Of a stretch of DNA of 64,000 nucleotides, positions 1-64,000 are shown piece after piece. The notes under the pieces are model-generated. The model was not told where the DNA came from and searched no databases. It worked only from the letters and a program-made list of their open reading frames with translations. The DNA is taken from assembly GCA_000004695.1 (NCBI GenBank), contig CM000151.3, positions 3,296,001-3,360,000 on the forward strand, read 5' to 3'. Source of the stretch: Dictyostelium discoideum. Its lineage: Eukaryota. Every line of letters starts with the position of its first letter. Within the stretch, counting starts at the first letter, position 1. The translations under genes were made by a program, and so were the position numbers.

Positions 1-1967
1 ATTTGATCATCTGATCTTGAAACGATTGTAAAATTATTATCTTGGTCTTTAAATGCCAAATCACCTGAAAAATAATAATAACCTTTTTCCATATTCAATA
101 AATTTGTTTTGAATAATTTTTTAAATTGTTCATTATTTTTATAAAAGGTTAATGCAAATCCAGGTGGTAAAGGTAATTTAAATACCAACTCTCCAATTTC
201 ATTTTTATTTAATGATTTTTTACCACTACTCGTACCACTATCACTACCACTACTACTACCACTACAAACACTATTACCACCACCAACATCACTATTATTA
301 TAACAAACTTCCTCTTCTTCTTCTTCAGAGAGTATGAATGATTTTAAAGAAGGAGTTGGCTGACCAATTACCATTATATTACCTCTACCACTACTACTAC
401 CACTACCACTACCACTACCACTACCACTACCACTACCACTACCACAACCACTACCACTACCACTACCACTACCACTACCACTACCACTACCACTACCACT
501 ACCACTACCACTACTGTTACTATTACTGCTAACATTGGATCTGTTTGATTTTTTAAAATCAAATAAATATATATTACCAGTTTCAGTTTGACCATATATA
601 TTTGAAGCAGATTTTTTTAATTTGTTTTCAATATAATTTGCAACTGATTTTTCAACTACATCAGCACCAACTAAAATTGTATTTAAACTTGATAAATTAT
701 AATTTGATAATATAAACTCTGCATTTGGGTCATCTTTAATTAAAAGTCTAATTGATTTAGGACCAATAAAAAATTTGTTTACCTTATGTTTTTCAATAAC
801 TTTCCAAAGTTGATACTTGATTTGATTTAATTCACAAATTCCACCTTCAAACATTATAAAAATATTCCCTGTTGATAATAATGAATATAGAAAACCATGA
901 AATGTTACCCAACCAATACTTGAATGTGAAAAGAATTTAATTAAATCTGAATTAGTATTATTATTATTAACTTCATCATTTAAAAACATACATCTACATG
1001 TATATTTAACACCAACTAAATGTGGACCATTACTTCTTACAACTGCTTTAGCGTTACCAGTTGTACCACTTGTATATAGAATATATAATGGATGACTTGA
1101 ATCTACTGGTATATAATCATAAAATGGTGATTGATTATTTTCTTTGAATTTTTTAATTTCATCATACCAACTTAATGTATTTGGTATCGTTGGTATTGTT
1201 TCAATTATTGTTTTTAAAGTTAAATTTGCATTATAATCACCATCATCTCTATTATGTATAATTATATGATTTGGTTTAAAATTTGATTGTTCAATTGCTT
1301 CTTTTAAATTTGGTGTAAATGTAATAATTTCATCATTTGAAATACCATAATTTGTTGTGATAATCAATTTTGGTGTAATTGTTTCAATTCGATCTATTAA
1401 ACTTTTAACTGAATAACCATCAAATAATGTACAATAAGTTGCACCAATACGAGCACATGATAACATTGCAATTGGTGCTTCAACTGTATTTGCCATATAA
1501 ATTATAACGTTATCATTTTTTGAAACATTTAAATTTAAAAGTGCTCTTGAAAATTCACATACTTTTTCATATAATTGATAGTATGTTAGTTTAATTGTTT
1601 TCTTTAAAAATGGACATTCATAAATTAATGCATCTTGATCTCTTTTTGCAGGATTTTTAATATGAATATCTAAAACGTTATAACATGTATTTAATTCACC
1701 ACCTTTAAACCAATCTGGATAAATTTCATCACCACTATAAACTTTATCATACATTCTATCCCTTTTTTTTTATTATTATTTAAAATTTTAAATTGTATGT
1801 GTTAAAAAATTATTTTATTTAAAAATACTTTTAAAAATTATAAAATTGTTACTGAATACAAACCAATGAACGAAATTCTTAGCAACTTCATCCCAAAATT
1901 CTATTGGTTGGTTATTTGAAAAGCTGAAGTCTTTGTCATAATTAAATGGTTCACTTAATCTATTCAT
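1..1967 (-). CDS. PrpE/ACSS3-like short-chain acyl-CoA synthetase paralog (A0), partial. Exon 1 is about 1874-1967 and exon 2 is 1-1761, truncated at the window edge inside the ...SRSDDQI motif.
   Basis: The reverse-strand translation gives MNRLSEPFNYDKDFSFSNNQPIEFWDEVAKNFVHW, then an intron (gtttgt...ag), then DRMYDKVYSG... Downstream are the AMP-binding motifs YGQTETG (rc near 545-600) and GYYYFSGDLAFKDQDNNFTIVSRSDDQ (rc of 1-80). Paralogy to the plus-strand copies at 8.7-19.9 kb is evident at the nucleotide level. Confidence 0.8.
338..540. repeat. (CCACTA)n hexamer microsatellite. It encodes a (Gly-Ser)n tract on the minus strand, inside the A0 synthetase CDS.
   Basis: About 30 direct copies of ccactaccacta are visible. 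Both ORF-track entries here (an HY-repeat on + and a poly-V on -) are out-of-frame readings of this repeat. Confidence 0.85.
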
Positions 1968-2419
1968 TTTTTTTTATTATTATTATTGTATTATTCAATT
2001 AAATGATGATATATTTGAATTCATTTTTTTTTTTTTTTTTTTTTTTTTAATAAAAGGTTTAAAGAAAAAAAAACAAAAAAAACAAATGAATTTATTATAT
2101 TATTTATATATTTTTAACATTGTTCTTTAATTTATTAATAAAATAATAAACTTCAAACAATTTTTTTTTTTTTTTTTAGTTATTTTTTATTTGGGCACCA
2201 AAAATAAAAATTTAGGTGTTTTTTGATGTTGAAACTTTTTTTTTAATAACTATTACCAACATAATATATTTTCGTCTTTAAAAAAAAAAAAAATCAGTTT
2301 TTTTTTTTTTTTTTTAATGACCTGTTTTTTGTCTTTTCGGAATTTGAGGTGTTTTTATTTTCAAATAAAAAAATGGCTTTTTAAAAAAAAATAATAAAAA
2401 AAAAAGTGAAAATAAAAAT

Positions 2420-2495
2420 AATAACCAGATTGGTCATTAACCCTTTTGTAATATTATTAGTGCAAACAAGATTCGGATGAAAAGCTTTTTTATTT
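2420..2495. repeat. Decayed partial duplicate of the 3' coding end of the 3D-domain gene, sitting in its 3' flank.
   Basis: 2445-2490 (aatattattagtgcaaacaagattcggatgaaaagcttt) is about 80% identical to 2600-2640 (aatatttttagtacaatcaaggtttggatttaaagcttt). The shared aaccagattg motif occurs at 2425 and at 2575. Confidence 0.5.
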
Positions 2496-2555
2496 TTTTT
2501 TTTTAATTTTTTTTGGAAGTTTGGATAAATTATTTAAAATTAAAATAAGAGGAAT

Positions 2556-3315
2556 TTATGGACCACCACAAGAACCAGATTGACAAACAGATTTACCTTT
2601 TGCAATATTTTTAGTACAATCAAGGTTTGGATTTAAAGCTTTGAAACGAGTTTCACTTAAAAGGAACATTGAAGCAGCAGATGAACAAGACATACTTGAT
2701 GGAATTTGACAAGTGTTACCACATTCATTACCTTGATCAACACAATTATCAGGTGTTTTTAAACATGCTCCAGTGGTGCCATTAAAGAAAGCGGTTGTAT
2801 CAACGGCATAGGTTGAAAGTGGATCAATGATAAATTGGGTTGATGAAAGTGTTAAAGCAACCTCACAATTGGTAGTACCAGAATGAATAGTACTTGGACC
2901 AATCCAAGCATCCATATGATATTTTCCATTACTGTCCCATTCATTTTCACATTCTTCACATGAATCTTCCATAATGAAATATTTCTTATAAGCTGCTACA
3001 TATACTTTCTTACCAGCTGATAACCATGCAGTTGATGCTGCAACTGTGATTGGATTAGCATATGTACCTAAACCACCTGCACTAGAATGTAATCCTGGAT
3101 ATGCAATTTCACCACTTGGTGGACAATTATCACCAGCAGCATAAAATGTTAATTCACCAGTAACTATACATATTTTAAAAAATAAAATAAAATAAATCTT
3201 AATATATTTTTTTTTTTTTTAATTTTACAAAATTAAAATTTTTACCTTTTTTTTCTGCTTGAGAAGAAATAAATAAAACTGATGCAAGGAATAATAATGA
3301 TTTGAGTAATTTCAT
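2556..3315 (-). CDS. Secreted 3D-domain / double-psi beta-barrel (MltA/YuiC-like) protein with a Cys-rich C-terminal tail. It has 2 exons, about 3246-3315 and 2556-3163.
   Basis: Exon 1 encodes the signal peptide MKLLKSLLFLASVLFISSQAEKK, ends at a GT donor, and the intron closes on ...atag. Exon 2 reads VTGELTFYAAGDNCPPSGEIAYPGLHSSAGG...ITVAASTAWLSAGKKVYVAAYKKYFIMEDSCEECENEWDSNGKYHMDAWIG. The T-x-Y ... VAxD ... GxxVYV ... EDxG ... xDxW layout resembles bacterial 3D domains. Six or more further Cys follow. Confidence 0.6.
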
Positions 3316-3588
3316 TTTTTTTATTTTAATAATTAAATGATTTTTGTTTATGATTTTTTTTTTCAAAAAAAGTCCAGTATTTATACTAAAAAAAAAAATA
3401 AAAAAAAAAACTTATTATCTTTTATTATTATTTTAATAATTTTATTGTAATCATTTTGTTAAAAAAAAAAAAAAAAAATTAATTGAACTAATATTATTCT
3501 TTTTAGACTTTTAACTATATAAATCAAAAGCTATAGATTTAAAAATCTTTTTTATCATTTTCTTATCTAAATTGTAACCTTTTAAAAT

Positions 3589-3623
<35 letters not shown>

Positions 3624-3939
3624 CACAAACAAGATTCTTTAATGTGAAATTAGTTATCGGGGGAGCTATTCCAAAAACAAAAATAAAAAATAAAAATAAA
3701 TAAAATAAAAAATAAACAAATGGTATTAAATTAATATCAATAATTTGGATTAAAATTGATTAGTTTTTTTTTTTGAAAAAAAAAAAATAAAATCTCGACT
3801 AAACCACAGTCCAAAAATTGGTTCAGTGAAATTGAATTAAAAAAAAAAAAGTGATGATAGAAATTCTGACTATTATTAGTGATTTTTAGAATATCCAATC
3901 AACCTCCTTTGTAGTTTTTTTTTTTTTTTTAAAAAATAA

Positions 3940-3955
3940 TAAAAATTATAATGAC

Positions 3956-4045
<90 letters not shown>
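3940..4045. repeat. (AAT)n / (ATA)n microsatellite, intergenic.
   Basis: A perfect trinucleotide run of about 100 bp. Confidence 0.9.
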
Positions 4046-4046
<1 letters not shown>

Positions 4047-4431
4047 TAAATCAGAGAATTAAACTAAAAATATTTATCAAATTGAGAAAAAATAAATTTC
4101 GTTTTTAAACTTTTTAAGGTTATTCGCATATAAAAAAAAGAGACCACAAGATATTTTTCACTTAATGATGAAAATTTTACATCCACCCTTATTTTTTTTT
4201 TAATTTTTTTTTTTTTTTAATTTTTTTTTTCTCGCTTTGAGTCAAAACCACTTATTTTTATTACAACTTTTTTTAATTTTTAATTTTTAATCAAGATCAC
4301 TTAATTAATCACTTTTTTTAAAGTTTTTTAATTTCTTATTATGTTTTTTTTTTTATTATTATCTCATTAAAAATAAAAAATAAAGATAAAAAAAAAAAAA
4401 TAAAAAAAAAAAAAATAAATAAAATAAATAA

Positions 4432-5293
4432 ATGTCATATTACAAAGATGAAATTTTAAACTCTTTAAATTTATCAGATTTTTGTTATGAAAAAGATGAT
4501 TCAACAATAATTAAAAAATTTAATGAAAATTTTGAAACTCATGATATTGAAAGAGTAATTAGAGGTGAGATTGAATGTAGTGGTCAAGTTTTTATAATTG
4601 GATATCGTGAAAAAGATATTAATAATAATAGTGAATTTAAAAGAAGGAATACCTATTATGTATCATTTAGAGGTACAGAATTTAATTTTAGTGATATTAC
4701 AACCGATTTAAATAGTATTAAAGAATTTAAAGAAAAACAAGGTACATATCATAAAGGATTTCTTAAAAGGACAATAGGATTTCCAATTCAAATTATAATT
4801 CAATGGTTAGAGAATGGTGATAATGTAATATTCTCAGGACATAGTTTAGGTGGATCAGTATCACAAATTTTAACAATATCTATAATTTTACAAATATCAA
4901 AAAATAAACTTGAAACCATTTTAAAAAATTCACAAATTCTATGTATTACATTTGGGTCACCATTAATTGGAAATACTGATTTATTAAAAACATTAGAAGA
5001 TAATCAAATTTTAAATTATAATATATTTCATTCAATTATTCATAGAAATGATCCAATACCAAAATTGCAAGGTTTAAATAATTTTGTTAATAATAATATG
5101 TTATCAATTGCAAAGAATACAATTTGTTGGTTATTTGAATTTGATAGAATTAAAATTGATGGAATTATAAATTCATTTTATCAAACATTATCAGAATCTT
5201 CAAAATCTAGTTTAAATTCAAAATTTAATTTTATGGCAGATTTAAATTCAGTAATTGGTTTATATCATATCATTCAACATGATTTATATATTG

Positions 5294-5376
<83 letters not shown>

Positions 5377-5880
5377 TATAGTTTTATAAAATCATTATGC
5401 CATAAAAATGATTTAAATGAATTAAATGAATTTTTTAAATTTAATCATGAAAATTTCTCAAAAATTCTATTTCATAAATTATCAACTTATAGAGATATTT
5501 TGATTTATGAATTAATAACATCAAAAGTATTAAAAAATTCAACAACAACAACAACAATAATATCAAATAAAGTAAAACCAATGGTAGATTTAATTCCTAT
5601 TATTAAAAGTGTTTCAATTAACAAAAGTAATAAAAAAAATGAATTGATTACAATTGTTGGTGAAAATTTATGTTTTATTTCTATAAATACATTGAAATTA
5701 ATTTATAGTGATGGAACAAAGGATATTTTATTGAAATCAATAATTCAAAAGAGTAATAATCAAATTGTTATTGACGCTACTGACATACCAACTGGCAATT
5801 TAAAATCACTTCAATTTAAATCAAATTTTAAATATAATAACACAAGTAGTAATAATGAAATTTATTTACAACAAATTTAA
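4432..5880 (+). CDS. Lipase class 3 (fungal-lipase-like alpha/beta hydrolase) protein with an internal poly-Asn tract.
   Basis: It is a 482-aa ORF whose GHSLGG nucleophile-elbow motif (VIFSGHSLGGSVSQ) sits in the appropriate N-terminal-half context. The (AAT)n at 5296-5385 encodes N30. Confidence 0.75.
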
Positions 5881-5908
5881 TTTTTTTTTTAGCTACTCAT
5901 AATTCTGG

Positions 5909-5945
<37 letters not shown>

Positions 5946-6299
5946 AAGTAATTGGGTACCGTGACCGACTGACAACAAGCACATCATAAACCTTACTTTT
6001 CGCCGCTTTAGTGCTGGAAATTTTATATCCGACCTGCCAACTTTTTAGATACTTTTTTTTTTTTTTCAAATGCACGAGTTTTTTGGGCATTAAGTTTTTT
6101 CGTCTTAGAGGGGTTGCCGGAAAAAAAAAAGTGAAAAAATACTTTTTTTTTTCCACCTTACCAAACCTAAAAATATTGGATAAAATAAACAAATTTTTGA
6201 AAAAAAAAAAAAAAAAAAAAATATTTGTTTATCTAATGCATTATAAAAATAATAATAATAATTATAATTATTATTTAAAAAAAAGGAGAAAGGTTAAAA

Positions 6300-6893
6300 A
6301 TGAAATTTTTTATTTTAATTTTTATTTGTTTAATGGTTACAACATATGTTTTTGGATTTAAATATACAAAAATTGAAGTCCATAATTTATATGATGACAA
6401 TTGTTCATTGCAACCCTATGAAATTGTTTATCAATTAAATGGATGGTGCGTAGATGGTAATACTAATATCGAATGTAACGAAGATGGAACAGTGATTACA
6501 CAAAATGTTTTTGGTACTAATAGTGGTTGTAAAGGTGCAAAAACAGGTAATATTACAAATGCCAGTGGTACATGTGCATTTGAGAATGTAGTTTATTCAT
6601 GTGTTGATGATTTCGAAATTCCTGAAAATACATTAGTCAGTGTAGTTACAAATGGTAAATGTGAAAATGATCCAAGTTGGAAAGATGATATTGGTTTAAT
6701 TGGTTATGAATACTTGAATCAATGTATTCAAAATTATAAAGGTGCTTTTGAATTAACTTGTAATTCTTCAATTCCATATAAAAATATTTACAATTCCACA
6801 AGTGTTTGTAATACTGTTCCAACTGGTTATGGATGGTTTAGTCCAAATGAATGTTCAAAAAATGATCCAACTTTTTACTATTGTAATGTTTAA
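6300..6893 (+). CDS. Secreted cysteine-rich protein of unknown family.
   Basis: It is 197 aa, with the N-terminal signal peptide MKFFILIFICLMVTTYVFG and many spaced Cys. Its GC content is above the intergenic background. Confidence 0.55.
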   Translation: MKFFILIFICLMVTTYVFGFKYTKIEVHNLYDDNCSLQPYEIVYQLNGWCVDGNTNIECNEDGTVITQNVFGTNSGCKGAKTGNITNASGTCAFENVVYSCVDDFEIPENTLVSVVTNGKCENDPSWKDDIGLIGYEYLNQCIQNYKGAFELTCNSSIPYKNIYNSTSVCNTVPTGYGWFSPNECSKNDPTFYYCNV

Positions 6894-6922
6894 AAATTTA
6901 AAACAAATTTTAAATAAATAAA

Positions 6923-6956
<34 letters not shown>

Positions 6957-7395
6957 TAGCGTTTTAAAACACCACTATTTTTATTTTTTATTTGCATTAA
7001 AATGAATTTAAATAAAAAAAAAAAAAATGAAAAATAAAAATAAAATTTGAAAAAACAGATAAAGATGAAGATATGGATAATTAATTTATTTTATTTTATT
7101 TTATTTATTTTTTTTTTCAAACCTAAAAATATTCCAAAACATTCTTTACGACTTTTTTTTAGGTCAAACGAATCCCGAAAAACAAAAGAAGAAAAAAATT
7201 AAAATAAAATCGAAAAATAATAAAATTAAAAATAAAATAAATTAAAATAAAAATAAAAAAAAAAAAAAAAATTAAAATAAAAACGTGCTAAAAAAAAAAA
7301 AAAAAAAACTAGTCTTTAAAGTTATTTATATATACAATCCTAGGTGACAACATTATTATAGGGATGAATTAATTACAACAAATAAATATTCAAAC

Positions 7396-8331
<936 letters not shown>

Positions 8332-8336
8332 TTAAA

Positions 8337-8450
8337 TTAATAATAATAATAATAATAAATAATAATAATAATAAATAATAATAATAATAAATAATAATAA
8401 TAAATAATAATAATAGTTAGTAATAATAAAATAAAAAAATTTAAATTATA
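8337..8450. repeat. (AAT)n microsatellite immediately 3' of the HPP gene. The same arrangement recurs at 10780-10900, 11270-11340 and 13770-13870.
   Basis: Direct trinucleotide runs start within a few nt of the stop codons. Confidence 0.9.
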
Positions 8451-8774
8451 TGTTATACACCCCCACAATTTGTAATTATCCTTATTTTTTAATTTATTTT
8501 TTATTTTATCTGATTGGTTCAAAATTTAAATAAAGATAATAATAATAAAAAAAAATTAAAAATAAATTAATTAATATTGTATATCGCAGTTAATAGTGGT
8601 TATAAATCTACACCAGATTTAATAATTGTTTTCCACCTTTTTTTTTTTTACTTTTATTATTTATTTTATTTTATTATTTAGTTATTATTTTTTTTAAACT
8701 TTTTTTATATAAAACTATTATTTGTTTTATTTTAATATCATTTTATTTAATAATACATATATTACCTTATAAAA

Positions 8775-10775
8775 ATGTATAAGTTTAATTATGAAAATGA
8801 TATTGATTTTGCAAATAACCAACCAATAGAATTTTGGGATGAAGTTGCAAAGGATTTAGTTCATTGGTAAGTTTTTTTTATTTTTCTAAATTGTCTTGAC
8901 AAAAAACTAATAATTTAAAAATAAAAGGGATAAAATGTATGAAAAAGTTTATAGTGATGATGAAATATATCCAGATTGGTTTAAAGGTGGTGAATTAAAT
9001 ACATGTTATAATGTTTTAGATATTCATATTAAAAATCCAGAAACAAGAGATCAAGATGCATTAATTTATGAATGTCCATATTTAAAGAAAACTGTAAAAT
9101 TAACTTATTATCAATTATATGAAAAAGTATGTGAATTTTCAAGAGTACTTTTAAATTTAAATATATCAAAAAATGATAATGTTTTAATTTATATGTCAAA
9201 TACATTAGAACCATTAATTGCAATGTTATCATGTGCTCGTATTGGTGCAACTCATTGTGTGTTATTCGATGGTTATTCAGTTAAAAGTTTAATAGATAGA
9301 ATTGAAACAATTACACCAAAATTAATAATTACAACAAATTATGGTATTTTTAATGATGAAATTATTAATTTCATACCAAATTTAAAAGAATCAATTGAAT
9401 TATCAACTTTTAAACCAAGTAATGTAATTACTTTATTTAGAAATGATATTACAAGCGAATCAGATTTAAAGAAAGTAAATGATATACCAACGATACCAAA
9501 TACATTAAGTTGGTATGATGAAATTAAAAAATTCAAAGAAAATAATCAATTACCATTTTATGAATATGTACCAGTAGAATCAAGTCATCCATTATATATA
9601 CTATATACAAGTGGTACAACTGGTAATTCTAAAGGGGCTGTTAGAAGTAATGGTCCACATTTAGTTGGTATTAAATATCAAACATTGATACAAAAGGGTA
9701 AAACAAAAGTAGTATTTTATCATACAAGTGTTGGGTGGATATCAATTCATAATGCTTTTAATGGTTTATTATCACTTGGATATACATTGGTTATGTTTGA
9801 AGGTGGGCTTACTAAAACAAAACATATGGAAGATGATATTTGGGAAGTTATTGAAAGAAATAAAGTAACTTGTGCATCCATAATGGCTAAAGCAATTAGA
9901 TACTTAATTAAAGTTGATCCTGAATGTAAAAATTTACATTCAAAGTATGATTTATCAAATTTAAAAGAAATAATAGTTGGTGGAGAACCAATTGAAGAAT
10001 CAATTCCAAATTATATTCAAGAGAAATTAAAAGTAAAGTCAATTCGTGTATACGGTCAAACTGAAACTGGAGCATGTTATTTTTATTGTTATGATTATAA
10101 AAATTTAAAAATTCCTATTAACACAAGTGGCTTTCCATTTTCATCTTTAAAAGCAATGATTTTTTCAGATGATGGCAAAGAATTAGGTGTTAATGAAATT
10201 GGAGAGCTTGTATTTAAATTACCATTACCACCAAGTTTTGCAACTACATTTTATAAAAATGATGAAAAGTTTAAACAATTATTTACAAAATTCCCAGGTT
10301 ACTATAACCCTGGTGATTTAGGATTTAAAGATGAAAATAATTGTTATGGTGTTGTTTCAAGATCAGATGATCAAATTAAAATCAGTGGTAATAAAGTTCA
10401 ATTAAATAAAATTGAAACATCAATTTTAAAACATCCATTAGTTTTAGAATGTTGTTCAATAGGTATTTATAATCCAGATTGTTATAATGTACCAATAGCT
10501 TTTTTAGTTTTAAAACAACAAGAAGATCAATCAATTCAACAAATTGATTTAAATAAATTACAATCTGAAATTAATATAATCATTTCAAAAGATATAGAAA
10601 ATTTTGCAATTTTAAGAAAAACTTTAATAGTTACACAAATACCGAAAACCAAAGCTGGTAAAATTCAAAGACAAATCATTTCTAAATATTTAAATGATAT
10701 AAATTATGAATTACCAGATAATGTTTGTGATGTTGAAATCTTTTATAAAATCAAGGATTTATATAATAATGTTAA

Positions 10776-10779
<4 letters not shown>
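8775..10779 (+). CDS. PrpE/ACSS3-like acyl-CoA synthetase paralog A1. Exon 1 is 8775-8866 and exon 2 is 8928-10779.
   Basis: Exon 1 reads MYKFNYENDIDFANNQPIEFWDEVAKDLVHW, joined through gtaagt...aaaag to GDKMYEKVYSDDEIYPDWF... The AMP-binding motifs are present: YTSGTTGNSKG, YGQTETG, GDLGFKDENNCYGVVSRSDDQIKISG and LPKTKAGKIQR. The match to E. coli PrpE includes LPLPP versus GPLPPG and the LPKTRSGK region. Confidence 0.85.
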
Positions 10780-10841
<62 letters not shown>

Positions 10842-10899
10842 GTAATAATAATAATAATAATAAAAATAAAATAATAATAATAATAATAAAATAATAATA

Positions 10900-11290
10900 A
10901 TAGGTTCATTTGCAGCATCTACTGTATTAATTTTTGGAGCACCAAATCACCATTAGCTCAACCAAGAAATTTAGTATTTCGACATATAGGTTCAATCATT
11001 AGAGTGCATTTGGTTTATACAAATGCTCAAACTGAAGTAGCACTCTTTAGCGGTCAGTTTAGCAATTGTCGGGATGCATTTCACAAAATCAATACATCCA
11101 CCCGGTGGTGCCACTGCCTTAATTTGTGTTATGAGTGCTGAACAATGCTGAAGAGGTTTTTATTATATATCCTTACCTGTGGCATCGGGTTCTTTAGGAA
11201 TGTTACTAACCTCATTAATTGTTAATAATTTTACAAGAAAGAGAAAGTATCTGTATTTTGGTGGTAATTAAATTAATAATAATAATAATA
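10900..11290 (+). pseudogene. Decayed duplicate of the 3' third of the HPP-family gene (copy of 7930-8340).
   Basis: It is collinear with GSFAASAVLIFGAPKSPLAQPRNLV...IHPPGGATALICVMS...FARKRKYPVFWW but carries indels and frameshifts, for example 'caccattagctcaacc' missing one nt, and a TGA in 'caatgctgaagagg'. The same (AAT)n and 3' flank follow it. Confidence 0.8.
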
Positions 11291-11479
11291 ATAAATAATA
11301 ATAATAATAATAAATAATAATAATAATAATAATAATAAAAATAAAAATAGCTAGTAATAATAAAATAAAAATATTTAAATTATATCTTATACACCCCAAT
11401 TTGTAATTCATCTTTATTTTTTTATTTTATCTTATTGGTTCAAAATTTAAATAAAGATAAGATACATAATAAAATTTTT

Positions 11480-11580
11480 TAAAAAATTAAATACATGTTA
11501 TAATGTTTTAGATATTCATATGAAAAATCCATTAAAAATAGATCAAGATGCATTAATTTATGAATGTCCGTATTAAAGTT
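11480..11580 (+). pseudogene. Short decayed fragment of the synthetase exon 2 (NTCYNVLDIHMKNPLKIDQDALIYECPY*).
   Basis: It is collinear with A1 8995-9085 and ends in TAA. Confidence 0.6.
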
Positions 11581-11761
11581 TTTTTTTTTCAATGTTTTTG
11601 AACCAATAGGATAATATTAATTATTACAAATATATGTAAAAAAAGGTTATAAATCCCATACCCAATTTGTTAATTGTTTTAAACTTTTTTTTTTTTATGT
11701 ACCATTATTTTTTTTTTTATTATTATTTTATTTTATTAATATCGTTTAATTTAATAAAAAA

Positions 11762-13767
11762 ATGTATAAATTTAACTATGAAAATGAAATTGATTTAGCA
11801 AATAACAGACCAATAGAATTTTGGGATGAAGTTGCAAAGGATTTAGTTTATTGGTAAGTTTTTATTTCTTTTTTTTATTTTTTCAATTGTCATTGCAAAA
11901 AACTAATAATTTAAAATTAAAAAAAAAGGGATAGAATGTATGATAAAGTTTATAGTGGTGATGAAATTTATCCAGATTGGTTTAAAGGTGGTGAATTAAA
12001 TACATGTTATAATGTTTTAGATATTCATATAAAAAATCCAGAAACAAGAGATCAAACTGCATTAATTTATGAATGTCCATTTTTAAACAAAAATATAAAA
12101 TTAACCTATTATCAATTTTATGAAAAAGTATGTGAATTTTCAAGAGTACTTTTAAATTTAAATATATCAAAAAATGATAATGTTTTAATTTATATGTCAA
12201 ATACAATTGAAGCACCAATTGCAATGTTATCATGTGCTCGTATTGGTGCAACTCATTGTGTGTTATTCGATGGTTATTCAGTTAAAAGTTTAATAGATAG
12301 AATTGAAACAATTACACCAAAATTAATAATTACAACAAATTATGGTATTTTTAATGATGAAATTATTACATTTACACCAAATTTAAAAGATGCAATTGAA
12401 TTATCAACTTTTAAACCAAGTAATGTAATTACTTTATTTAGAAATGATATTACAAGCGAATCAGATTTAAAGAAAGTAAATGATATACCAACGATACCAA
12501 ATACATTAAGTTGGTATGATGAAATTAAAAAATTCAAAGAAATTAATCAATTACCATTTTATGAATATGTTCCAGTAGAATCAAGTCATCCATTATATAT
12601 AATATATACAAGTGGCACAACTGGTAGTGCTAAAGCAGTTGTTAGAAGTAATGGTCCATATATGGTAGGTATTAAATATCAAACATTGATACAAAAGGGT
12701 AAAATAAAAGTTGTGTTTTCTCATACAAGTATTGGCTGGGTATCATTTCATAATCTATTATATGGTTTATTTTCAGTTGGATATACATTAGTTATGTCTG
12801 AAGGAGGAGTGACAAAACCAAAACATATGGAAGATGATATTTGGGAAATTATTGAAAGAAATGAAGTAAGTTGTGCATTCACAATGGCTAAAGCAATTAG
12901 ATACTTAATTAAAGTTGATCCTGATTGTAAAAATTTACATTCAAAGTATGATTTATCTAATTTAAAAGAAATGGTACTTGGTGGAGAACCAATTGAAGAA
13001 TCAATTTCAAATTATATTCAGGAGAAATTAAAAGTTCAATCAACTCGTGTATATGGTCAAACTGAAACAGGTGTCGTTTATTTTTAGGTTTTGATAATAA
13101 AAATTTAAAAATTCCAATTAATACATGTGGAGTTTCATTTCCATCTTTAAAAGCAAAGGTTTTTTCAGATGATGGTAAGGAATTACCTTTGTATGAAATT
13201 GGTGAGCTTGTATTTAAATTACCTTTACCACCAGGTTTTACAACTACATTTTATAAAAATGATGAAAAGTTTAAACAATTATTTACAAAATTTCCAGGTT
13301 ACTATTACCCTGGTGATTTAGGATTTAAAGATGAAAATAATTGTTATGGTGTTGTTTCAAGATCAGATGATCAAATTAAAATCAGTGGTAATAAAGTTCA
13401 ATTAAATAAAATTGAAACATCAATTTTAAAACATCCATTAGTTTTAGAATGTTGTTCAATAGGTATTAATAATCCAGATTGTTATAATGTACCAATTGGT
13501 ATATTAGTTTTAAAACAACAAGAAGAAAATCAATCAATTCGACAAATTGATTTAAATAAATTACAATCTGAAATTAATACAATAATATCAAAGGATATAG
13601 AAAATTTTGCAATTTTAAGAAAAATTTTAATAGTTCCACAATTACCAAAAACTAAAGTTGGTAAAACTCAAAGACAAATCATTTCTAAATATTTAAATGA
13701 TACAAATTTTCAATTACCAGATAATGTTTGTGATGTTGAAATCTTTTATAAAATTAAAGATTTATAA
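11762..13767 (+). pseudogene. PrpE/ACSS3-like acyl-CoA synthetase paralog A2. It is disabled by an in-frame TAG and a 1-nt deletion just after the YGQTETG motif. Exon 1 is 11762-11853 and exon 2 is 11929-13767.
   Basis: A1 reads ...GACYFYCYDYKNLKIP while A2 reads ...GVVYF* (tat ttt tag gtt ttg ata ata), and the A2 segment is 1 nt shorter. The ORF then resumes in another frame at 13189 and runs to the normal C-terminus. Confidence 0.7.
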
Positions 13768-13775
13768 TAATGTTA

Positions 13776-13875
<100 letters not shown>

Positions 13876-14728
13876 GAGTATCTTTTGAAAGTTTGTTTTT
13901 ACTAAAAAATTTAAAAATTTTCAAATTTAATATTAAATAAAATTACCAAAAATTAAAAAAGTAAAATATTAACCTCTAATATGGAAAAATTATTAAAAAC
14001 ATTTTTTTTTAATTAGGATTAGAATAGTGTTAAATTAAAAAATTAAAAAAATAAGAAATAAGTTAATATAAAATTCAACCCAATGTATATATAAATTACC
14101 CATTGTGGTTTTTACCCCCTCCCCCATGTGTTTTTTTATATTTTAATTTTTAATTAAAAGAATTATTATTAATTTTTTAAAAATTAAAAAAAAAAAAAAA
14201 AAAGATAATAATATAAAATTCAAGTACTTGAAAAGGTAAAAAAAAAACAAAATAAAAAAAAAAAGATTAAAAATGATTTACCTACATAGAAAGGGGGTAA
14301 TAATTTCACCATTAAGGGACAGACATAAATGAAATCAATTAATATTTAAAAAAAAAACAATATATTTTCATTTTTTCATTTTGATTATTAATAATTAAAA
14401 ATACAATTTACTTTTTTAAAGTACATAAAAATACCTTTTTTAAAAATAATTTCAAAAAAGTAATATCTATAGGCTTAATTAGAATGAAATTAAATAATAT
14501 TTTAATTATTAAAAAGTCTAAAGATATCTCAAAACAATTAAATGACGTCGTAAAATTTTTATTTTTTAAATTTTTTTTTTTATTAAATGTAAATATTATA
14601 TGAAGAGTTATCAATTTTAAATTATAAAAAAAAAAAAAAAAAAAACTTATATTTACATTTTTTATATAATCCAATATTATTGAAAATTTTAATAATAAAA
14701 ATATATTTTTATAAAAACTATTAAAATA

Positions 14729-16764
14729 ATGTATACATTAAGCCAACCATTCAATTATGAAAATGATTATAAATTCTCAATAAACACCGACCCAATTTCA
14801 TTTTGGGATCAAGTAGCCACTAAATATGTTTATTGGTATGCATACAATAAAAAAAAACATAATTAGTTAAATAAATAATTAAATTTTTTATAAATATAAT
14901 TTAAAAATAAAAAAGGGATAAAATGTATGATAAAGTTTATAGTGGTAATGAAATTTATCCAGATTGGTTTAAAGGTGGTGAATTAAATACATGTTATAAT
15001 TTATTAGATAGACAAGTTCAGAATCCATTAAAAAAAGATCAAGTTGCATTAATTTATGAATGTCCATATTTAAAGAAAACTGTAAAATTAACTTATTATC
15101 AATTATATGAAAAAGTATGTGAATTTTCAAGAGTACTTTTGAATTTAAATGTTTCAAAAAATGATAATGTTTTAATTTATATGGCAAATACAGTTGAAGC
15201 ACCAATTGCAATGTTATCATGTGCTCGTATTGGTGCAACTCATTGTGCTTTATTCGATGGTTATTCAGTTAAAAGTTTAATAGATAGAATTGAAACAATT
15301 ACACCAAAATTAATAATTACAACAAATTTGGGAGTTGGACTTGATGAAATTGTTGATATTACTACAAATTTAAAAGAAGCAATTGAATTATCAACTTTTA
15401 AGCCTGACAATGTAATAACACTTTATAGAAATGATATTGTTTATAATAATAATAATTTCCAAACAATAATACCAAATTCATTAAATTGGGAAGAAGAAAT
15501 TAAAAAAATTAAAATTAATAATCAATCACCATTTTATGATTATGTACCAGTAGAATCAAGTCATCCAATCTATTTAATTTATACAAGTGGTACAACTGGT
15601 AATTCTAAACCAGTTGTAAGAAGTAATGGTAGTAATTTGGTTGGACTTTTATATCATTGGAATTGTTTAAGTTCAAAGGTTAATAATGATGAAAATGTAG
15701 TTTTATTTTCTGCAACTAGTGTTGGATGGGTGTCATTCCATATGTTCTTTTATGCATCATTATCAAAAGGAAATACATTTGTAATGTTTGAAGGTGGTTT
15801 CTTAAAACAAAATAATGTTGAAGATGACATTTGGGCAACCATTGAAAAACATAATGTAAACATTTATTTAGCATTACCAATTGTAATGAGATATCTTAAG
15901 AAAATGGATCCCAATGCTGAAAGATTACATTCAAAATATGATATATCACGTTTAAAGCAAGTTTGGATTGGTGCTGAAGTTATTGAAAAATCAATTCAAG
16001 ATTATATTGAAAATAAATTAAATGCTGAATCAATTGGTTTATATGGTCAAACTGAAAGTGGAATGATGTATATTTATGAATATTCAAGTATAAATAAAAC
16101 ATATGATACAGTAGGTATACCATCACCATTTATTAAACCATCAATATTATCTGAAGATGGTAAAGAGTTGGGTGTTAATGAAATTGGTGAATTCTCTCTC
16201 AAATTACCATTACCACCTGGATTTGCGACTACATTTTATAAAAATGATGAACAATATAAAAAATTATTTTCAAAATTTCCAGGTTATTATAATTCTGGTG
16301 ATTTAGGTTATAAAGATGAAAATGGATATTATGGTATTGTTTCAAGAGCTGATGATCAAATTAAAATTAGTGGTAATAAAGTTCAACTAAATACAATTGA
16401 ATCATCAATTTTGAAACATCCAAATGTTATTGAATGTTGTTCAATTGGTATTAATGATTATGATTGTTATAAAGCACCAATTGGTATATTGGTTTTAAAA
16501 AAACAAGATTCAATTTTAGATTTCAATCAATTAAAAAATGAAATTAATAATATTATTAATGATGATATTGAAAGTTATGCTGAACTAAAACAAATTATCA
16601 TTGTAAATCAATTACCAAAAACTAAAAGTGGTAAAATTCAAAGACATATACTTTCTAATTATTTAAATAACAATAATTTTAAATTACCAGATAATATTGA
16701 AAATCTTCAATTATTTTATAACATAAAAGATTCTTTTATTAAAAACTCAAATAAAAATATTTAA
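14729..16764 (+). CDS. PrpE/ACSS3-like acyl-CoA synthetase paralog A3. Exon 1 is 14729-14835 and exon 2 is 14915-16764.
   Basis: Exon 1 reads MYTLSQPFNYENDYKFSINTDPISFWDQVATKYVYW, joined through gtatgc...aaaag to GDKMYDKVYSGNEIYPDWF... It runs to a full-length 613-aa exon 2 with all AMP-binding motifs. Confidence 0.85.
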
Positions 16765-17340
16765 TCCAAAAAAAAATTTTAATCTATAATAAAAATAAAT
16801 AAATATATATATTTTTATAATTCAATTATTTATTTTTTGTTCAATATAAAAGTAATTTTATAAGTAAGAGTTTTTTTTCACATAAAAATATTCCACACAG
16901 ACACAGTGCGTGTTTTTTAATTTAACCCCTTTAATACATTTACTTATTTTTATTTGTATTGAAAATTTTTGTGGTTGGTTGTTTATAACCCGAAACTTTT
17001 TTAATATATTTTATTAAAAGACAAAAAAATAAACAAATAATTAAAATTCCACAATAAACAAGTATTTTTTTTTTTTCATCTTTGATAAAATATATCCATC
17101 TATAATTTCTTTTTATTTTAATTCATTATTTTCTTTAAAAGGATAAATAATGAAAAAGTTTTATTTTAAATTTCCACATTTTATGTTTTCCACTTTTTTT
17201 TTTTCACATAAAATTTATTTTTACTTTTAAATTTTATTTTTTTTAAAAAATAAAATATAATGATTTTTAAATTTTTTTTTTTTTATTAATTAATTACAAA
17301 AACTTGAAAAAACAACGAAAAAACAACGAAAAAAATAAAA

Positions 17341-17700
17341 TGTTTAAATTAAGTGATCCTTTTGATTATGAAAATGATTACAATTTCTCTCAAATTAATC
17401 CAATTTAATTTTGGGACGAAGCTCACTGGTATGCACTTCACAAAAAAAAAAAAAAAAAAAAAAAAAAACAAATTTTAACATATAATAAATAAAAAAAAAA
17501 AAAAAAAGGGATAAAATGTATGATAAAGTTTATAGTGGTGATGAAATTTATCCAGATTGGTTTAAAGGTGGTGAATTAAATACATGTTATAATTTAATAG
17601 ATATTCATATTAAAAATCCATTAAAAAGAGAATAAGATGTATTAATTTATGAATGTCCATTTTTAAAGAAAACAATTAAAAGAGTTTCAGACCAATTTTT
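17341..17700 (+). pseudogene. Truncated 5' duplicate of a synthetase gene: an exon-1-like segment with an in-frame TAA, a remnant intron, and about 55 codons of exon 2 ending in TAA.
   Basis: It reads MFKLSDPFDYENDYNFSQINPI*FWDEAHW, then gtatgc...ag, then GDKMYDKVYSGDEIYPDWFKGGELNTCYNLIDIHIKNPLKRE*. After ...FLKKTIK similarity is lost. Confidence 0.75.
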
Positions 17701-17882
17701 TTCTTTTTTAAATTTGCTGATTAATTTTTATTAAGATTTTTTGACAAAAAAAAAAAAAAAAATCTTCGATAAAATAAAAAAAAAAAAAAAAAAGATTAAT
17801 AAACTTTTTTTTTTTTTTTTTTTTTTTTTAATTTTATTTTATTAAAATAATTTTGGAAAAAAATGAAATTAAGTGATCCTTT

Positions 17883-19894
17883 TGATTATGAAAATGATCT
17901 AAAATATGCAGAATCCCAACCTGTTTCATTTTGGGATGACATTGCCAAAAAATATATACATTGGTAAGTTTAAAAATTTTGTAAAATAAATTATTAATAA
18001 TTTAAAAAATATAATAAAATTCCAATTATACCAATAAATAATTTAAAAAAAAAGGGATAAAATGTATGATAAAGTTTATAGTGGTGATGAAATGTATCCA
18101 GATTGGTTTAAAGGTGGTGAATTAAATACATGTTATAATGTTTTAGATATTCAAGTTCAAAATCCATTAAAAAGAGATCAAGACGCATTAATTTATGAAT
18201 GTCCATTTTTAAAGAAAACTGTTAAATTAACTTATTATCAATTATATGAAAAAGTATGTGAATTTTCAAGAGTACTTTTAAATTTAAATATTTCAAAAAA
18301 TGATAATATTTTAATATTTATGGCAAATACAGTTGAAGCACCAATTGCAATGTTATCATGTGCTCGTATTGGTGCAACTCATTGTGTACTATTCGATGGC
18401 TATTCAACAAAAAGTTTAATAGATAGAATTGAAGCTGTAAGACCAAAAGTTATTATTACCTCAAATTATGGTATTTTAAATGAGGAAATTATTACATTTA
18501 CACCAAATTTAATTGAAGCAATTGAAATATCAACTTTTAAACCAGATCATGTAATTACACATAATAGAGATTTAATTAGTTCCGATGCACAATTATCAAT
18601 AATTGAAACTATACCTACTGTACCATCTTCTTTGGATTGGGACTTGGAAATCAACAAAATTAAAGAAAACAATCAAACACCATTCTATGAATATGTTACA
18701 GTAGAATCAAGTCATCCACTTTACATTATTTATACAAGTGGTACAACTGGTAATTCAAAAGGAGTTGTTAGAAGTAATGGTCCACATTTAGTTTGTTTTG
18801 GTTATCTTTGGCCATCAATTGTTCAAAAAAATACTACTTTCTTTTCTCATACTAGTATAGGATGGGTATCGTTTCATTCATTTTTGTATGCTTCATTATT
18901 ACATGGATGTTCATTTGTGATGTTTGAAGGTGGAATTGTAAAACCAAAACATATGGAAGATGATATTTGGTCAATTGTTGAAAAGCATAAAGTTAGTGCA
19001 TTTCTAACATTAGCAAAAACAATAAGATATTTAAATAAAGTTGATCCAGATGCAAAACAAATACATTCAAAATATGATATTTCAAGTTTAAAATCAATTT
19101 GGAATGGTGGTGAAGTTATTGAAGATTCAATTCCAGAATATATTGAAAACAAACTAAAATCAAGACCATCTATTGGATATGGTCAAACTGAAACTGGTTA
19201 TTTGTATTTATTCGATTACATAAAATCAAAAAAAAATCCATACAACACAGTTGGTCCACCATCACCATTTGTCTACCCATCAATTTTATCAGAAGATGGT
19301 ATTGAATTACCAGTGAATCAAATTGGTGAAATCGTATTCAAATTACCATTACCACCTGGATTCGCTTCAACATTTTATAAAAATGATGAACAATTTAAAA
19401 AAGTTTTAACAAAATTCCCAGGTTATTATAGTAGTGGTGATTTAGGTTATAAAGATGAAAATGGATATTATGCTATCGTTTCAAGAGCAGATGATCAAAT
19501 TAAAATTGGTGGTAATAAAGTTCAATTAAACACAATTGAAACATCAATTTTAAAACATCCAAATGTTATTGAATGTTGTTCAATTGGTATTTACAATCCA
19601 GATTGTTATAATAAACCAATTGGTTTATTAACTTTAAAACAACAAGATTCAAATGTCGACTTAATTCAATTAAAAAATGAAATTAATAGTATCATCACAC
19701 AAGATATTGATAAATTTGCTCAATTAACACATATAATAATTGTTGAACAATTACCAAAAACTAAAAGTGGTAAAATCCAAAGATTAATCATTTCTAAATT
19801 TTTAAATGATAATAATTTTAAATTACCTGATCATGTATTTGAAAGTCAACAAATATATACAGATATTAAAAATTTATATTTAAATAATTTATAA
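17883..19894 (+). CDS. PrpE/ACSS3-like acyl-CoA synthetase paralog A4. Exon 1 is 17883-17963 and exon 2 is 18055-19894.
   Basis: Exon 1 reads MKLSDPFDYENDLKYAESQPVSFWDDIAKKYIHW, joined through gtaagt...aaaag to GDKMYDKVYSGDEMYPDWF... It is full length, at 610 aa. Confidence 0.85.
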
Positions 19895-20024
19895 TTCTTA
19901 TTTATTTAGATTAAATTAATTAAAATTAAGTACAAATAAATAAATAAATAAATAAATTATAAAAATGACATTCTTTTTTTTTGTTTTGTTTTTTGTTTTT
20001 TATTGTATATATAATTCCTTTTAT

Positions 20025-23000
20025 TTATGTTTTGTTTGTACTAGTTTGACTATTAATACTATTATTATTATTATTATTATTATCTTGTAATTGATGACAT
20101 GAATAAATTTGTGGTGATGGATAAACGAATATCTTTTCATTTTTAGTTTTTGGATAAGAAATATTTGAATTATTTATACCGACTAAAGTTACTTTTGGAA
20201 TTGGTAATGAGCCAGAGGAGATTGGAATTAAACCACAACTAAATTTAAGCTTTTCACCAACTGTATCACTATTAAATGAAAATGTATGTTTACTCTTACC
20301 AGATATCATCCAAATTTGTGAATCAGCAACTATATGATATTGTAATTGTTGTTGTTTTTGTTGTTTTTCATTACCGTTATCATTATTACTTTCTTTTTGT
20401 TGTTGTTGTTGTTGTTTTAAATTTGTAATTTCAATTTCAAAAAGAACTATTGTACCAACATAAGCCCTACTTTGAATTGATAGATCTATTTGATAAAGAT
20501 AAGTTGGAAGCTCGATTTTAATTGGCCAACTAAATTCGTTTTGATCTCTCCATAATGATTTACATTCTCTAATTAATGGTCTATCTAAATCTTGTTGAGG
20601 CATTTTACTTGTATATTTTATCTTTAATTTCAAATCATTTTTACTATGGTTGTTGTTATTGTTGTTGTTGTTATTGTTTCCATTACTATTACTACTATCA
20701 GTTGCTGATGAAGGTGATGTTGATGATGATAAAGATTCATTTTCATACTTTTTAATTTCAAAAATTAATGAAACTAATTGGCCAGGGTATAAATTTAAAT
20801 TTGGTGCTAATGAATGATTATGATCTTTTACTAAATAATATAAATTTGGTTGTTGTGAAGATTTTGAAGAGATTGATGAGATTGATGAACTTGAAGATGA
20901 TAATGATAATTGCTGCTGTTGTTGTAATTGTTGTTGTAATTGTTGTTGTTCAGGTGATTGATATTCTGAATCACAACCTTCTAAAGAATAAGAATTAAAT
21001 TGAATCATATTTGGAGAATTACATTGTATAATAGTTTTTAAGAATAATCTATTATTTACATTAATGACAGATTCATCGATTGTCAATGGATTAATGAATA
21101 AAATTGAAGAGACCAATGATGATGAAAATTTTTCTTTGGTTTGTTTTTGATGTTGTAATTCGATTCTAATTTGATGAGTGCAAGTATCGGTATTTACAGC
21201 CATCAATGGTAAATAGAATTCCAATGTTTGATTATAACCAATTTGAGATAATGGTAACTTATCATTAATTAAATTTATTGTTCTTGAGGAAGTTTCACAA
21301 GTTTTATCGTCACTCTGTATGATGATTACTGATGAAGTTGGTATTATAGTTGCACCAGTTGGTGAAGTGAATGTTAATACACCCGCTTCAATCGTATCGG
21401 AATGAGTATGTAATTTAATTCCAACATATTGAATACTATAAAATAATAATGGACTATTTGCAAATGATTCTAAAGTTATTTGTGATTCACTATCAATAAC
21501 TTTAATTTCACCTGGTAATGTAGTTGTTGTTGTATTTGTACCACCACCACCACCACCAATAGCTGTATCAGCATTACGTAATGAATAACCAAATGAAAGG
21601 TTATCAATTTTTAACCAAATTGAATCTTTAACAAAGGTTGCTTTAGTTGTACCAACTGCTGTGAATTGGAAATTGTTTACACCTGGTTCAACAAGGAAAT
21701 CATTCAATTGAAATACTAATTTATCACCGAAACCACTCTTTACAAAACTAACTGCACCATTATTAAATCTAATTGGTGATATTAAATTACTCTTTATTCT
21801 AACATTGATTTTAATTGTTTCAAAATATCTATAAACTGTTTCTTTAAATGTAACTTTACATTTAAATAATGGTATCATTGGTTGAACAACTTTTTTTTAA
21901 AAAAAAAAAAAAAAAAAAAAATTAATAATAGTTTTTTTATAACAAAATTATTATTAAATAAAACCTACTATTTAATTCAGGTTTTCGAGAAATTTGAATA
22001 ATTTCAGATAAATAATGATCTTTTTCAAATCTATTTGTTAATAAACCAGGAGCTAATAAACCAACACAAGTTGTTACATAATCAACTAAATGACCCAACT
22101 GCTTTTGACAATAGGATAATCTAGTTTTAACGGCATATTCTATATAGGACCAATGTTCTCTAGAGTAAAGATTTGAAATTGATTTGAAAAGATTCTCTGC
22201 AATTTGAAATTCTTTTAATTTGAAATTTAAATTTGCAATTGCAAATGTTAATCTACTAATACTTCTCATTCTATTAGATTGAATATACAATTTCTCAATT
22301 TGACCTAACAATTCGAAATAAAGTTGAGTGAATTGTTTCGATGATTGAAGTGAGACTTGTAATGGCTGATAACTAAATGCTGTCATTGAATCAACTTCAA
22401 TCTTTTTATTCTCTACACTCTTAAATATAACTTCTTCTACATTTTGAAAGAACATTTCACTATTATAATCATCAACTGGTAAATATCCAATAATTATTGC
22501 CAATTCTTCTAACTGGAAAAAAATAAAAATATATTAATATAAAATAATTAAAAAAAAAACCAATAATAATAATAATAACAATGAATTATGAATTAACTAC
22601 TCTTTGAGCTGAACTAAATAATAAATCACCAACTAAAAAATCTAAACTTTCTCTATCTTGTTTTTCAGTTAATCTTTCAGAGAGATCACTTGTTAAATTT
22701 AAAGAAGGTGTACGAATATAATGTTGAGTATTTAAAGCACCTGATAATTGTGCAGATTGTAAATTGTTTAAAGATTGTGAACCTGATAAACCTGCTATAA
22801 TCGTTGATCCACCTGCACTTAATGAAGCTATACCACTATTACTTGGCATTGGTGTATTTTTACCATTTGCTGCTGTAGTTGCTGATGTCGATGATGGTGT
22901 ATTACTACTACTACTACCAAAAGGTCCAAATGCACCAAATAATTTTGAAATGGGTGTAGTTGAACTAATTGATTTCACAACTTTTTGTGCACTACCATTT

Positions 23001-24736
23001 ATAGTTTGTTGCTGTTGTTGTTGTTGTAATTGTTGTTGAAGTTGTAATTGTTGTTGCTGTTGCTGTTGTTGTTGTTGAGCACCATTTACAATCTTATCGA
23101 ATGAATCTTGACATGCTTTAATCAATTCCATACTTGTACTGAATATCCATGATTCTTTAAACATTGGTGCAAATGAATTTGGATATTGTTTAATTATCAT
23201 TGACATTGATGTAATAAATGATATTGATTTCGTTGCTGCTTCAATTGGTTTTTGTAATAAAAATAATAACTATATATACACACACACGCACAATTAGTAA
23301 AAGAATATTAATAATATTATTTATTGATTTTGCTAATTATAACTTACTTTTGATTGTCTTGCAAATAAATAAACTTTAAAATCAAATAAACTAATTTTAT
23401 TTTCATAAATTAACTTTCTATAATTTTTAAAGGAAGTATCTAAAATGTTACCATTACAATGAATACTATTTGGTTGTAAAACTTCATCAGTGATTTGATC
23501 AAATTGTGACCTATTATTTGGATCACCGAAAAGTACTTCCAATTCAAAATATTGCATTAATGCATCCTCATATAATTGAGCACGTTCATAGATTAATGCT
23601 AAACCTTCCTTTATGAAAAAAAAGTTTTGATAACTCCAACCTGGTGTTGTCCTCTTTGCATCCATTTTTCTAATTTCATCTTCATAGGTTGTTAAATATT
23701 GTTCTGCTGATGAAATTATACCCTCTTTCATTTTAATTAGAAAATCATCCCATAAATCATCTTGTTGTTTCGTACTTGTTGACAAACCTGTTCCACTACT
23801 ACCACCACCATTATCATTATCTTTATCTTTATTATTGCCGCTGCTTGTATTATTTGTATCTAAAAATCTTAATTGACAACAACGATCTCGTTTAACATTG
23901 AAATCATTTTTAATTCTATCGAAAACAGTTCTTGTTAATTTTGAAGTTAATTCGCTAAATCTTTTTGGACCTAATGAAACATAAACTATTAACCACTCTT
24001 GTTGACGTTCAGTCATTTGAGTTACCCATTGTTTTATTTTAGCACGTACAACATTCTTATAGGTATCAGGATCATCACAATGTACCAAATACAAATAGAG
24101 GTATGGTTTCTTGTATAGATTTTGATTATCATAATGTGCCTTTACACGTTCATCATTATATTGTAATATTTCAATTGGCATCTTCTCCACTACTTTTGTA
24201 TGTCCTGTTTTAGTTTTCCATGATATATTCTTTAACGGTAAATGATTTGGTAATTCTGCTTCAATATATTTCCAAATTGATGATTCATCTTGATCTAAAA
24301 AAAAAAAAAAAAAAAATTAAAAAATTAAAAATTAAATTAATACTGAAACTATATTGGGGTGGGTTGAGGGGTAATTATATGTATATATCCATAAATTTAT
24401 ATAAATATTATATTTTTTTTAATATAACATACATGAAATTGTAATATGTTCAATTATATCAATATTTGTATTATTTAATGAAGATGATGAAGAAGAATGT
24501 TGAAGTGAAAATTGTGTTGGAGTATTTAAAGTAGATGACGATGATAATGGTTGTGTTGATGGTTTTAAATTATTACTACTACTACTATTACTATTACTAA
24601 TTGATGATGCTGATGATGATGATAGTGTTGGAGATGTTACATTGCCACCACCACCACCGCCTCCACTATCATTAACTGATGCTGTCGATGATGTTGATCC
24701 ATTTAAATTCATAGAATTTGGTGATACATTAGACAT
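20025..24736 (-). CDS. trappc10: TRAPP II complex subunit TRAPPC10 (Trs130 homolog) with 5 exons. Approximate exon spans are 24432-24736, 23350-24300, 22586-23257, 21952-22514 and 20025-21893.
   Basis: Several blocks match human TRAPPC10. WLIVYVSLGP...VFDRIKNDFNVKRDRCCQL corresponds to WLIVIVEND...IVDKIRNDFCNKQSDRCVVL. KRTTPGWSYQNFFFIKEGLALIYERAQLYEDALMQYFELEVLFG corresponds to KRTEPGWSFCEYFMVQEELAFVFEMLQQFEDALVQYDELDALFS. YLFARQSK|LLFLLQKPIEAA corresponds to YLFSRQCTLLLFLQRPWEVAQ, and LSYCQKQLGH corresponds to LAECQKHLGQ. Introns are gtatgt/gtaagt...ag, and there are poly-Q tracts. Confidence 0.85.
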
Positions 24737-24861
24737 TATAACCTTTTTATTTTATTTTTTATGTTTTTTTTTTATATAGTTTTTTTTTTTTTTTTTTTTT
24801 ATAAAATTTTAAAAAATATACATTAGAAAATCTAGAAAAATAATTCTACAATAAATTTTTT

Positions 24862-24893
<32 letters not shown>

Positions 24894-25259
24894 TTTTTTC
24901 TTTTTTTTAAAAAATTAAGTTTACACACATATATAAAATTATTTAAATTTATTAGAGAAAATGAAAATTTAAATTCTTTTTTTTTGTTTTTTTGTGTCAA
25001 TTAAAAAATAAAAAATAAATTAATATTCAAATTTTTAAAAAATTAAAAAAAAAAAAAAATTAAAAAATAAAAAAAAAAAGATTAAAAAAAAAAATTGATA
25101 TTATTTTTTCATTGTTCAGTCCAAAATTGGTTTTGTTTATTTTTTTTATTTTTGGTTTTTTTTTAAAATTTTTTTTTTTTTTTTTTTTTGGTGTATATAA
25201 AACTTTATTTATATAATTTTATTTTTTGTTTTTTTTTTTTTTTTTTTTTTTTAGTTTTA

Positions 25260-25290
<31 letters not shown>

Positions 25291-25421
25291 ATTTTTTATT
25301 TGTATGGGTTTTTGGAAGGAAAAAAATTAAAAAAATTTGAAAATGATATCTTTATTTAATAAATGATCGGGATGATATCTTCTGATTTTATTATATTAAT
25401 AATATTATTATTATTTTGACT

Positions 25422-26184
25422 CTATCTGTGACTTGGATTTCTACTATTACTGCTACTATTATTATTCGTTGGAAAATTATTTTTATTTTGTTGTGATTGT
25501 GGTGGTCTATTTCCGCCTCCGCCCTGTTGAGGTAAAGTATTTCTATTTTGTGGATAATTATTGTTGCCACCATTAACAAAACTACCACCAGGTGGTTGAA
25601 CTTGTGGTGGTTGGCCATAAGGTCCTTTATTAAATGGTTGTTGAGTCGAACTTGATGTTGATGATGATGATGGTGGTGGTGGTGGTGGTTGATTATAATC
25701 TGTTCTTTGTTTTTTAAAATTATTACTATTATTACTACCACTACCATTTTGATAAGGTGGTGGTTGATTATTATTATTATTATGATTGTTGTGATGATTT
25801 ACATTTGCGCCTTGATATTGTGATTGTTGATGTTGATTTTGTGGTTGTTGTTGTTGTTGTTGTTGATTTTGTTGTTGATTTTGATTTTGATTCTGTTGTC
25901 TTAATCTTTTCTTTGTTCTATATTCATGACAAGATGGATATTGAGGTAAATCTTTTGGATTAACTGGCATTGGATCAGTCCAAAAATATTGATGATCTAA
26001 TGCTTCAGATGCCGTAATTCTTTTTTTTGGATCCATACATAATAATTTATCTAGTAAATCAAATGCTTCTTTTGTAAAAAATGATGGATTTTCACTTTGT
26101 TTTTAAATTAATAAATAATTAAAAAAAAAATTTTAAAAAAAAGATAAATTAGTTAGTAATGATTAAAATAAAAAGAAATAATAA

Positions 26185-26226
<42 letters not shown>

Positions 26227-27747
26227 TGACAATTTACTGTTGATAAAAATCTTTTAAACTTAAACTATTATATTCTCTTTTTGGTTTTAAAGCATCCCAA
26301 AATGGTAAATCCATTGCTTCTGGCCAATTATTTGCATTTGGTGAACCACAAACTTGATAAATTTTATCTAATTGATCGATTGAATTCCTACCAGGAAAGA
26401 GGGTTTTCTTTGATAATAGTTCAGCCATAATGCAACCAACAGACCACATATCAATCTCTGGACCATAATGAAAGGTGCCCAATAAAAGTTCAGGTGGTCT
26501 ATACCAAAGGGTGATGACACGATTGGTTAGAATTTGTTTTTTCTCACTCGAATTGAATGGTCTTGCAAGACCAAAATCTGCCAACTTCAAAATACCATTA
26601 TTATCAAGTAACAAATTTGACCCTTTAATATCTCTATGTAAAACGTTATTACGATGACAATAATCTAAACCCTCCAACAACTGTTTTAAATAACATTTAA
26701 TTTGACCTGGTGCAAAATATTTAAATGCTGGTGAATCCATTAACCCATTTAAATCATGATCCATATATTCAAATACCATATAAACACTACCCTTATGATT
26801 ATTGGATGCACTTGCTTTAGAAGTTACAACCTCCTTTAAATTTACAACATTTGCATGATTTAATTCTTTTAAAATTTTAATTTCTCTAATTGCTGTAATT
26901 GGAAACTTAAAAAAAAAAATTATATTTAATAAATAATATAAAATTAATATTATAAATTATATATACACACACATATATATATATTTTTTATTTATTTACT
27001 TACTCCTTCAACTTCATTATCCATAATAACTTTTTTTAACGCAACAATATCACCATTTGATTTATTTTTTGCTTTATAAACTTGACCAAATGTACCTTCA
27101 CCAATTTGTTCTATTTTTTCATGAGAATCAACACTTCTTGAACCCCAAACACTATCACTATTATTATATCGAATATTATCCATATTTGAAACTGAATTTA
27201 TTATACCTGTTAACATTGCCGTCGTAATTACTGTTCCATGTATGGTCGGTGCTTTATTTATTGGATTTGGATTTGGGTTTGGATTTGGGTTTGGATTTGG
27301 ATTTGGGTTTGGGTTTGAATTTATTGTTGAGGATGAAGATGTTGTTGATTCCTCTTTATGAGTTGACCCATTTTGTGGTAAATTATTATTATTATTATTA
27401 TTACTACTACTATTACTATTATTATTAATATTATTATTAATATTATTATTATTATTAATATTATTATTAATATTATTATTATTATTATTAATAATATTAT
27501 TACCACTACTATTATTATTAGTTGTAGATTCTCTGCTATTATTATTATTATTATTATTATTATTGTTACTATTATTACTATTATTATTATTATTATTATT
27601 ATTTATATTAGGTTTTTCAATAATTTCTTCTTTTATTGTTGTAGATTCTTCTTTTATTGCTTCATGTTGTTGTTTTTCTAAAATTTCTTCTTTTTTTATA
27701 TTTTCGGTTGTATTATTTTCTATGTTGTTGTTTGTTGTAGTGTCCAT
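25422..27747 (-). CDS. CDK9-like cyclin-dependent kinase (P-TEFb catalytic subunit-like) with 3 exons: 27004-27747, 26238-26905 and 25422-26093. It has an N-terminal poly-N/(NP)n tract and a C-terminal Q/N-rich tail.
   Basis: Kinase signatures are [28 protein letters not shown] and [22 protein letters not shown] and [11 protein letters not shown] closely match human CDK9 ([28 protein letters not shown]). Splice sites were derived by hand. Confidence 0.8.
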
Positions 27748-28540
27748 AATAATAATAATAATAAAAACTCTTTCTTCTTAATTTTCTACATACACCATAC
27801 AAAAACTCATATAAAAAATAAAAAAAAAATTAAAAAAAAAAATAAAAAAATTAAAAAAAAAAAAATTAAAAAAATTAAAAAAAAAAAATAAGAAAAAATT
27901 AAAAAAAAAAAAATGAAAATAAAAAAAGTTCCAAAGTATTCAAATAAAATAAACTTTCAAAAAAAAATCCTTACTTAATTATCCCTTTTTTTTTTTTAAA
28001 AAAAAACATTTTATTTTTTTTTTATAATATATTTATATAAAAAAAAAGGACTTCCTAAAACTTTGTTTGATTTATTTTCTTTAGAATATATTCTTTTGTA
28101 AATTTGACCAATTTTTTATCAAGATTATAGAAATAATTGAAAGCAAGAAAAAAACTAAATAAATAAAAAAAATAAAAAAAAGAAATAAAAAATGAAAAAT
28201 TAAATAAATAAATAAATTAATAAATAAAAATAAATAAATTTTAAAATAAAAATAAATAAAAAAATATAATAAAATAAATAAATAAAAAAAAAGAGAGAGA
28301 AGAGATAAAATGTGTTAAATAATATATTATTTTTTTATTTATTTTTTAAAAGTTAGTAATACAATTTTTTGACATAACAATTAATTGTTTTTTTTTTTTT
28401 ATTGGCGAAGAGAAGAGAAAATGAGGGGACAGGGGGAAGGGGGTGTGGTTATTATTATAATTATTATTATTTACTATTTTTATTAAAAAAAAAAAAAAAA
28501 CCTTAAAAGAAAAATAAAAAAAAAAAAATAAAGTTATTTA

Positions 28541-28541
28541 T

Positions 28542-28592
<51 letters not shown>
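28541..28592. repeat. (GATT)13 tetranucleotide microsatellite.
   Basis: The run tgattgattgattg... is perfect. Confidence 0.9.
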
Positions 28593-28595
<3 letters not shown>

Positions 28596-28667
28596 TTTTT
28601 TTTTTTTTTTTTTTATATGTAGGAGTTATGTATATATATATGTGAGTGTTATTTTTTTTTTTTTTTT

Positions 28668-31600
28668 TTAACTTGTACTTGATAAATTACAAAATAAAGT
28701 TGAAGGTAAATAATTTGTTACAAAAGAAAAGAAATTTTGCATACCACCCCAACTACTAGTATTGGTAGATTCTTTACCAGTGACCATCTCTTTATTCTTA
28801 TCCAATTGGCTAGAGAGTTGTTTTTCCAATGTTTTAGAATGTTGTCTTTCCTCTTGTAATAATTTTTGTAAACGCTGTAATTCCAATGAACTATTCTTTT
28901 TAAATTCTTCCAATGCTTTCTCTGCCTCTGTAATTAACATTTGTGCTGATTCATTTTGTTCCTCCATTTCTGATGTATGTAATCTAATAATATCTGATTT
29001 CTTTAATCTTCTAATACTACCCACATTAAATTGATCCTGTATTAATTGACTTGATGTTAAACCATTACCACCTATATTATTAAAACTATTACTGCTAATT
29101 GTATTATAACCTAAATTACTATTACTATTGCTATTACTATTGCTATTTCCTGCTATATTTGTCGATGATGATGATGATGTGTTATTATTATTATTATTAT
29201 TATTATTTAATGGAGAATTAACGGTATTGGATGTAGTGGTAGTAGTTGTAGTTGTTGTTGTAATAGGATTATTTAAACTAAATGGTGATAATAAAGCAGC
29301 AGCAGTACTTGTTGAAGGAGTTGATGAATAAATTGGTGCTGATGATGGAGCTGTTGTTGTTGTTGTAGATTTAATTGATGGTGATGAAGTTCTAATATAA
29401 TTTGGTGAAAATAATGATTTAATAGATTGTTCCTTTGATGGTGTTGCATTTAATGAAATTGATAAATTACCACTACTAATTTGATTTGGTAATGGTGGAG
29501 TCATTGGTGACATCATTTGAATTGGTTGTGGTCCATCTGAAACTTTTGAAATTAATTGTGAAATTGGTGGTGACGATAATAATGTTGGTGAATCAAATGA
29601 TTGATTATGTGATGGAGAATCAAAAGAACCCTCAGATGGTAATTGATAATCGAATCCACTTAATTGTTTCTTTAAAGAATCTAATTCTGATGAACCATCA
29701 TCATTATCATTATTATCATTATCATTATTGTTATTATCATAATTTATTGAATTTTGTTGTGATAATGGTGGAGTAGTAGTACCCTGTTGTTGTTTATTTA
29801 ATTCTTCAAATTCAGATTGTAAAGATTGTGGTGAATTTGTACCACTTGTGTAATAATATGGTTGTTGATATTGTTTTTCTTGTTTTTCTTGTAATTGTAA
29901 TTGTTGTTGTTTTAAAAACATTGAGAAATTATTATTTGCATGAATGGTTGAATATTTATCGATTTCGAATTTATCTGATTTTTGTCTACTTAGGACTTGT
30001 TTTGCTCTATCAATTGTTGGTTTTATTCTTTTACTTGTGAAATTAATTGAACCACCAGCACCACTTGGTGAATTTGTGCCACTACCTCCGCCGCCGCCTT
30101 CTTGTAGGGTGTCATCACTGAATGTTACCATCATTGATAATTTATTATTAATATTTTGTTGTGTTTTTAATAAAAGTTTTAATTTTTTAAGTTCCAATTC
30201 TTTCAATACATTCGATTCCATTGCTTCACGTAATCTATCTTTTTCTTGATCGATACTTTCACGTAACAATTCTTCATTCAAAGTTAATTTTGATAATTGA
30301 TTTTTTAAATTTTGATTTTGTACCATTAAATCTTTATTAGCGTCTCTCATACCATCGACGAATCTAGCCTCCTTTCTAAGCTTATCAATTTCTTGATCTT
30401 TTTTCTTTAATGTTGAGTCTTGAATTTGTCTAGATTTCTCCAACATTGATAACTCACTTTGATATGACTCAACTTCTTTCTCTAAAATTTTATATGAATC
30501 TTGAAGTTGATCAACAATTTGTGTATTCTTTGAATTCCATTGACTAATATTATTAGTTGATGTATTATTGATATTGGTATTACTATTACTATTAGTATTA
30601 TTATTATTATTAATTTTAACATTTGGTGGACTTGTATTACCACTACCACGTGAATTTATATTAAATTGATTTTCTTTTTTTTCATTATTATATCGCTGTT
30701 GTTGTAGATTTTCCTCACCATCATCATTATAAGTTAACTTTGGTGACATTGGATGATTTAAACCACCAAAACTTGATAAAAATAAATTTGCATCAATACA
30801 ATCATCTTTATCAGTTGGTAAATCATGTAAATGCATTAATAACTTTTGTTTTGGTATTTCTTTACCATAATTTAATTTTGTAATTAACTGATTAAATTGC
30901 TCAAATGTTACCATTGGTTTCGCTGTAAATAATCTATTAAATTTATTTGATGATCCACCACCACCACTTTTTGATGGACTATTATTTAAATGTGAAAATA
31001 CCATATTACTACCACCACCACCGCTGTTTGGTGAATCATTATTATTTAGTGAATTATTACCACCAGAAATTAATGGTGATAAAAATTTTGGTGTGATATT
31101 ATACTTTTTCAATAAGTCAATTGGTACCTTAAATTTTGGTAATTTTAATTTCTCAATTTGTTTCTCACGTAATTTTTTTGGATCTTCACCATCCATATAA
31201 CTTGCCATAGATTCTAAAAATGATTGAAGATCAACAAATGTATTATCTTCTTCAATTTGTTTCTTTTCATTTAATATTAAATCTTCAAATGATGAATCAT
31301 CTTCAAAATCACTACCACCTGTATTTTCTTGATCATCACCCTCTTGTTGTTCGTCTTCATTTTCGTCTTCGTCATCATCATTTTTTGGTTGTTCAGCTCT
31401 ATGAACAATTCTTAAAAAATTTAATAATTTACCAATTAATGGATTGGTTTCACTTGATTCACCAGTTAATGATTCAATCTCTTGTCTTAATTGTGTTATT
31501 GATATAATTCCATTCTCTTCAGTATCAATAGTTTTAAAAACCTGTTCCATTTGATTTATAAAATCTCCACCTGGTGATGCTCCAATATTATTTGATGATG

Positions 31601-31700
31601 ATCCAATTCCACCAAAACTACCACTTAAATTTTGATTCAATTGAATTTCATCCATTAATTCTTTTTCTTCATCATCTGATGATGAATTTGTTGAATACAT
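28668..31700 (-). CDS. Large coiled-coil protein (1010 aa) with an acidic, EF-hand-like N-terminal segment and S/T/N-rich low-complexity regions. No family assigned.
   Basis: It is a single uninterrupted ORF. The N-terminal TIDTEENGIISITQLRQEIESL is EF-hand-like. The central part is predicted heptad-rich (QLQDSYKILEKEVESYQSELSMLEKSRQIQD...KLRKEARF...). It lies in a coding-type GC island. Confidence 0.55.
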   Translation of the reverse strand: MYSTNSSSDDEEKELMDEIQLNQNLSGSFGGIGSSSNNIGASPGGDFINQMEQVFKTIDTEENGIISITQLRQEIESLTGESSETNPLIGKLLNFLRIVHRAEQPKNDDDEDENEDEQQEGDDQENTGGSDFEDDSSFEDLILNEKKQIEEDNTFVDLQSFLESMASYMDGEDPKKLREKQIEKLKLPKFKVPIDLLKKYNITPKFLSPLISGGNNSLNNNDSPNSGGGGSNMVFSHLNNSPSKSGGGGSSNKFNRLFTAKPMVTFEQFNQLITKLNYGKEIPKQKLLMHLHDLPTDKDDCIDANLFLSSFGGLNHPMSPKLTYNDDGEENLQQQRYNNEKKENQFNINSRGSGNTSPPNVKINNNNNTNSNSNTNINNTSTNNISQWNSKNTQIVDQLQDSYKILEKEVESYQSELSMLEKSRQIQDSTLKKKDQEIDKLRKEARFVDGMRDANKDLMVQNQNLKNQLSKLTLNEELLRESIDQEKDRLREAMESNVLKELELKKLKLLLKTQQNINNKLSMMVTFSDDTLQEGGGGGSGTNSPSGAGGSINFTSKRIKPTIDRAKQVLSRQKSDKFEIDKYSTIHANNNFSMFLKQQQLQLQEKQEKQYQQPYYYTSGTNSPQSLQSEFEELNKQQQGTTTPPLSQQNSINYDNNNNDNDNNDNDDGSSELDSLKKQLSGFDYQLPSEGSFDSPSHNQSFDSPTLLSSPPISQLISKVSDGPQPIQMMSPMTPPLPNQISSGNLSISLNATPSKEQSIKSLFSPNYIRTSSPSIKSTTTTTAPSSAPIYSSTPSTSTAAALLSPFSLNNPITTTTTTTTTTSNTVNSPLNNNNNNNNNTSSSSSTNIAGNSNSNSNSNSNLGYNTISSNSFNNIGGNGLTSSQLIQDQFNVGSIRRLKKSDIIRLHTSEMEEQNESAQMLITEAEKALEEFKKNSSLELQRLQKLLQEERQHSKTLEKQLSSQLDKNKEMVTGKESTNTSSWGGMQNFFSFVTNYLPSTLFCNLSSTS

Positions 31701-32076
31701 TTTATTTTTTTTTTTTTTTTTTTTATAATCGTAGTTGCCTGATAAACTTTTTTTTTTTTATTTTAATAATTTAAAAAAAAAAAAAATATGGAATGAAATG
31801 AAAAAAAAAAAAAAAAAATGAAAAAAAATATATATATTTACAAAAGTGATTATTATCACTCTCTATAAGAAATTAATTGTTTATTATTATAAAGAAAGGA
31901 AAAAAAAAAAAAATGTTAATAATTAATTTTTATTGATATTTGAATTTATTATAAAGAAATGAATGATAAAGAAATTACTAATAATAATAATAATAATAAT
32001 AATAAATTAAAAAAAAAAAAAAAAAAATTAAAAAAAAAAACAAAAAAACAAAAATAGAAATTTGAATAATAAAATA

Positions 32077-32112
<36 letters not shown>

Positions 32113-32679
32113 CAACACAAAAAACGCAACACACAAACACACTCACAGAAAAAAAAAGTAGTAAGAGTGGGTGAATGTTTGATATGTATTCTCTCTATGT
32201 GAGAAAGAGTGGTGGTGGTGGTGGTATGTATGTGTGAATGTGTGTGACAATTATTTTTATTATTATAACTACTATCAATATACCTATCATATCACATATT
32301 AATTAAAAAAAACACATTATGATGAGATAAAATGAGTTTTGGTTTATTTTTTTTTTTTTTTTTTTTTAATATTATTTATTTTTTATTTTACTATGTGTGG
32401 TAATGTGACATAAATTGCAATTTTGAAAACAAAAAAATAAAAAAATAAAAAAAAAAAATCACATCAAGATATCTAAAAATGGCTAAAAATTTGAGATTGT
32501 GTGTTGGTTTTTTTATTTTATTTAACTTCCAAAAATGACTAAAAATTTGATTTGAAAATAGATTATTATTGATAATATTGTATTAATTTAACAACAATGG
32601 TGATTGTTTTTAAAATTTATTACTGACCTTTTTTTTTTTATTTTATATTTATGATAATATGTGTTTGGAAAGAAAAAAA

Positions 32680-32716
<37 letters not shown>

Positions 32717-33086
32717 AACAAAAAAAAAAAAAAAAAAATTACAACGAGGGGAAATTAAATAATAAAAAAAAAAAAAATGGACTTTGGAAAAAAAAAAAAA
32801 AAAAAAAATAAAAAAAAAAAAAAAAAATTAAAAAAAAATATAATTTAAATAATTTTAATACAATACCAGCGGGTCGATTAGATTTTATGTTTTGACCAGC
32901 AGTACAATAGTGAAATAATTATAATTTTTATATAAAAACAATTTTTTTTTTTTTTAAATTTTATCAACAAAAAAATAAAATAAAAATTAAAATTAAATAA
33001 AATAAAAAATTACAACCGTTTTTTTTTTTTTTTTTAAATTTTTTAAAAAATTTCCAAAAAATTCTTTTTTTTTTTTTTTTATTTTT

Positions 33087-33124
<38 letters not shown>

Positions 33125-33318
33125 GATTGAACATCTGTAAAACACATAAAAAAACAAAAAAAGTTTAGATATTTTCAATTAATTAATTAAAAAAAGAAAT
33201 TTTGTAATATTCAATCTTTTTAAAAATAATTTTAATTTAATTTATACAAATTATCGACATTTTTTTTTTTTTTTTTTTTTTTTTCTGAATAAAATAAAAT
33301 ATCAAATATAAAGGAAAA

Positions 33319-34888
33319 ATGTCTAAAAATGGTACAACTGGTAATAAAAAAAAGAAAACGAAATTATCGACAGCAGCAACAATTGCAGCAAATATAGCAA
33401 AAGCGAATGCAACATTAAATAATAATAATAATAGTAACAATAATAGTAATAATACAAATATAGGTAATTCAATTAATGGTATACCATCATCATTACCACC
33501 ATCGGTTACATTACCAGTTGAGGAATTAATTTCATTTGCACCAGAATGTTTACTATTTTCACAATTATTAGAATTTGAAGAGAAATTAGATGCATCAATC
33601 AATAAAAGATTAATTGATATTCAAGAAGCGTCAAGAAGAAACAGTATTAAAAACATTCGTACACTTCGTTTATCAATCTATAACACATACTCCAACCAAT
33701 CTGCATACTATCATTTAGATAATAAATCATTAAATTCCGTTCAAGAAAGACCATCATGGTCATTACGTGTTGAAGGTAAATTATTGGATGAATCTCAAGA
33801 TGAACTTGTAAATAAATCAATTAAATCCTCATCATCATCCTCCTCAACAGCAAATAAAAGAAAGTTTTCATCATTTTTTAAAAAGGTTTTCATTCAAATT
33901 GGTCATAGAGATACTTGTGAATGGGATAAATCTCAAACTTTTACTGAAACTGATGGTTTTGAAATTAAAAGAAATGGTAACCAAGAAGTTGATATTAAAG
34001 TATGTGTGATCACAATATCCTATACATACTATATAAATTTCAATATACATGTACTTACTTTTTTTATAATCTATATAGATTTTAATGTATTTAGATCACG
34101 TACCACAAAAATATAAAGTATTAGGTGGACTTTCTCAATTATTAAATATTCACACAGATACCAAACCAAGAATCATTTTAGCATTATGGCATTACATTAA
34201 ATCAAATACATTATTAGATGCAGAAACAAAGAAAATTACTTGTGATGAAAATTTAAAAAATGTAAAAAAAAAAAAAAAAAAAATATTTATTAAACTACCT
34301 ACCCCGTCTCCCCCCTTTCTACCCCCTTTTCCTTTTTTTCCACCCCCACATAAAATATATTAATATTTTTTTTATTTTTTTTTTAGATATTTAGTTTAGA
34401 AGAATTACAATTTAATCAAATACCACAATTATTAAGAGAACATTTATCACCACCTGATCCATTAGAATTTCAATATACATTACATTTATCAGGAGATGCA
34501 AAAGATTATGAACAAGCATATGATATTCAAGTTGAAGTTGATGAACCAATCTTTAATCCAAATCCAACAATGAGAAAAGAGATTTCACAATTGAATGATG
34601 AAATTAATCATCATATTCAAAAAGTTTATCAACATAAGAGAAAACGTGAATTCATGGAAAAATTATCATCTGATCCATTAGGTTTCTTAAATGATACAAC
34701 AGCAAATTTAGTAAAAGATTTCCAAGTTTCAAAATCAACAACTTCAACTGGTTTCGAAGAGGAAAGACATGCTTCTTTCTATTATCAACCAATGACTGAA
34801 GAACTTGTAAAAAATTATCTTTCAAAACAAACCACTCCAAATCCAACTCCACAACAAATTTCAATGGCTCCTTCAACTCCTCAAACTC

Positions 34889-34893
<5 letters not shown>
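33319..34893 (+). CDS. SWI/SNF BAF60 (SMARCD/Snf12-like) subunit with a SWIB/MDM2 domain. It has 3 exons: 33319-33999, 34079-34261 and 34387-34893.
   Basis: The SWIB domain reads LSQLLNIHTDTKPRIILALWHYIKSNTLLDAETKKITCDENLKN|IFSLEELQFNQIPQLLREHL. The BAF60 equivalent is [30 protein letters not shown]...ICDKYLQQIF...IPQRL. Introns are gtatgt...tatag and gtaaaa...tttag, and frames were verified. Confidence 0.8.
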
Positions 34894-34924
<31 letters not shown>

Positions 34925-35133
34925 ATAATAAAAAATAAATAAAATTAGATCATTATTCATTAAAAGAGCAACAAGACAATTATTTTTTTTATTTCGAAGG
35001 AAATTAAATAAATAATATTATTTACTGAGAAATAAATATTAGTTTATTCCCATTTTATTTATTTATTTATTTATTTTATTATATCTATACATATATTATT
35101 TATTTATTTATTATATTTATTTATTTTATTATT

Positions 35134-35419
35134 TTAATCATTTGAAATTTTATAGGCAACCATACTTTCAACTTTATGAATTGTTGTTGTAAAAGATCTA
35201 AGTTTAACTTGTTGTGAATTTGTTATGAATTTTGGATCAGATTCTTCCCATTTTTGAGGTACTGCTAAATCTTTACTTGTATATACTAATAAATCAAATG
35301 TACATGCATTTGGTAAAAGTGGTAAAAATGTAACACTTGCTGTAATTTGTCTAATAATTGCTTGAATTTCATTCATTATCTCTTTTTCTGGTTTTTGTCT
35401 TGGTGCTCTAAATAAATAA

Positions 35420-35458
<39 letters not shown>

Positions 35459-35820
35459 ATTATTATTTTATATTTATAAATATTAAAAAAAAAAAAAAAG
35501 AATAACCATACTCTCCTTCTTTTGGAATATCAGTTGTAACATCGAATACCCATCTTTCTAAAACCTCTTTTGTAACGATATCAGTGATTACTAAAACCAA
35601 TTTTTGAACATCACCACTTAATAACCATTCTGATAATTGTTTTAATACATTATCTAAATAATCTTTTAATGATTGATCATTAGTTACCAATATTGGTAAT
35701 CCATATTTTGCAACTCTTGTAAATGATTCTGGTGGATATAATCCTCTTTGAAATAGAATTGTATTTATACTATATGCTATTTATATATTTATAAATTTAT
35801 ATTTTTTTTTTAATTAGTAT

Positions 35821-35865
<45 letters not shown>

Positions 35866-35943
35866 CTTACAAAAAAATTCAGTTACAATCTCTGTTGAAC
35901 CTTTTAATGAAATATTTGTTTTAGATGCTACTGCAGCTTGCAT
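35134..35943 (-). CDS. mad2l1: Mitotic spindle-assembly checkpoint protein MAD2 (HORMA domain) with 3 exons: 35871-35943, 35512-35776 and 35134-35406.
   Basis: The assembled protein is MQAAVASKTNISLKGSTEIVTEFF|SYSINTILFQRGLYPPESFTRVAKYGLPILVTNDQSLKDYLDNVLKQLSEWLLSGDVQKLVLVITDIVTKEVLERWVFDVTTDIPKEGE|APRQKPEKEIMNEIQAIIRQITASVTFLPLL...RSFTTTIHKVESMVAYKISND. It is collinear with human MAD2L1 along its whole length. Confidence 0.85.
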
Positions 35944-36121
35944 TTTATTATATTTGTTTTGAATAGTTGATAAAACCAAACCTAAAAAAAAATAAAAAAT
36001 AAAAAAATGAAAAAAATAAAAAATTCAATTTAAAACCCACGAATCTAAAAAATTACAAAAAAAAAAGGAGGGAAAAATTTAAATTTTGGTGTGTATATAA
36101 GTTTTTAAATATATTTTATTA

Positions 36122-37552
36122 TTACAGTGAGGATTGAGGTAATTCAATTGGTGAATGTAAAGTTGGATGTGTCATTTTCTCTTGTTTATCAGCATAACTA
36201 AATATTGAATCTTTTTCTTCTTGAGCTTTATCTTGTTGTTGTCCCTTATTGTTAATTGTTGTTGATGATGTTGTTGTTTTAATTGGGCATGGTGAAGCAA
36301 CTTCATTTTTTAAAATAATAGCAGGTGGAGTTTCAGGTATAGGTAAAGTTGAAGAGATTAAAGGTGATGAAGGTGAAGAATTTGAAAGTGGATCAGATAC
36401 ATCTAATTGTAATTTCTTTGATAATGGGATTCCAGTATTATTATTATTAATATTTAAAGTTTGTTGTTGTTGTTTTTTAAGTTTTTCTTGTTTTTCCCAT
36501 TCTAAAGTTAAGTGTTGTTGATAATCTTTTAATTGTTTAACGAAACCGAAATTTGGATTAATACAAGATCTCTTTTGTTTACAAAAAGTGAAAGCATCTG
36601 AATAGGTCATATGATCTTCTTTCATTAAGTATGCTAATACCACAGTTGTTGATCTACTAATACCCATTGCGCAGTGTATTAAAACTCTACCACCTTGTTT
36701 CTTACAATCATTAATGAATTGAATAACTGGTTCAAAGTGTTCGTAAATGTTTGCTTTTGGTCTGTCGTCCAAGTTTGCTCTATAATATTTATAAAGGTGA
36801 GGATAAACATCATCCAATTCACCTGCCATATTAACTAAATGAGTTATCTTTAAATTTATCAATTGTTGTCTATTACCTGCATTCTCAGCACCACCTAAAT
36901 ATAAAAAATCTTTAATAATTTCTGATGGATATAATTGTGATCCACCACCACCGCCACTACTTGAAGAAGGAGAAGAAGAAGGATTACACATGAATGAATA
37001 ATCTTTTTGAAATTGATCAAAACCACCTTGATAAATTATAACTTTAGTTTTCTTTTTTTTTAATAGGAAATGTCTAAGTACTACTTTATCCCAATCCGAT
37101 ACCTTTAAAGATTTGATTATATCTTGATCACTACCAATACTATTTGAGGTTGTTGTAGTAGTAGTAGTAGTAGTAGCAGTAGTAGTAATTGTTGTTGTTG
37201 ATATGGTTTTCTCCAATTCATCAATATTATAAAGGAATGGTTTGTCGCTGTATACTATAAGTTTTTGAAATATTAAATTCCAATGCTTTGCAGTCACATT
37301 GGACCCAATATATTTACTAAGATTGAATTCTTTAATTTCACCATTTTCATAGAGTGGTGTTGTTGATGGTGGTGGTGGTATATTGACAGATGTTCTAATA
37401 TGATTCTTTTCATATTGTTCTTTAGTTCTTAAATCGATTATAATCTTACTAGATCCTATATCTTGTAATAAATTATAAACATCCATTGAATTAACATGAT
37501 ATAATAATGGTAGTTCTTCTGGTTGTATATTAACTCTATTTATTAAAACCAT
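36122..37552 (-). CDS. MAP-kinase-phosphatase-like dual-specificity phosphatase with an N-terminal rhodanese domain and a C-terminal DUSP domain.
   Basis: It is 476 aa. The catalytic loop is VLIHCAMGISRSTTVVLAYLM (HCxxGxxRS). The upstream region is rhodanese-like (IIDLRTKEQYEKNHIRTSVNIP ... VIIYQGG), and poly-T/S linkers are present. Confidence 0.75.
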   Translation of the reverse strand: MVLINRVNIQPEELPLLYHVNSMDVYNLLQDIGSSKIIIDLRTKEQYEKNHIRTSVNIPPPPSTTPLYENGEIKEFNLSKYIGSNVTAKHWNLIFQKLIVYSDKPFLYNIDELEKTISTTTITTTATTTTTTTTTSNSIGSDQDIIKSLKVSDWDKVVLRHFLLKKKKTKVIIYQGGFDQFQKDYSFMCNPSSSPSSSSGGGGGSQLYPSEIIKDFLYLGGAENAGNRQQLINLKITHLVNMAGELDDVYPHLYKYYRANLDDRPKANIYEHFEPVIQFINDCKKQGGRVLIHCAMGISRSTTVVLAYLMKEDHMTYSDAFTFCKQKRSCINPNFGFVKQLKDYQQHLTLEWEKQEKLKKQQQQTLNINNNNTGIPLSKKLQLDVSDPLSNSSPSSPLISSTLPIPETPPAIILKNEVASPCPIKTTTSSTTINNKGQQQDKAQEEKDSIFSYADKQEKMTHPTLHSPIELPQSSL

Positions 37553-38562
37553 TTTTTTTATTATTTTATTATTTTTTTTTATTATTTTATTATTTTTATT
37601 ATTATTTTATTATTACTATTATTATTATTATTATTATTACTATTATTGTTGTTGTTGTTGCTAATTGATGTTACAATAAATAAAATTTTATTTATTTATT
37701 TATTAAGAATAAATAATTTATACTATTAATTAATAGTATGACGCAAAAAGAAAAAACGATTTAATATATAATTTTTATAAAAAAAAAAAAAAAATTTAAA
37801 TGCAATTTTTTTTTTTTAATTTTTTATTTTTTTTTTATTTTTTTTTTTATTTTTTTTTTTTCAAACAGAATTTTCAAAGATTTCACAACAAATTTGAAAT
37901 GAAATTTAAACACCATTAACAAATAATTATTGCTTTTCAAAAAAAAATTCATTGAATGAAGTAAAGGTAATCACAGTTTTTATTATTTTTATTATTATTT
38001 TTTTTTATTATTTTTCTAACATATATATTTTTTTTTATTATAAAAATAAACGTGGTTGGTGGTCTCTTTATTTTGAGAATTGGATTAAAAAAAATAAAAA
38101 AATAAAAAATAAAAAAAATAAAAATAAAAATGAACATCCAGGATTACTAAATTTTTTTTTTAAAAATAACAAATAAAATTTTTTATAAAACTTTTTATTA
38201 TTTGGAATTTATATCTTTCTCCAATTTTTTTTTTTTTTTTTTTTTATTATTTTAATATCTTTTCAAATCATCAAAATTATTTCCAAATAATACATAAAAA
38301 AAAAAAAGATAAATTATTTCAAAAGTTTTTGTAATTTATTTGTATTTAAATGATTTTTTTTTTTTTTTTTTTAATGATAAAAATATAATTTGTAAAATGA
38401 TTATTGTGTGTCCCAACAAAAATAGAAAAATAATTGTGAAAAGTGTGGAAAAAAATAAAAATAAAAATAGTTTTAAGATATTTTGGTTAAAAAAAAAATG
38501 GGTTTTCGTTTGGGAAAATGAAAAAAAAAAAGAAAATGATTTTTTTTTTTTGATTTTATTTT

Positions 38563-38640
38563 ATTTTATTTTATTTTATTTTATTTTATTTTATTTTATT
38601 TTATTTTATTTTATTTATTTTATTTTATTTTATTTTATTT
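38563..38640. repeat. (ATTTT)n pentanucleotide microsatellite. Similar runs occur at 48530-48577 and 58500-58560.
   Basis: There are direct repeats of ttttattttattttatttt. Confidence 0.85.
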
Positions 38641-38722
38641 TAAAACCAACTTTTTTTTTTTTTTTTTTTTTTTTATTTAATTTTATTTTACTTTATTTTA
38701 CTTTATTTTTTAACAAATAAAA

Positions 38723-39690
38723 ATGAGACTCTTGGTAACTTTGATTTTACTTATTTTTGTTTTAACCGTTAGTGGTCAATATAGTTGTAGTAACCCATGC
38801 TATGGTAATATGTGTTGCTCTATTCCAAGCAATAATGAATATTATCTTACTACTTTTTGTGATGAATCTACTGCCTGTGGAACTCCATGTTCAGCCCAAA
38901 CTTACTTTGTAAAGTATAGAAAGCATTTATTTTTATTTTTGTTTTTTATTTTTTGATAAAGTAATTATTGTACTTACAACATAAATAATAGACTGCAGAT
39001 AGTCAACGTTTTGGTTGTGGTGTAACATTAACAATTTGTTCAACAAGTGGTGGTTCAACAACAACTGGTGGAACAGGTTCTGCAGGTACCTCAACTTCAA
39101 GCGGAAGTGGAAGTGGAAGTGGTAGTGGTAGTGGTAGTGGAAGTGGAAGTGGAAGTGGTACATCAGGTAGTTCTTCAAGTGGTAGTTCAAGTGGAAGTGG
39201 TAGTGGCAGTTCAAGTGGAAGTGGTGGTTCAAGTGGAAGCGGTAGTGGCTCAACTATGGAAACTGGAGGGTAAGATTTAAACTATTTTCATTTTAAACAT
39301 TTTTAAAAAATATTAATATTAAAATTAAAATTTTGGAAAAAAAATATAAAAAAAAAAAAAAAAAAATTTAGTTTCTATGGTGTTTGTGTTAAAGCAATTA
39401 CTATTGATGCTGGTCCAAATATTAGTGTTGAAGAAGAAGCAGGTATGGCAATTATTGATGCATCATCACAAATTTGTCAAGATCTCTTTGGTTCATCATC
39501 ATGTGGTTGGTCTGATAAAAGATCAATTACAGCCGTCCAATCATCTGTTGAAGATGGATTCCCAGTTAACAAACCATTCAATGTCACTTTTGAAGATTAT
39601 AATAAAATCATTTCAAATAGTTTAATTTTAGATCAACAATGTTCAAATAAAAATAATTGTAAATATAATAAATTAGAATTAATGAAATAA
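38723..39690 (+). CDS. Secreted two-domain protein with a (Gly-Ser)n linker and 3 exons: 38723-38908, 38992-39269 and 39372-39690. Family unknown.
   Basis: It has the signal peptide MRLLVTLILLIFVLTVSG and an N-terminal Cys-rich module (CSNPCYGNMCCS...CGTPC). The GSGSGS... linker is encoded by ggaagtggtagt repeats. The C-terminal module is FYGVCVKAITIDAGPN...CGWSDKRS. Phase-consistent gtaaag...tag and gtaaga...ttag introns were found. Confidence 0.55.
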
Positions 39691-40124
39691 AATTTTAAAA
39701 TCAAAAAAAAAAAAAATAAATAACCAAAAAAAAAAAAAAAAAAAAGTGGAATTTTATTTTATTTTTATTTTTGTTTAAACTTGGTATTTTTATTTTTTTT
39801 TTTTTATTTTTTATTAAATTCAATCTAATTTTAAACATTTTTTCAAGAGAATTATTTTGTTTTTGTTATGGATTTTTTTTTTAATTATTAATTTATTAAT
39901 TAAAAATTTAATTTTTTTTTTTTTTTATTTTTAAAATAATAAAAAAAACATAGGGATACAGGATAAAACATTATTTGAAAAAAAAAATTTTTTTTCAATG
40001 AATTAATTGGTTTGATATTGTAAATTGAAAATGATTTTTACAATTTCTTCCAATCTTTAAAAAATTTCCAAAAGAATCTTTTTTAATTTCCATTTTATGA
40101 CTTTTTAAAACTCAACTTGCATTT

Positions 40125-40158
<34 letters not shown>

Positions 40159-40442
40159 TAATAAAAAACGGACAAATCTTATTTGAAAAATAATCCGTTA
40201 AATTTAGAAATTAAAAACAATGTTTTTTTTAATTAAAAATAATGTTTTTTTTATAAATCTAAAAAATAAAAAATAAAAAAATAAAAAAAATAAAAAAAAT
40301 AAAAAAAATAAAAAAAAATTAAAAATAAAATAATTAAAATTAAAAAAAAAAGGTATTTGAACTAAACAATTTTTTTTTTATTCACTTTTTTTCATTTACA
40401 ATTTAGTATCAATATATATATATATTAAAAATTATTTATTTC

Positions 40443-40475
<33 letters not shown>

Positions 40476-40610
40476 CAATTATATTTTTTTTTGGAAAAAA
40501 AAATAATAAAAAAAAACAAAACTGAAAGAAATTAATTATTCTACATTAACTAAATTAAACCAAATATATTATAATATTTATAAAAATAAATTTAAAAAAT
40601 CTATTATAAA

Positions 40611-40987
40611 ATGAAATTATTATTATCACTTATAGTTTTATTTTTTACATTCACCAAAAATGTGAATAGTTATGGTGAATCTGATTCTTCTGGATTGCCA
40701 AGTTATCAAGAAAGAGAACAATTCAATTTAGTTAATTTAATTAGAATGTTTCCTACTCAGTGGAAGGCAGATTATATGAGTACATATTCAAATCTAAATG
40801 GAATGCTTGTTAACTATCCACCAGTTCCTCCTTTGTATTATGATAATACATTAAATAGACTTGCTTTATCACATAGTCAAGATATGGGAAATAATAACTG
40901 TTTTCAACATAATTCATGTGATGGAACTAATATTTGGACGTATGTAATAATTTTATTTTTTTTAAAATTTTTAAATTATTATTTTAA

Positions 40988-41030
<43 letters not shown>

Positions 41031-42682
41031 GACGTTTTAATCAATTTATTACATGTAAAGGCTCAAATGGTGCAATGTCAGAAAATATTGCAGCTGGTAC
41101 AGATGCTCTTGAAGCTATTAAAATGTTGGTATGTGATGAAACTGGTGGTAAATGTGCTAATGATAAATCAAGTAGCGATGGACATCGTTCTTCCATTATG
41201 TCTAGTGATTATAAAACATTAGGTGTTGGTTACTATTCTAAATCTGGATCTGATTATACTCAATATTGGACCCAAGATTTCAATGAAGGTAATTGTAATT
41301 CACCAACAAATCCAATTTATTCTGGCTTTCATACTTGGGTAACAAGTAATCCACAATTCATTGTTTTATTTTATAGTACTACCGATAGTGTTTCAACTAT
41401 GTCATTGGTATTTGGTGACGGAACCTCAAAAGTTTTATCAAGAACTTATGGAACTGCAAGCTCTGGTGCTTATATTACAACTTCCACTTATGTCGCTTGC
41501 CAAGCATATTACTACGAAGTAAAAACCACTGGTTCAAAAACTTATAGATATCCTGAAACAGGTTTTTTACAAGTTTCTAAATCATCTTCATGTTCTGGAT
41601 GGGTTCTAGGTGCATCCGTAACACCAACAACAACTCCAACTGAAACTGTTACCCCAACTCCAACTGTGAGTGCTACCCCAACTCCCACTGAGACAGTAAC
41701 TCCAACACCCACAATGACTACTACTCCAACACCAACCGAAACTGTTACTCCAACTCCTACTGAGACTGTTACTCCAACCCCTACTGAGAGTGCAACTCCA
41801 ACTCCCACCGAAACAGTAACTCCAACTCCTACTGTGACTACTACTCCGGCACCAACTGAGACTGTTACTCCAACTCCTACTGAGAGTGCAACTCCAACTC
41901 CTAGTGAAACAGTAACTCCAACTCCTACAGTGACTGCCACTCCAACTCCAACTGAAACAGAAACTCCAACTCCTACCGAGACTGCCACTCCAACACCAAC
42001 CGAAACAGTAACCCCAACTCCTACAGTGACTACAACCCCAACTCCCACTGAATCAGTAACTCCTACCGAAACTGCCACTCCGACCCCAACTGAAACAGTA
42101 ACTCCAACCCCAACTGAAACAGTAACTCCAACCGATACTATTACTCCAACCCCATCCGAGAGTACAACCCCAACCGAGACTGTTACCCCAAATCCTTCTG
42201 AAACAGTAACTCCAACTGAGACCTCTACCCCAACTCCTTCTGAAGCTTCATCAGAAACCAGTATCCCATCTGATTCGTTGGATACTTCTAATCCAAGATC
42301 ATCTGATGAAACCTCTGAAACTCCATCAGATACATCTGGAAGTAACACTCAATTATCTAGTGATAACCCAGCAACTGATTCCTCAAGCAAAAATCAAAAT
42401 TCAGAAGATATTCCAATTATCTCGACTTCATCTGATGAAAGCTCTGGAGATATTGGGACTCCAATTGAAACTAAAAATCCAACAGAAAGTTCATCAATTG
42501 AAACCAATTCACAAGAATCTTCGACATCAACCTCTGAATCTTCTACACAACTCCCTGTTGATAATTTAGGAAGTGAATCAAAACATCAACATGAAGATTC
42601 AGACTCAGATTCAAGCTCATCAATTGTCTCAATTACTTATGTTTCATTTACATTTTTTGTACTATTATCTTTGATTTTATAA
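40611..42682 (+). CDS. Secreted CAP/SCP/PR-1-like domain protein with a long Thr/Pro mucin-like repeat region and a C-terminal hydrophobic GPI-anchor-like tail. It has 2 exons: 40611-40939 and 41032-42682.
   Basis: It has the signal peptide MKLLLSLIVLFFTFTKNVNS. CAP motifs are present (NCFQHNSCDG...; GHRSSIMSSDYKTLGVGYY...YWTQDF). About 25 copies of the 24-nt unit (TPTPTETV) span 41630-42240, followed by a Ser-rich region, and the protein ends ...SIVSITYVSFTFFVLLSLIL. Confidence 0.75.
41630..42240 (+). repeat. 24-nt (8-aa TPTPTE[T/S]V) tandem coding repeat within the CAP-domain gene.
   Basis: The unit actccaactcctactgaaacagta is repeated with synonymous variation. The antisense ORF 41542-42348 is an artefact of this repeat. 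Confidence 0.85.
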
Positions 42683-43152
42683 AGAAATAAATAATTATAA
42701 TATTTAATATTTAATATTTTAAAAATAAATCCCTATTAAAATTTTATTTTTTAAACATATGAAGAATAGATTTAATTTTGTTATTAAATTGTATTGAAAA
42801 AAAATAAAAAATTTTATTTTTATTTTGGTTTATAATTAAATTTTTTTATTATTAATTATTAAGTTTAATATTTACATTTTTGGTTAAAATTTATTTTATA
42901 ATAATTTTTTAAAACTCCAATAATTAGGAATTAATTTATTTAAAGTAAAAGAAATTATGAATAATAAATTGTTATTATCAGTACTTTTATGACAATAAAA
43001 AAGTGGATAATCAATTTTACATACAGAGTTTTTGTGTGTTAATTTATAATAAAAAAGAATTTTAAAAAAAACAAACACACAAAGAAGGTGTGTGGTGATA
43101 TTTTTATAAATTGTTTATTTTAATATTTTAAAAAAAAATAACAATTAGTGTT

Positions 43153-43189
<37 letters not shown>

Positions 43190-43315
43190 CTTTACATTAA
43201 TATAATTAATTAATATAATAAAATTTAATTTCTTCTTTATTTTAAAAAATTATAAATTTAACATTATTTTTTAAATATTGCTTTATTTGTAATCAAAAGA
43301 TATAATAAAAAAGAG

Positions 43316-45079
43316 ATGAATGAAATTGATGAAAACCACACTTCTGAAAATAATAAAAATAAAAAAATCAATCCAATAATAAAAATTATTGTTAATCATT
43401 ATAAAAACAATCCACAAAAAAAAACAGAACAACAAATTGAAAATGAAAAATATTTATTAGGAAAAAGAGTTAAATTTAATAGATGGATTTTATTTCCAAT
43501 TGCAATTTTATCACAATTTACTGTAGGTTCATTATATGCATGGAGTATTTATAATAAACCAGTGGATGGAGCAATTTTTGGTGATGAAAATAAAGGAATG
43601 GCACCCTACACATTTTATGTTGCATTCTTTTTCTTTGGTAGTGCTTGTTCAATATTGGGTCCGGTTTTGGATAGAATTGGTCCTATGAAATCAATGTATA
43701 TTGGTTCTACATTATTCGTTGCTGGTCATTTTTTAACTGCTCTTGGAATTTACACAAAAGTAATTTGGCTAGTTTATATTGGTTATGGGGCATTTGGTGG
43801 TTCGGGTATGGGTATTTGTTACATTGGTCCTGTTTCAACATTACAAAAATGGTTTCCGGATCATAGAGGTTTAGCAGCGGGTTTGGCTGTATGTGGATTT
43901 GGTGCTGGCTCAATTGCTTTTGGTTCAATACCAATAAAAATAATTGCAAGGGTTGGTCTTGCATTAAATTTCGTAGTGTTGGGGTCATTATTTTTCGGTA
44001 TATTATTTTCAATTTCATTTATTTTTAGAACACCACCACCAAATTTTCAAGTTAATGGTAAAGATTCTGATCAAAATAGATTAAAAGAAAACTCAGATGA
44101 AGAATCTAATATTAATGAAGGAACTGAATCACCGACATCATCAATAGATAAAAATAATATTAATAATAAAGTTTGTAAGAATGATGAAATATCTTCATCA
44201 TCAGTATCACAATCAACCACTGATGATAAATTACCAGAAAAACATCAACAACAAAATGAAATTGGATCATCATCTGAAAATGTTATTATTAAAACTAAAA
44301 AAGAACCTAAATTTTCAGATTATTTATTATCTGATGCAATTACATCATCAGAGTATACAATTATTTATTTAATGTTTTTCTGTAATGTCATATTTGGAGT
44401 GGTTGCAATTGGAAGATTAAGTGATATGTGCCAAAACATGTTTGGTAAAAGTAAAGTTGTTGGTTCTATGGTGGTATCAGTTAATGGTGCATTCAATTTA
44501 TTCGGTAGATTAATGTTTGGTTTTGTTAGTGATAAATTTGGTAGAAAGAAATGTTATATAGCAATGCTTACCATTCAATGTTTTTCAGTTGGTTTCTTAA
44601 TAAAAGCAATGAAAGATTTAAACTATGAAGCTTTCATAGGACTAATTTGGATTTCCACACTTTGTTATGGTGGCTCATTCGGTGTAATACCAGCATTTTT
44701 AAATGACATGTTTGGTTCTAAAAATGTTGGAGCCACTCATGGTTTAATTTTATCGGCATGGGCATTAGCTGGTGTTGGTGGTGGTATTGCTTTCTCATTT
44801 ATCTATAATGATTTAATTAATAATCATGGCTATGGTCATCATTCAGCTTATCCTTATTTGGTTAATTATTATTGGATAGTTGGTTTCATTTGTGTGGGTT
44901 GGGTTTTAGTTTGGTTCATAAGAACAACTGTACCTGAAGTTTTCTTACCACCCATTAAAGGTCAAATCTTAAGAATTAGGATATTTAATCGTTACTTAAG
45001 GATTAGTAAATCAAAAGGTTTTGAATTATTAACAAATCAACAATTTAAACAAGAATGGGATAATTATTTAAACTCTTAA
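43316..45079 (+). CDS. Major facilitator superfamily transporter of the oxalate:formate antiporter / monocarboxylate-transporter-like type.
   Basis: It is 587 aa with about 12 predicted TM helices in a 6+6 arrangement and a hydrophilic central loop. The motif GSLYAWSIY...DRIGPMKS...GGSGMGICYIGPVSTLQKWFPDHRGLAAGLAVCGFGAG is typical of OFA-family MFS. Confidence 0.7.
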   Translation: MNEIDENHTSENNKNKKINPIIKIIVNHYKNNPQKKTEQQIENEKYLLGKRVKFNRWILFPIAILSQFTVGSLYAWSIYNKPVDGAIFGDENKGMAPYTFYVAFFFFGSACSILGPVLDRIGPMKSMYIGSTLFVAGHFLTALGIYTKVIWLVYIGYGAFGGSGMGICYIGPVSTLQKWFPDHRGLAAGLAVCGFGAGSIAFGSIPIKIIARVGLALNFVVLGSLFFGILFSISFIFRTPPPNFQVNGKDSDQNRLKENSDEESNINEGTESPTSSIDKNNINNKVCKNDEISSSSVSQSTTDDKLPEKHQQQNEIGSSSENVIIKTKKEPKFSDYLLSDAITSSEYTIIYLMFFCNVIFGVVAIGRLSDMCQNMFGKSKVVGSMVVSVNGAFNLFGRLMFGFVSDKFGRKKCYIAMLTIQCFSVGFLIKAMKDLNYEAFIGLIWISTLCYGGSFGVIPAFLNDMFGSKNVGATHGLILSAWALAGVGGGIAFSFIYNDLINNHGYGHHSAYPYLVNYYWIVGFICVGWVLVWFIRTTVPEVFLPPIKGQILRIRIFNRYLRISKSKGFELLTNQQFKQEWDNYLNS

Positions 45080-45365
45080 TAAAAATATATAAAAAAAGAA
45101 TAAAAAAGATAGAGTTTTTTAAGCTCAAAAAAAAGAATAAAAAAGATAGAGTTTTTTTTTTTTTTATTACTATTTATTTATTTATTTGTTTTTTTTTTTT
45201 TTTTTTTTTTTTGTTTTTTTTTTTTTTTTGTGTATTTGTTTTACTTTTTTACCTGATTGTTTTTTTTTTTTTTTCTTTTTTTACTTTTTAATTTATTATA
45301 GGAAAAGAAATACTTTTTTTTTTTTTTTTTTTGATTATGTATAAATTAAGAATTCTACTTTGCTG

Positions 45366-46732
45366 GTGGCTTTGTTGTGGTTGAAGAAGATTGTGGAACT
45401 ACGACTTTATTCTGTCTGTAGAAGGTAGTTTGATTTGGATTAGATGATGAAGTAGTAGTAGTAGTTTGTTGTGGTGATTGATCAGAGTCTACATTATTAT
45501 AAGATGGGGTAGATAATAATTGTCTGAATTGCTCATCTGTAGTGGTTGTAGCTATATTTGAAACGGTTGAAATATTTTTAACATTGCTTGGTTGTGAAGA
45601 TGATGTTGTAGTGGTGGTTGTAGTTTGTTGTTGTTGTTGTTGTGCTTGTTGTTGTAATTGTTGTTGTGCTTGTTGTTGTTGTTGAATTTGTTGTTGAATT
45701 TGTTTGTTGTCGTTTGATAATGGTCTTTCAAGAGGTGGCTTTTCTCTTAGCTAGAGATAGAAAAAAAATATATATATAAATATTAATATGTAAATTTAAT
45801 ATATATATATACAGCTAATACAATACAAATAATTTAAAAACTTACTTTTCTAACAATAACCCAATCAAACATATAGTCGTATCTATAACCCTCTCTTACA
45901 AACATTTCTCTTAATAACTTTCTAAGATAAAGGAAATCTGGTTTATCTTCAAATTTTAAGAATCTTGTATAATTTAAAAATGTTGCAAATTCACCTAAAA
46001 AAAAAAAAGAAAAGAGAGGAAAAAAAAAGGTTAAATTATATTTTCTATTTTTTAAAAAAAAAAAAAACTTATAATATAACTTACTTGGGAAACCTTGACA
46101 TAATGTATCAATTTTAGTTTGTGCTTTTTTATCACAAATTTTTTCGTATTTATCTCTTTTAGTGTAAGCTTTTAAACCTTGCCATGGTAAACTACCTCTA
46201 TTGAAATACATAAGAACATAACCAAGTGATTCTAAATCGTCTCTTCTACTTTGTTCAATACCTTGATGAGTATTCAACGAAGCGTAACGAGCAGTACCAG
46301 TTAAATTCTTGTGTTCTCTGTATGGAATGTGTTGATGAGTCTTTGGATCACGATAACGTTTTGCCAACCCAAAATCAATTAGATTGACAACATGGCCTCG
46401 TTTTCCAATTCCCATCAAGAAATTATCAGGCTTTATATCTCTGTGAATAAAGTTGTTTGAATGAATGAACTCTATTCTTCTAAGCATTTGATCACCCAAC
46501 ATTAACACAGTTTTTAAACTAAACTTTCTACCACAATAATTAAAAAGATCTTCTAAACTTGGTCCTAATAAATCCATAACCATTATATTATAGTCACCAT
46601 CGAATCCAAACCATTTAACTGCAGGTATACCAACTATAAAAAAAAATTAAAAATAAAAAATATTAGTATTAATATATATATATATATAGGAAGAAAATAA
46701 AAAATATATTAGAAACATAATTTCTTTTGAAA

Positions 46733-46766
<34 letters not shown>

Positions 46767-46965
46767 ATAATAACTTACTTCCACCTTGAAATATTTTATA
46801 TAATTTTGATTCAAATAAAAGTTGTGGATGAATTGCTTTTGCAGGTTCTAATTTAATTGCAACTTCTTCATTGGTTGATATGTTGGTTCCTAAATAAATC
46901 TCACCAAATGATCCACCACCTATCTTCCTACTTATTCTATATTTACCACCAATTCTTAAATCCAT
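45366..46965 (-). CDS. cak1: Casein kinase I with 4 exons: 46778-46965, 46081-46633, 45846-45994 and 45366-45757. It has a Q/T-rich C-terminal tail.
   Basis: It is collinear with human CK1 delta/epsilon. Compare [26 protein letters not shown]...[17 protein letters not shown]|[10 protein letters not shown]...[28 protein letters not shown]...[10 protein letters not shown]...|[28 protein letters not shown]...[12 protein letters not shown]|[10 protein letters not shown]...(Q)n. All junctions are gtaagt...ag with consistent phase. Confidence 0.85.
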
Positions 46966-47436
46966 CTTTTAATTGGTATGTATTTTATTTTATTGTTTCT
47001 TTATTGATGATATTATATACACTGGTATTACTTTTATTGTTGTTATTTGCTTTTCTTGATGTTGTTATATTATTGAACTTGATGTGATTTAATAATGATA
47101 ATAAGGTGTGTTGATGTTTTTTTTTTTTTTTTTTTTTTTTTCTTATTTGTTTAAATTACACTATATTACTATTATTGTTATATTATTTTATTTTATTTTT
47201 TTTGAAAATTTATTTATTTATATGTACAATTATTATATTATTATCTATAATTTAATTATTTTTGTATGGTATTATTATTAAAAAAAAAAAAAAAAAGAGT
47301 GATATGAATGCTCTTCTTCTTTAACTATTATTTAATATTTTACTATTATACAGAAATAATAAAAAAAAATAGATAACAATTAGAAATAAATAAAAAAAAA
47401 AAAAAAATCAGCAATACATAAAAAATTTAAAATTAA

Positions 47437-47471
<35 letters not shown>

Positions 47472-47784
47472 ATAATATGGCAAAAAAAAAAAAAAATTTT
47501 GTGGGGTTTTGTTGAAAAAAAAAAAAAAAAAAATAAAAAAAATAATTTTAAAAAAAAAAAAAAATAAAAAAAAAAAAAAATTAAAAAAAAAAAATTATTT
47601 GAACGTTGGCAGGAATAAATTCGATCGTGCTAAATTTAACAACAACAAAAAACAAATAAAGAAACAATAAAAGTAATTTAATTTAATTTATTTTTTTTAT
47701 TTTATTTTATTTTTGATAAAGCACATAAAAATAATAAAAATAATAAAAATAATAAAAATAATAAAATAAAAATAATAAAATAAA

Positions 47785-47819
<35 letters not shown>

Positions 47820-49111
47820 TTATTAAAATTATTATTATAAAAATTATTTTTATTTTTTTTTCCCAATTTTTTTGTTTATATAAAAAAATTATATAAAAAG
47901 TTAATATCCCTTCCTTTTTAAGTGTTAACCTGTTTTTAATTTTAAATTAAATTAAAATATTTTTTTTTATTCAAATGGTTTTTTTTTTTTTTTTTTTTTT
48001 TTTTGTTTTTTTTTTTTTTTCCAGATATTAATAAAATGATGTTTTTTTTTAGATTATATGCAAAATTTTAGATTTTCTCACTCCACTTTTTTTTATTTAA
48101 TTTTTCTTTTTCCTGCTTTGTTTTTAAACACAAAAGAAAAAATAAAAAATTAAAAAAAAAAAATTAAAAAATTAAAAAATTTAAAAAAAGATAATAATTT
48201 ATTTTAAATTATATAATAAAATTCTTTGTGTCATATTACTATTGTTTTGTTATTTATTACTATATATTCTTAAAATTGAATATAAGGATAAATTAATACA
48301 AATAAAAAAAAAAATTTAAAAATTACATGTAATAAATGGTAATAAAAAAAAAAAAAAAAAAAAAATTTATTATTTTTATTTATTAATTCTTTTTTTTTTT
48401 AAAAAAAATTGAAAGTTATAATGGTCAAAACAACACCCACTGAATTAATTTTTTGATCTTGAAATTCTTTTTATTATTTTTTTATAATTTATTTATTTTT
48501 TATCATTTATTTTATTTTTGTTTTGTTTGTTTTTATTTATTTTATTTTATTTTATTTTATTTTATTTTATTTTATTATATTACAATGTATTTATCCTTTA
48601 ATCATTAAAATGATACCCAAATAATTTTTTTTAATTCTCAGGATTTTTTTTTTTTGATGACAATGTCAGATATTTGACTGGCGAATTTCTGTTTTTTTCA
48701 AATTTTTTTTCATTTTTTTTTTTTTTTCCTCATTTAATTAAGTTTGTAAAAAACAAAAAAAAAAATAAAAAAAAAATAAAATAAAAAATAAAAAAAAAAA
48801 AAAATAATAAAAAAAAAAAATTCAATATTGCACATGTGGTGAAAATATTGTCACTGCATTTTATTTTGTTTATTGTTTGTTTTGTCTATTTTATTTTATT
48901 TATTTCAATAAAAAAAAAATAAAAAATAATAATAATAAAAACAAAAAGTACGATAAAAAGGATTGATAAAAAAAAAATAAAAAATAAAAAAAAAAAAATA
49001 AAAAATAAAAAATAATTTTAATGTTGTTCAAAAAAAAAAAAAATAATAAATAATAAAAAATAAATTATAAAATAATATTAATTAAATAATAAAATAATAA
49101 AAAAAGAAAAT

Positions 49112-51069
49112 ATGTTTATAAATATATTTTCATTTTTATTTGGAGTTTTCTCCACAATAGTATGCGCAATTTATTTATTTATTCGATTGTTGGAGACATT
49201 AGATACAAAAACCGAAAAAGAATATCTTGAAATGTTAAAAGAGACCGAAGCAGAGAAAAAGTTAATGAAATTAGATACTTCAAGATACAACTCTGAAAAA
49301 AGAGGTAAAGTTTATATAAAACTACCAGATTCAACAACAAATATACCAGAAAAGCATTATTGTGTCTTAAAAAACAATATGTTATTTTTATTTAATAATC
49401 CAAATGTATGTATATATATATAAATACATAGGTAAAAACAATAAATAAATAAATAAATAAATAAATAAAATTAAAGCTAATTATTTATTTTTTATTTTTT
49501 ACTTTTTATTATTTTTTTTTTAAAAAAAACAAAGGATGTATCAGCAGTTAATGTGATTTGTTTTGATGGTTGTTCAGTATCGATTGTTAGAAATAAAATT
49601 GGATCAAGTAAATATAATAAAAAGAATTGTATATCAGTTATGCAACCAGAAAGAGATTTATTATATCATTCAAAGATTTTACACTTTTATTTTGATTGTG
49701 GAAAAGATTTAAAAACATGGTATTGGTTTGTAAAGGAAGCATCATCAATGACTGTAAAGAAAACACAATTAGAGGATCAAGAAGAGAAAATTTGTAAAAA
49801 GTTTTTCGAAGAGTTACCAGCACGTTTAAATATACCACAAAGTTGTAGGGTTGGTACAATACCAGAACAAACTCAACCATCTGTAACAAATAATGTAAAT
49901 AATAATAATAATAACAATAGTAATAATAGTAATAATATAACGAATAGTAGTAGTACTAGTGGTGGTGGTAGTGGTGGTAGTTTTGATACACCATCATCGG
50001 CATCATCATCATCATCATCATCGATAAATTCAACAGCATCATCATTATCAAGTTTTGCAATTAATAAATTTAAATCAAAAACATCACAACCAACAGAAGA
50101 ACAATCAATATTGAGAGATAGATCAGCATCGAAATCATCTTCAACAAATTCTGCATTCTCAAATGAAATGATCGATAGTCAAATTAATACATTAATTGAT
50201 GATATTAATGACAATAGTAGTAGCAGTAGTAGTAGTGGTGGTAATAGTGGATTTGCTAAAAATGGTAGTATTCATTTATCGTCTAATCAATTCATGCAAA
50301 ATACCAATTCATCAATACCAAGTCAAATTCAACCAGTACAATCTAGATACGATTGGTTCAATGTTGCATTGGCTCGTGTATTCTTTAATTTCTATGCATC
50401 TGAAACTTTATTGGGTTTTGCCGCTGAAAAAATCACTAAAAAAATTAATAAATTAAAGAAACCATCAATCCTTAAATCAATTACTTTACAAAATTTAGAT
50501 TTCGGTCCAAATATTCCAGTTTTAAATGATGCTAAACTTTTATATTTAACACCACAAGGTGAATTTGTAAGTTTTAAAAATATATATATATATATATATA
50601 TATTTTAAATATGTAATTATTAATTCATTTTTATTTTATTTAATAATAAAAATAATAATAATTATAGAGTGCAGATATAGCAATTACATATCATGGTGGA
50701 TTCACTTTAACAATTAAAATTGAAGTTATGATTAGTTTCCGTAATCATTCAGTTACAATTCCATTTGTAATTTCAGTATTAATTAAATCATTACAAGGTA
50801 GATTAAATGTACAATGTTTACCAACACCAACTAAAAGACTTTGGATTGGTTTCTATGAAGAACCTGAATGTGAATTATCAATCGATACTTCAATTGGTCA
50901 ATCTAAAACTGGTTATTTCACAAATATGCCAAAATTAGCAAAAATCATTGTCAATAAATTAAAAGCTGAAGTTTTCGAAATGATGGTTTTACCAAATATG
51001 GATGATTTCCCATTACCTCATCCAAAAGGTCACAAAAATCCACCTCCAATTCCTCAACCAACTTTATAA
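49112..51069 (+). CDS. TEX2/Nvj2-like ER lipid-transfer protein with an N-terminal TM helix, a PH-like region and an SMP domain. It has 3 exons: 49112-49405, 49535-50566 and 50668-51069.
   Basis: The N-terminus is MFINIFSFLFGVFSTIVCAIYLFIRLL. The SMP-type block is RYDWFNVALARVFFNFYASE...SITLQNLDFGPNIPVLNDAKLL...|SADIAITYHGGFTLTIKIEVMISFRNHSVTIPF...LWIGFYEEPECELSIDTSIG... Introns are gtatgt...caaag and gtaagt...tatag, and frames were verified. Confidence 0.7.
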
Positions 51070-51094
51070 AATATATAAACATATAAAGAAAATA

Positions 51095-51145
<51 letters not shown>

Positions 51146-51297
51146 TAAAAAATAAAAAATAAATATATATATAAATATAAAATATAATAATATATTATTC
51201 TTTCTTTCTTTTCTTTGTTTTCTTTCTTTTTTTTTATTTTATTTTATTTATTTAAATACATTATTATTTTGTATTAAAATTATTATTTATTACTTAT

Positions 51298-52596
<1,299 letters not shown>

Positions 52597-53021
52597 TTTT
52601 TTTTTTTTTTTTTTTTTGAAAAAAAATTAAAAAATTAAAAAAATTAAAATTAAAAAAAAATAAAAAAAAATAAAATAAAAATAAAGCAGATTGGGTCAAA
52701 TGTTTAAAAAAAAAAATTAATCAGAGACATTTGTGTGTTAAAGAAAAAAAAAAAAAAAAAAGAAAAATAGACACAAAAAAAAAAAAAAAAAATTAAAATT
52801 AATAATCAAATATTTAATAATGAAAAAATAGATTCAAAAAAAAAAAAAAAAAAAAAAAAGTTGTTATATTAAAATATTTGTATAATTAATTATAACAATG
52901 ATATAAAGTTTCTGCGAAAATTTTCGTTTTTTTTTTTTTTTTTTTATAGGTTTGAGAAAAATAATGTAAAAATTATGTAAGCCGTTACAAAGTTTTCAAA
53001 TTTTTTACATTGGTTATGAGT

Positions 53022-53058
<37 letters not shown>

Positions 53059-53135
53059 CACAAAAATAATTTTTTTCATTTTTTTAGTTCTTTTTGTTTA
53101 TTTTATTTACGCAACCTTAAAAAAAAAAACACAGA

Positions 53136-53183
53136 ATGGGTATGTCTCTCTTTTATTTTACCCATATAAAAAAAAACAAAGAG

Positions 53184-53214
<31 letters not shown>

Positions 53215-53937
53215 ATAAATAATAAAAAAAATTGGAGCGGTGTTTGATTGACTACAGTAATAAATTAAATTTTGATGATAATGATATTGGCAATAAAAAA
53301 TAAAATAGAAATAAATAATGGAAAAAACCGAAAAAAAAAAAAAAAAAATTGGGGTCTATTTTAGCATTTAGTTCACAGATGAAATGATACACACCATGCA
53401 GGTTTTTTTTTAAAAAAAAAATAGGAAAAAACTGAGAAAATGATAATAATAAAAACAAAAAAAAAAAAAAGAAGAAAAAAAAAAAAAAGAGAAAAGAGAA
53501 AAATAAAATTTAGGGGAATAAAAAAAAGAAAACCAATCATTATCATCAAAATTTACCTTGAAAAATTGTACAAACTTAGGGATCGAAAAAAAAGATACAA
53601 TTTTTTTATTATTTTTATTGGATTCCGTTTTTTTTTTTTCCTCGTCCTTTCAATAATAAAGCAGAATTTTATATTAACTTTTTTTTTTTAAAAAATATAT
53701 TTTCATTCTTTTTTTTTTTTTTTTGATTGAAAAATTATAGGTAAAGTACATGGTGGTTTGAATCGTGCTGGTAAAGTCAGAAACGCTACTCCAAAGAAAG
53801 ATAAGGAAGAAAAAAGAAAACCAAAGGTTGGTCGTGCTAAAAAGAGAATGATCTTCAACAGACGTAACGTCGCCGCCGTCGCTGGTTTCGGTAAAAAGAA
53901 GGGTTACAACACTCAAAACGTCCCAACCGTTGCTTAA
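53136..53937 (+). CDS. rps30: 40S ribosomal protein eS30 (RPS30/FAU S30 moiety). Exon 1 is 4 nt (53136-53139, ATGG), the intron is 53140-53740, and exon 2 is 53741-53937.
   Basis: The spliced product is [66 protein letters not shown], against human KVHGSLARAGKVRGQTPKV...GRAKRRMQYNRRFV...FGKKKGPN. It shows GC-rich, highly-expressed codon usage. The donor is ATGG|gtatgt and the acceptor is ttatag|GT. Confidence 0.85.
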
Positions 53938-54146
53938 ATTTATTAATATACAATTTATAATTAAAATAATAAATTTTTGAAGAAATATTTAACTTTTTTT
54001 TTAAAAATAAAATAAATATTTTCTCCTCCTTATAAAAAAAAAAAAAAAAATCTATTTTAATTTATTTATTTATTTATTTGTTTTGTTTTTCCCAATTTAT
54101 TTTTAAAAAAGGTGTTTAAATAATTATTGTATTTTTATTTTTATTA

Positions 54147-56651
54147 TTAATTTGTATTTATTTTTGATCTAATTCTATTTCTATTCCTATTAATAAGTAA
54201 TGGCTTTTTATCATTTGATATTTGTTCATTTGCAATTTTAATAACTATTGCAGAGATAATGATTGCAACGACAACAACTATTATATTTAGATTATTACCA
54301 AAGAAACCACCAGATTTATTTGAATTACCATGAGTGATTGCACAACAAAGTAATTGTGTTTCAACATTTGATATCTCTTTATGAACATAATCTAAAAATC
54401 CAACAACTTGAGTTGCCACCATTATCAAATCTTGTGAAATTTTATCTTTTTGTGAACTATAAAAATAATAATATATAATTAGTAATTTTATTATTATTTA
54501 ATTAATTAAATAAATAAATAAATAAATAACATACGATGTTAATTCTTTTGAATTTAAATAAGAAGGTATTGATTTAATTTGATTTGTAATTTCATTTGTA
54601 ATTTGTTCTAAATCATTATGTAATCTTTGTACAATTGATTTTAAAATTGGTAATTTCGAAGGTGGAGTATGATAAAGTCTATCAATTATGAAATTACCTT
54701 TATTCAAAGAGATATCTTCAATTTCAAAACCTAATGAATCAATTAAATATTTTGAAGAGAATTTAGTGATTTCATTCAATGCTAAATTTAAATTATGTTC
54801 AGATGATTGAATTGAAGTTATAATGGTATTACGAATGATTGCATCGATAAAGATTTGAGAGATATCACCACTACCACCAGTGAAGGCATTACTAGCATCA
54901 TTTGAACGACCATTGAATAAATTCCAAGGTGATGAACCAAAACTCCATAAGAAATTATTTACCAACCTATTATGAGATTCAGAGTAATGTAAAGTTGGTC
55001 CGAGTAAACCTTGAGATGAACCTAAACCAGCAATAATATTTCTTGTACCTGAATAAAGTGAATTCACTTGTACCGGTAAATTACCTTTATAAAATGTACT
55101 ATTATATGTATGATTTGACATTAAAACAACAATTGCATCTTGATTACTTGCATAGGAATGATATTTATCAAGTAATAAATTATTATAATTATTTGTATCA
55201 TTATTTGTTGATGATGATGTTAAAGCAAAAATATAAACTGGTAAAATTTTTGATTTTTGTGTTGGTGAGTTTCTATTTTTATTATTATTATTATTATTTG
55301 AAACTTTTAAACTTAATGGAATTTGTGAAACATCATTACCAATTAAACCACTTGCTAAAATGTCATCTTCTTGTTTTAGTGATAATAGTAATTCTTTACT
55401 ATCTAAATAATTCTTTCTAACTGAATAGAATTTACCATTGGTTGGATTCATTTCAAAGGAGGAATGAGATTTAATTGATTTTGAAAATGCCATTGAAATA
55501 TGTTTATGTTCATGTATTGAATGTTCTGCAAATACAAATTCAACCGTGGAGAATGGGAATACCTTTTTGGATTGTCTTTTAATTAATTCTAAATCTAGTA
55601 AATCCTTTTGGACATTGACAGAGGATGAATCTTTGAAAATTAGAATTGGTATTAAAATCTTTTGAAATAATGGTACATAATTGAATTTGCAATCTTGTAA
55701 AAACACATTTTGAATACTGGTAATCACCAAAGAAGACATATGAGAGATGATTTCGATTGGTGATGCACCCTGAATGGAAGTGCCGCTGTAGCCATCCTTC
55801 ACAAAGTATTCAATTAGTCTTGGTATTGAGTCATGGCCAATTGAACCCTCTGAATAGTATTCATCAGATGATTTATGTAATGTTGTACCATATTTCAATG
55901 GACCTGCACTTAAATCTATAACAATGAATCTTGATGATCCTATCCAACATGGTGATGTGATTTGACCATTTTTACTATACTGATATTTAAATTCTCCCAA
56001 TCCTGTTTTATCATTATTATTTAATGCTCTACCTGTTAATATTCTCTCTTTTGATGGATTTATAAATATTATACTATAATCTTTATTTGAGTTAGTTGAT
56101 GATGATTTAATCTTTGTAATTTCATTATCAAAATAAGATTCTAAAACTTCAATTTCAACTAAATGAGTTTCACCATCATGTGATGGAGTTGCGCTTTCAA
56201 TTGGTTTCATATTGATTTGCAATAATTGTTCATATAAATCTAATGAGATTCTATTTGATGATATTACATTGTATTTTAAATCGTAGTGTGAAATTAATCT
56301 TTTACCAATATTATCTTTTTCTATATCATCATTATTATTGGCATTACCATTGTTGTTGTCATCATCTTTATTATATGGTTTTAAATAATTTGAATCGAAT
56401 ATTGAATGTACATAATGAATTGGATAGGTTTCAACTAAAAGATCATTTAAGGTTTCTGGTGGTAAATTATATTCGAATGCACCATTACCATCGAATCCGA
56501 TTAATATAATATTCAAATTAATTGGTATACCATTTGGTTCTTCCTCTGCAATGATATCTTCTTCTTGTTGCTGCTGTTGAGAATTATTTACACTTATAAA
56601 TATTATTAAAAATATAATTATTATAGAAATAAATTGAGATAATAATTTCAT
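54147..56651 (-). CDS. Type I membrane glycoprotein of unknown family, with a signal peptide, a large extracellular domain, a single TM helix and a short basic tail. It has 2 exons: about 54531-56651 and 54147-54458.
   Basis: The N-terminus is MKLLSQFISIIIIFLIIFISVNNS. Exon 1 ends ...KELTS|gtatgt and the acceptor is ttatag|SQKDKISQDLIMVATQ... The TM helix is NIIVVVVAIIISAIVI, followed by NRNRNRIRSK. The extracellular part has many N-x-S/T sites. Confidence 0.55.
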
Positions 56652-57233
56652 TTTTTTTTTTTTTTTTTTTTTTTTTTTATTATTAATTATTATTTTTTTT
56701 TAATTTAAAATTTCATTTTGTTCATAAAAAATTTCATTTTTTTTTTTTTTTTTTTTTTTAATTTTTTAAAAAACCTTTTTTACTTTTTTATCTGGAATTT
56801 AAATTGGATTTTTGGATTTATTTTCATATACTTGGCTCATATTAAAATTAATAAAATTAAATTATTGTTATTAAAAAAAAAAAAAAAAAAAAAAAATATC
56901 TTGTCTAGGCAATCTTAAAATAATAAAATCATAAAAGAAATCAAAAAAGAGATCATAAAAAATAAAAATAAAAAATAAAAAATTGCTTTTAAAAAAATAA
57001 GATATTGGTCAAAGGGATTTTAATTATTAAATTATCAAAGTAGTGTTTATAAAATCAAAAATTTTTTAAAAAAAAAAATTAATAATTATGTTATGGGTGG
57101 TTTAAAATAATAAATAAATAAAATAAAATAAAAATTTAAATAAATTTCCTTACAACCAATAAAATTTTAGATAAACTACAGATCTGATGCTTTTGAATAA
57201 TACTACATCACCAACAAAGCCATGAAAAAAAAA

Positions 57234-57264
<31 letters not shown>

Positions 57265-57700
57265 TTAAAAATTAAAAATATATATAACTAGTAAATGAAA
57301 TTAAGTTTTACTAAAAAATACATTCACACCCACCACATTTATTAAATTTCTATTCGTTTTTTTTTTTTATTTTAATTTTTTTAAAAAATTAATTGGACAA
57401 ACCAAATGTAAAAATTTTTTATATTTAGTTTTTGCCAACCAAAAACAAAAAAACAAATGATTTATATGGAGAAAAAAAAATAAAATTATAATTAAGAAAA
57501 AAAAAATACATAAAAAAATACCAATATATGTGGAAAAAAAAAAGATTATTGTATCATTTTAGATAATTTTTTAAATAATTAATTAAATAATAATAATAAT
57601 GAAAACAATTGGCAGAAGAGAGATAAATTCCAAATAATCAAAATAAAAATATTTTAAAAGTAAAAAAAAAATATTAAATATAAAATTGAATTCAGGTTTA

Positions 57701-57892
57701 TTAATTATTATGGCATTCATCTTTACATTTTTTAAAATATTCAAGACAATTTGCATCTTCTGATCTTCCCATACGACAATTTCTATCTTTTTTAATGCAA
57801 TCTAAAAAACAATAAAATTTTTGTCCATTAACAGCATTTAAATTTGAAAGTAATGAGATTACCACTAAAATAGCTATTAAAACTTTTAGCAT
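57701..57892 (-). CDS. Small secreted 6-cysteine peptide (63 aa).
   Basis: It reads MLKVLIAILVVISLLSNLNAVNG|QKFYCFLDCIKKDRNCRMGRSEDANCLEYFKKCKDECHNN: a signal peptide followed by a basic mature peptide with 6 Cys. There are no homologues in the window. The ORF is short, so coding status is uncertain. Confidence 0.4.
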   Translation of the reverse strand: MLKVLIAILVVISLLSNLNAVNGQKFYCFLDCIKKDRNCRMGRSEDANCLEYFKKCKDECHNN

Positions 57893-58614
57893 GATTATTA
57901 TTATTTTTTATTTTTTATCTTTTATTTTTAAAAAAACTATTAATATATATATTTTTTTTAAAAATTTTCTGGTATACTTGTTTTATTTTTCTACCTTTTT
58001 TAAATTATAAGTAATATTCCTTTTTATTATTAATAAGAAAATAAAAAAAAAAAATAATAACCTTTTTATTATTAATAATAAAAAAAAAAAAAAATATAAT
58101 AAAACCCATAAAAAAAAAAAAAACAATTACAATTGTAAAATTAACCAATATAAGTTAAGGCAATGTATGAATGTGTTTGTGTATGATAGGCAAAGTTAAA
58201 ATTAAAATAAAATCTACTCCTGTTTTTAAATTCAACTCCCACAAACGCCACACATTATTTAATTTTTATTTTTATTTTTCCGAGAAACTTTGAATTAAAA
58301 TAATAATAAAAATAATAATATTATAATATTATTACCATTTTCCCAAATGAACATTCATGGACCACACTTCAGAAATACCACAACACGCAAACCATTTTGC
58401 TAGTAACTAAAAATAAACAATAAACAAATGAAAAAAAAAATTTAACCCCATTGCTTTCAATTAATTGATCATTTTATTTTAAAATTTTATTTTTTTTATT
58501 TATTTGATTTTATTTGATTTTATTTTATTTTATTTTATTTTATTTTATTTATTTTATTTATTTTATTTTATATTATTTTATTTTATATTATTTTATTTCA
58601 TATTTTCTGTCAAA

Positions 58615-61042
58615 CTATTTAAATAGTTCACAAAAATAATTATAAGAAATCTTGGTTTTAAAAATGTTATCATTAAAGTAAATATTTAAAAACTTGTGTT
58701 TTGAAAGATAGAGATGTGATAATAATATTTGAGTAATCTCAATATGATCATTTTTTAAAGAGGTTCTAATTAAATTTAAAAGTTTATCTTCTCTAAACCA
58801 TTCGATGGCATTTTCTTGCAAAACATGACAATGATGATATTGAAAATATTGGAATATTTGGATTTGACCATTATAAGCAGCTGTTTCCAAAATTGAATAA
58901 ATGAAATTTCTGATACAATTAAACTCAGCATTATATTCAGGAACATTTGAATTTGGGAATGGTTTTAAATTATCTGTTGCTCTGCTAATAACAGTTGATA
59001 ATGCTTTCAAATCACCTCTTTTACCAATAAAATATGCAAGTTTATATAAAAATGAAGTAAACATATCCCTACCTCCAGAATAGGTGTTTTTAAAATTAAA
59101 GATTTCATCATCGATTTCATCAAGTTTACCTGATAAGTAATAAAAGCAAATAATATCTGGAAGACTATTTAAAATGGTTGTTGGATTTGGAATTACATTT
59201 GAACTAGCAAATATTGGTCCATTTGTATTACTACTAAAACCTGATCCTCCTGATGGTGATGATGAGGTTGAACTACCAAATCTTGATCCAACTGTACTGC
59301 TGGTACCTGATCCCCCTAATGGTGATGATGAAGTTGAACTACCAAATCTTGATCCAACTGTACTGCTCGTACCTGATCCTTCTAATGGTGATGAAGTTGA
59401 ACTGCCAAATCTTGATCCAACTGTACTGTTAGTACCTGATTCTCCAAATGGTGATGATGATGAAGTTGAACTAGCAAACCTTGATCCAACTGTACTACTA
59501 GTACCAGATCCTCCAAATGGTGACGATGATGATGAAGCGAAACCTGGACCAAAACTTGATTTTTTAATGAATGGTACATCTTTTGGTGGGGTAAAATGTT
59601 TATTTTCATATAACCATTCAAAAAACTTTGATAATAAAATTGGTTTTTCGTCAGAATCTAAAAAGTAGTTTGAAACTTGTAGCATTCTTGATTTCATTTC
59701 ACTATCGAAAATATTTGTATTGAATATATGTTTAAATAAACATACAACTTCATTACAATTATTACCTTGGTATAAATCAGTAATAATTGGTGTTAAAATT
59801 TTTGAACCATAGTTATATATTGTAGGATTTTCTACAATATGTTTAAAAGTTTCAAAATTTAATTTAAAACTACCTTTAAAATTAATTAAATAAAGTTTTT
59901 CTTTATAATGAGTTTTAATTTGTCGTTGTTGTTGTAGTTGTTGTTGTAGTTGTTTATTTTTCTTTGATGAATTTATTAATTTTTCAAAGTGTTTTAATAA
60001 ATTTAAATTTTTAAAATTTAAAAAATTTGGATACTTTGAATAAATAAAAAGATGATGAAATTCTTGATAAATGAAATCTAACATTTCAATAGAATTTATA
60101 TATTTGCAAATATTGAAATCAAGTATTTCATCTTGAGATTCATCATGAAAACAAAAAACAACTTCTTTTTCATTTTGAGAGAATTGATTTGAGAAATGTT
60201 TAAATAATTCCACTGAATCATGTTTTACTAAAAATAAAAACAAAATATTTGATTCAATAAAATTTGTAATGAAATTTGAGTTTTCATTTGTTTTAATAAT
60301 TTCTTTTATTACTAAAGTACAAGAAATTAAAAAATTAATTTGATCTTCTTGTTTTTTAAAATTTGAAAATAATATTGAATTTTCATTTTTAAGTAGTTGA
60401 TTTTTATCTAATAATGTTTTAAAAAATTCATGATCATATTTATTATTAAAATTATATAACCAATCACTAAATAAATGTAAATCACCATTTTGTAAAGGTT
60501 GAGTAAGCTTAAATTCTATATCACTTTCTTGTCTATCAACTTGATTTAAAAAGTTTCCAAAAAGAGTATAATTTTGAGATTCCTTATTACTTTCATCATT
60601 ATCATTATCATCACCATAATAATAATTAAAGAATTGTTTTGAAGTAAAATCTAGTTGTTTTCTATTACTATAATAAATATTTAATAATTCTTTAATATTT
60701 AATTTATTTATTTTTTTATTAAAATTTGTTGGATCAACAAGTTTTGCATTTAATTGACAAATTGAATATTCATTATTAATTAAATTTGAATTATCATTAT
60801 CATTATTATTATTAAACCAATTAATTATTTTAATAACTTTAATTAAATCTTTTAATCTAAATAATGATACTAATGGACATAATGTTGTTATCTTTTTTAA
60901 AATTTCATCCTTATATTGTCTTAAATTTATTATTTCTCTTTCCATCAAGTATAAAATCATTTTAAATGTTTTAATTAATTCTTTTTTACTTTTATTAGGA
61001 GATGATAAAAATATTGATAAAATGAAATCCATAGATTTATTT

Positions 61043-61131
<89 letters not shown>

Positions 61132-61711
61132 TTCAATATTACTATTATTATTTTCAATATTACTATTATTATTGTCAATATTATTATTATTGTTATTATT
61201 ATAATTATTGGTAGTTTTAAATAAAAATAATTCAAAAAGATATTTAAATAATTTTAAAGAACAACCAGTTGAAATTGCAAGTGTGATGGATTCATTTATA
61301 TTAATTTCAAATTGAAATTTATTGACTAATGTTGAAATTCCTGTAACTGAATTATTCTCTATTAATGATTTAATTAAATTTGATTTTCCTTTTGATTTCC
61401 AATCAATTATATATCTATCACCATAATTATTAAATAAATTAAAAAAGAATCGAGTATTTTCATTATTTCCTTCCTCATCTTCTTTACCAAATACTGAATA
61501 TAACTTTTTTAATGAGCCACTACTAAATATTAAAAATTGATTTCTATTAACTTTATCTTTTATCATTGATAATTGATCATTATTTATCATTTTATCAACC
61601 ATAACAATAGAATCATATTTAATTGATAGATGTGGTGAAAAGTTTGATAATATTGTATTTTTCAATACTAAATTTCTCCATACACTCCAAAATAAAATTT
61701 CATTTTTATTA

Positions 61712-61802
<91 letters not shown>

Positions 61803-62265
61803 TATTATTATTATTATTATTATTTTTATAATTATTATTATTAATTTGTTCTTGTTGATTTATAAATTGATAACGACTAATACCAATTTCAATGATTTTT
61901 TTAATTAGACCACGAAAATCACATTTTTTAATTATATTTTCTGGAATTCCAATTGTATTTGAAATATATTCCAATCTTGCTTTATTACAATTATTTAAAT
62001 ATTCAATATTTATTAAATCTTCATTTTTGAATGTAACATCATTATTCGAAATTTCTTTAAATGCTTGAGAAATTTCATTATTGGTAGTTGGTGGTGGTTG
62101 TGATATAAATGGTGTTTCTCTTTCAACAATTGGAACAGATGTTGATTTTTGGTTTGGTTTTATAATTGTTTCCAAATCATAAATTGATTTTCTTTTTCTT
62201 TTACCTGTCTCCTCTGGAACAGTTTCACTGTTGTTTAAATCTTTATTTCTTTTTTTATTTGGCAT
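58615..62265 (-). CDS. Large low-complexity protein (about 1215 aa from MPNKKRNK...) with a basic NLS-like N-terminus, poly-Asn tracts and four ~20-aa S/T-rich repeats carrying xFG motifs. Family unknown.
   Basis: It is a single long ORF. The annotated track start at 62406 lies in poly-T, so MPNKKRNKDL at about 62265 is the more plausible start. Repeats of GSGTSSTVGSRFGSSTSSSPLGG are encoded by ~60-nt tandem units at 59220-59560. Confidence 0.55.
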
Positions 62266-62647
62266 TTTTTTTTTTTTTTTTAAATGTTTAAATACTAAAT
62301 ATAATATAAAAAAATAAAATTGAAAAAAAATTAAAAAATTAAAATGAAAAAAAAAATGATAGAGGTGATGGTTTGTCAGCGAATTATTTTGAAAAAAAAA
62401 AAACAAAAAAAAAAATAAAAAAAAAATAAAATCAGATATTTTTAGAGAAAAAAAAAGATTTTTTGGAAAATAAAATTTGTTTTTTTAGGATATTGGAAAA
62501 TATCTAAATATTTTTTTTTAAAAATTGAATTATTAATTATGGGGGTTATCAGAAAAAAAAAAAAAAAAAAAACAGTTTGTTTAAATTTTAAATATCAAAT
62601 TTTTTATTTTTTTTTTATTTTTTTTAATTTTTATTTTTTTTAATTAA

Positions 62648-64000
62648 TTATCTTCTTTGTTTTCCATTTATAATTACAGAAATAATATTATTTGGTATAT
62701 AATCATTGATTATTTGAGTTATAAGTTGTTGACTTTCAACACCTTCAAAACTAAATGTTAAACTTTTTAAATTTTTAAAATTTGAAAGATTTTTAAGGGA
62801 TCCAAAGGAATTAAAATTGGAACCAAGTGTTAGTGATGATACATTTGATGAGAAACTATTTTTTAATATATTTATATTATAATTATACAATTGTAAATCT
62901 GTTATTGAATTTGGTAAATTTCTTAAATGAATTGGTGTTTGAAAATTAAAACCACATCTTAACACTGAAATACTATCATTTGGAAGATCGATACCATTGT
63001 TTACAATATCAAATTCATCACCTAAATCTAAATATTCAACAGAATCTGGCACTGATCCATCTTCAATCCTTTGATTAAGTTTTTTAAATAAAAGATATTT
63101 TACTGATGATGGAATTGATCCAACTGGAATCATTTGATTATAAAATGGAAATGAAAGGTAGTTTATATCATTACCAATTAATCCAATTGTAAGTGTTTGG
63201 TCACCACCATCTCTTTTTTCAAGCCTTTTTACATTTGATGGTATTATATACCCAAATGGAGAATAGAAATGGTCTTTATTAACTTTTTCTTTATTAATAT
63301 GAGAAATTAAATCATCTATACTAAATCTTGTTTTTGGGTTAAAATGTAAACAATTTTGGGTGATGATTTTTAATTCTGATGATAAATGTACTGGTATTGG
63401 TGGTATTCCATTGGCGTCTCTACCAATGGTACTATTTAAATCACCACCAGCCATTTCAATTATTGTACAACCTAGACTGAATACATCAGATTTACGACCT
63501 GCATTACCATCTTGTAGTTTCACTTCTGGTGCCATATGTGTAGCTGTACCAACTCTTGAATTATATTTTGAATTGTTTTCAATTTGTATTGCATTTTCAA
63601 AACCAATAAATTTAATTTGAATTTGATTATTCTCTTTTTCAAGTAAAAGTATATTACTACCCCAATATCACGATGAATAATACCCATTTCATGAATTTTA
63701 CTTAATGCTTCTGCTATTTTGATTGTTAATAAAATAATAATATCTTGTGGAACAATTTCAATTTGTTTTAATTTCTCTTCTATAGTAATTGCACCATCAA
63801 TATATTCCATATAAATATATAATTTATTATTTTTATCATATGCAAATCCATAATATTTTGTTGAATATTCACAATTTTTTAATTTATTTAAAATATCAAT
63901 AATTGAAAAAAAAAATTCCTAAATATAAAATAAAATAAAAATAAAAAAATTAATACATAAAACTATTATTATTATTATCGTTATTATTATTACATACTTT
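62648..64000 (-). CDS. FNIP-repeat-containing protein kinase, partial. The 5' end lies beyond the window and there is an intron at about 63905-63985. An apparent frameshift sits in the catalytic loop.
   Basis: The kinase domain reads ...YGFAYDKNNKLYIYMEYIDGAI...ALSKIHEMGIIHRDI[frameshift]NILLLEKENNQIQIKFIGFENA...GTATHMAPEVKL...DVFSLGCTIIEM. C-terminal FNIP repeats follow (IPSSVKYLLF...VPDSVEYLDLGDEFD...GFNFQTPIHLRNLPNSITDLQL). Confidence 0.7.

Follow-up and report, generated by a model that had tools for sequence, protein, structure and literature searches.

The closest described relatives of the enzymes considered here are the bacterial propionyl-CoA synthetase PrpE (E. coli b0335; PDB 5gxd, 'AMP-dependent synthetase and ligase') and ACSS3, its counterpart in eukaryotes, as well as the acetyl-CoA synthetases Acs of S. 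enterica and E. coli and yeast ACS1. In Acs, a Trp in the wall of the acyl pocket limits the chain length of the substrate, and its replacement by Gly admits C4-C8 and branched acids, as accepted by the engineered W416G variant of the M. thermautotrophicus enzyme (PMC10455477, PMC8383264). Medium-chain synthetases (MacsMa, human ACSM2A) carry Gly at the Trp-wall position (PMC10455477). In classical birth-and-death gene families with partial concerted evolution, recent pseudogenes and older stubs lie among intact genes, orthologues group by paralogue lineage and copy content varies among strains. Here, we describe a locus on chromosome 2 of Dictyostelium discoideum AX4, contained in part in a window of 64,000 nucleotides, which shares features with each of these systems. 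Its best overall explanation, and in our view a fairly probable one, is a two-armed birth-and-death cluster of open-pocket Acs/PrpE-clade enzymes.

Using tblastn with the intact copies against the window, along with self-blastn of the window, we recovered at positions 1-19894 the six related two-exon units that a sequence-only reading of this DNA had reported, as well as a 93-bp scrap (F1) that it had not listed (Table 1). The spliced models of A1, A3 and A4, correctly described there as intact, equal public AX4 proteins residue for residue, each annotated as a hypothetical protein. Hence the genes are not new; they are previously annotated, unstudied members of an acyl-activating enzyme family. 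Their gene ids are not mentioned in the literature searched, and a search for a spliced transcript contig with A1, A3 or A4 found none. All units share the proposed two-exon architecture, in which a phase-2 intron splits a Trp codon (..TG/GT..AG/G GAT A..).

Table 1. Units of the gene cluster and neighbouring features within the window.
Feature	Position	Strand	Remarks
A0, inverted copy	1..1967: exon 1 1967..1864, intron 1863..1762, exon 2 1761..1	-	GTTTGT donor
Cys-rich ORF	2556..2972	-	spacer gene
Class-3 lipase	4432..5880	+	spacer gene
CfaA/B/C-like secreted protein	6300..6893	+	spacer gene
HPP-family membrane protein	7396..8331	+	spacer gene
A1, intact	8775..10779: exon 1 8775..8866, intron 8867..8927, exon 2 8928..10779	+	647 aa; DDB_G0273215 / DDB_G0273709
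Decayed copy of HPP gene 3' end	10898..11270	+	parent 7948..8331; indels and stops
F1, exon-2 patch	11485..11577	+	93 bp; exon-2 codons ~20-49; in A2 upstream region
A2, young pseudogene	11762..13767: exon 1 11762..11853, intron 11854..11928, exon 2 11929..13767	+	
A3, intact	14729..16764: exon 1 14729..14835, intron 14836..14915, exon 2 14916..16764	+	651 aa; DDB_G0273213
F2, decayed 5' stub	17340..~17728	+	remnant of lost paralogue ('C lineage')
A4, intact	17863..19894: exon 1 17863..17963, intron 17964..18054, exon 2 18055..19894	+	646 aa; DDB_G0273211 / DDB_G0273717

The in-window array forms the plus-strand arm, one half of a two-armed cluster of 36 kb, as seen from L007 and L008, joined via an exact 805-bp overlap. 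In the joined sequence the order is A4-F2-A3-A2-F1-A1, four unrelated genes, and A0-B1-B2-B3psi-B4-B5-B6, the six further copies B1-B6 lying beyond A0 immediately outside the window. A0 is thus inverted, as had been noted, but it heads a second, minus-strand array situated mostly outside the window, and a 7-kb spacer with four unrelated genes (2556..8331), whose order is identical in strain GCA_054859205.1, separates it from A1. Exon 2 of A0 runs off the window, with ~265 bp more beyond the edge. It holds an in-frame, Ser/Gly-rich low-complexity insert at ~548..216, immediately after the YGQTETG motif, and, outside the window, a frameshift just ahead of the catalytic-lysine (A10) motif, K609 not being in frame. 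At the other end, A4 is followed by a TRAPPC10-like gene on the minus strand.

The cluster has grown by unequal tandem duplication of ~3-kb units. Hereby, the unit at 7943..10869, which contains A1, matches 10898..13870, which contains A2, at 87-91%; the duplicated unit includes the dead HPP fragment, a co-duplicated piece of a neighbouring gene, and the junction lies inside an (AAT)n tract 3' of the A1 stop codon. F1 is not present in the matching A1 upstream region. Members have been lost via point lesions and deletions, as seen for A2, F2, B3 and the C-terminus of A0, and four or five of the ~13 units are dead. A2 is disabled, as stated before, yet the stop and the frameshift are not separate lesions: a single 1-bp deletion in a Tyr codon yields both the TAG at 13085..13087 and the shift in frame. 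Apart from this deletion both flanking frames are open, and the orthologue P0023 is intact in another strain. F2, the truncated 5' fragment of the sequence-only reading, is a decayed stub with an exon-1-like part (17340..17428; TAA and 15-bp deletion), an intron-like part (17429..17508) and ~70 codons of exon 2 with a stop, followed by truncation. Its exon 1 matches the C lineage, of which strain GCA_054859205.1 possesses an intact gene between A3 and A4. The suggested comparison of copy number shows strain-dependent presence of both A2 and C; the main lineages are shared with three other species of the D. discoideum complex. The proposed birth-and-death evolution is borne out, since intact copies occur beside a pseudogene with a single lesion, a decayed stub and a piece of a neighbouring gene that was duplicated along with them, orthologues group by paralogue lineage and copy content varies.

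Every cluster protein has two AX4 gene ids, as expected from the known 750-kb duplication at ~2.25-3 Mb of Ax3/Ax4 chromosome 2 (PMC2643946); the reference genome thus holds the whole cluster twice. That the repeats themselves arose in assembly or by duplication in a laboratory strain is nevertheless extremely improbable, as the strain duplication doubles the entire cluster and does not make an array. Near-identical paralogues had been named as the sign of an assembly duplicate, but among the in-window copies protein identity is just 61-87% and DNA identity 75-91%, so that they are not of this kind. Moreover, an independent assembly reproduces the window with a 99.94% match, and syntenic arrays are present in other strains and species. 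On these three grounds an artefactual origin of the in-window array was rejected.

In a neighbour-joining tree the lineages A1, A3, A4, B1/2 and B4-6 each have orthologues in D. firmibasis, D. citrinum and D. dimigraforme, and a single co-orthologue, which shares the intron, occurs in D. purpureum. Hence the main paralogue lineages are older than the split of D. discoideum from the former three species. The recent expansion proposed earlier applies to A1/A2 (dS 0.13), B1/B2 and B4-B6 (B5/B6 dS 0.04), the only young copies, and not to the main lineages. The dN/dS values (NG86; rough in a genome with 22% GC) are 0.16-0.34 between orthologues and 0.27-0.62 between paralogues; those of the A3 and A4 orthologues (0.16-0.22) demonstrate constraint. 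The main lineages have been kept under purifying selection.

Codons 41-160 depart from the birth-and-death pattern in that they evolve in concert. Here, pS between paralogues is 0.10-0.21 as compared to 0.32 between A4 and its D. firmibasis orthologue, while at codons 261-640 the corresponding values are 0.30-0.47 and 0.37. The 5' third of exon 2 undergoes repeated homogenisation by inter-paralogue gene conversion, which the sequence-only reading had missed, and the remainder of the gene diverges. Compared to classical birth-and-death families, the locus is distinguished by this defined conversion tract (codons ~41-160) beside the fast-diverging, pocket-bearing part of the gene. The segment after YGQTETG, rightly singled out before as divergent, evolves fastest (pN 0.38, pN/pS 0.85). 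The N-terminal 40 residues, in contrast, do not rank with the most variable parts; variability is highest at residues 401-440, 281-360, 201-240 and 561-600.

The cluster is best explained as encoding adenylate-forming enzymes of the Acs/PrpE clade that constitute a dictyostelid-specific subfamily. Three Pfam domains occur in the order ACAS_N, AMP-binding and AMP-binding_C, with 59.1, 185.4 and 50.0 bits in A1 and 63.3, 194.5 and 55.9 bits in A4, above the gathering scores of 27, 29.9 and 24.5. The core residues, i.e. the P-loop T264/S265/G266, E417, D500, R515, the hinge D517 and the A10 lysine K609 (Acs numbering, as used throughout), are found in A1, A3, A4 and the conceptual translation of A2. 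Domains and catalytic residues place the proteins in the Acs/PrpE/AACS branch of the ANL superfamily. With PrpE and ACSS3 they share these core residues, the three-domain architecture with the ACAS_N cap in a full-length collinear alignment, and a small residue at V386 (Ala in PrpE, Gly in the cluster). Among solved structures, 5gxd matches best (1e-92), and Acs structures come next. The proteins are only 28-29% identical to E. coli PrpE; with the best bacterial matches, identity is 35-36%, and the nearest non-dictyostelid matches are named propionyl-CoA synthetase. However, the scores stay below half of the NCBIfam PrpE cut-offs (300-320 bits versus 827.4 and 346-370 versus 955; TIGR02316 / NF007815) and likewise miss those of Acs (353-367 bits versus 657 and 725; TIGR02188 / NF001208). 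The earlier label PrpE/ACSS3-like therefore holds for the nearest relatives and not for PrpE identity. Compared to P0052, a canonical dictyostelid ACSS3-like protein with a 45-residue Ser/Thr/Lys-rich N-terminal extension, presumably a mitochondrial presequence, the cluster proteins begin where this extension ends, their MYKLSDPFNY start aligning with residue ~46. With Acs they have the fold and core motifs in common, but they are not orthologous to it and lack its CoA-contact arginines R191 and R584.

In every member, W414G (the Trp wall), V386G and T311S open up the acyl pocket. Thus, of the Acs pocket residues V310, T311, V386 and W414, the last three are substituted, and instead of the wall Trp and the Ala of the PrpE pocket all copies have Gly at both positions. 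At the wall position, 45 of the 48 dictyostelid matches in which the motif was found have Gly, as opposed to Trp in 64 of 65 non-dictyostelid matches and in P0052. This natural wall Gly resembles the engineered one of the M. thermautotrophicus Acs W416G variant and is also common to MacsMa and ACSM2A. The human ACSM genes likewise form a tandem cluster, a paralogue organisation similar to the present one, presumably with different acid preferences. Macs and ACSM, however, constitute a different ANL branch without the ACAS_N domain that the cluster proteins possess. Membership in that branch was rejected, given in addition that ACSM2A matches only at residues 372-612 (the C-terminal 240 residues; E=1.9e-16) and that the MbcS NCBIfam model yields 136-146 bits against a cut-off of 850.

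These data bear on the possibility that the cluster encodes true PrpE/ACSS3-type short-chain (propionate-like) CoA synthetases, which recently expand, diversify and feed starter units to the Dictyostelium PKSs. While the names of the nearest non-dictyostelid matches, 5gxd as best solved relative, the NCBIfam PrpE models among the top matches and the young A1/A2 and B5/B6 duplicates agree with it, the low PrpE scores, Gly in all copies where E. coli PrpE keeps the wall Trp, and main lineages that predate the species complex do not. With Gly at the position that limits chain length (PMC10455477, PMC8383264), the short-chain preference suggested before is unlikely. Starter-unit supply likewise lacks local support, as no PKS gene was found to either side, neither in the window at 20-64 kb, a span of at least 44 kb, nor in the 6 kb of sequence past B6. 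Taken together, we regard this explanation as unlikely.

Several residues of the CoA step differ from both Acs and PrpE as well (H525N, R526K; R584 not conserved), the A8 motif being SGNK instead of the SGHR whose GHR PrpE and P0052 retain. CoA is therefore perhaps not the acceptor, or catalysis is perhaps slow. The proteins could have abandoned CoA ligation, being stand-alone adenylating enzymes with another acceptor (carrier-protein pantetheine, amine, alcohol), or could be largely relaxed, decaying duplicates with little function. Apart from the A8 motif and the loss of R584 and R191, this would fit the Tyr, Phe or Cys in place of the tunnel glycine G524 in B4-B6, the paralogue dN/dS of up to 0.3-0.6 and the proportion of dead units. 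Yet R526K is a conservative exchange, and neither R191 nor R584 is diagnostic, as the ACSS3-like paralogue and the four bacterial PrpE-like matches aligned already have Glu at R191, while E. coli PrpE has Asp at R584. Furthermore, the proteins retain the catalytic Lys, hinge Asp and AMP-binding residues, the intact copies have no FAAL-type insertion and the A3 and A4 orthologues are constrained. This alternative thus appears improbable too, if marginally less so than short-chain PrpE activity.

Returning to open-pocket acyl-activating enzymes, the loss of the wall Trp together with V386G predicts substrates larger than acetate or propionate. Hence, the probable role of the proteins is to form acyl-CoA (or acyl-AMP) in the cytosol from carboxylic acids that exceed propionate in size (C4 and above, branched or substituted), the cytosolic location being suggested solely by the absent N-terminal extension. 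Acid preference probably varies from paralogue to paralogue owing to fast-evolving segments that surround the pocket, chiefly the 20-40 residues after YGQTETG; by analogy with ANL enzymes in general, this post-A5 segment would line the enlarged pocket. In this picture, unequal tandem duplication of ~3-kb units adds copies, point lesions and deletions remove them, and gene conversion evens out the 5' third of exon 2 while the remainder diverges; W414G, V386G and T311S open the acyl pocket, as is predicted to admit larger acids, and divergence after YGQTETG probably confers paralogue-specific acid preference.

In conclusion, the cluster represents a lineage-specific enzyme expansion of an ordinary kind, which offers one useful clue to function. 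A bolder idea, to which we assign a slightly lower probability than to the short-chain and non-CoA alternatives above, is that the Gly-wall subfamily represents a dedicated cytosolic acid-activating set for Dictyostelium secondary metabolism or xenobiotic handling, with a non-standard acid for each paralogue and an N-terminal surface kept by conversion. If so, each conserved paralogue would pick its own branched, hydroxylated or aromatic acid, the altered A8 and CoA-contact residues might allow hand-over to a non-CoA acceptor, e.g. a PKS carrier domain, and the conversion tract would keep the paralogues identical at an N-terminal surface that they share for interaction or regulation, alongside a diversifying pocket.

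The array is real and consists of already annotated genes. Using tblastn with three long ORFs together with a self-blastn of the AT-rich window, we located the acyl-CoA synthetase-like copies A0 to A4, of which A2 is a pseudogene, and the two fragments F1 and F2 at the positions listed in the table.

Positions of the acyl-CoA synthetase-like copies (A) and fragments (F) in the window
Unit	Position	Strand	Remark
A0	1967..1	minus	cut by window edge
A1	8775..10779	plus	tblastn and self-blastn
F1	11485..11577		93-bp exon-2 scrap, absent from the list of the sequence-only reading
A2	11762..13767	plus	tblastn and self-blastn
A3	14729..16764	plus	tblastn and self-blastn
F2	17340..~17728	plus	5' stub
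A4	17863..19894	plus	tblastn and self-blastn

The translation of A4 is 100% identical to AX4 DDB_G0273211, while A1 and A3 correspond to DDB_G0273215 and DDB_G0273213, respectively. According to direct reading of the DNA, exon 1 is short in each unit (31-36 codons) and ends in ..(H/Y)-TG before GT.., and exon 2 starts after ..AG with G GAT A(A/G)A ATG TA.., so that a Trp codon is split by a phase-2 intron in every unit. The spliced models of A1, A3 and A4 yield precisely the public proteins; the same intron is present in the D. purpureum co-orthologue. No short contigs of the RNA-seq type were obtained when the exact products of A1, A3 and A4 were looked up, hence their expression and splicing rest on annotated models only. 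The sequence-only reading, which had described an array of related two-exon units, is correct in its description, with F1 as an additional element, and partly right in its interpretation; overall, genes that were already annotated have undergone an ordinary lineage-specific expansion here.

The array in the window is one half of a larger cluster. Sequence look-ups of A1 and of a paralogue (B5) led to two overlapping loci of an independent D. discoideum assembly, one of which matches the window at 99.94%, and which could be joined via an exact 805-bp overlap to yield 43 kb. In window orientation, a minus-strand arm extending leftwards off the window carries B6, B5, B4, the pseudogene B3, B2, B1 and A0. 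It is followed by a 7-kb spacer with a Cys-rich ORF, a class-3 lipase, a CfaA/B/C-like protein and an HPP-family membrane protein, and by a plus-strand arm with A1, F1, A2, A3, F2 and A4, beyond which lies a TRAPPC10-like gene. B4, B5 and B6 correspond to DDB_G0273305, DDB_G0273229 and DDB_G0273365, and chromosome 1 carries two more paralogues. An assembly artefact can be ruled out, since the copies share only 61-87% identity in protein and the independent assembly matches the window. Every cluster protein has two AX4 gene ids, e.g. DDB_G0273211 and DDB_G0273717. A 750-kb duplication of chromosome 2 is described for Ax3/Ax4 at about 2.25-3 Mb (PMC2643946), and in the other assembly the cluster is found at 2.72-2.76 Mb of a 3.6-Mb contig. 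The paired gene ids therefore place the window within this Ax3/Ax4-specific duplication, with a second identical copy in the reference genome; Ax2 possesses the region only once. Further downstream, in the GC-richest part of the window (41075-42682, plus strand; GC 0.30-0.39), lies a coding region whose product matches the CAP domain weakly, contains a long mucin-like repeat, (TPTPTETV)n, and terminates in a hydrophobic tail.

Tandem duplication is directly visible in the plus-strand arm, where 7943..10869 recurs as 10898..13870 (87-91% identical). Because the repeat begins within the HPP gene, a dead HPP 3' fragment is found between A1 and A2 (10898-11270; parent 7948-8331), which has lost 15 bp in one deletion and is further disrupted by stops and several indels of 1-2 bp. 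The fragment came along when A1 was duplicated, and it points to the breakpoint, an (AAT)n tract 3' of the A1 stop codon in which the duplication junction lies. The young pairs show dS values of 0.13 (A1/A2), 0.14 (B1/B2), 0.21 (B4/B5) and 0.04 (B5/B6), as against 0.29-0.57 for all remaining pairs. F1, a patch in the upstream region of A2, is about 92% identical to A1 8993-9085, and unrelated sequence occupies the corresponding place upstream of A1; the patch appears to stem from a small templated insertion or to be left over from conversion.

A2 carries a single lesion, a 1-bp deletion which turns TAT TTT TA(T) GGT into TAT TTT TAG GTT and thereby generates the stop at 13085..13087 and the frameshift in one event; both frames are otherwise open, and another strain labelled D. 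discoideum contains an intact 647-aa orthologue with A2-specific residues. Exon 1 of F2 (MFKLSDPFDYENDYNFSQINPI*FWDE..AHW) matches the paralogue lineage C, of which the AX4-type sequence has no intact member in this cluster. Exon 1 decided this assignment, as the exon-2 part is ambiguous due to homogenisation of that region. The syntenic arm of strain GCA_054859205.1 (L013 4294-14474) reads A1-A3-C-A4 and lacks A2; exactly between A3 and A4, at the place of the AX4 stub F2, its C gene seems to be intact (603-aa call; two-exon model not rebuilt). The A4 protein of this strain differs by about 6%, and a similarly divergent strain (96%) is nevertheless labelled D. discoideum, which suggests either a cryptic species or fast evolution. 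On the minus-strand arm, B3 contains an internal deletion. A0 carries an in-frame insert of about 110 codons (~548-216, minus strand), which is rich in acidic residues and in Ser/Gly repeats encoded by (GGT AGT)n and falls precisely into the hypervariable stretch that directly follows YGQTETG (A5 motif). A frameshift is present in A0 as well, about 250 bp beyond the window edge (L008 971-1235) and just ahead of the PKTKSGK (A10) motif; C-terminal homology resumes in another frame, leaving the A10 lysine motif out of frame. A0 is thus probably a decaying gene. Turnover of the family also took place in D. purpureum, whose single intact gene is preceded 1.4 kb upstream by a decayed second copy (L015 6598-8636) of which an exon-1-like piece and short stretches of the C-terminus are left.

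The expansion had been proposed to be recent. In a neighbour-joining tree of 58 family proteins, however, the lineages A1, A3, A4, B1/2, B4-6, C and the chromosome-1 lineage each contain orthologues from other members of the complex (D. firmibasis, D. citrinum, D. dimigraforme and "cf. discoideum" strains), with D. purpureum outside all lineages. The main expansion hence predates the D. discoideum species complex. Orthologue dN/dS values (NG86) of 0.16 for A3, 0.17-0.22 for A4 and 0.34 for A1, along with paralogue values of 0.27-0.62, show that the intact copies are under constraint, although such figures are rough in a genome this AT-rich.

Different parts of the gene evolved differently. In windows pooled over ten old paralogue pairs (A1 residue numbering), pS amounts to 0.13-0.21 at residues 41-160, compared to 0.26-0.49 elsewhere. 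Within the AX4 genome, paralogue pS is 0.10-0.21 for codons 41-160 and 0.30-0.47 for codons 261-640, while A4 and its D. firmibasis orthologue differ by 0.32 and 0.37 in the same tracts. Synonymous sites of the 5' tract thus diverge between species yet remain alike within a genome, which is the signature of gene conversion between paralogues. Conversion also accounts for the about 90% identity of F1 and F2 to many copies. The N-terminal 40 residues, previously named as a divergent part, are not especially divergent (pN only 0.20), whereas the divergence noted after YGQTETG is confirmed by the pN/pS maximum of 0.85 at residues 401-440, i.e. in this very stretch. The locus hence represents a compact natural case in which birth-and-death, part-gene conversion and fast divergence of the specificity-bearing part are combined in one gene.

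The fold of the family is not in doubt. The Pfam domains ACAS_N, AMP-binding and AMP-binding_C are present, and the closest solved structure is 5gxd (1e-92), followed by Acs (acetyl-CoA synthetase) structures at 1e-76 and weaker. As no publication on 5GXD turned up in the literature, only the name given by its depositor ('AMP-dependent synthetase and ligase') is used for this entry. The NCBIfam models for Acs and for PrpE (propionyl-CoA synthetase) give nearly the same scores, 300-370 bits, which do not reach half of the respective cut-offs. The best non-dictyostelid matches are bacterial "propionyl-CoA synthetase" proteins with 35-36% identity. A horizontal origin from bacteria is rejected, since the resident dictyostelid ACSS3-like protein P0052 is closer (40%) and the intron is shared with D. 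purpureum. P0052 has a 45-residue N-terminal extension, and the family proteins start where it ends.

When the family is aligned with Acs and PrpE of E. coli, its adenylation and hinge residues prove to be conserved. In the acyl pocket, every member shows the changes W414G, V386G and T311S (Acs numbering). The Trp is retained in E. coli PrpE, in four bacterial PrpE-like matches and in P0052. Among the 120 best database matches, Trp occupies the wall position in 64 of the 65 proteins from outside the dictyostelids; of the 48 dictyostelid proteins in which the motif was found, 45 have Gly there. This wall Trp is the experimentally established chain-length limiter (PMC10455477, PMC8383264). Its loss argues against a PrpE-like substrate range. 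The synthetases probably reside in the cytosol and activate acids that exceed propionate in size; acid choice would differ between paralogues. Moreover, the family reads SGNK where Acs and PrpE have SGHR, and lacks Acs R584. In B4-B6 (L007 7281-16043, outside the window), the pantetheine-tunnel glycine (Acs G524) is replaced by Tyr, Phe or Cys, and QSEIG is found instead of QTETG; the thioester-forming step may be lost or altered in these copies.

A supply of polyketide synthase (PKS) starter units had also been suggested, but finds no local support: Pfam scans of the ten largest ORFs at 20-64 kb of the window, together with a reading of the gene beyond B6, revealed no PKS. Searches by family name and DDB_G ids found no paper on these genes, and the comparative paper on D. 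discoideum and D. purpureum does not mention the family. What our analysis adds to the sequence-only reading is how far the cluster extends, that A2 has a single lesion, where F2 comes from, which tract underwent gene conversion and that the Trp wall is lost. The cluster is doubled in the AX4 reference, and the paralogues hardly differ over the first 400 bp of exon 2; the 3' two-thirds therefore have to be chosen as the target in RNA-seq and knock-out designs. D. discoideum possesses a very large, mostly unassigned repertoire of secondary-metabolite and detoxification genes. At least ten conserved acid-activating enzymes with an opened pocket offer a concrete and cheaply testable way into this repertoire.

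Follow-up and report, generated by a model that had tools for sequence, protein, structure and literature searches.

The long rps30 intron of Dictyostelium discoideum as a candidate conserved pre-mRNA structure

The unusually long intron in the gene for ribosomal protein eS30 of Dictyostelium discoideum may be a conserved cis-acting structure of the pre-mRNA rather than a host for a small RNA, a reading to which we give a probability of roughly 45%. Such a structure would most likely act on the splicing of the essential rps30 gene and could possibly serve as a regulatory switch. All of the features described here lie within one 64-kb stretch of DNA, referred to as the window, and their coordinates are collected in Table 1.

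Joining ATGG to exon 2 (53741-53937) gives a 66-amino acid protein, a member of Pfam PF04758, with 100% identity to the D. discoideum AX4 40S ribosomal protein S30. This agrees with a preliminary description of the locus, in which eS30 was given a 4-nt first exon followed by a 601-nt intron. The intron runs from gtatgt to ttatag. The same description had called the intron unusually long, and the usual D. discoideum intron is reportedly ~146 nt in the genome paper; we found that the length is also kept. In all eight dictyostelids fetched (AX4, L005, D. citrinum, D. firmibasis, D. purpureum, P. violaceum, H. album and C. fasciculata) the phase-1 rps30 intron is long, ranging from 461 to 641 nt, with lengths of 598, 568, 641, 481, 461, 503 and 537 nt in the seven other assemblies, and the ATGG|GTA junction is identical in 8/8 species. 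In A. subglobosum, rps30 was absent from the syntenic locus. Several dictyostelid annotations have rps30 missing or truncated because its coding first exon is only 4 nt long.

Table 1. Positions of features in and around the rps30 intron, numbered from the first letter of the window.
Feature	Position	Strand	Description
eS30 exon 1, coding part	53136-53139	+	ATGG; start codon and first base of Gly2
Predicted 5' splice-site hairpin	53136-53165	+	AUGGGUA (53136-53142), 16-nt loop, UACCCAU (53159-53165)
rps30 intron	53140-53740	+	Phase 1, 601 nt, GTATGT...TTATAG
Conserved 5' block	53140-53173	+	34 nt, 94% invariant in AX4, L005, D. citrinum and D. firmibasis
A-rich tract	53174-53233	+	Can pair with T-rich tracts at ~53600-53640 (co-folding; weak since of low complexity)
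Island 1	53234-53291	+	Proposed 5' strand of helix system; ggagcgg...attggc
Island 1, GGAGCGG	53234-53240	+	
Island 1, H1	53242-53246	+	GTTTG
Island 1, H2	53253-53258	+	TACAGT
Island 1, H3	53266-53285	+	TAAATTTTGATGATAATGAT; includes TGATGA (53273-53278)
Island 1, H4	53288-53290	+	TGG
Island 2	53351-53402	+	ggggtcta...gcagg; in predicted looped-out apical region
Island 2, AGCATT	53363-53368	+	
Island 2, CACAGA	53374-53379	+	
Island 2, end	53396-53402	+	ATGCAG|G
Third island	53533-53575	+	Proposed 3' strand of helix system
Third island, H4	53533-53535	+	CCA
Third island, H3	53536-53555	+	ATCATTATCATCAAAATTTA
Third island, H2	53565-53570	+	ATTGTA
Third island, H1	53571-53575	+	CAAAC
Predicted side hairpin, 3' strand	53579-53626	+	GGGAUC / GAUUCC (masked MFE)
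CCTCGTCC	53640-53647	+	Would pair with GGAGCGG as the outermost G/C helix of AX4
Putative branch site	53672-53678	+	TATTAAC, assigned from sequence; TTATTAA(C/T) in 5/5 group-4 species
3' splice-site region and start of exon 2	53727-53760	+	TTGAAAAATTATAG|GTAAAGTACATGG..., complementary to 5' block
eS30 exon 2, coding sequence	53741-53937	+	Stop codon TAA at 53935-53937

A global MAFFT alignment of the eight introns gave nothing informative beyond the splice sites, and pairwise local similarity among the introns of distant species was at noise level, except between D. citrinum island 2 and C. fasciculata. Within the D. discoideum clade, represented by the four close species AX4, L005, D. citrinum and D. 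firmibasis, the three best conserved blocks of the intron are its first 34 nt and both arms of helix H3, with invariant columns amounting to 94% in the 5' block, 75% and 60% in the two arms, and 12-52% in most of the remaining intron blocks. TATTAAC, the putative branch site, resembles the branch-site sequence UACUAAC. Literature searches turned up no match for the island or arm sequences and no work on the rps30 intron.

Two GC-richer islands had been noted in the intron and both are present, at 53234-53291 and 53351-53402, within the ranges first given for them; furthermore, examination of the orthologous introns, which had been put forward as a check, found the islands to be conserved. A third island, at 53533-53575, was absent from the earlier list. 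Folding suggests that island 1 and this third island are the two strands of one helix system, and in masked MFE folds a long-range helix system appeared at comparable positions in 8/8 introns. In AX4, all 20 of the 20 pairs of H3 (53266-53285 with 53536-53555) are Watson-Crick, and the helix scores 43 compared with 21.3 ± 2.7 in 200 dinucleotide shuffles, none of which reached 43. Likewise, among 317 real 600-nt windows taken from the 64-kb window, this score was matched only by microsatellite pairs and by one other inverted repeat. Across the four close species H3 comprises 15 pairs with 98.3% of cells paired, the one broken cell lying at the helix end, and its substitutions consist of one double change, from A-U to G-C, plus four that alter one side only. 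Each of these four leads to G.U, which fits pairing at the level of RNA and not of DNA.

Other parts of the predicted system also vary between species in ways that keep pairing. In L005 the side hairpin reads GGAAUC/GAUUCC, a change from G.U to A-U, and helix H0, whose 3' strand in the relatives occupies a position equivalent to CCTCGTCC, covaries between GGG/CC(U) in D. firmibasis and AAA/UUU in D. citrinum. The duplex energy of H0 was -11.7, -7.8 and -11.2 kcal/mol in L005, D. citrinum and D. firmibasis, respectively, and weak in AX4 (-3.3 kcal/mol).

These observations have to be weighed against the possibility that the intron has no function, being neutrally long, with chance complementarity between stretches of triplet-repeat-like sequence and with conservation that reflects recent ancestry. 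Long-range pairing is common in AT-rich Dictyostelium DNA: 24/109 control windows matched the 43 bp of total long-range pairing found for the intron by masked MFE, and MFE z-scores of the introns were only -0.5 to -2.4 against shuffles. As whole-intron MFE z-scores and long-range base-pair counts beat shuffles but not real AT-rich windows, we placed no reliance on them. Similarly, the H3 arm is a common motif of the GAT/AAT type (GAT GAT AAT GAT), with 30 near-matches in the window where 4.5 were expected, ~70% of cells still pair when the H3 partner is slid by 3 columns, and H3 covariation among four sequences was not significant against column shuffles (105/500). Nonetheless, we regard an intron without function as improbable, given that conservation of the H3 arms and the 5' block stands far above that of neighbouring intron, and that an intron length of >460 nt is found in five independent lineages. 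Distant species argue in the same direction, since the best long-range helices of H. album and C. fasciculata are formed of complex, non-repetitive sequence and top the same-length control windows of their own loci (1/34 and 0/46, respectively). Neither D. purpureum (20/31) nor P. violaceum (5/35) has a best long-range helix that is significant on its own. A Fisher combination of the best helices of the five independent lineages gave P = 0.005.

As a cis-acting structure, H3 would act together with H1, H2, H4, an outer helix (H0 or GGAGCGG/CCUCGUCC) and pairing of the A-tract with the U-tract, and together the helices would loop out ~250 nt. In this way the 538 nt that separate the putative branch site TATTAAC from the 5' splice site would be reduced to a path of ~70-125 nt, which falls within the ordinary Dictyostelium intron range and would allow a very long intron to be spliced efficiently. 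Measured from the outermost predicted helix to the putative TTAA(C/T) branch site, the linker would be ~71 nt in L005, 74 nt in D. citrinum, 92 nt in D. purpureum, 98 nt in D. firmibasis and 124 nt in AX4. [quoted passage not shown]

Zipper stems occur widely among the ribosomal-protein introns of yeast, and in RPS17B the stem is required (PMC12350175). The rps30 intron is like these examples (RPS17B/RP51B UB1-DB1; PMC12350175) in being a long intron of a ribosomal-protein gene within a genome whose other introns are short, in having complementary segments after the 5' splice site and before the branch site with the middle looped out, and in that sequence diverges between species while structure stays. 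However, the host of rps30 is an amoebozoan, the helix system is much larger, the loop contains a conserved island, and the role of the helices in splicing is a predicted one. A total linker of 42-85 nt, which is a rule derived for the yeast spliceosome, would be attained in some dictyostelids only, and there only if H0 forms. A zipper accounts for the splicing of a long intron but not for why that length persists.

The ~250 nt retained in the loop, which a splicing zipper alone leaves unexplained, could instead belong to a stable structured ncRNA of an undescribed kind, with ends set by the long-range helices and an apical island 2 that carries AGCAUU and CACAGA; the helices would then serve the stability or processing of this RNA and not splicing. 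Ribosomal-protein introns frequently host ncRNAs, and the long intron kept in eight species is in keeping with such a product, as is the conservation of island 2 in the D. discoideum clade (96% identity to AX4 in L005 and 81% in D. citrinum). In addition, a mid-intron CACAGA is common to four lineages, namely AX4, D. purpureum, P. violaceum and H. album (corrected P ~0.013). Yet we consider a stable ncRNA doubtful, as no Rfam family was found in any orthologue, inspection of the masked MFE folds showed no local structure conserved around island 2, AGCATT and CACAGA do not keep their order between lineages, the C. fasciculata apical region consists mostly of (AAT)n, and sequence similarity among distant introns does not rise above noise. 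Nor is the locus among the published D. discoideum miRNA loci (PMC6161686, PMC11014262). A known miRNA locus was rejected since the arm sequences are absent from the miRNA tables in the supplement of PMC6161686, where the intronic mir-7102 locus lies in DDB_G0284713 and mir-1180 is the other intronic locus, and no miRNA is conserved across Dictyostelia (PMC6161686, PMC11014262).

Three further identities for island 2 were considered. By eye the island (AAUGAUACA, ACAGAG, UUAGCAU) resembles U6 snRNA, but its local alignment to U6 scored no better than shuffles in every species, and this identity was rejected. CACAGA(A)TG is recurrent in the group-4 species, and scores for a degenerate copy of exon 1 plus the 5' splice site were at or near noise (13-96/300). 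Finally, ...CAG|GT (53398-53403) found no support on inspection as a recursive site, as a poison exon or as a 3' splice site inside the intron: joining ATGG to 53402 would run into a stop after 8 codons, there is no conserved downstream 5' splice site, and the regenerated GTTTTT would be a poor donor.

The conserved 5' block contains TTATTTTACCCATATAAAAAA (53153-53173), within which lies the DUSE-like ACCCATATAA (53160-53169). This 34-nt block has complementarity to either splice junction, matching AUGG|GUA at the 5' splice site with its start codon as well as UAUAG|GUAAAGUA at the 3' splice site and exon 2, and the DUSE-like motif is better explained by this complementarity to the splice junctions, as read from the sequence, than as a DUSE. 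In AX4 the hairpin predicted over the start codon and 5' splice site has 7 bp, an MFE of -8.0 kcal/mol and 71% of the ensemble, with z = -1.66 against shuffles (12/200), and a duplex test of the hairpin gave 13-44/1000 in the four close species. Analogous predicted hairpins were found in P. violaceum (8 bp) and H. album (4+5 bp), although weakly supported, with none predicted in D. purpureum or C. fasciculata. For the alternative pairing we ran RNAduplex with intron positions +8 to +45 against the 53727-53760 region, which gave -9.6 kcal/mol in AX4 (48/1000), -13.2 in D. citrinum (3/1000), -12.8 in D. firmibasis (7/1000) and -16.5 in P. violaceum (2/1000), and did not reach significance in D. 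purpureum, H. album or C. fasciculata. When the two termini of the intron were paired end to end, only P. violaceum and C. fasciculata gave a significant result.

The conserved blocks might instead act at the DNA level, through intron-mediated enhancement or transcription-factor sites, as an enhancer inside the intron or a promoter-proximal element of this very highly expressed gene, with the complementarity being incidental. The 5' block, the best conserved, is no more than 35 nt from the first exon, its conservation exceeds the 7 nt that a 5' splice-site hairpin needs, and rps30 is a strong and uniformly expressed locus (PMC5976153). On the other hand, complementarity to two splice junctions explains the entire block, conserved blocks 270 nt apart are exact reverse complements with substitutions that keep G.U pairing of the RNA type, and in distant species it is the helices and not the sequences that are kept, which together make a DNA-level element a rather poor candidate.

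[quoted passage not shown] In yeast, RPL7B combines a zipper-stem splicing enhancer with a mutually exclusive structure that is bound by its own protein (PMC12311795). Autoregulated ribosomal-protein introns of yeast whose structures are mutually exclusive or mask a splice site include those of RPL7B (PMC12311795), RPL18B and RPS22B (PMC13232506), and RPL30 and RPS14B (cited in PMC12350175). The rps30 intron is like them in having a conserved element with alternative predicted pairings, one of which would occlude the 5' splice site and start codon, in its essential ribosomal-protein host, and in its position at the extreme 5' end. It differs from them in that its hairpin finds support in the D. 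discoideum clade but little in P. violaceum and H. album, and in that binding of eS30 to its own intron would be hypothetical. To our knowledge, eS30 is not an autoregulator. A broader version, which we think is a long shot, is that a switch is conserved across Dictyostelia, with the C-rich element masking the start codon and 5' splice site in one state and paired to the 3' junction in the other, and with the helices presenting AGCAUU and CACAGA, as a conserved apical motif, to a trans-acting factor; or else that the excised helix system would persist as a new class of stable intron-derived RNA. Candidates for the factor might be ones such as eS30 itself or a sensor of ribosome biogenesis.

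The weakest of the alternatives is the model of the preliminary description, a box C/D or H/ACA snoRNA lying in the intron, or else a small RNA, for instance of Class I, transcribed independently from a DUSE, which we now consider very unlikely, the box C/D form being, on the sequence evidence, largely refuted. The intron does resemble hosts of box C/D snoRNAs in belonging to a ribosomal-protein gene and in having a UGAUGA hexamer in a GC-richer block, and this single TGATGA exists (53273-53278), ~110 nt downstream of the DUSE-like motif, and is kept in the D. discoideum clade. Its standing as a C box is doubtful: it is preceded by U and not by a purine, and it is fully Watson-Crick paired with TCATCA 260 nt downstream, inside the predicted H3, which would make a C/D kink-turn impossible. 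Strict and relaxed box C/D scans on both strands of the eight introns gave no conserved C/D pair. The D box CTGA is missing from the sense strand in 6/8 introns (L005, D. citrinum, D. purpureum, P. violaceum, H. album and C. fasciculata), the sole AX4 copy (53432-53435) is already lost in the closest relative, and in the two species having any C/D pair the terminal stem reached at most 3-4 bp. The proposed search of snoRNA covariance models was likewise negative, with nothing at the Rfam gathering score in the window, nothing credible in the intron at E<=10 and nothing in the seven orthologous loci at E<=1; the sole snoRNA match was a chance snoR12 on the opposite strand, with 18 bits against a gathering score of 39 (E = 3). 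No H/ACA match was found by Rfam in the window, the intron or the seven orthologous loci. Furthermore, island 2 ends in ATGCAGG in AX4, L005 and D. citrinum and in ATACAGG in D. firmibasis and D. purpureum, so an ACA is not maintained, and the 60 nt upstream of this terminal unit include an 18-nt A run.

With regard to the DUSE, the motif ACCCATATAA had been correctly noted, but it was placed at 53163-53172 and lies at 53160-53169, and in AX4 it is separated from island 1 by 67-74 nt and not by the 55-60 nt first given. It can also be read as the one-mismatch DUSE ACCCATAT, which is 100% conserved across the four close species. The window contains 5 exact copies of WCCCAYAA where 10.75 were expected, none of them in the intron, and one-mismatch DUSEs number 147 in the window, four of them inside the rps30 intron, against 207 expected from shuffles, and with such motifs rarer than expected the resemblance alone carries no weight. 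A DUSE sits ~60 nt upstream of the start site or of a TGTG box, and Class I RNAs are ~60 nt long, are closed by a terminal stem of their 5' and 3' parts, carry an 11-nt motif and end in CUGU (PMC7919456). The rps30 motif is like that of DUSE-dependent ncRNA genes (Class I RNAs and snRNAs; PMC7919456) in being a CCC-containing, A/T-flanked octamer one base off the DUSE with a GC-richer block past it. It differs in that the motif is inexact, the spacing varies among close species (down to ~50 nt in D. citrinum and D. firmibasis), and the motif, on the sense strand, begins 21 nt into an intron whose gene is transcribed by Pol II and whose splice junctions it complements. No AAATGTG box accompanies it, there is no 11-nt motif, and inspection found no GGAGCGG complement within 100 nt that could form a Class I stem and no CTGT plus T-run downstream of island 1.

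Structure-assisted or regulated splicing of ribosomal-protein genes has so far been demonstrated experimentally almost only in budding yeast. The present analysis removes a false snoRNA/DUSE candidate and, if the rps30 intron is indeed a cis-acting pre-mRNA structure, the same solution would exist in Amoebozoa and would have been kept since the dictyostelid ancestor. It would also provide a compact and genetically tractable test case, with rps30 already serving as an expression locus in D. discoideum. Should the structure prove to be a switch, it would tie the output of eS30 to the demand for ribosomes, for instance when growth gives way to development.

The junctions of rps30, the gene for ribosomal protein eS30, read cacagaATGG|gtatgtctc...aaaaattatag|GTAAAGTACATGG, and splicing of ATGG (53136-53139) to 53741-53937 gives a 66 aa protein with the C-terminus NVPTVA, which has 100% identity with the 40S ribosomal protein S30 of D. 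discoideum AX4 and carries Pfam PF04758. Because this product is AX4 S30, the first intron is fixed at 53140-53740 (601 nt, phase 1, 18.8% G+C). The convergent gene downstream encodes the AX4 DUF7906 transmembrane protein. rps30 is essential and lies in the chromosomal duplication of AX3/AX4, where it has served as a safe-haven integration site (PMC5976153), and AX4 should therefore have two copies of the intron. The preliminary description of this intron was partly confirmed, being correct in substance with some coordinates off: its motif resembling the DUSE (ncRNA upstream element [A/T]CCCA[C/T]AA) is present three bases before the position reported, and its two GC-richer islands and TGATGA are also present, at revised positions.

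Features of the rps30 locus
Feature	Position	Strand	Remark
RNase_T gene	52069-52596	-	oligoribonuclease-like
rps30	53136-53937	+	
DUSE-like motif ACCCATATAA	53160-53169		
Island 1	53234-53291		
H3 5' arm TAAATTTTGATGATAATGAT	53266-85		in island 1
TGATGA	53273-78		
Island 2	53351-53402		
H3 3' arm ATCATTATCATCAAAATTTA	53536-55		third island, absent from preliminary description
TATTAAC	53672-78		putative branch site
DUF7906 gene	54498-56651	-	

With eS30 protein and the neighbouring syntenic DUF7906 gene as guides, we fetched orthologous loci from seven further assemblies. All fetched orthologues share ATGG|GTA and an identical intron position, and at 461-641 nt in all loci, against a usual Dictyostelium intron of ~146 nt, intron length has been held far above the usual through the deepest dictyostelid splits. 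The order RNase_T, rps30, DUF7906 is conserved in group 4 and P. violaceum; a MMM1/PDZD8_N gene is directly upstream of rps30 in H. album and C. fasciculata, and in A. subglobosum rps30 does not adjoin DUF7906. At three loci that do contain both exon and intron, the 4-nt coding first exon has defeated gene callers, with rps30 uncalled in the NCBI annotations of GCA_054859355.1 (L005:5700-6570(-)) and D. citrinum GCA_054859145.1 (L006:5750-6600(-)), and annotated as 'partial' without exon 1 in D. purpureum (L002:2520-3201).

Intron length, best-helix controls and predicted 5' block/3' junction duplexes by locus
Locus	Intron (nt)	Control windows scoring >= intron	Duplex (kcal/mol)	Random targets as stable or more
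AX4	601		-9.6	48/1000
L005, second D. discoideum assembly	598			
L006, D. citrinum	568		-13.2	3/1000
L001, D. firmibasis	641		-12.8	7/1000
L002, D. purpureum	481	20/31		
L003, Polysphondylium violaceum	461	5/35	-16.5	2/1000
L004, Heterostelium album	503	1/34		
L007, Cavenderia fasciculata	537	0/46		

The arms of the predicted helix H3 are exact reverse complements forming a 20-bp helix, with a score of 43 against 21.3+-2.7 in shuffles (0/200 equal); in the rest of the window, microsatellite pairs apart, a single further inverted repeat reaches this level. It is a 19-nt repeat of complex sequence, TTATCTTATTGGTTCAAAA/TTTTGAACCAATAGGATAA (11427-11445 and 11596-11614), with arms 150 nt apart, and is the sole non-microsatellite pair scoring like the rps30 helix. 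MFE folding with homopolymer runs masked placed H1 (GTTTG/CAAAC), H2 (TACAGT/ATTGTA), H4 (TGG/CCA) and GGAGCGG/TCGTCC around H3, and on co-folding the 5' A tract pairs with the 3' T tracts. In a four-species alignment (AX4, L005, D. citrinum, D. firmibasis), 94% of columns are invariant in the first 34 nt, 75% in the H3 5' arm and 60% in the 3' arm, against 12-52% in other intron blocks. Across these species the 15 aligned pairs of H3 are 98.3% paired, with a double change from A-U to G-C in D. firmibasis, four more changes, all to G.U, and one broken cell, which is terminal. Covariation measures with four sequences did not exceed column shuffles (105/500), near-matches to the H3 arm are frequent in the window, and ~70% of cells still paired when the partner was slid by 3 columns, because the arm is triplet-repeat-like. 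H0, an outer helix, is weak in AX4 but strong in three relatives (L005, D. citrinum and D. firmibasis), among which GGG/CC(U) is swapped for AAA/UUU.

Introns of distant species show no more than noise-level sequence similarity to AX4, yet every one of them is predicted to fold into a long-range helix system that is comparably placed. Scored against same-length windows from each species' own locus, the best helices gave P = 0.005 by Fisher's combination over five independent lineages. Total long-range MFE base pairs exceeded shuffles in every species, and 24/109 real AT-rich AX4 windows matched the intron's value; the argument therefore rests on specific helices, and a "giant rod" case from total pairing was dropped.

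Island 2 sits in the predicted looped-out region; across it, L005 is 96% and D. citrinum 81% identical to AX4. Its CACAGA is common to D. purpureum, P. violaceum and H. album (corrected P ~0.013) and its AGCATT to all lineages, in varying order. No consistent local fold was found for the island, and a similarity test found no U6 likeness. It resembles CACAGAATGG (53130-39), just 5' of the start codon, non-significantly. CACAGA itself occurs at 53130-53135, directly before the start codon, and at 53374-53379 in the island; the D. purpureum intronic copy reads CACAGAATGGG, nearly exon 1 sequence, which is statistically non-significant. The repeat may be left over from an exon 1 duplication, or may mimic a splice junction. 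A zipper stem (an intron helix shortening the distance between 5' splice site and branch site) alone gives no reason for retaining ~250 nt in the loop, which keeps two rivals in play: an RNA derived from the intron, or a platform for protein binding.

In the 5' block that holds the DUSE-like motif, TACCCAT (53159-65) exactly complements ATGG|GTA (53136-42). A local hairpin is predicted at -8.0 kcal/mol, making up 71% of the ensemble (12/200 shuffles reach this), and in a duplex test on the four close species it is reached by 13-44/1000 random targets. Analogous hairpins are predicted in P. violaceum (UGGGUAUG/UAUACCUA) and H. album (GGGU..UGUUU/AAACA..ACCC), neither significant individually, with none in D. 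purpureum or C. fasciculata. The block UAUUUUACC-CAUA also complements the 3' junction UAUAG|GUAAAGUA, with the duplex values tabulated above for four species and non-significantly in D. purpureum, H. album and C. fasciculata. Complementarity to two junctions fixed by coding and splicing accounts for the invariance of the whole 21-nt motif beyond its CCC core, which a promoter element leaves unaccounted for.

The proposal that the intron houses a snoRNA or DUSE-driven ncRNA was rejected. Rfam gave no family reaching the gathering score in the 64-kb window, just two matches within 52900-54000 when relaxed to E<=10, both ascribed to chance and one of them on the opposite strand, and at E<=1 in the seven orthologous loci no match apart from a tRNA gene elsewhere in the C. 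fasciculata locus (L007:64-136 (-), RF00005, 66 bits), unrelated to the intron. No RUGAUGA...CUGA pair occurs on either strand of any of the eight introns; in a relaxed C-box scan CTGA (D box) is absent from the sense strand in 6/8, and the sole AX4 intron CTGA is not kept in L005. Since TGATGA falls within the 5' arm of the predicted canonical helix H3, the "C box" would simply be a helix strand. Exact DUSEs number 5 in the window against 10.75 expected (0 in the intron), one-mismatch forms 147 against 207 (four in the intron), and spacing from the DUSE-like motif to island 1 varies by ~20 nt among close species. On inspection, the terminal stem and CUGU end of Class I RNAs (PMC7919456) are absent from the intron, and published D. 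discoideum miRNAs do not include the helix arms. Elsewhere, an exact DUSE ACCCATAA at 58104-11 (+) is followed ~65 nt 3' by TGTG-box-like GAATGTG (58169-76) and a stretch ending ...CTACTCCTGTTTTT (58215-28). The stretch 58104-58228 (+) has the published D. discoideum Class I RNA gene layout (PMC7919456); Rfam gave no match to this candidate, and two further exact DUSEs are close by (58237-58244 (+), 57098-57091 (-)).

What stands of the preliminary description is its underlying idea of conserved functional RNA elements within an abnormally long ribosomal-protein intron. TTATTAA(C/T) is conserved in all five group-4 species, and with TATTAAC as branch site the linear distance from the 5' splice site would be 538 nt, falling to a path of ~124 nt in AX4 and ~71-98 nt in relatives if the helices form. 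This predicted path comes close to the length of ordinary introns and to the 42-85 nt by which yeast zipper stems are defined (PMC12350175). Such stems are a frequent feature of the long ribosomal-protein introns of yeast, and RPS17B needs its own for efficient splicing (PMC12350175). In yeast RPL7B the zipper stem is a splicing enhancer in competition with another conserved structure, to which Rpl7 binds (PMC12311795), and additional yeast ribosomal-protein introns are autoregulated via conserved structures (PMC13232506). Because the predicted helices would shorten the path and these precedents exist, we propose that the rps30 intron may be a cis-acting splicing structure, in which the 5' block possibly acts as a switch. 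The best explanation, to which we give a probability of roughly 45%, is that the intron is conserved and structured in the manner of the zipper-stem or autoregulatory introns of yeast.

Follow-up and report, generated by a model that had tools for sequence, protein, structure and literature searches.

In 'The Dictyostelium Kinome', Goldberg et al. 2006 (PMC1420674, PLoS Genet 2:e38) counted 15 ePK pseudogenes and reported that automated gene models had masked the lesions of these genes with introns. The FNIPK family in AX4 consists of fnkA-fnkE together with FNIPK-F_ps and FNIPK-G_ps. In Table S2 of that paper, FNIPK-G_ps is entered as DDB0229868p (STE / Dicty3 / FNIPK) with the motifs 'CVIK', 'HRDIXGSN' and 'GFE' and the remark 'pseudogene', and a chromosome-2 duplicate, DDB0217289p (FNIPK-G_C2d_ps), is entered with the same motifs and the same flag (PMC1420674). 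The tabulated sequence, in which X stands for a frameshift, starts with MNPEILEHKNEDWEFIKILGSDKEVHKKKNGPLNXVNVSLCVIKKIEKEFFFSIIDILNKL... and further on reads ...GIIHRDIXGSNILLLEKENNQIQIKFIGFENAIQ... (PMC1420674). Both frameshifts, GPLNXVNV and HRDIXGSN, were thus already marked in 2006. A paper search on fnkG and FNIPK returned unrelated matches only.

Here we describe a gene on the minus strand at the extreme end of a stretch of 64,000 nucleotides of Dictyostelium discoideum DNA (the window, meaning the whole stretch analysed; G+C 22%). Over about 400 aa, to ...NYNINI, the FNIPK-G_ps string as published in Table S2 equals the two reading frames of this gene in the window. The window is accordingly chromosome-2 DNA of the NC4/AX4 laboratory lineage. 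We put at roughly 93% the probability that the gene is FNIPK-G_ps, or its chromosome-2 duplicate, and that it is a real and recent unitary null allele which arose through small deletions.

A frame break in the kinase catalytic loop

In the window, the gene starts with the last codon of exon 1 (AAA, 63998-64000, minus strand, as are all features of the gene given below). The remainder of exon 1, with a second frameshift and the VAIK-type lysine (CVIK), lies past the window end. A true intron of 79 nt (63919-63997; GTATGT...TTTAG; 8.9% GC), whose position is kept in all orthologues, is followed by exon 2 (62648-63918), which starts at 63918 with EFFFSIIDILNKLKNCEYSTKYYGFAYDKNNKLYIYMEYIDGAITIEEKLKQIEIVPQDIIILLTIKIAEALSKIHEMGIIHRDI and encodes kinase subdomains IV-XI and, between about 63166 and 62651, the C-terminus with its FNIP repeats, before ending in a stop codon at 62650-62648. 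The protein of the intact allele (see below) matches Pfam PF00069 (Pkinase) at residues 47-255 with 113.7 bits against a cut-off of 31.7 (E=1.3e-32) and FNIP (PF05725) in 4 stretches with 71.9 bits (E=4.6e-20). This combination of a kinase domain with C-terminal FNIP repeats, together with the kinome listing, places the gene in STE/Dicty3/FNIPK.

Translation of exon 2 is broken between 63664 and 63663. The codons CAT CGT GAT ATT (63675-63664) encode HRDI, the final conserved residues in frame ahead of the lesion, and up to this point the upstream frame reads ...GIIHRDI. HRDI is followed by GGGGTAGT (63663-63656), which is 8 nt where 9 are required, and from 63655 by AAT ATA CTT TTA CTT, which encodes NILLL and reads on as NILLLEKENNQIQIKFIGFENAIQIENNSKYNSRVGTATHMAPEVKL.... 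The (R)GSNILLL part of the catalytic loop (63641-63663), including the N171-equivalent AAT at 63655-63653, is in the -1 frame. This downstream frame, NILLLEKENNQIQIKFIGFEN...HMAPEV, is shifted by -1 relative to GIIHRDI, and its first codon, TGG, takes its T from the end of ATT. No stop interrupts the upstream frame from 63918 until, after the shift, it runs into TGA at 63522-63520, and the downstream frame has no stop from the lesion until 62650-62648. Hence no uninterrupted frame passes through the kinase catalytic domain in the window: the HRD codons (63675-63667) and the Asn codon (63655-63653) are in different frames, whereas the intact alleles read HRDIRGSN. The meeting of two kinase-like open frames at this point is far above chance. 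The initial annotation, which had described 8 nt in place of 9 within the HRD loop and a -1 frameshift between open, kinase-like flanks, was exact on both counts.

Intact alleles and orthologues

A search with the repaired protein returned close matches of two kinds. Those of the first kind, P0001 and P0066, are gene models of the same sequence in which the lesion is skipped, and they are discussed with the introns below. Those of the second kind, P0067, P0002, P0068 and P0003, read through the site as HRDIRGSNILLL. The source of P0067 is a group of seven sequencing runs, assembled de novo (SRR26869267, SRR26869256, SRR26869257 and four with the same contigs), P0002 and P0068 come from two diverged 'D. 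discoideum' isolates, and P0003 comes from 'D. cf. discoideum'. The accessions of the runs gave no match in the literature. The Logan contigs L003-L005 retain the intron and are thus genomic; when spliced, they give an unbroken 471-aa ORF. The intact allele, present in seven public sequencing runs, is about 99.7% identical and is whole at both deletion sites. Compared with L002, a second assembly that carries the lesion, its exons differ by the two deletions and by 3 synonymous changes only (TTC/TTT and two GGT/GGA), and its intron differs by small indels. There have been zero amino-acid replacements since the two alleles split, so the inactivation is very recent.

Alignment of the DNA identified the base that was lost as the single A preceding the G-run. 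The near-identical intact allele reads ATTAGGGGA where the window reads ATT-GGGGT, and the A of an AGG/AGA Arg codon is gone between T63664 and G63663 (ATT[A]GGGGTAGTAAT). The window and L002 share GATATT-GGGGTAGTAAT, and the A is present both in L003-L005 (GATATTAGGGGAAGTAAT) and in L001, L006, L007 and L008 (GATATTAGAGGTAGTAAT). The intact form of the site is the 9-nt ATTAGGGGT, and five relatives, which are syntenic orthologues or alleles, carry ATT AGR GGW AGT AAT (DIRGSN). All five of these related loci have the 9 nt and an unbroken frame through the catalytic loop, and in four of the five the whole ORF is unbroken; uninterrupted ORFs are found in L003, L006, L001 and L007. Because the A is missing only from the window and L002, and four more distant loci have ATTAGAGGTAGT, the deletion is the derived state. 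On this alignment, the ancestral state is ATT AGA GGT AGT AAT (I R G S N), from which the window lineage has lost the A of the Arg codon.

At every genome-assembly locus, a gene of about 1200 aa (window 58615-62406) lies directly downstream. This synteny covers the genome-assembly loci, and the Logan contigs of about 1.5 kb stop short of the downstream gene. The shared neighbour shows that the assembly loci are orthologues or alleles and not paralogues. The window gene has kept its intron and relatives carry an intact orthologue at the syntenic position, as is the case for a unitary pseudogene; since that orthologue occupies the same position in other isolates, the loss took place at the original locus and is not that of a dead duplicate. 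Among four intact sequences, dN/dS (Nei-Gojobori) was 0.10-0.39 in the kinase domain and 0.57-0.77 in the FNIP region. These values point to purifying selection before the break, strongest on the kinase fold, and to a gene that was functional until then.

Several further observations concern these loci and the remainder of the window. The neighbour ORF (58615-62406, minus strand; 1216-1263 aa), which is syntenic in all related genome-assembly loci, contains long tracts of Asn as well as some five tandem repeats of about 20 aa that are rich in Ser and Gly (...GSGTSSTVGSRFGSSTSSSP...), and it gave no match to Pfam. L001 and L006 (ACTFIR and ACTFIW, both labelled D. discoideum) are about 90% identical to the window across 59197-63992; for L001, the blastn identity of 90.2% is that of the main 4.8-kb HSP, the remaining matches being low-complexity. 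This level is in line with the strong divergence noted for the tropical 'discoideum' isolates (Holland et al. 2025, PMC12745789). In L008 (2450-4100; GCA_054859205.1, 'D. cf. discoideum') the gene has frame-breaking indels of its own, of which one of +1 falls in the N-lobe, one of -2 in the FNIP part and one of +2 ahead of the stop, and its gene model, P0004 (310 aa), is patched around them. Seen in one long-read assembly, these indels possibly represent an independent pseudogenisation, or else an assembly error. At the other end of the window, 8935-19894 (plus strand) holds four tandem AMP-binding/ACAS_N (acetoacetyl-CoA-synthetase-like) paralogues. Of these, the second is divided between two frames (11936-13081 and 13120-13761, plus strand), with the junction (13040-13130) reading ...YGQTETGVVYF and a stop, then GFDNKNLKIPINT, at a T-run, and appears to be another case of a frameshift or pseudogene. 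Within the array, 11484-11573 and 17516-17701 are short gene fragments from the N-terminus.

Sequencing error, introns and recoding

A base could be missing from the reference through a sequencing or assembly error, with the gene intact in the strain. A single-base gap beside a GGGG run is a typical position for such an error. Also, neither of two ORFs specific to the frameshifted window (96 aa, 63520-63810; 295 aa, 62648-63535) has a record in the Logan gene calls, a look-up that is uninformative in that gene calling on such contigs may differ. However, the G-run has 4 G in both the window and the intact near-identical allele, so the change is not one of homopolymer length, which counts against an error at the run. 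The initial annotation had spoken of a possible error at a G-run; the run is unchanged, and what has been lost is the lone A before it.

The same gap is present in L002, which was taken from GCA_054883475.1, among ten de novo Nanopore+Illumina assemblies of Holland et al. 2025 (PMC12745789). Over 11.4 kb, L002 shows 99.74% identity with the window, from which it is separated by 11 substitutions and several homopolymer-length differences, and because it differs elsewhere from the window it is an independent sequence. Throughout the kinase gene, L002 equals the window, deletion included. The disabling lesion is thus reproduced, as would be the case for a pseudogene and not for an artefact. Independent support for the lesion consists of this one assembly and of the 2006 curation, in which Goldberg et al. 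examined the gene and marked both lesions in both chromosome-2 copies. Holland et al. 2025 sequenced the lab strain AX2-214, and their remaining isolates are all diverged from AX4 (PMC12745789). Since AX2-214 is the sole genome near AX4 in that set, L002 (ACTFIT) is almost certainly AX2-214, an assignment made from sequence identity and not from metadata. Five of the substitutions between the window and L002 are clustered within 10 nt (window 53013-53022); a local error in the reference could explain this cluster, as could a complex mutation or a small gene conversion.

L002 also extends past the window. A short way past window position 64000, at L002 10100-10108 (minus strand), is a second 1-nt deletion in the same kinase gene, about 0.6 kb upstream of the catalytic-loop lesion and on the same allele. 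The deletion (AAT-GAGTAA in L002 against AATGGAGTAAAT) leads to MNPEILEHKNEDWEFIKILGSDKEVHKKKNGPLNE and a stop, so that exon 1 of L002 reads ...GPLNE and then a TAA after 35 codons; the intact form at this site is AATGGAGTA. The sources for this off-window lesion are L002 and the publication (GPLNXVNV) only. The deposited models bypass it via an earlier donor (GAA followed by GTACAT), and the segment with the VAIK-type lysine is lost from them. Sequencing noise does not account for two independent frame-breaking deletions within one 1.4-kb coding sequence that a second assembly reproduces. We therefore regard a reference error as very unlikely. The initial annotation had offered sequencing error and recent pseudogenisation as alternatives. 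The former does not survive the identical deletion in L002 and the exon 1 frameshift. The latter is borne out by the shared deletion, the second frameshift, the publication of the gene as a pseudogene and an intact allele that otherwise differs only synonymously.

A different possibility is that the lesion lies within a true short intron, of either 68 nt (63701-63634) or 26 nt (63657-63632), and that the mRNA encodes a protein without the catalytic loop. This is how the gene is modeled in the databases. P0001 (UniParc UPI00004E2BA6, 424 aa), an AX4-type model, skips SKIHEMGIIHRDI...NILLLEKE, and excising the 68 nt from the window gives P0001 exactly. P0066 (ACTFIT_002873, 438 aa), a GenBank model, joins HRDIGV to NNQIQ, and excising the 26 nt gives P0066 exactly. 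P0001 was looked up in assemblies and was not found; it exists as a database model only. Both stretches have GT...AG ends, their excision restores the frame, and 68 nt is inside the range of 60-250 nt given for Dictyostelium introns, for which the GC content is given as below 15% (Goldberg et al. 2006, PMC1420674). Against this, the GC content of the two stretches is 27.9% (68 nt) and 23.1% (26 nt), near the 24.9% of coding sequence, and that of the neighbouring true intron is 8.9%. In five relatives the stretch has one additional nucleotide, stays in frame and codes for SKIHEMGIIHRDIRGSNILLLEK, which hardly varies. Furthermore, 26 nt is less than any plausible intron size, and Goldberg et al. 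called such introns artefacts and, wherever they had a transcript, refuted them by RT-PCR or EST. The GT/AG ends and, for the 68-nt stretch, the length fit a spliceosomal intron, but introns of 68 nt and 26 nt are rejected on composition, on coding conservation and, for the 26-nt case, on size, and we consider a true intron at this site highly improbable. A very short intron had been called implausible here from the outset; the GenBank model does use one of 26 nt and the older AX4-type model one of 68 nt, and both are artefacts. UniParc UPI00004E2BA6 and GenBank KAM9952181.1 therefore contain false introns that conceal the frameshift and delete the catalytic loop (window 63632-63701).

Recoding, either by programmed -1 ribosomal frameshifting or by transcriptional slippage, would mean that the full-length kinase is still made. 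The downstream frame is indeed -1 relative to the upstream frame, and a G4 run is present at the junction. However, the junction (ATTGGGGT) does not contain a slippery heptamer of the form X XXY YYZ (it reads A TTG GGG T), and a run of only four G would be too short for slippage during transcription. The shifted state is derived and is found in none of the relatives, in which the loop is encoded conventionally, and at the exon 1 lesion, where there is no nucleotide run, a TAA follows at once. A programmed -1 frameshift was rejected on the heptamer and on the lack of conservation of the shift in relatives, and recoding of either type has, in our estimate, next to no chance of being correct.

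FNIPK-G and the known Dictyostelium kinases

The two deletions account for the inactivation of the allele. Through deletion of the single A from the Arg codon of HRDIRGSN, the FNIP repeats and the remaining part of the kinase domain are no longer in frame, and the second 1-nt deletion, in exon 1 past the window, creates the TAA after 35 codons. The 471-aa protein therefore cannot be made from this allele, and a functional product is presumably absent. The null allele arose recently at the original syntenic locus and is not a decayed extra copy.

The protein that was lost may itself have lacked kinase activity. The intact form retains HRD, the catalytic-loop Asn and APE, and the K72 (VAIK) lysine is kept as CVIK (exon 1, past the window end; published sequence). 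The glycine-rich loop GxGxxG, also encoded by exon 1 outside the window, is cut to LGS-DKE, with the first Gly alone kept and a 4-residue gap. D184 of DFG is missing: IGFEN (63593-63607) aligns with the DFG of paralogues, likewise in every intact orthologue, so that Gly takes the place of the Mg-binding Asp throughout the orthologue group. GFE for DFG and the truncated Gly-loop make it probable that the intact protein, too, is a pseudokinase that has no catalytic activity.

In D. discoideum, the two forms of FNIPK-G, null and intact, could represent a natural presence/absence polymorphism kept by selection and not by drift, or a loss that was fixed during laboratory domestication of NC4; we consider this unlikely. 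Under selection, for example, the product might be a dispensable pseudokinase scaffold whose loss is helpful in some environments, and if selection or domestication were at work, an independent decay of the gene in L008, from a cryptic sister lineage, would indicate repeated, possibly adaptive, loss. A recent unitary null allele that arose through small deletions, the reading we prefer, has little weight for biology, as it concerns a documented kinase pseudogene of the reference strain. Its value is for annotation: UniParc UPI00004E2BA6 (424 aa) and GenBank KAM9952181.1 (438 aa, with the 26-nt 'intron') are unfit as kinase sequences, and the true gene structure is given by the intact 471-aa allele from public reads and by the intact orthologues of wild isolates.

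The pseudogene has been documented since 2006, and the loss is recent and strain-specific. The window locus shares with FNIPK-G_ps and FNIPK-G_C2d_ps, as listed in Table S2, the HRDIXGSN frameshift, GFE for DFG, the kinase and FNIP parts and the status of pseudogene; to the 2006 entry we add the intact orthologues and alleles, a precise account of what the mutation is and in which direction it went, and estimates of selection. Frameshifts or stops in conserved kinase regions are also seen in the 14 other ePK pseudogenes of D. discoideum AX4, FNIPK-F_ps among them, and automated pipelines had annotated every one of these as a gene, with the lesion masked by an intron or by truncation. Most of them were read in 2006 as inactivated duplicates of a parent in the same genome, whereas FNIPK-G_ps is a unitary loss, which refines that general view. 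The kinases fnkA-fnkE (STE/Dicty3/FNIPK) have the same layout, with an N-terminal ePK domain and C-terminal FNIP repeats, and the catalytic motifs of the family are often degenerate: D166 is lacking in fnkC and fnkD, and domain a of fnkE has GFD. However, the ORFs of fnkA-fnkE are unbroken in AX4, where FNIPK-G has two frameshifts. As with segregating pseudogenes in general, a null allele and an intact allele about 99.7% identical to it coexist here among D. discoideum-type genomes.
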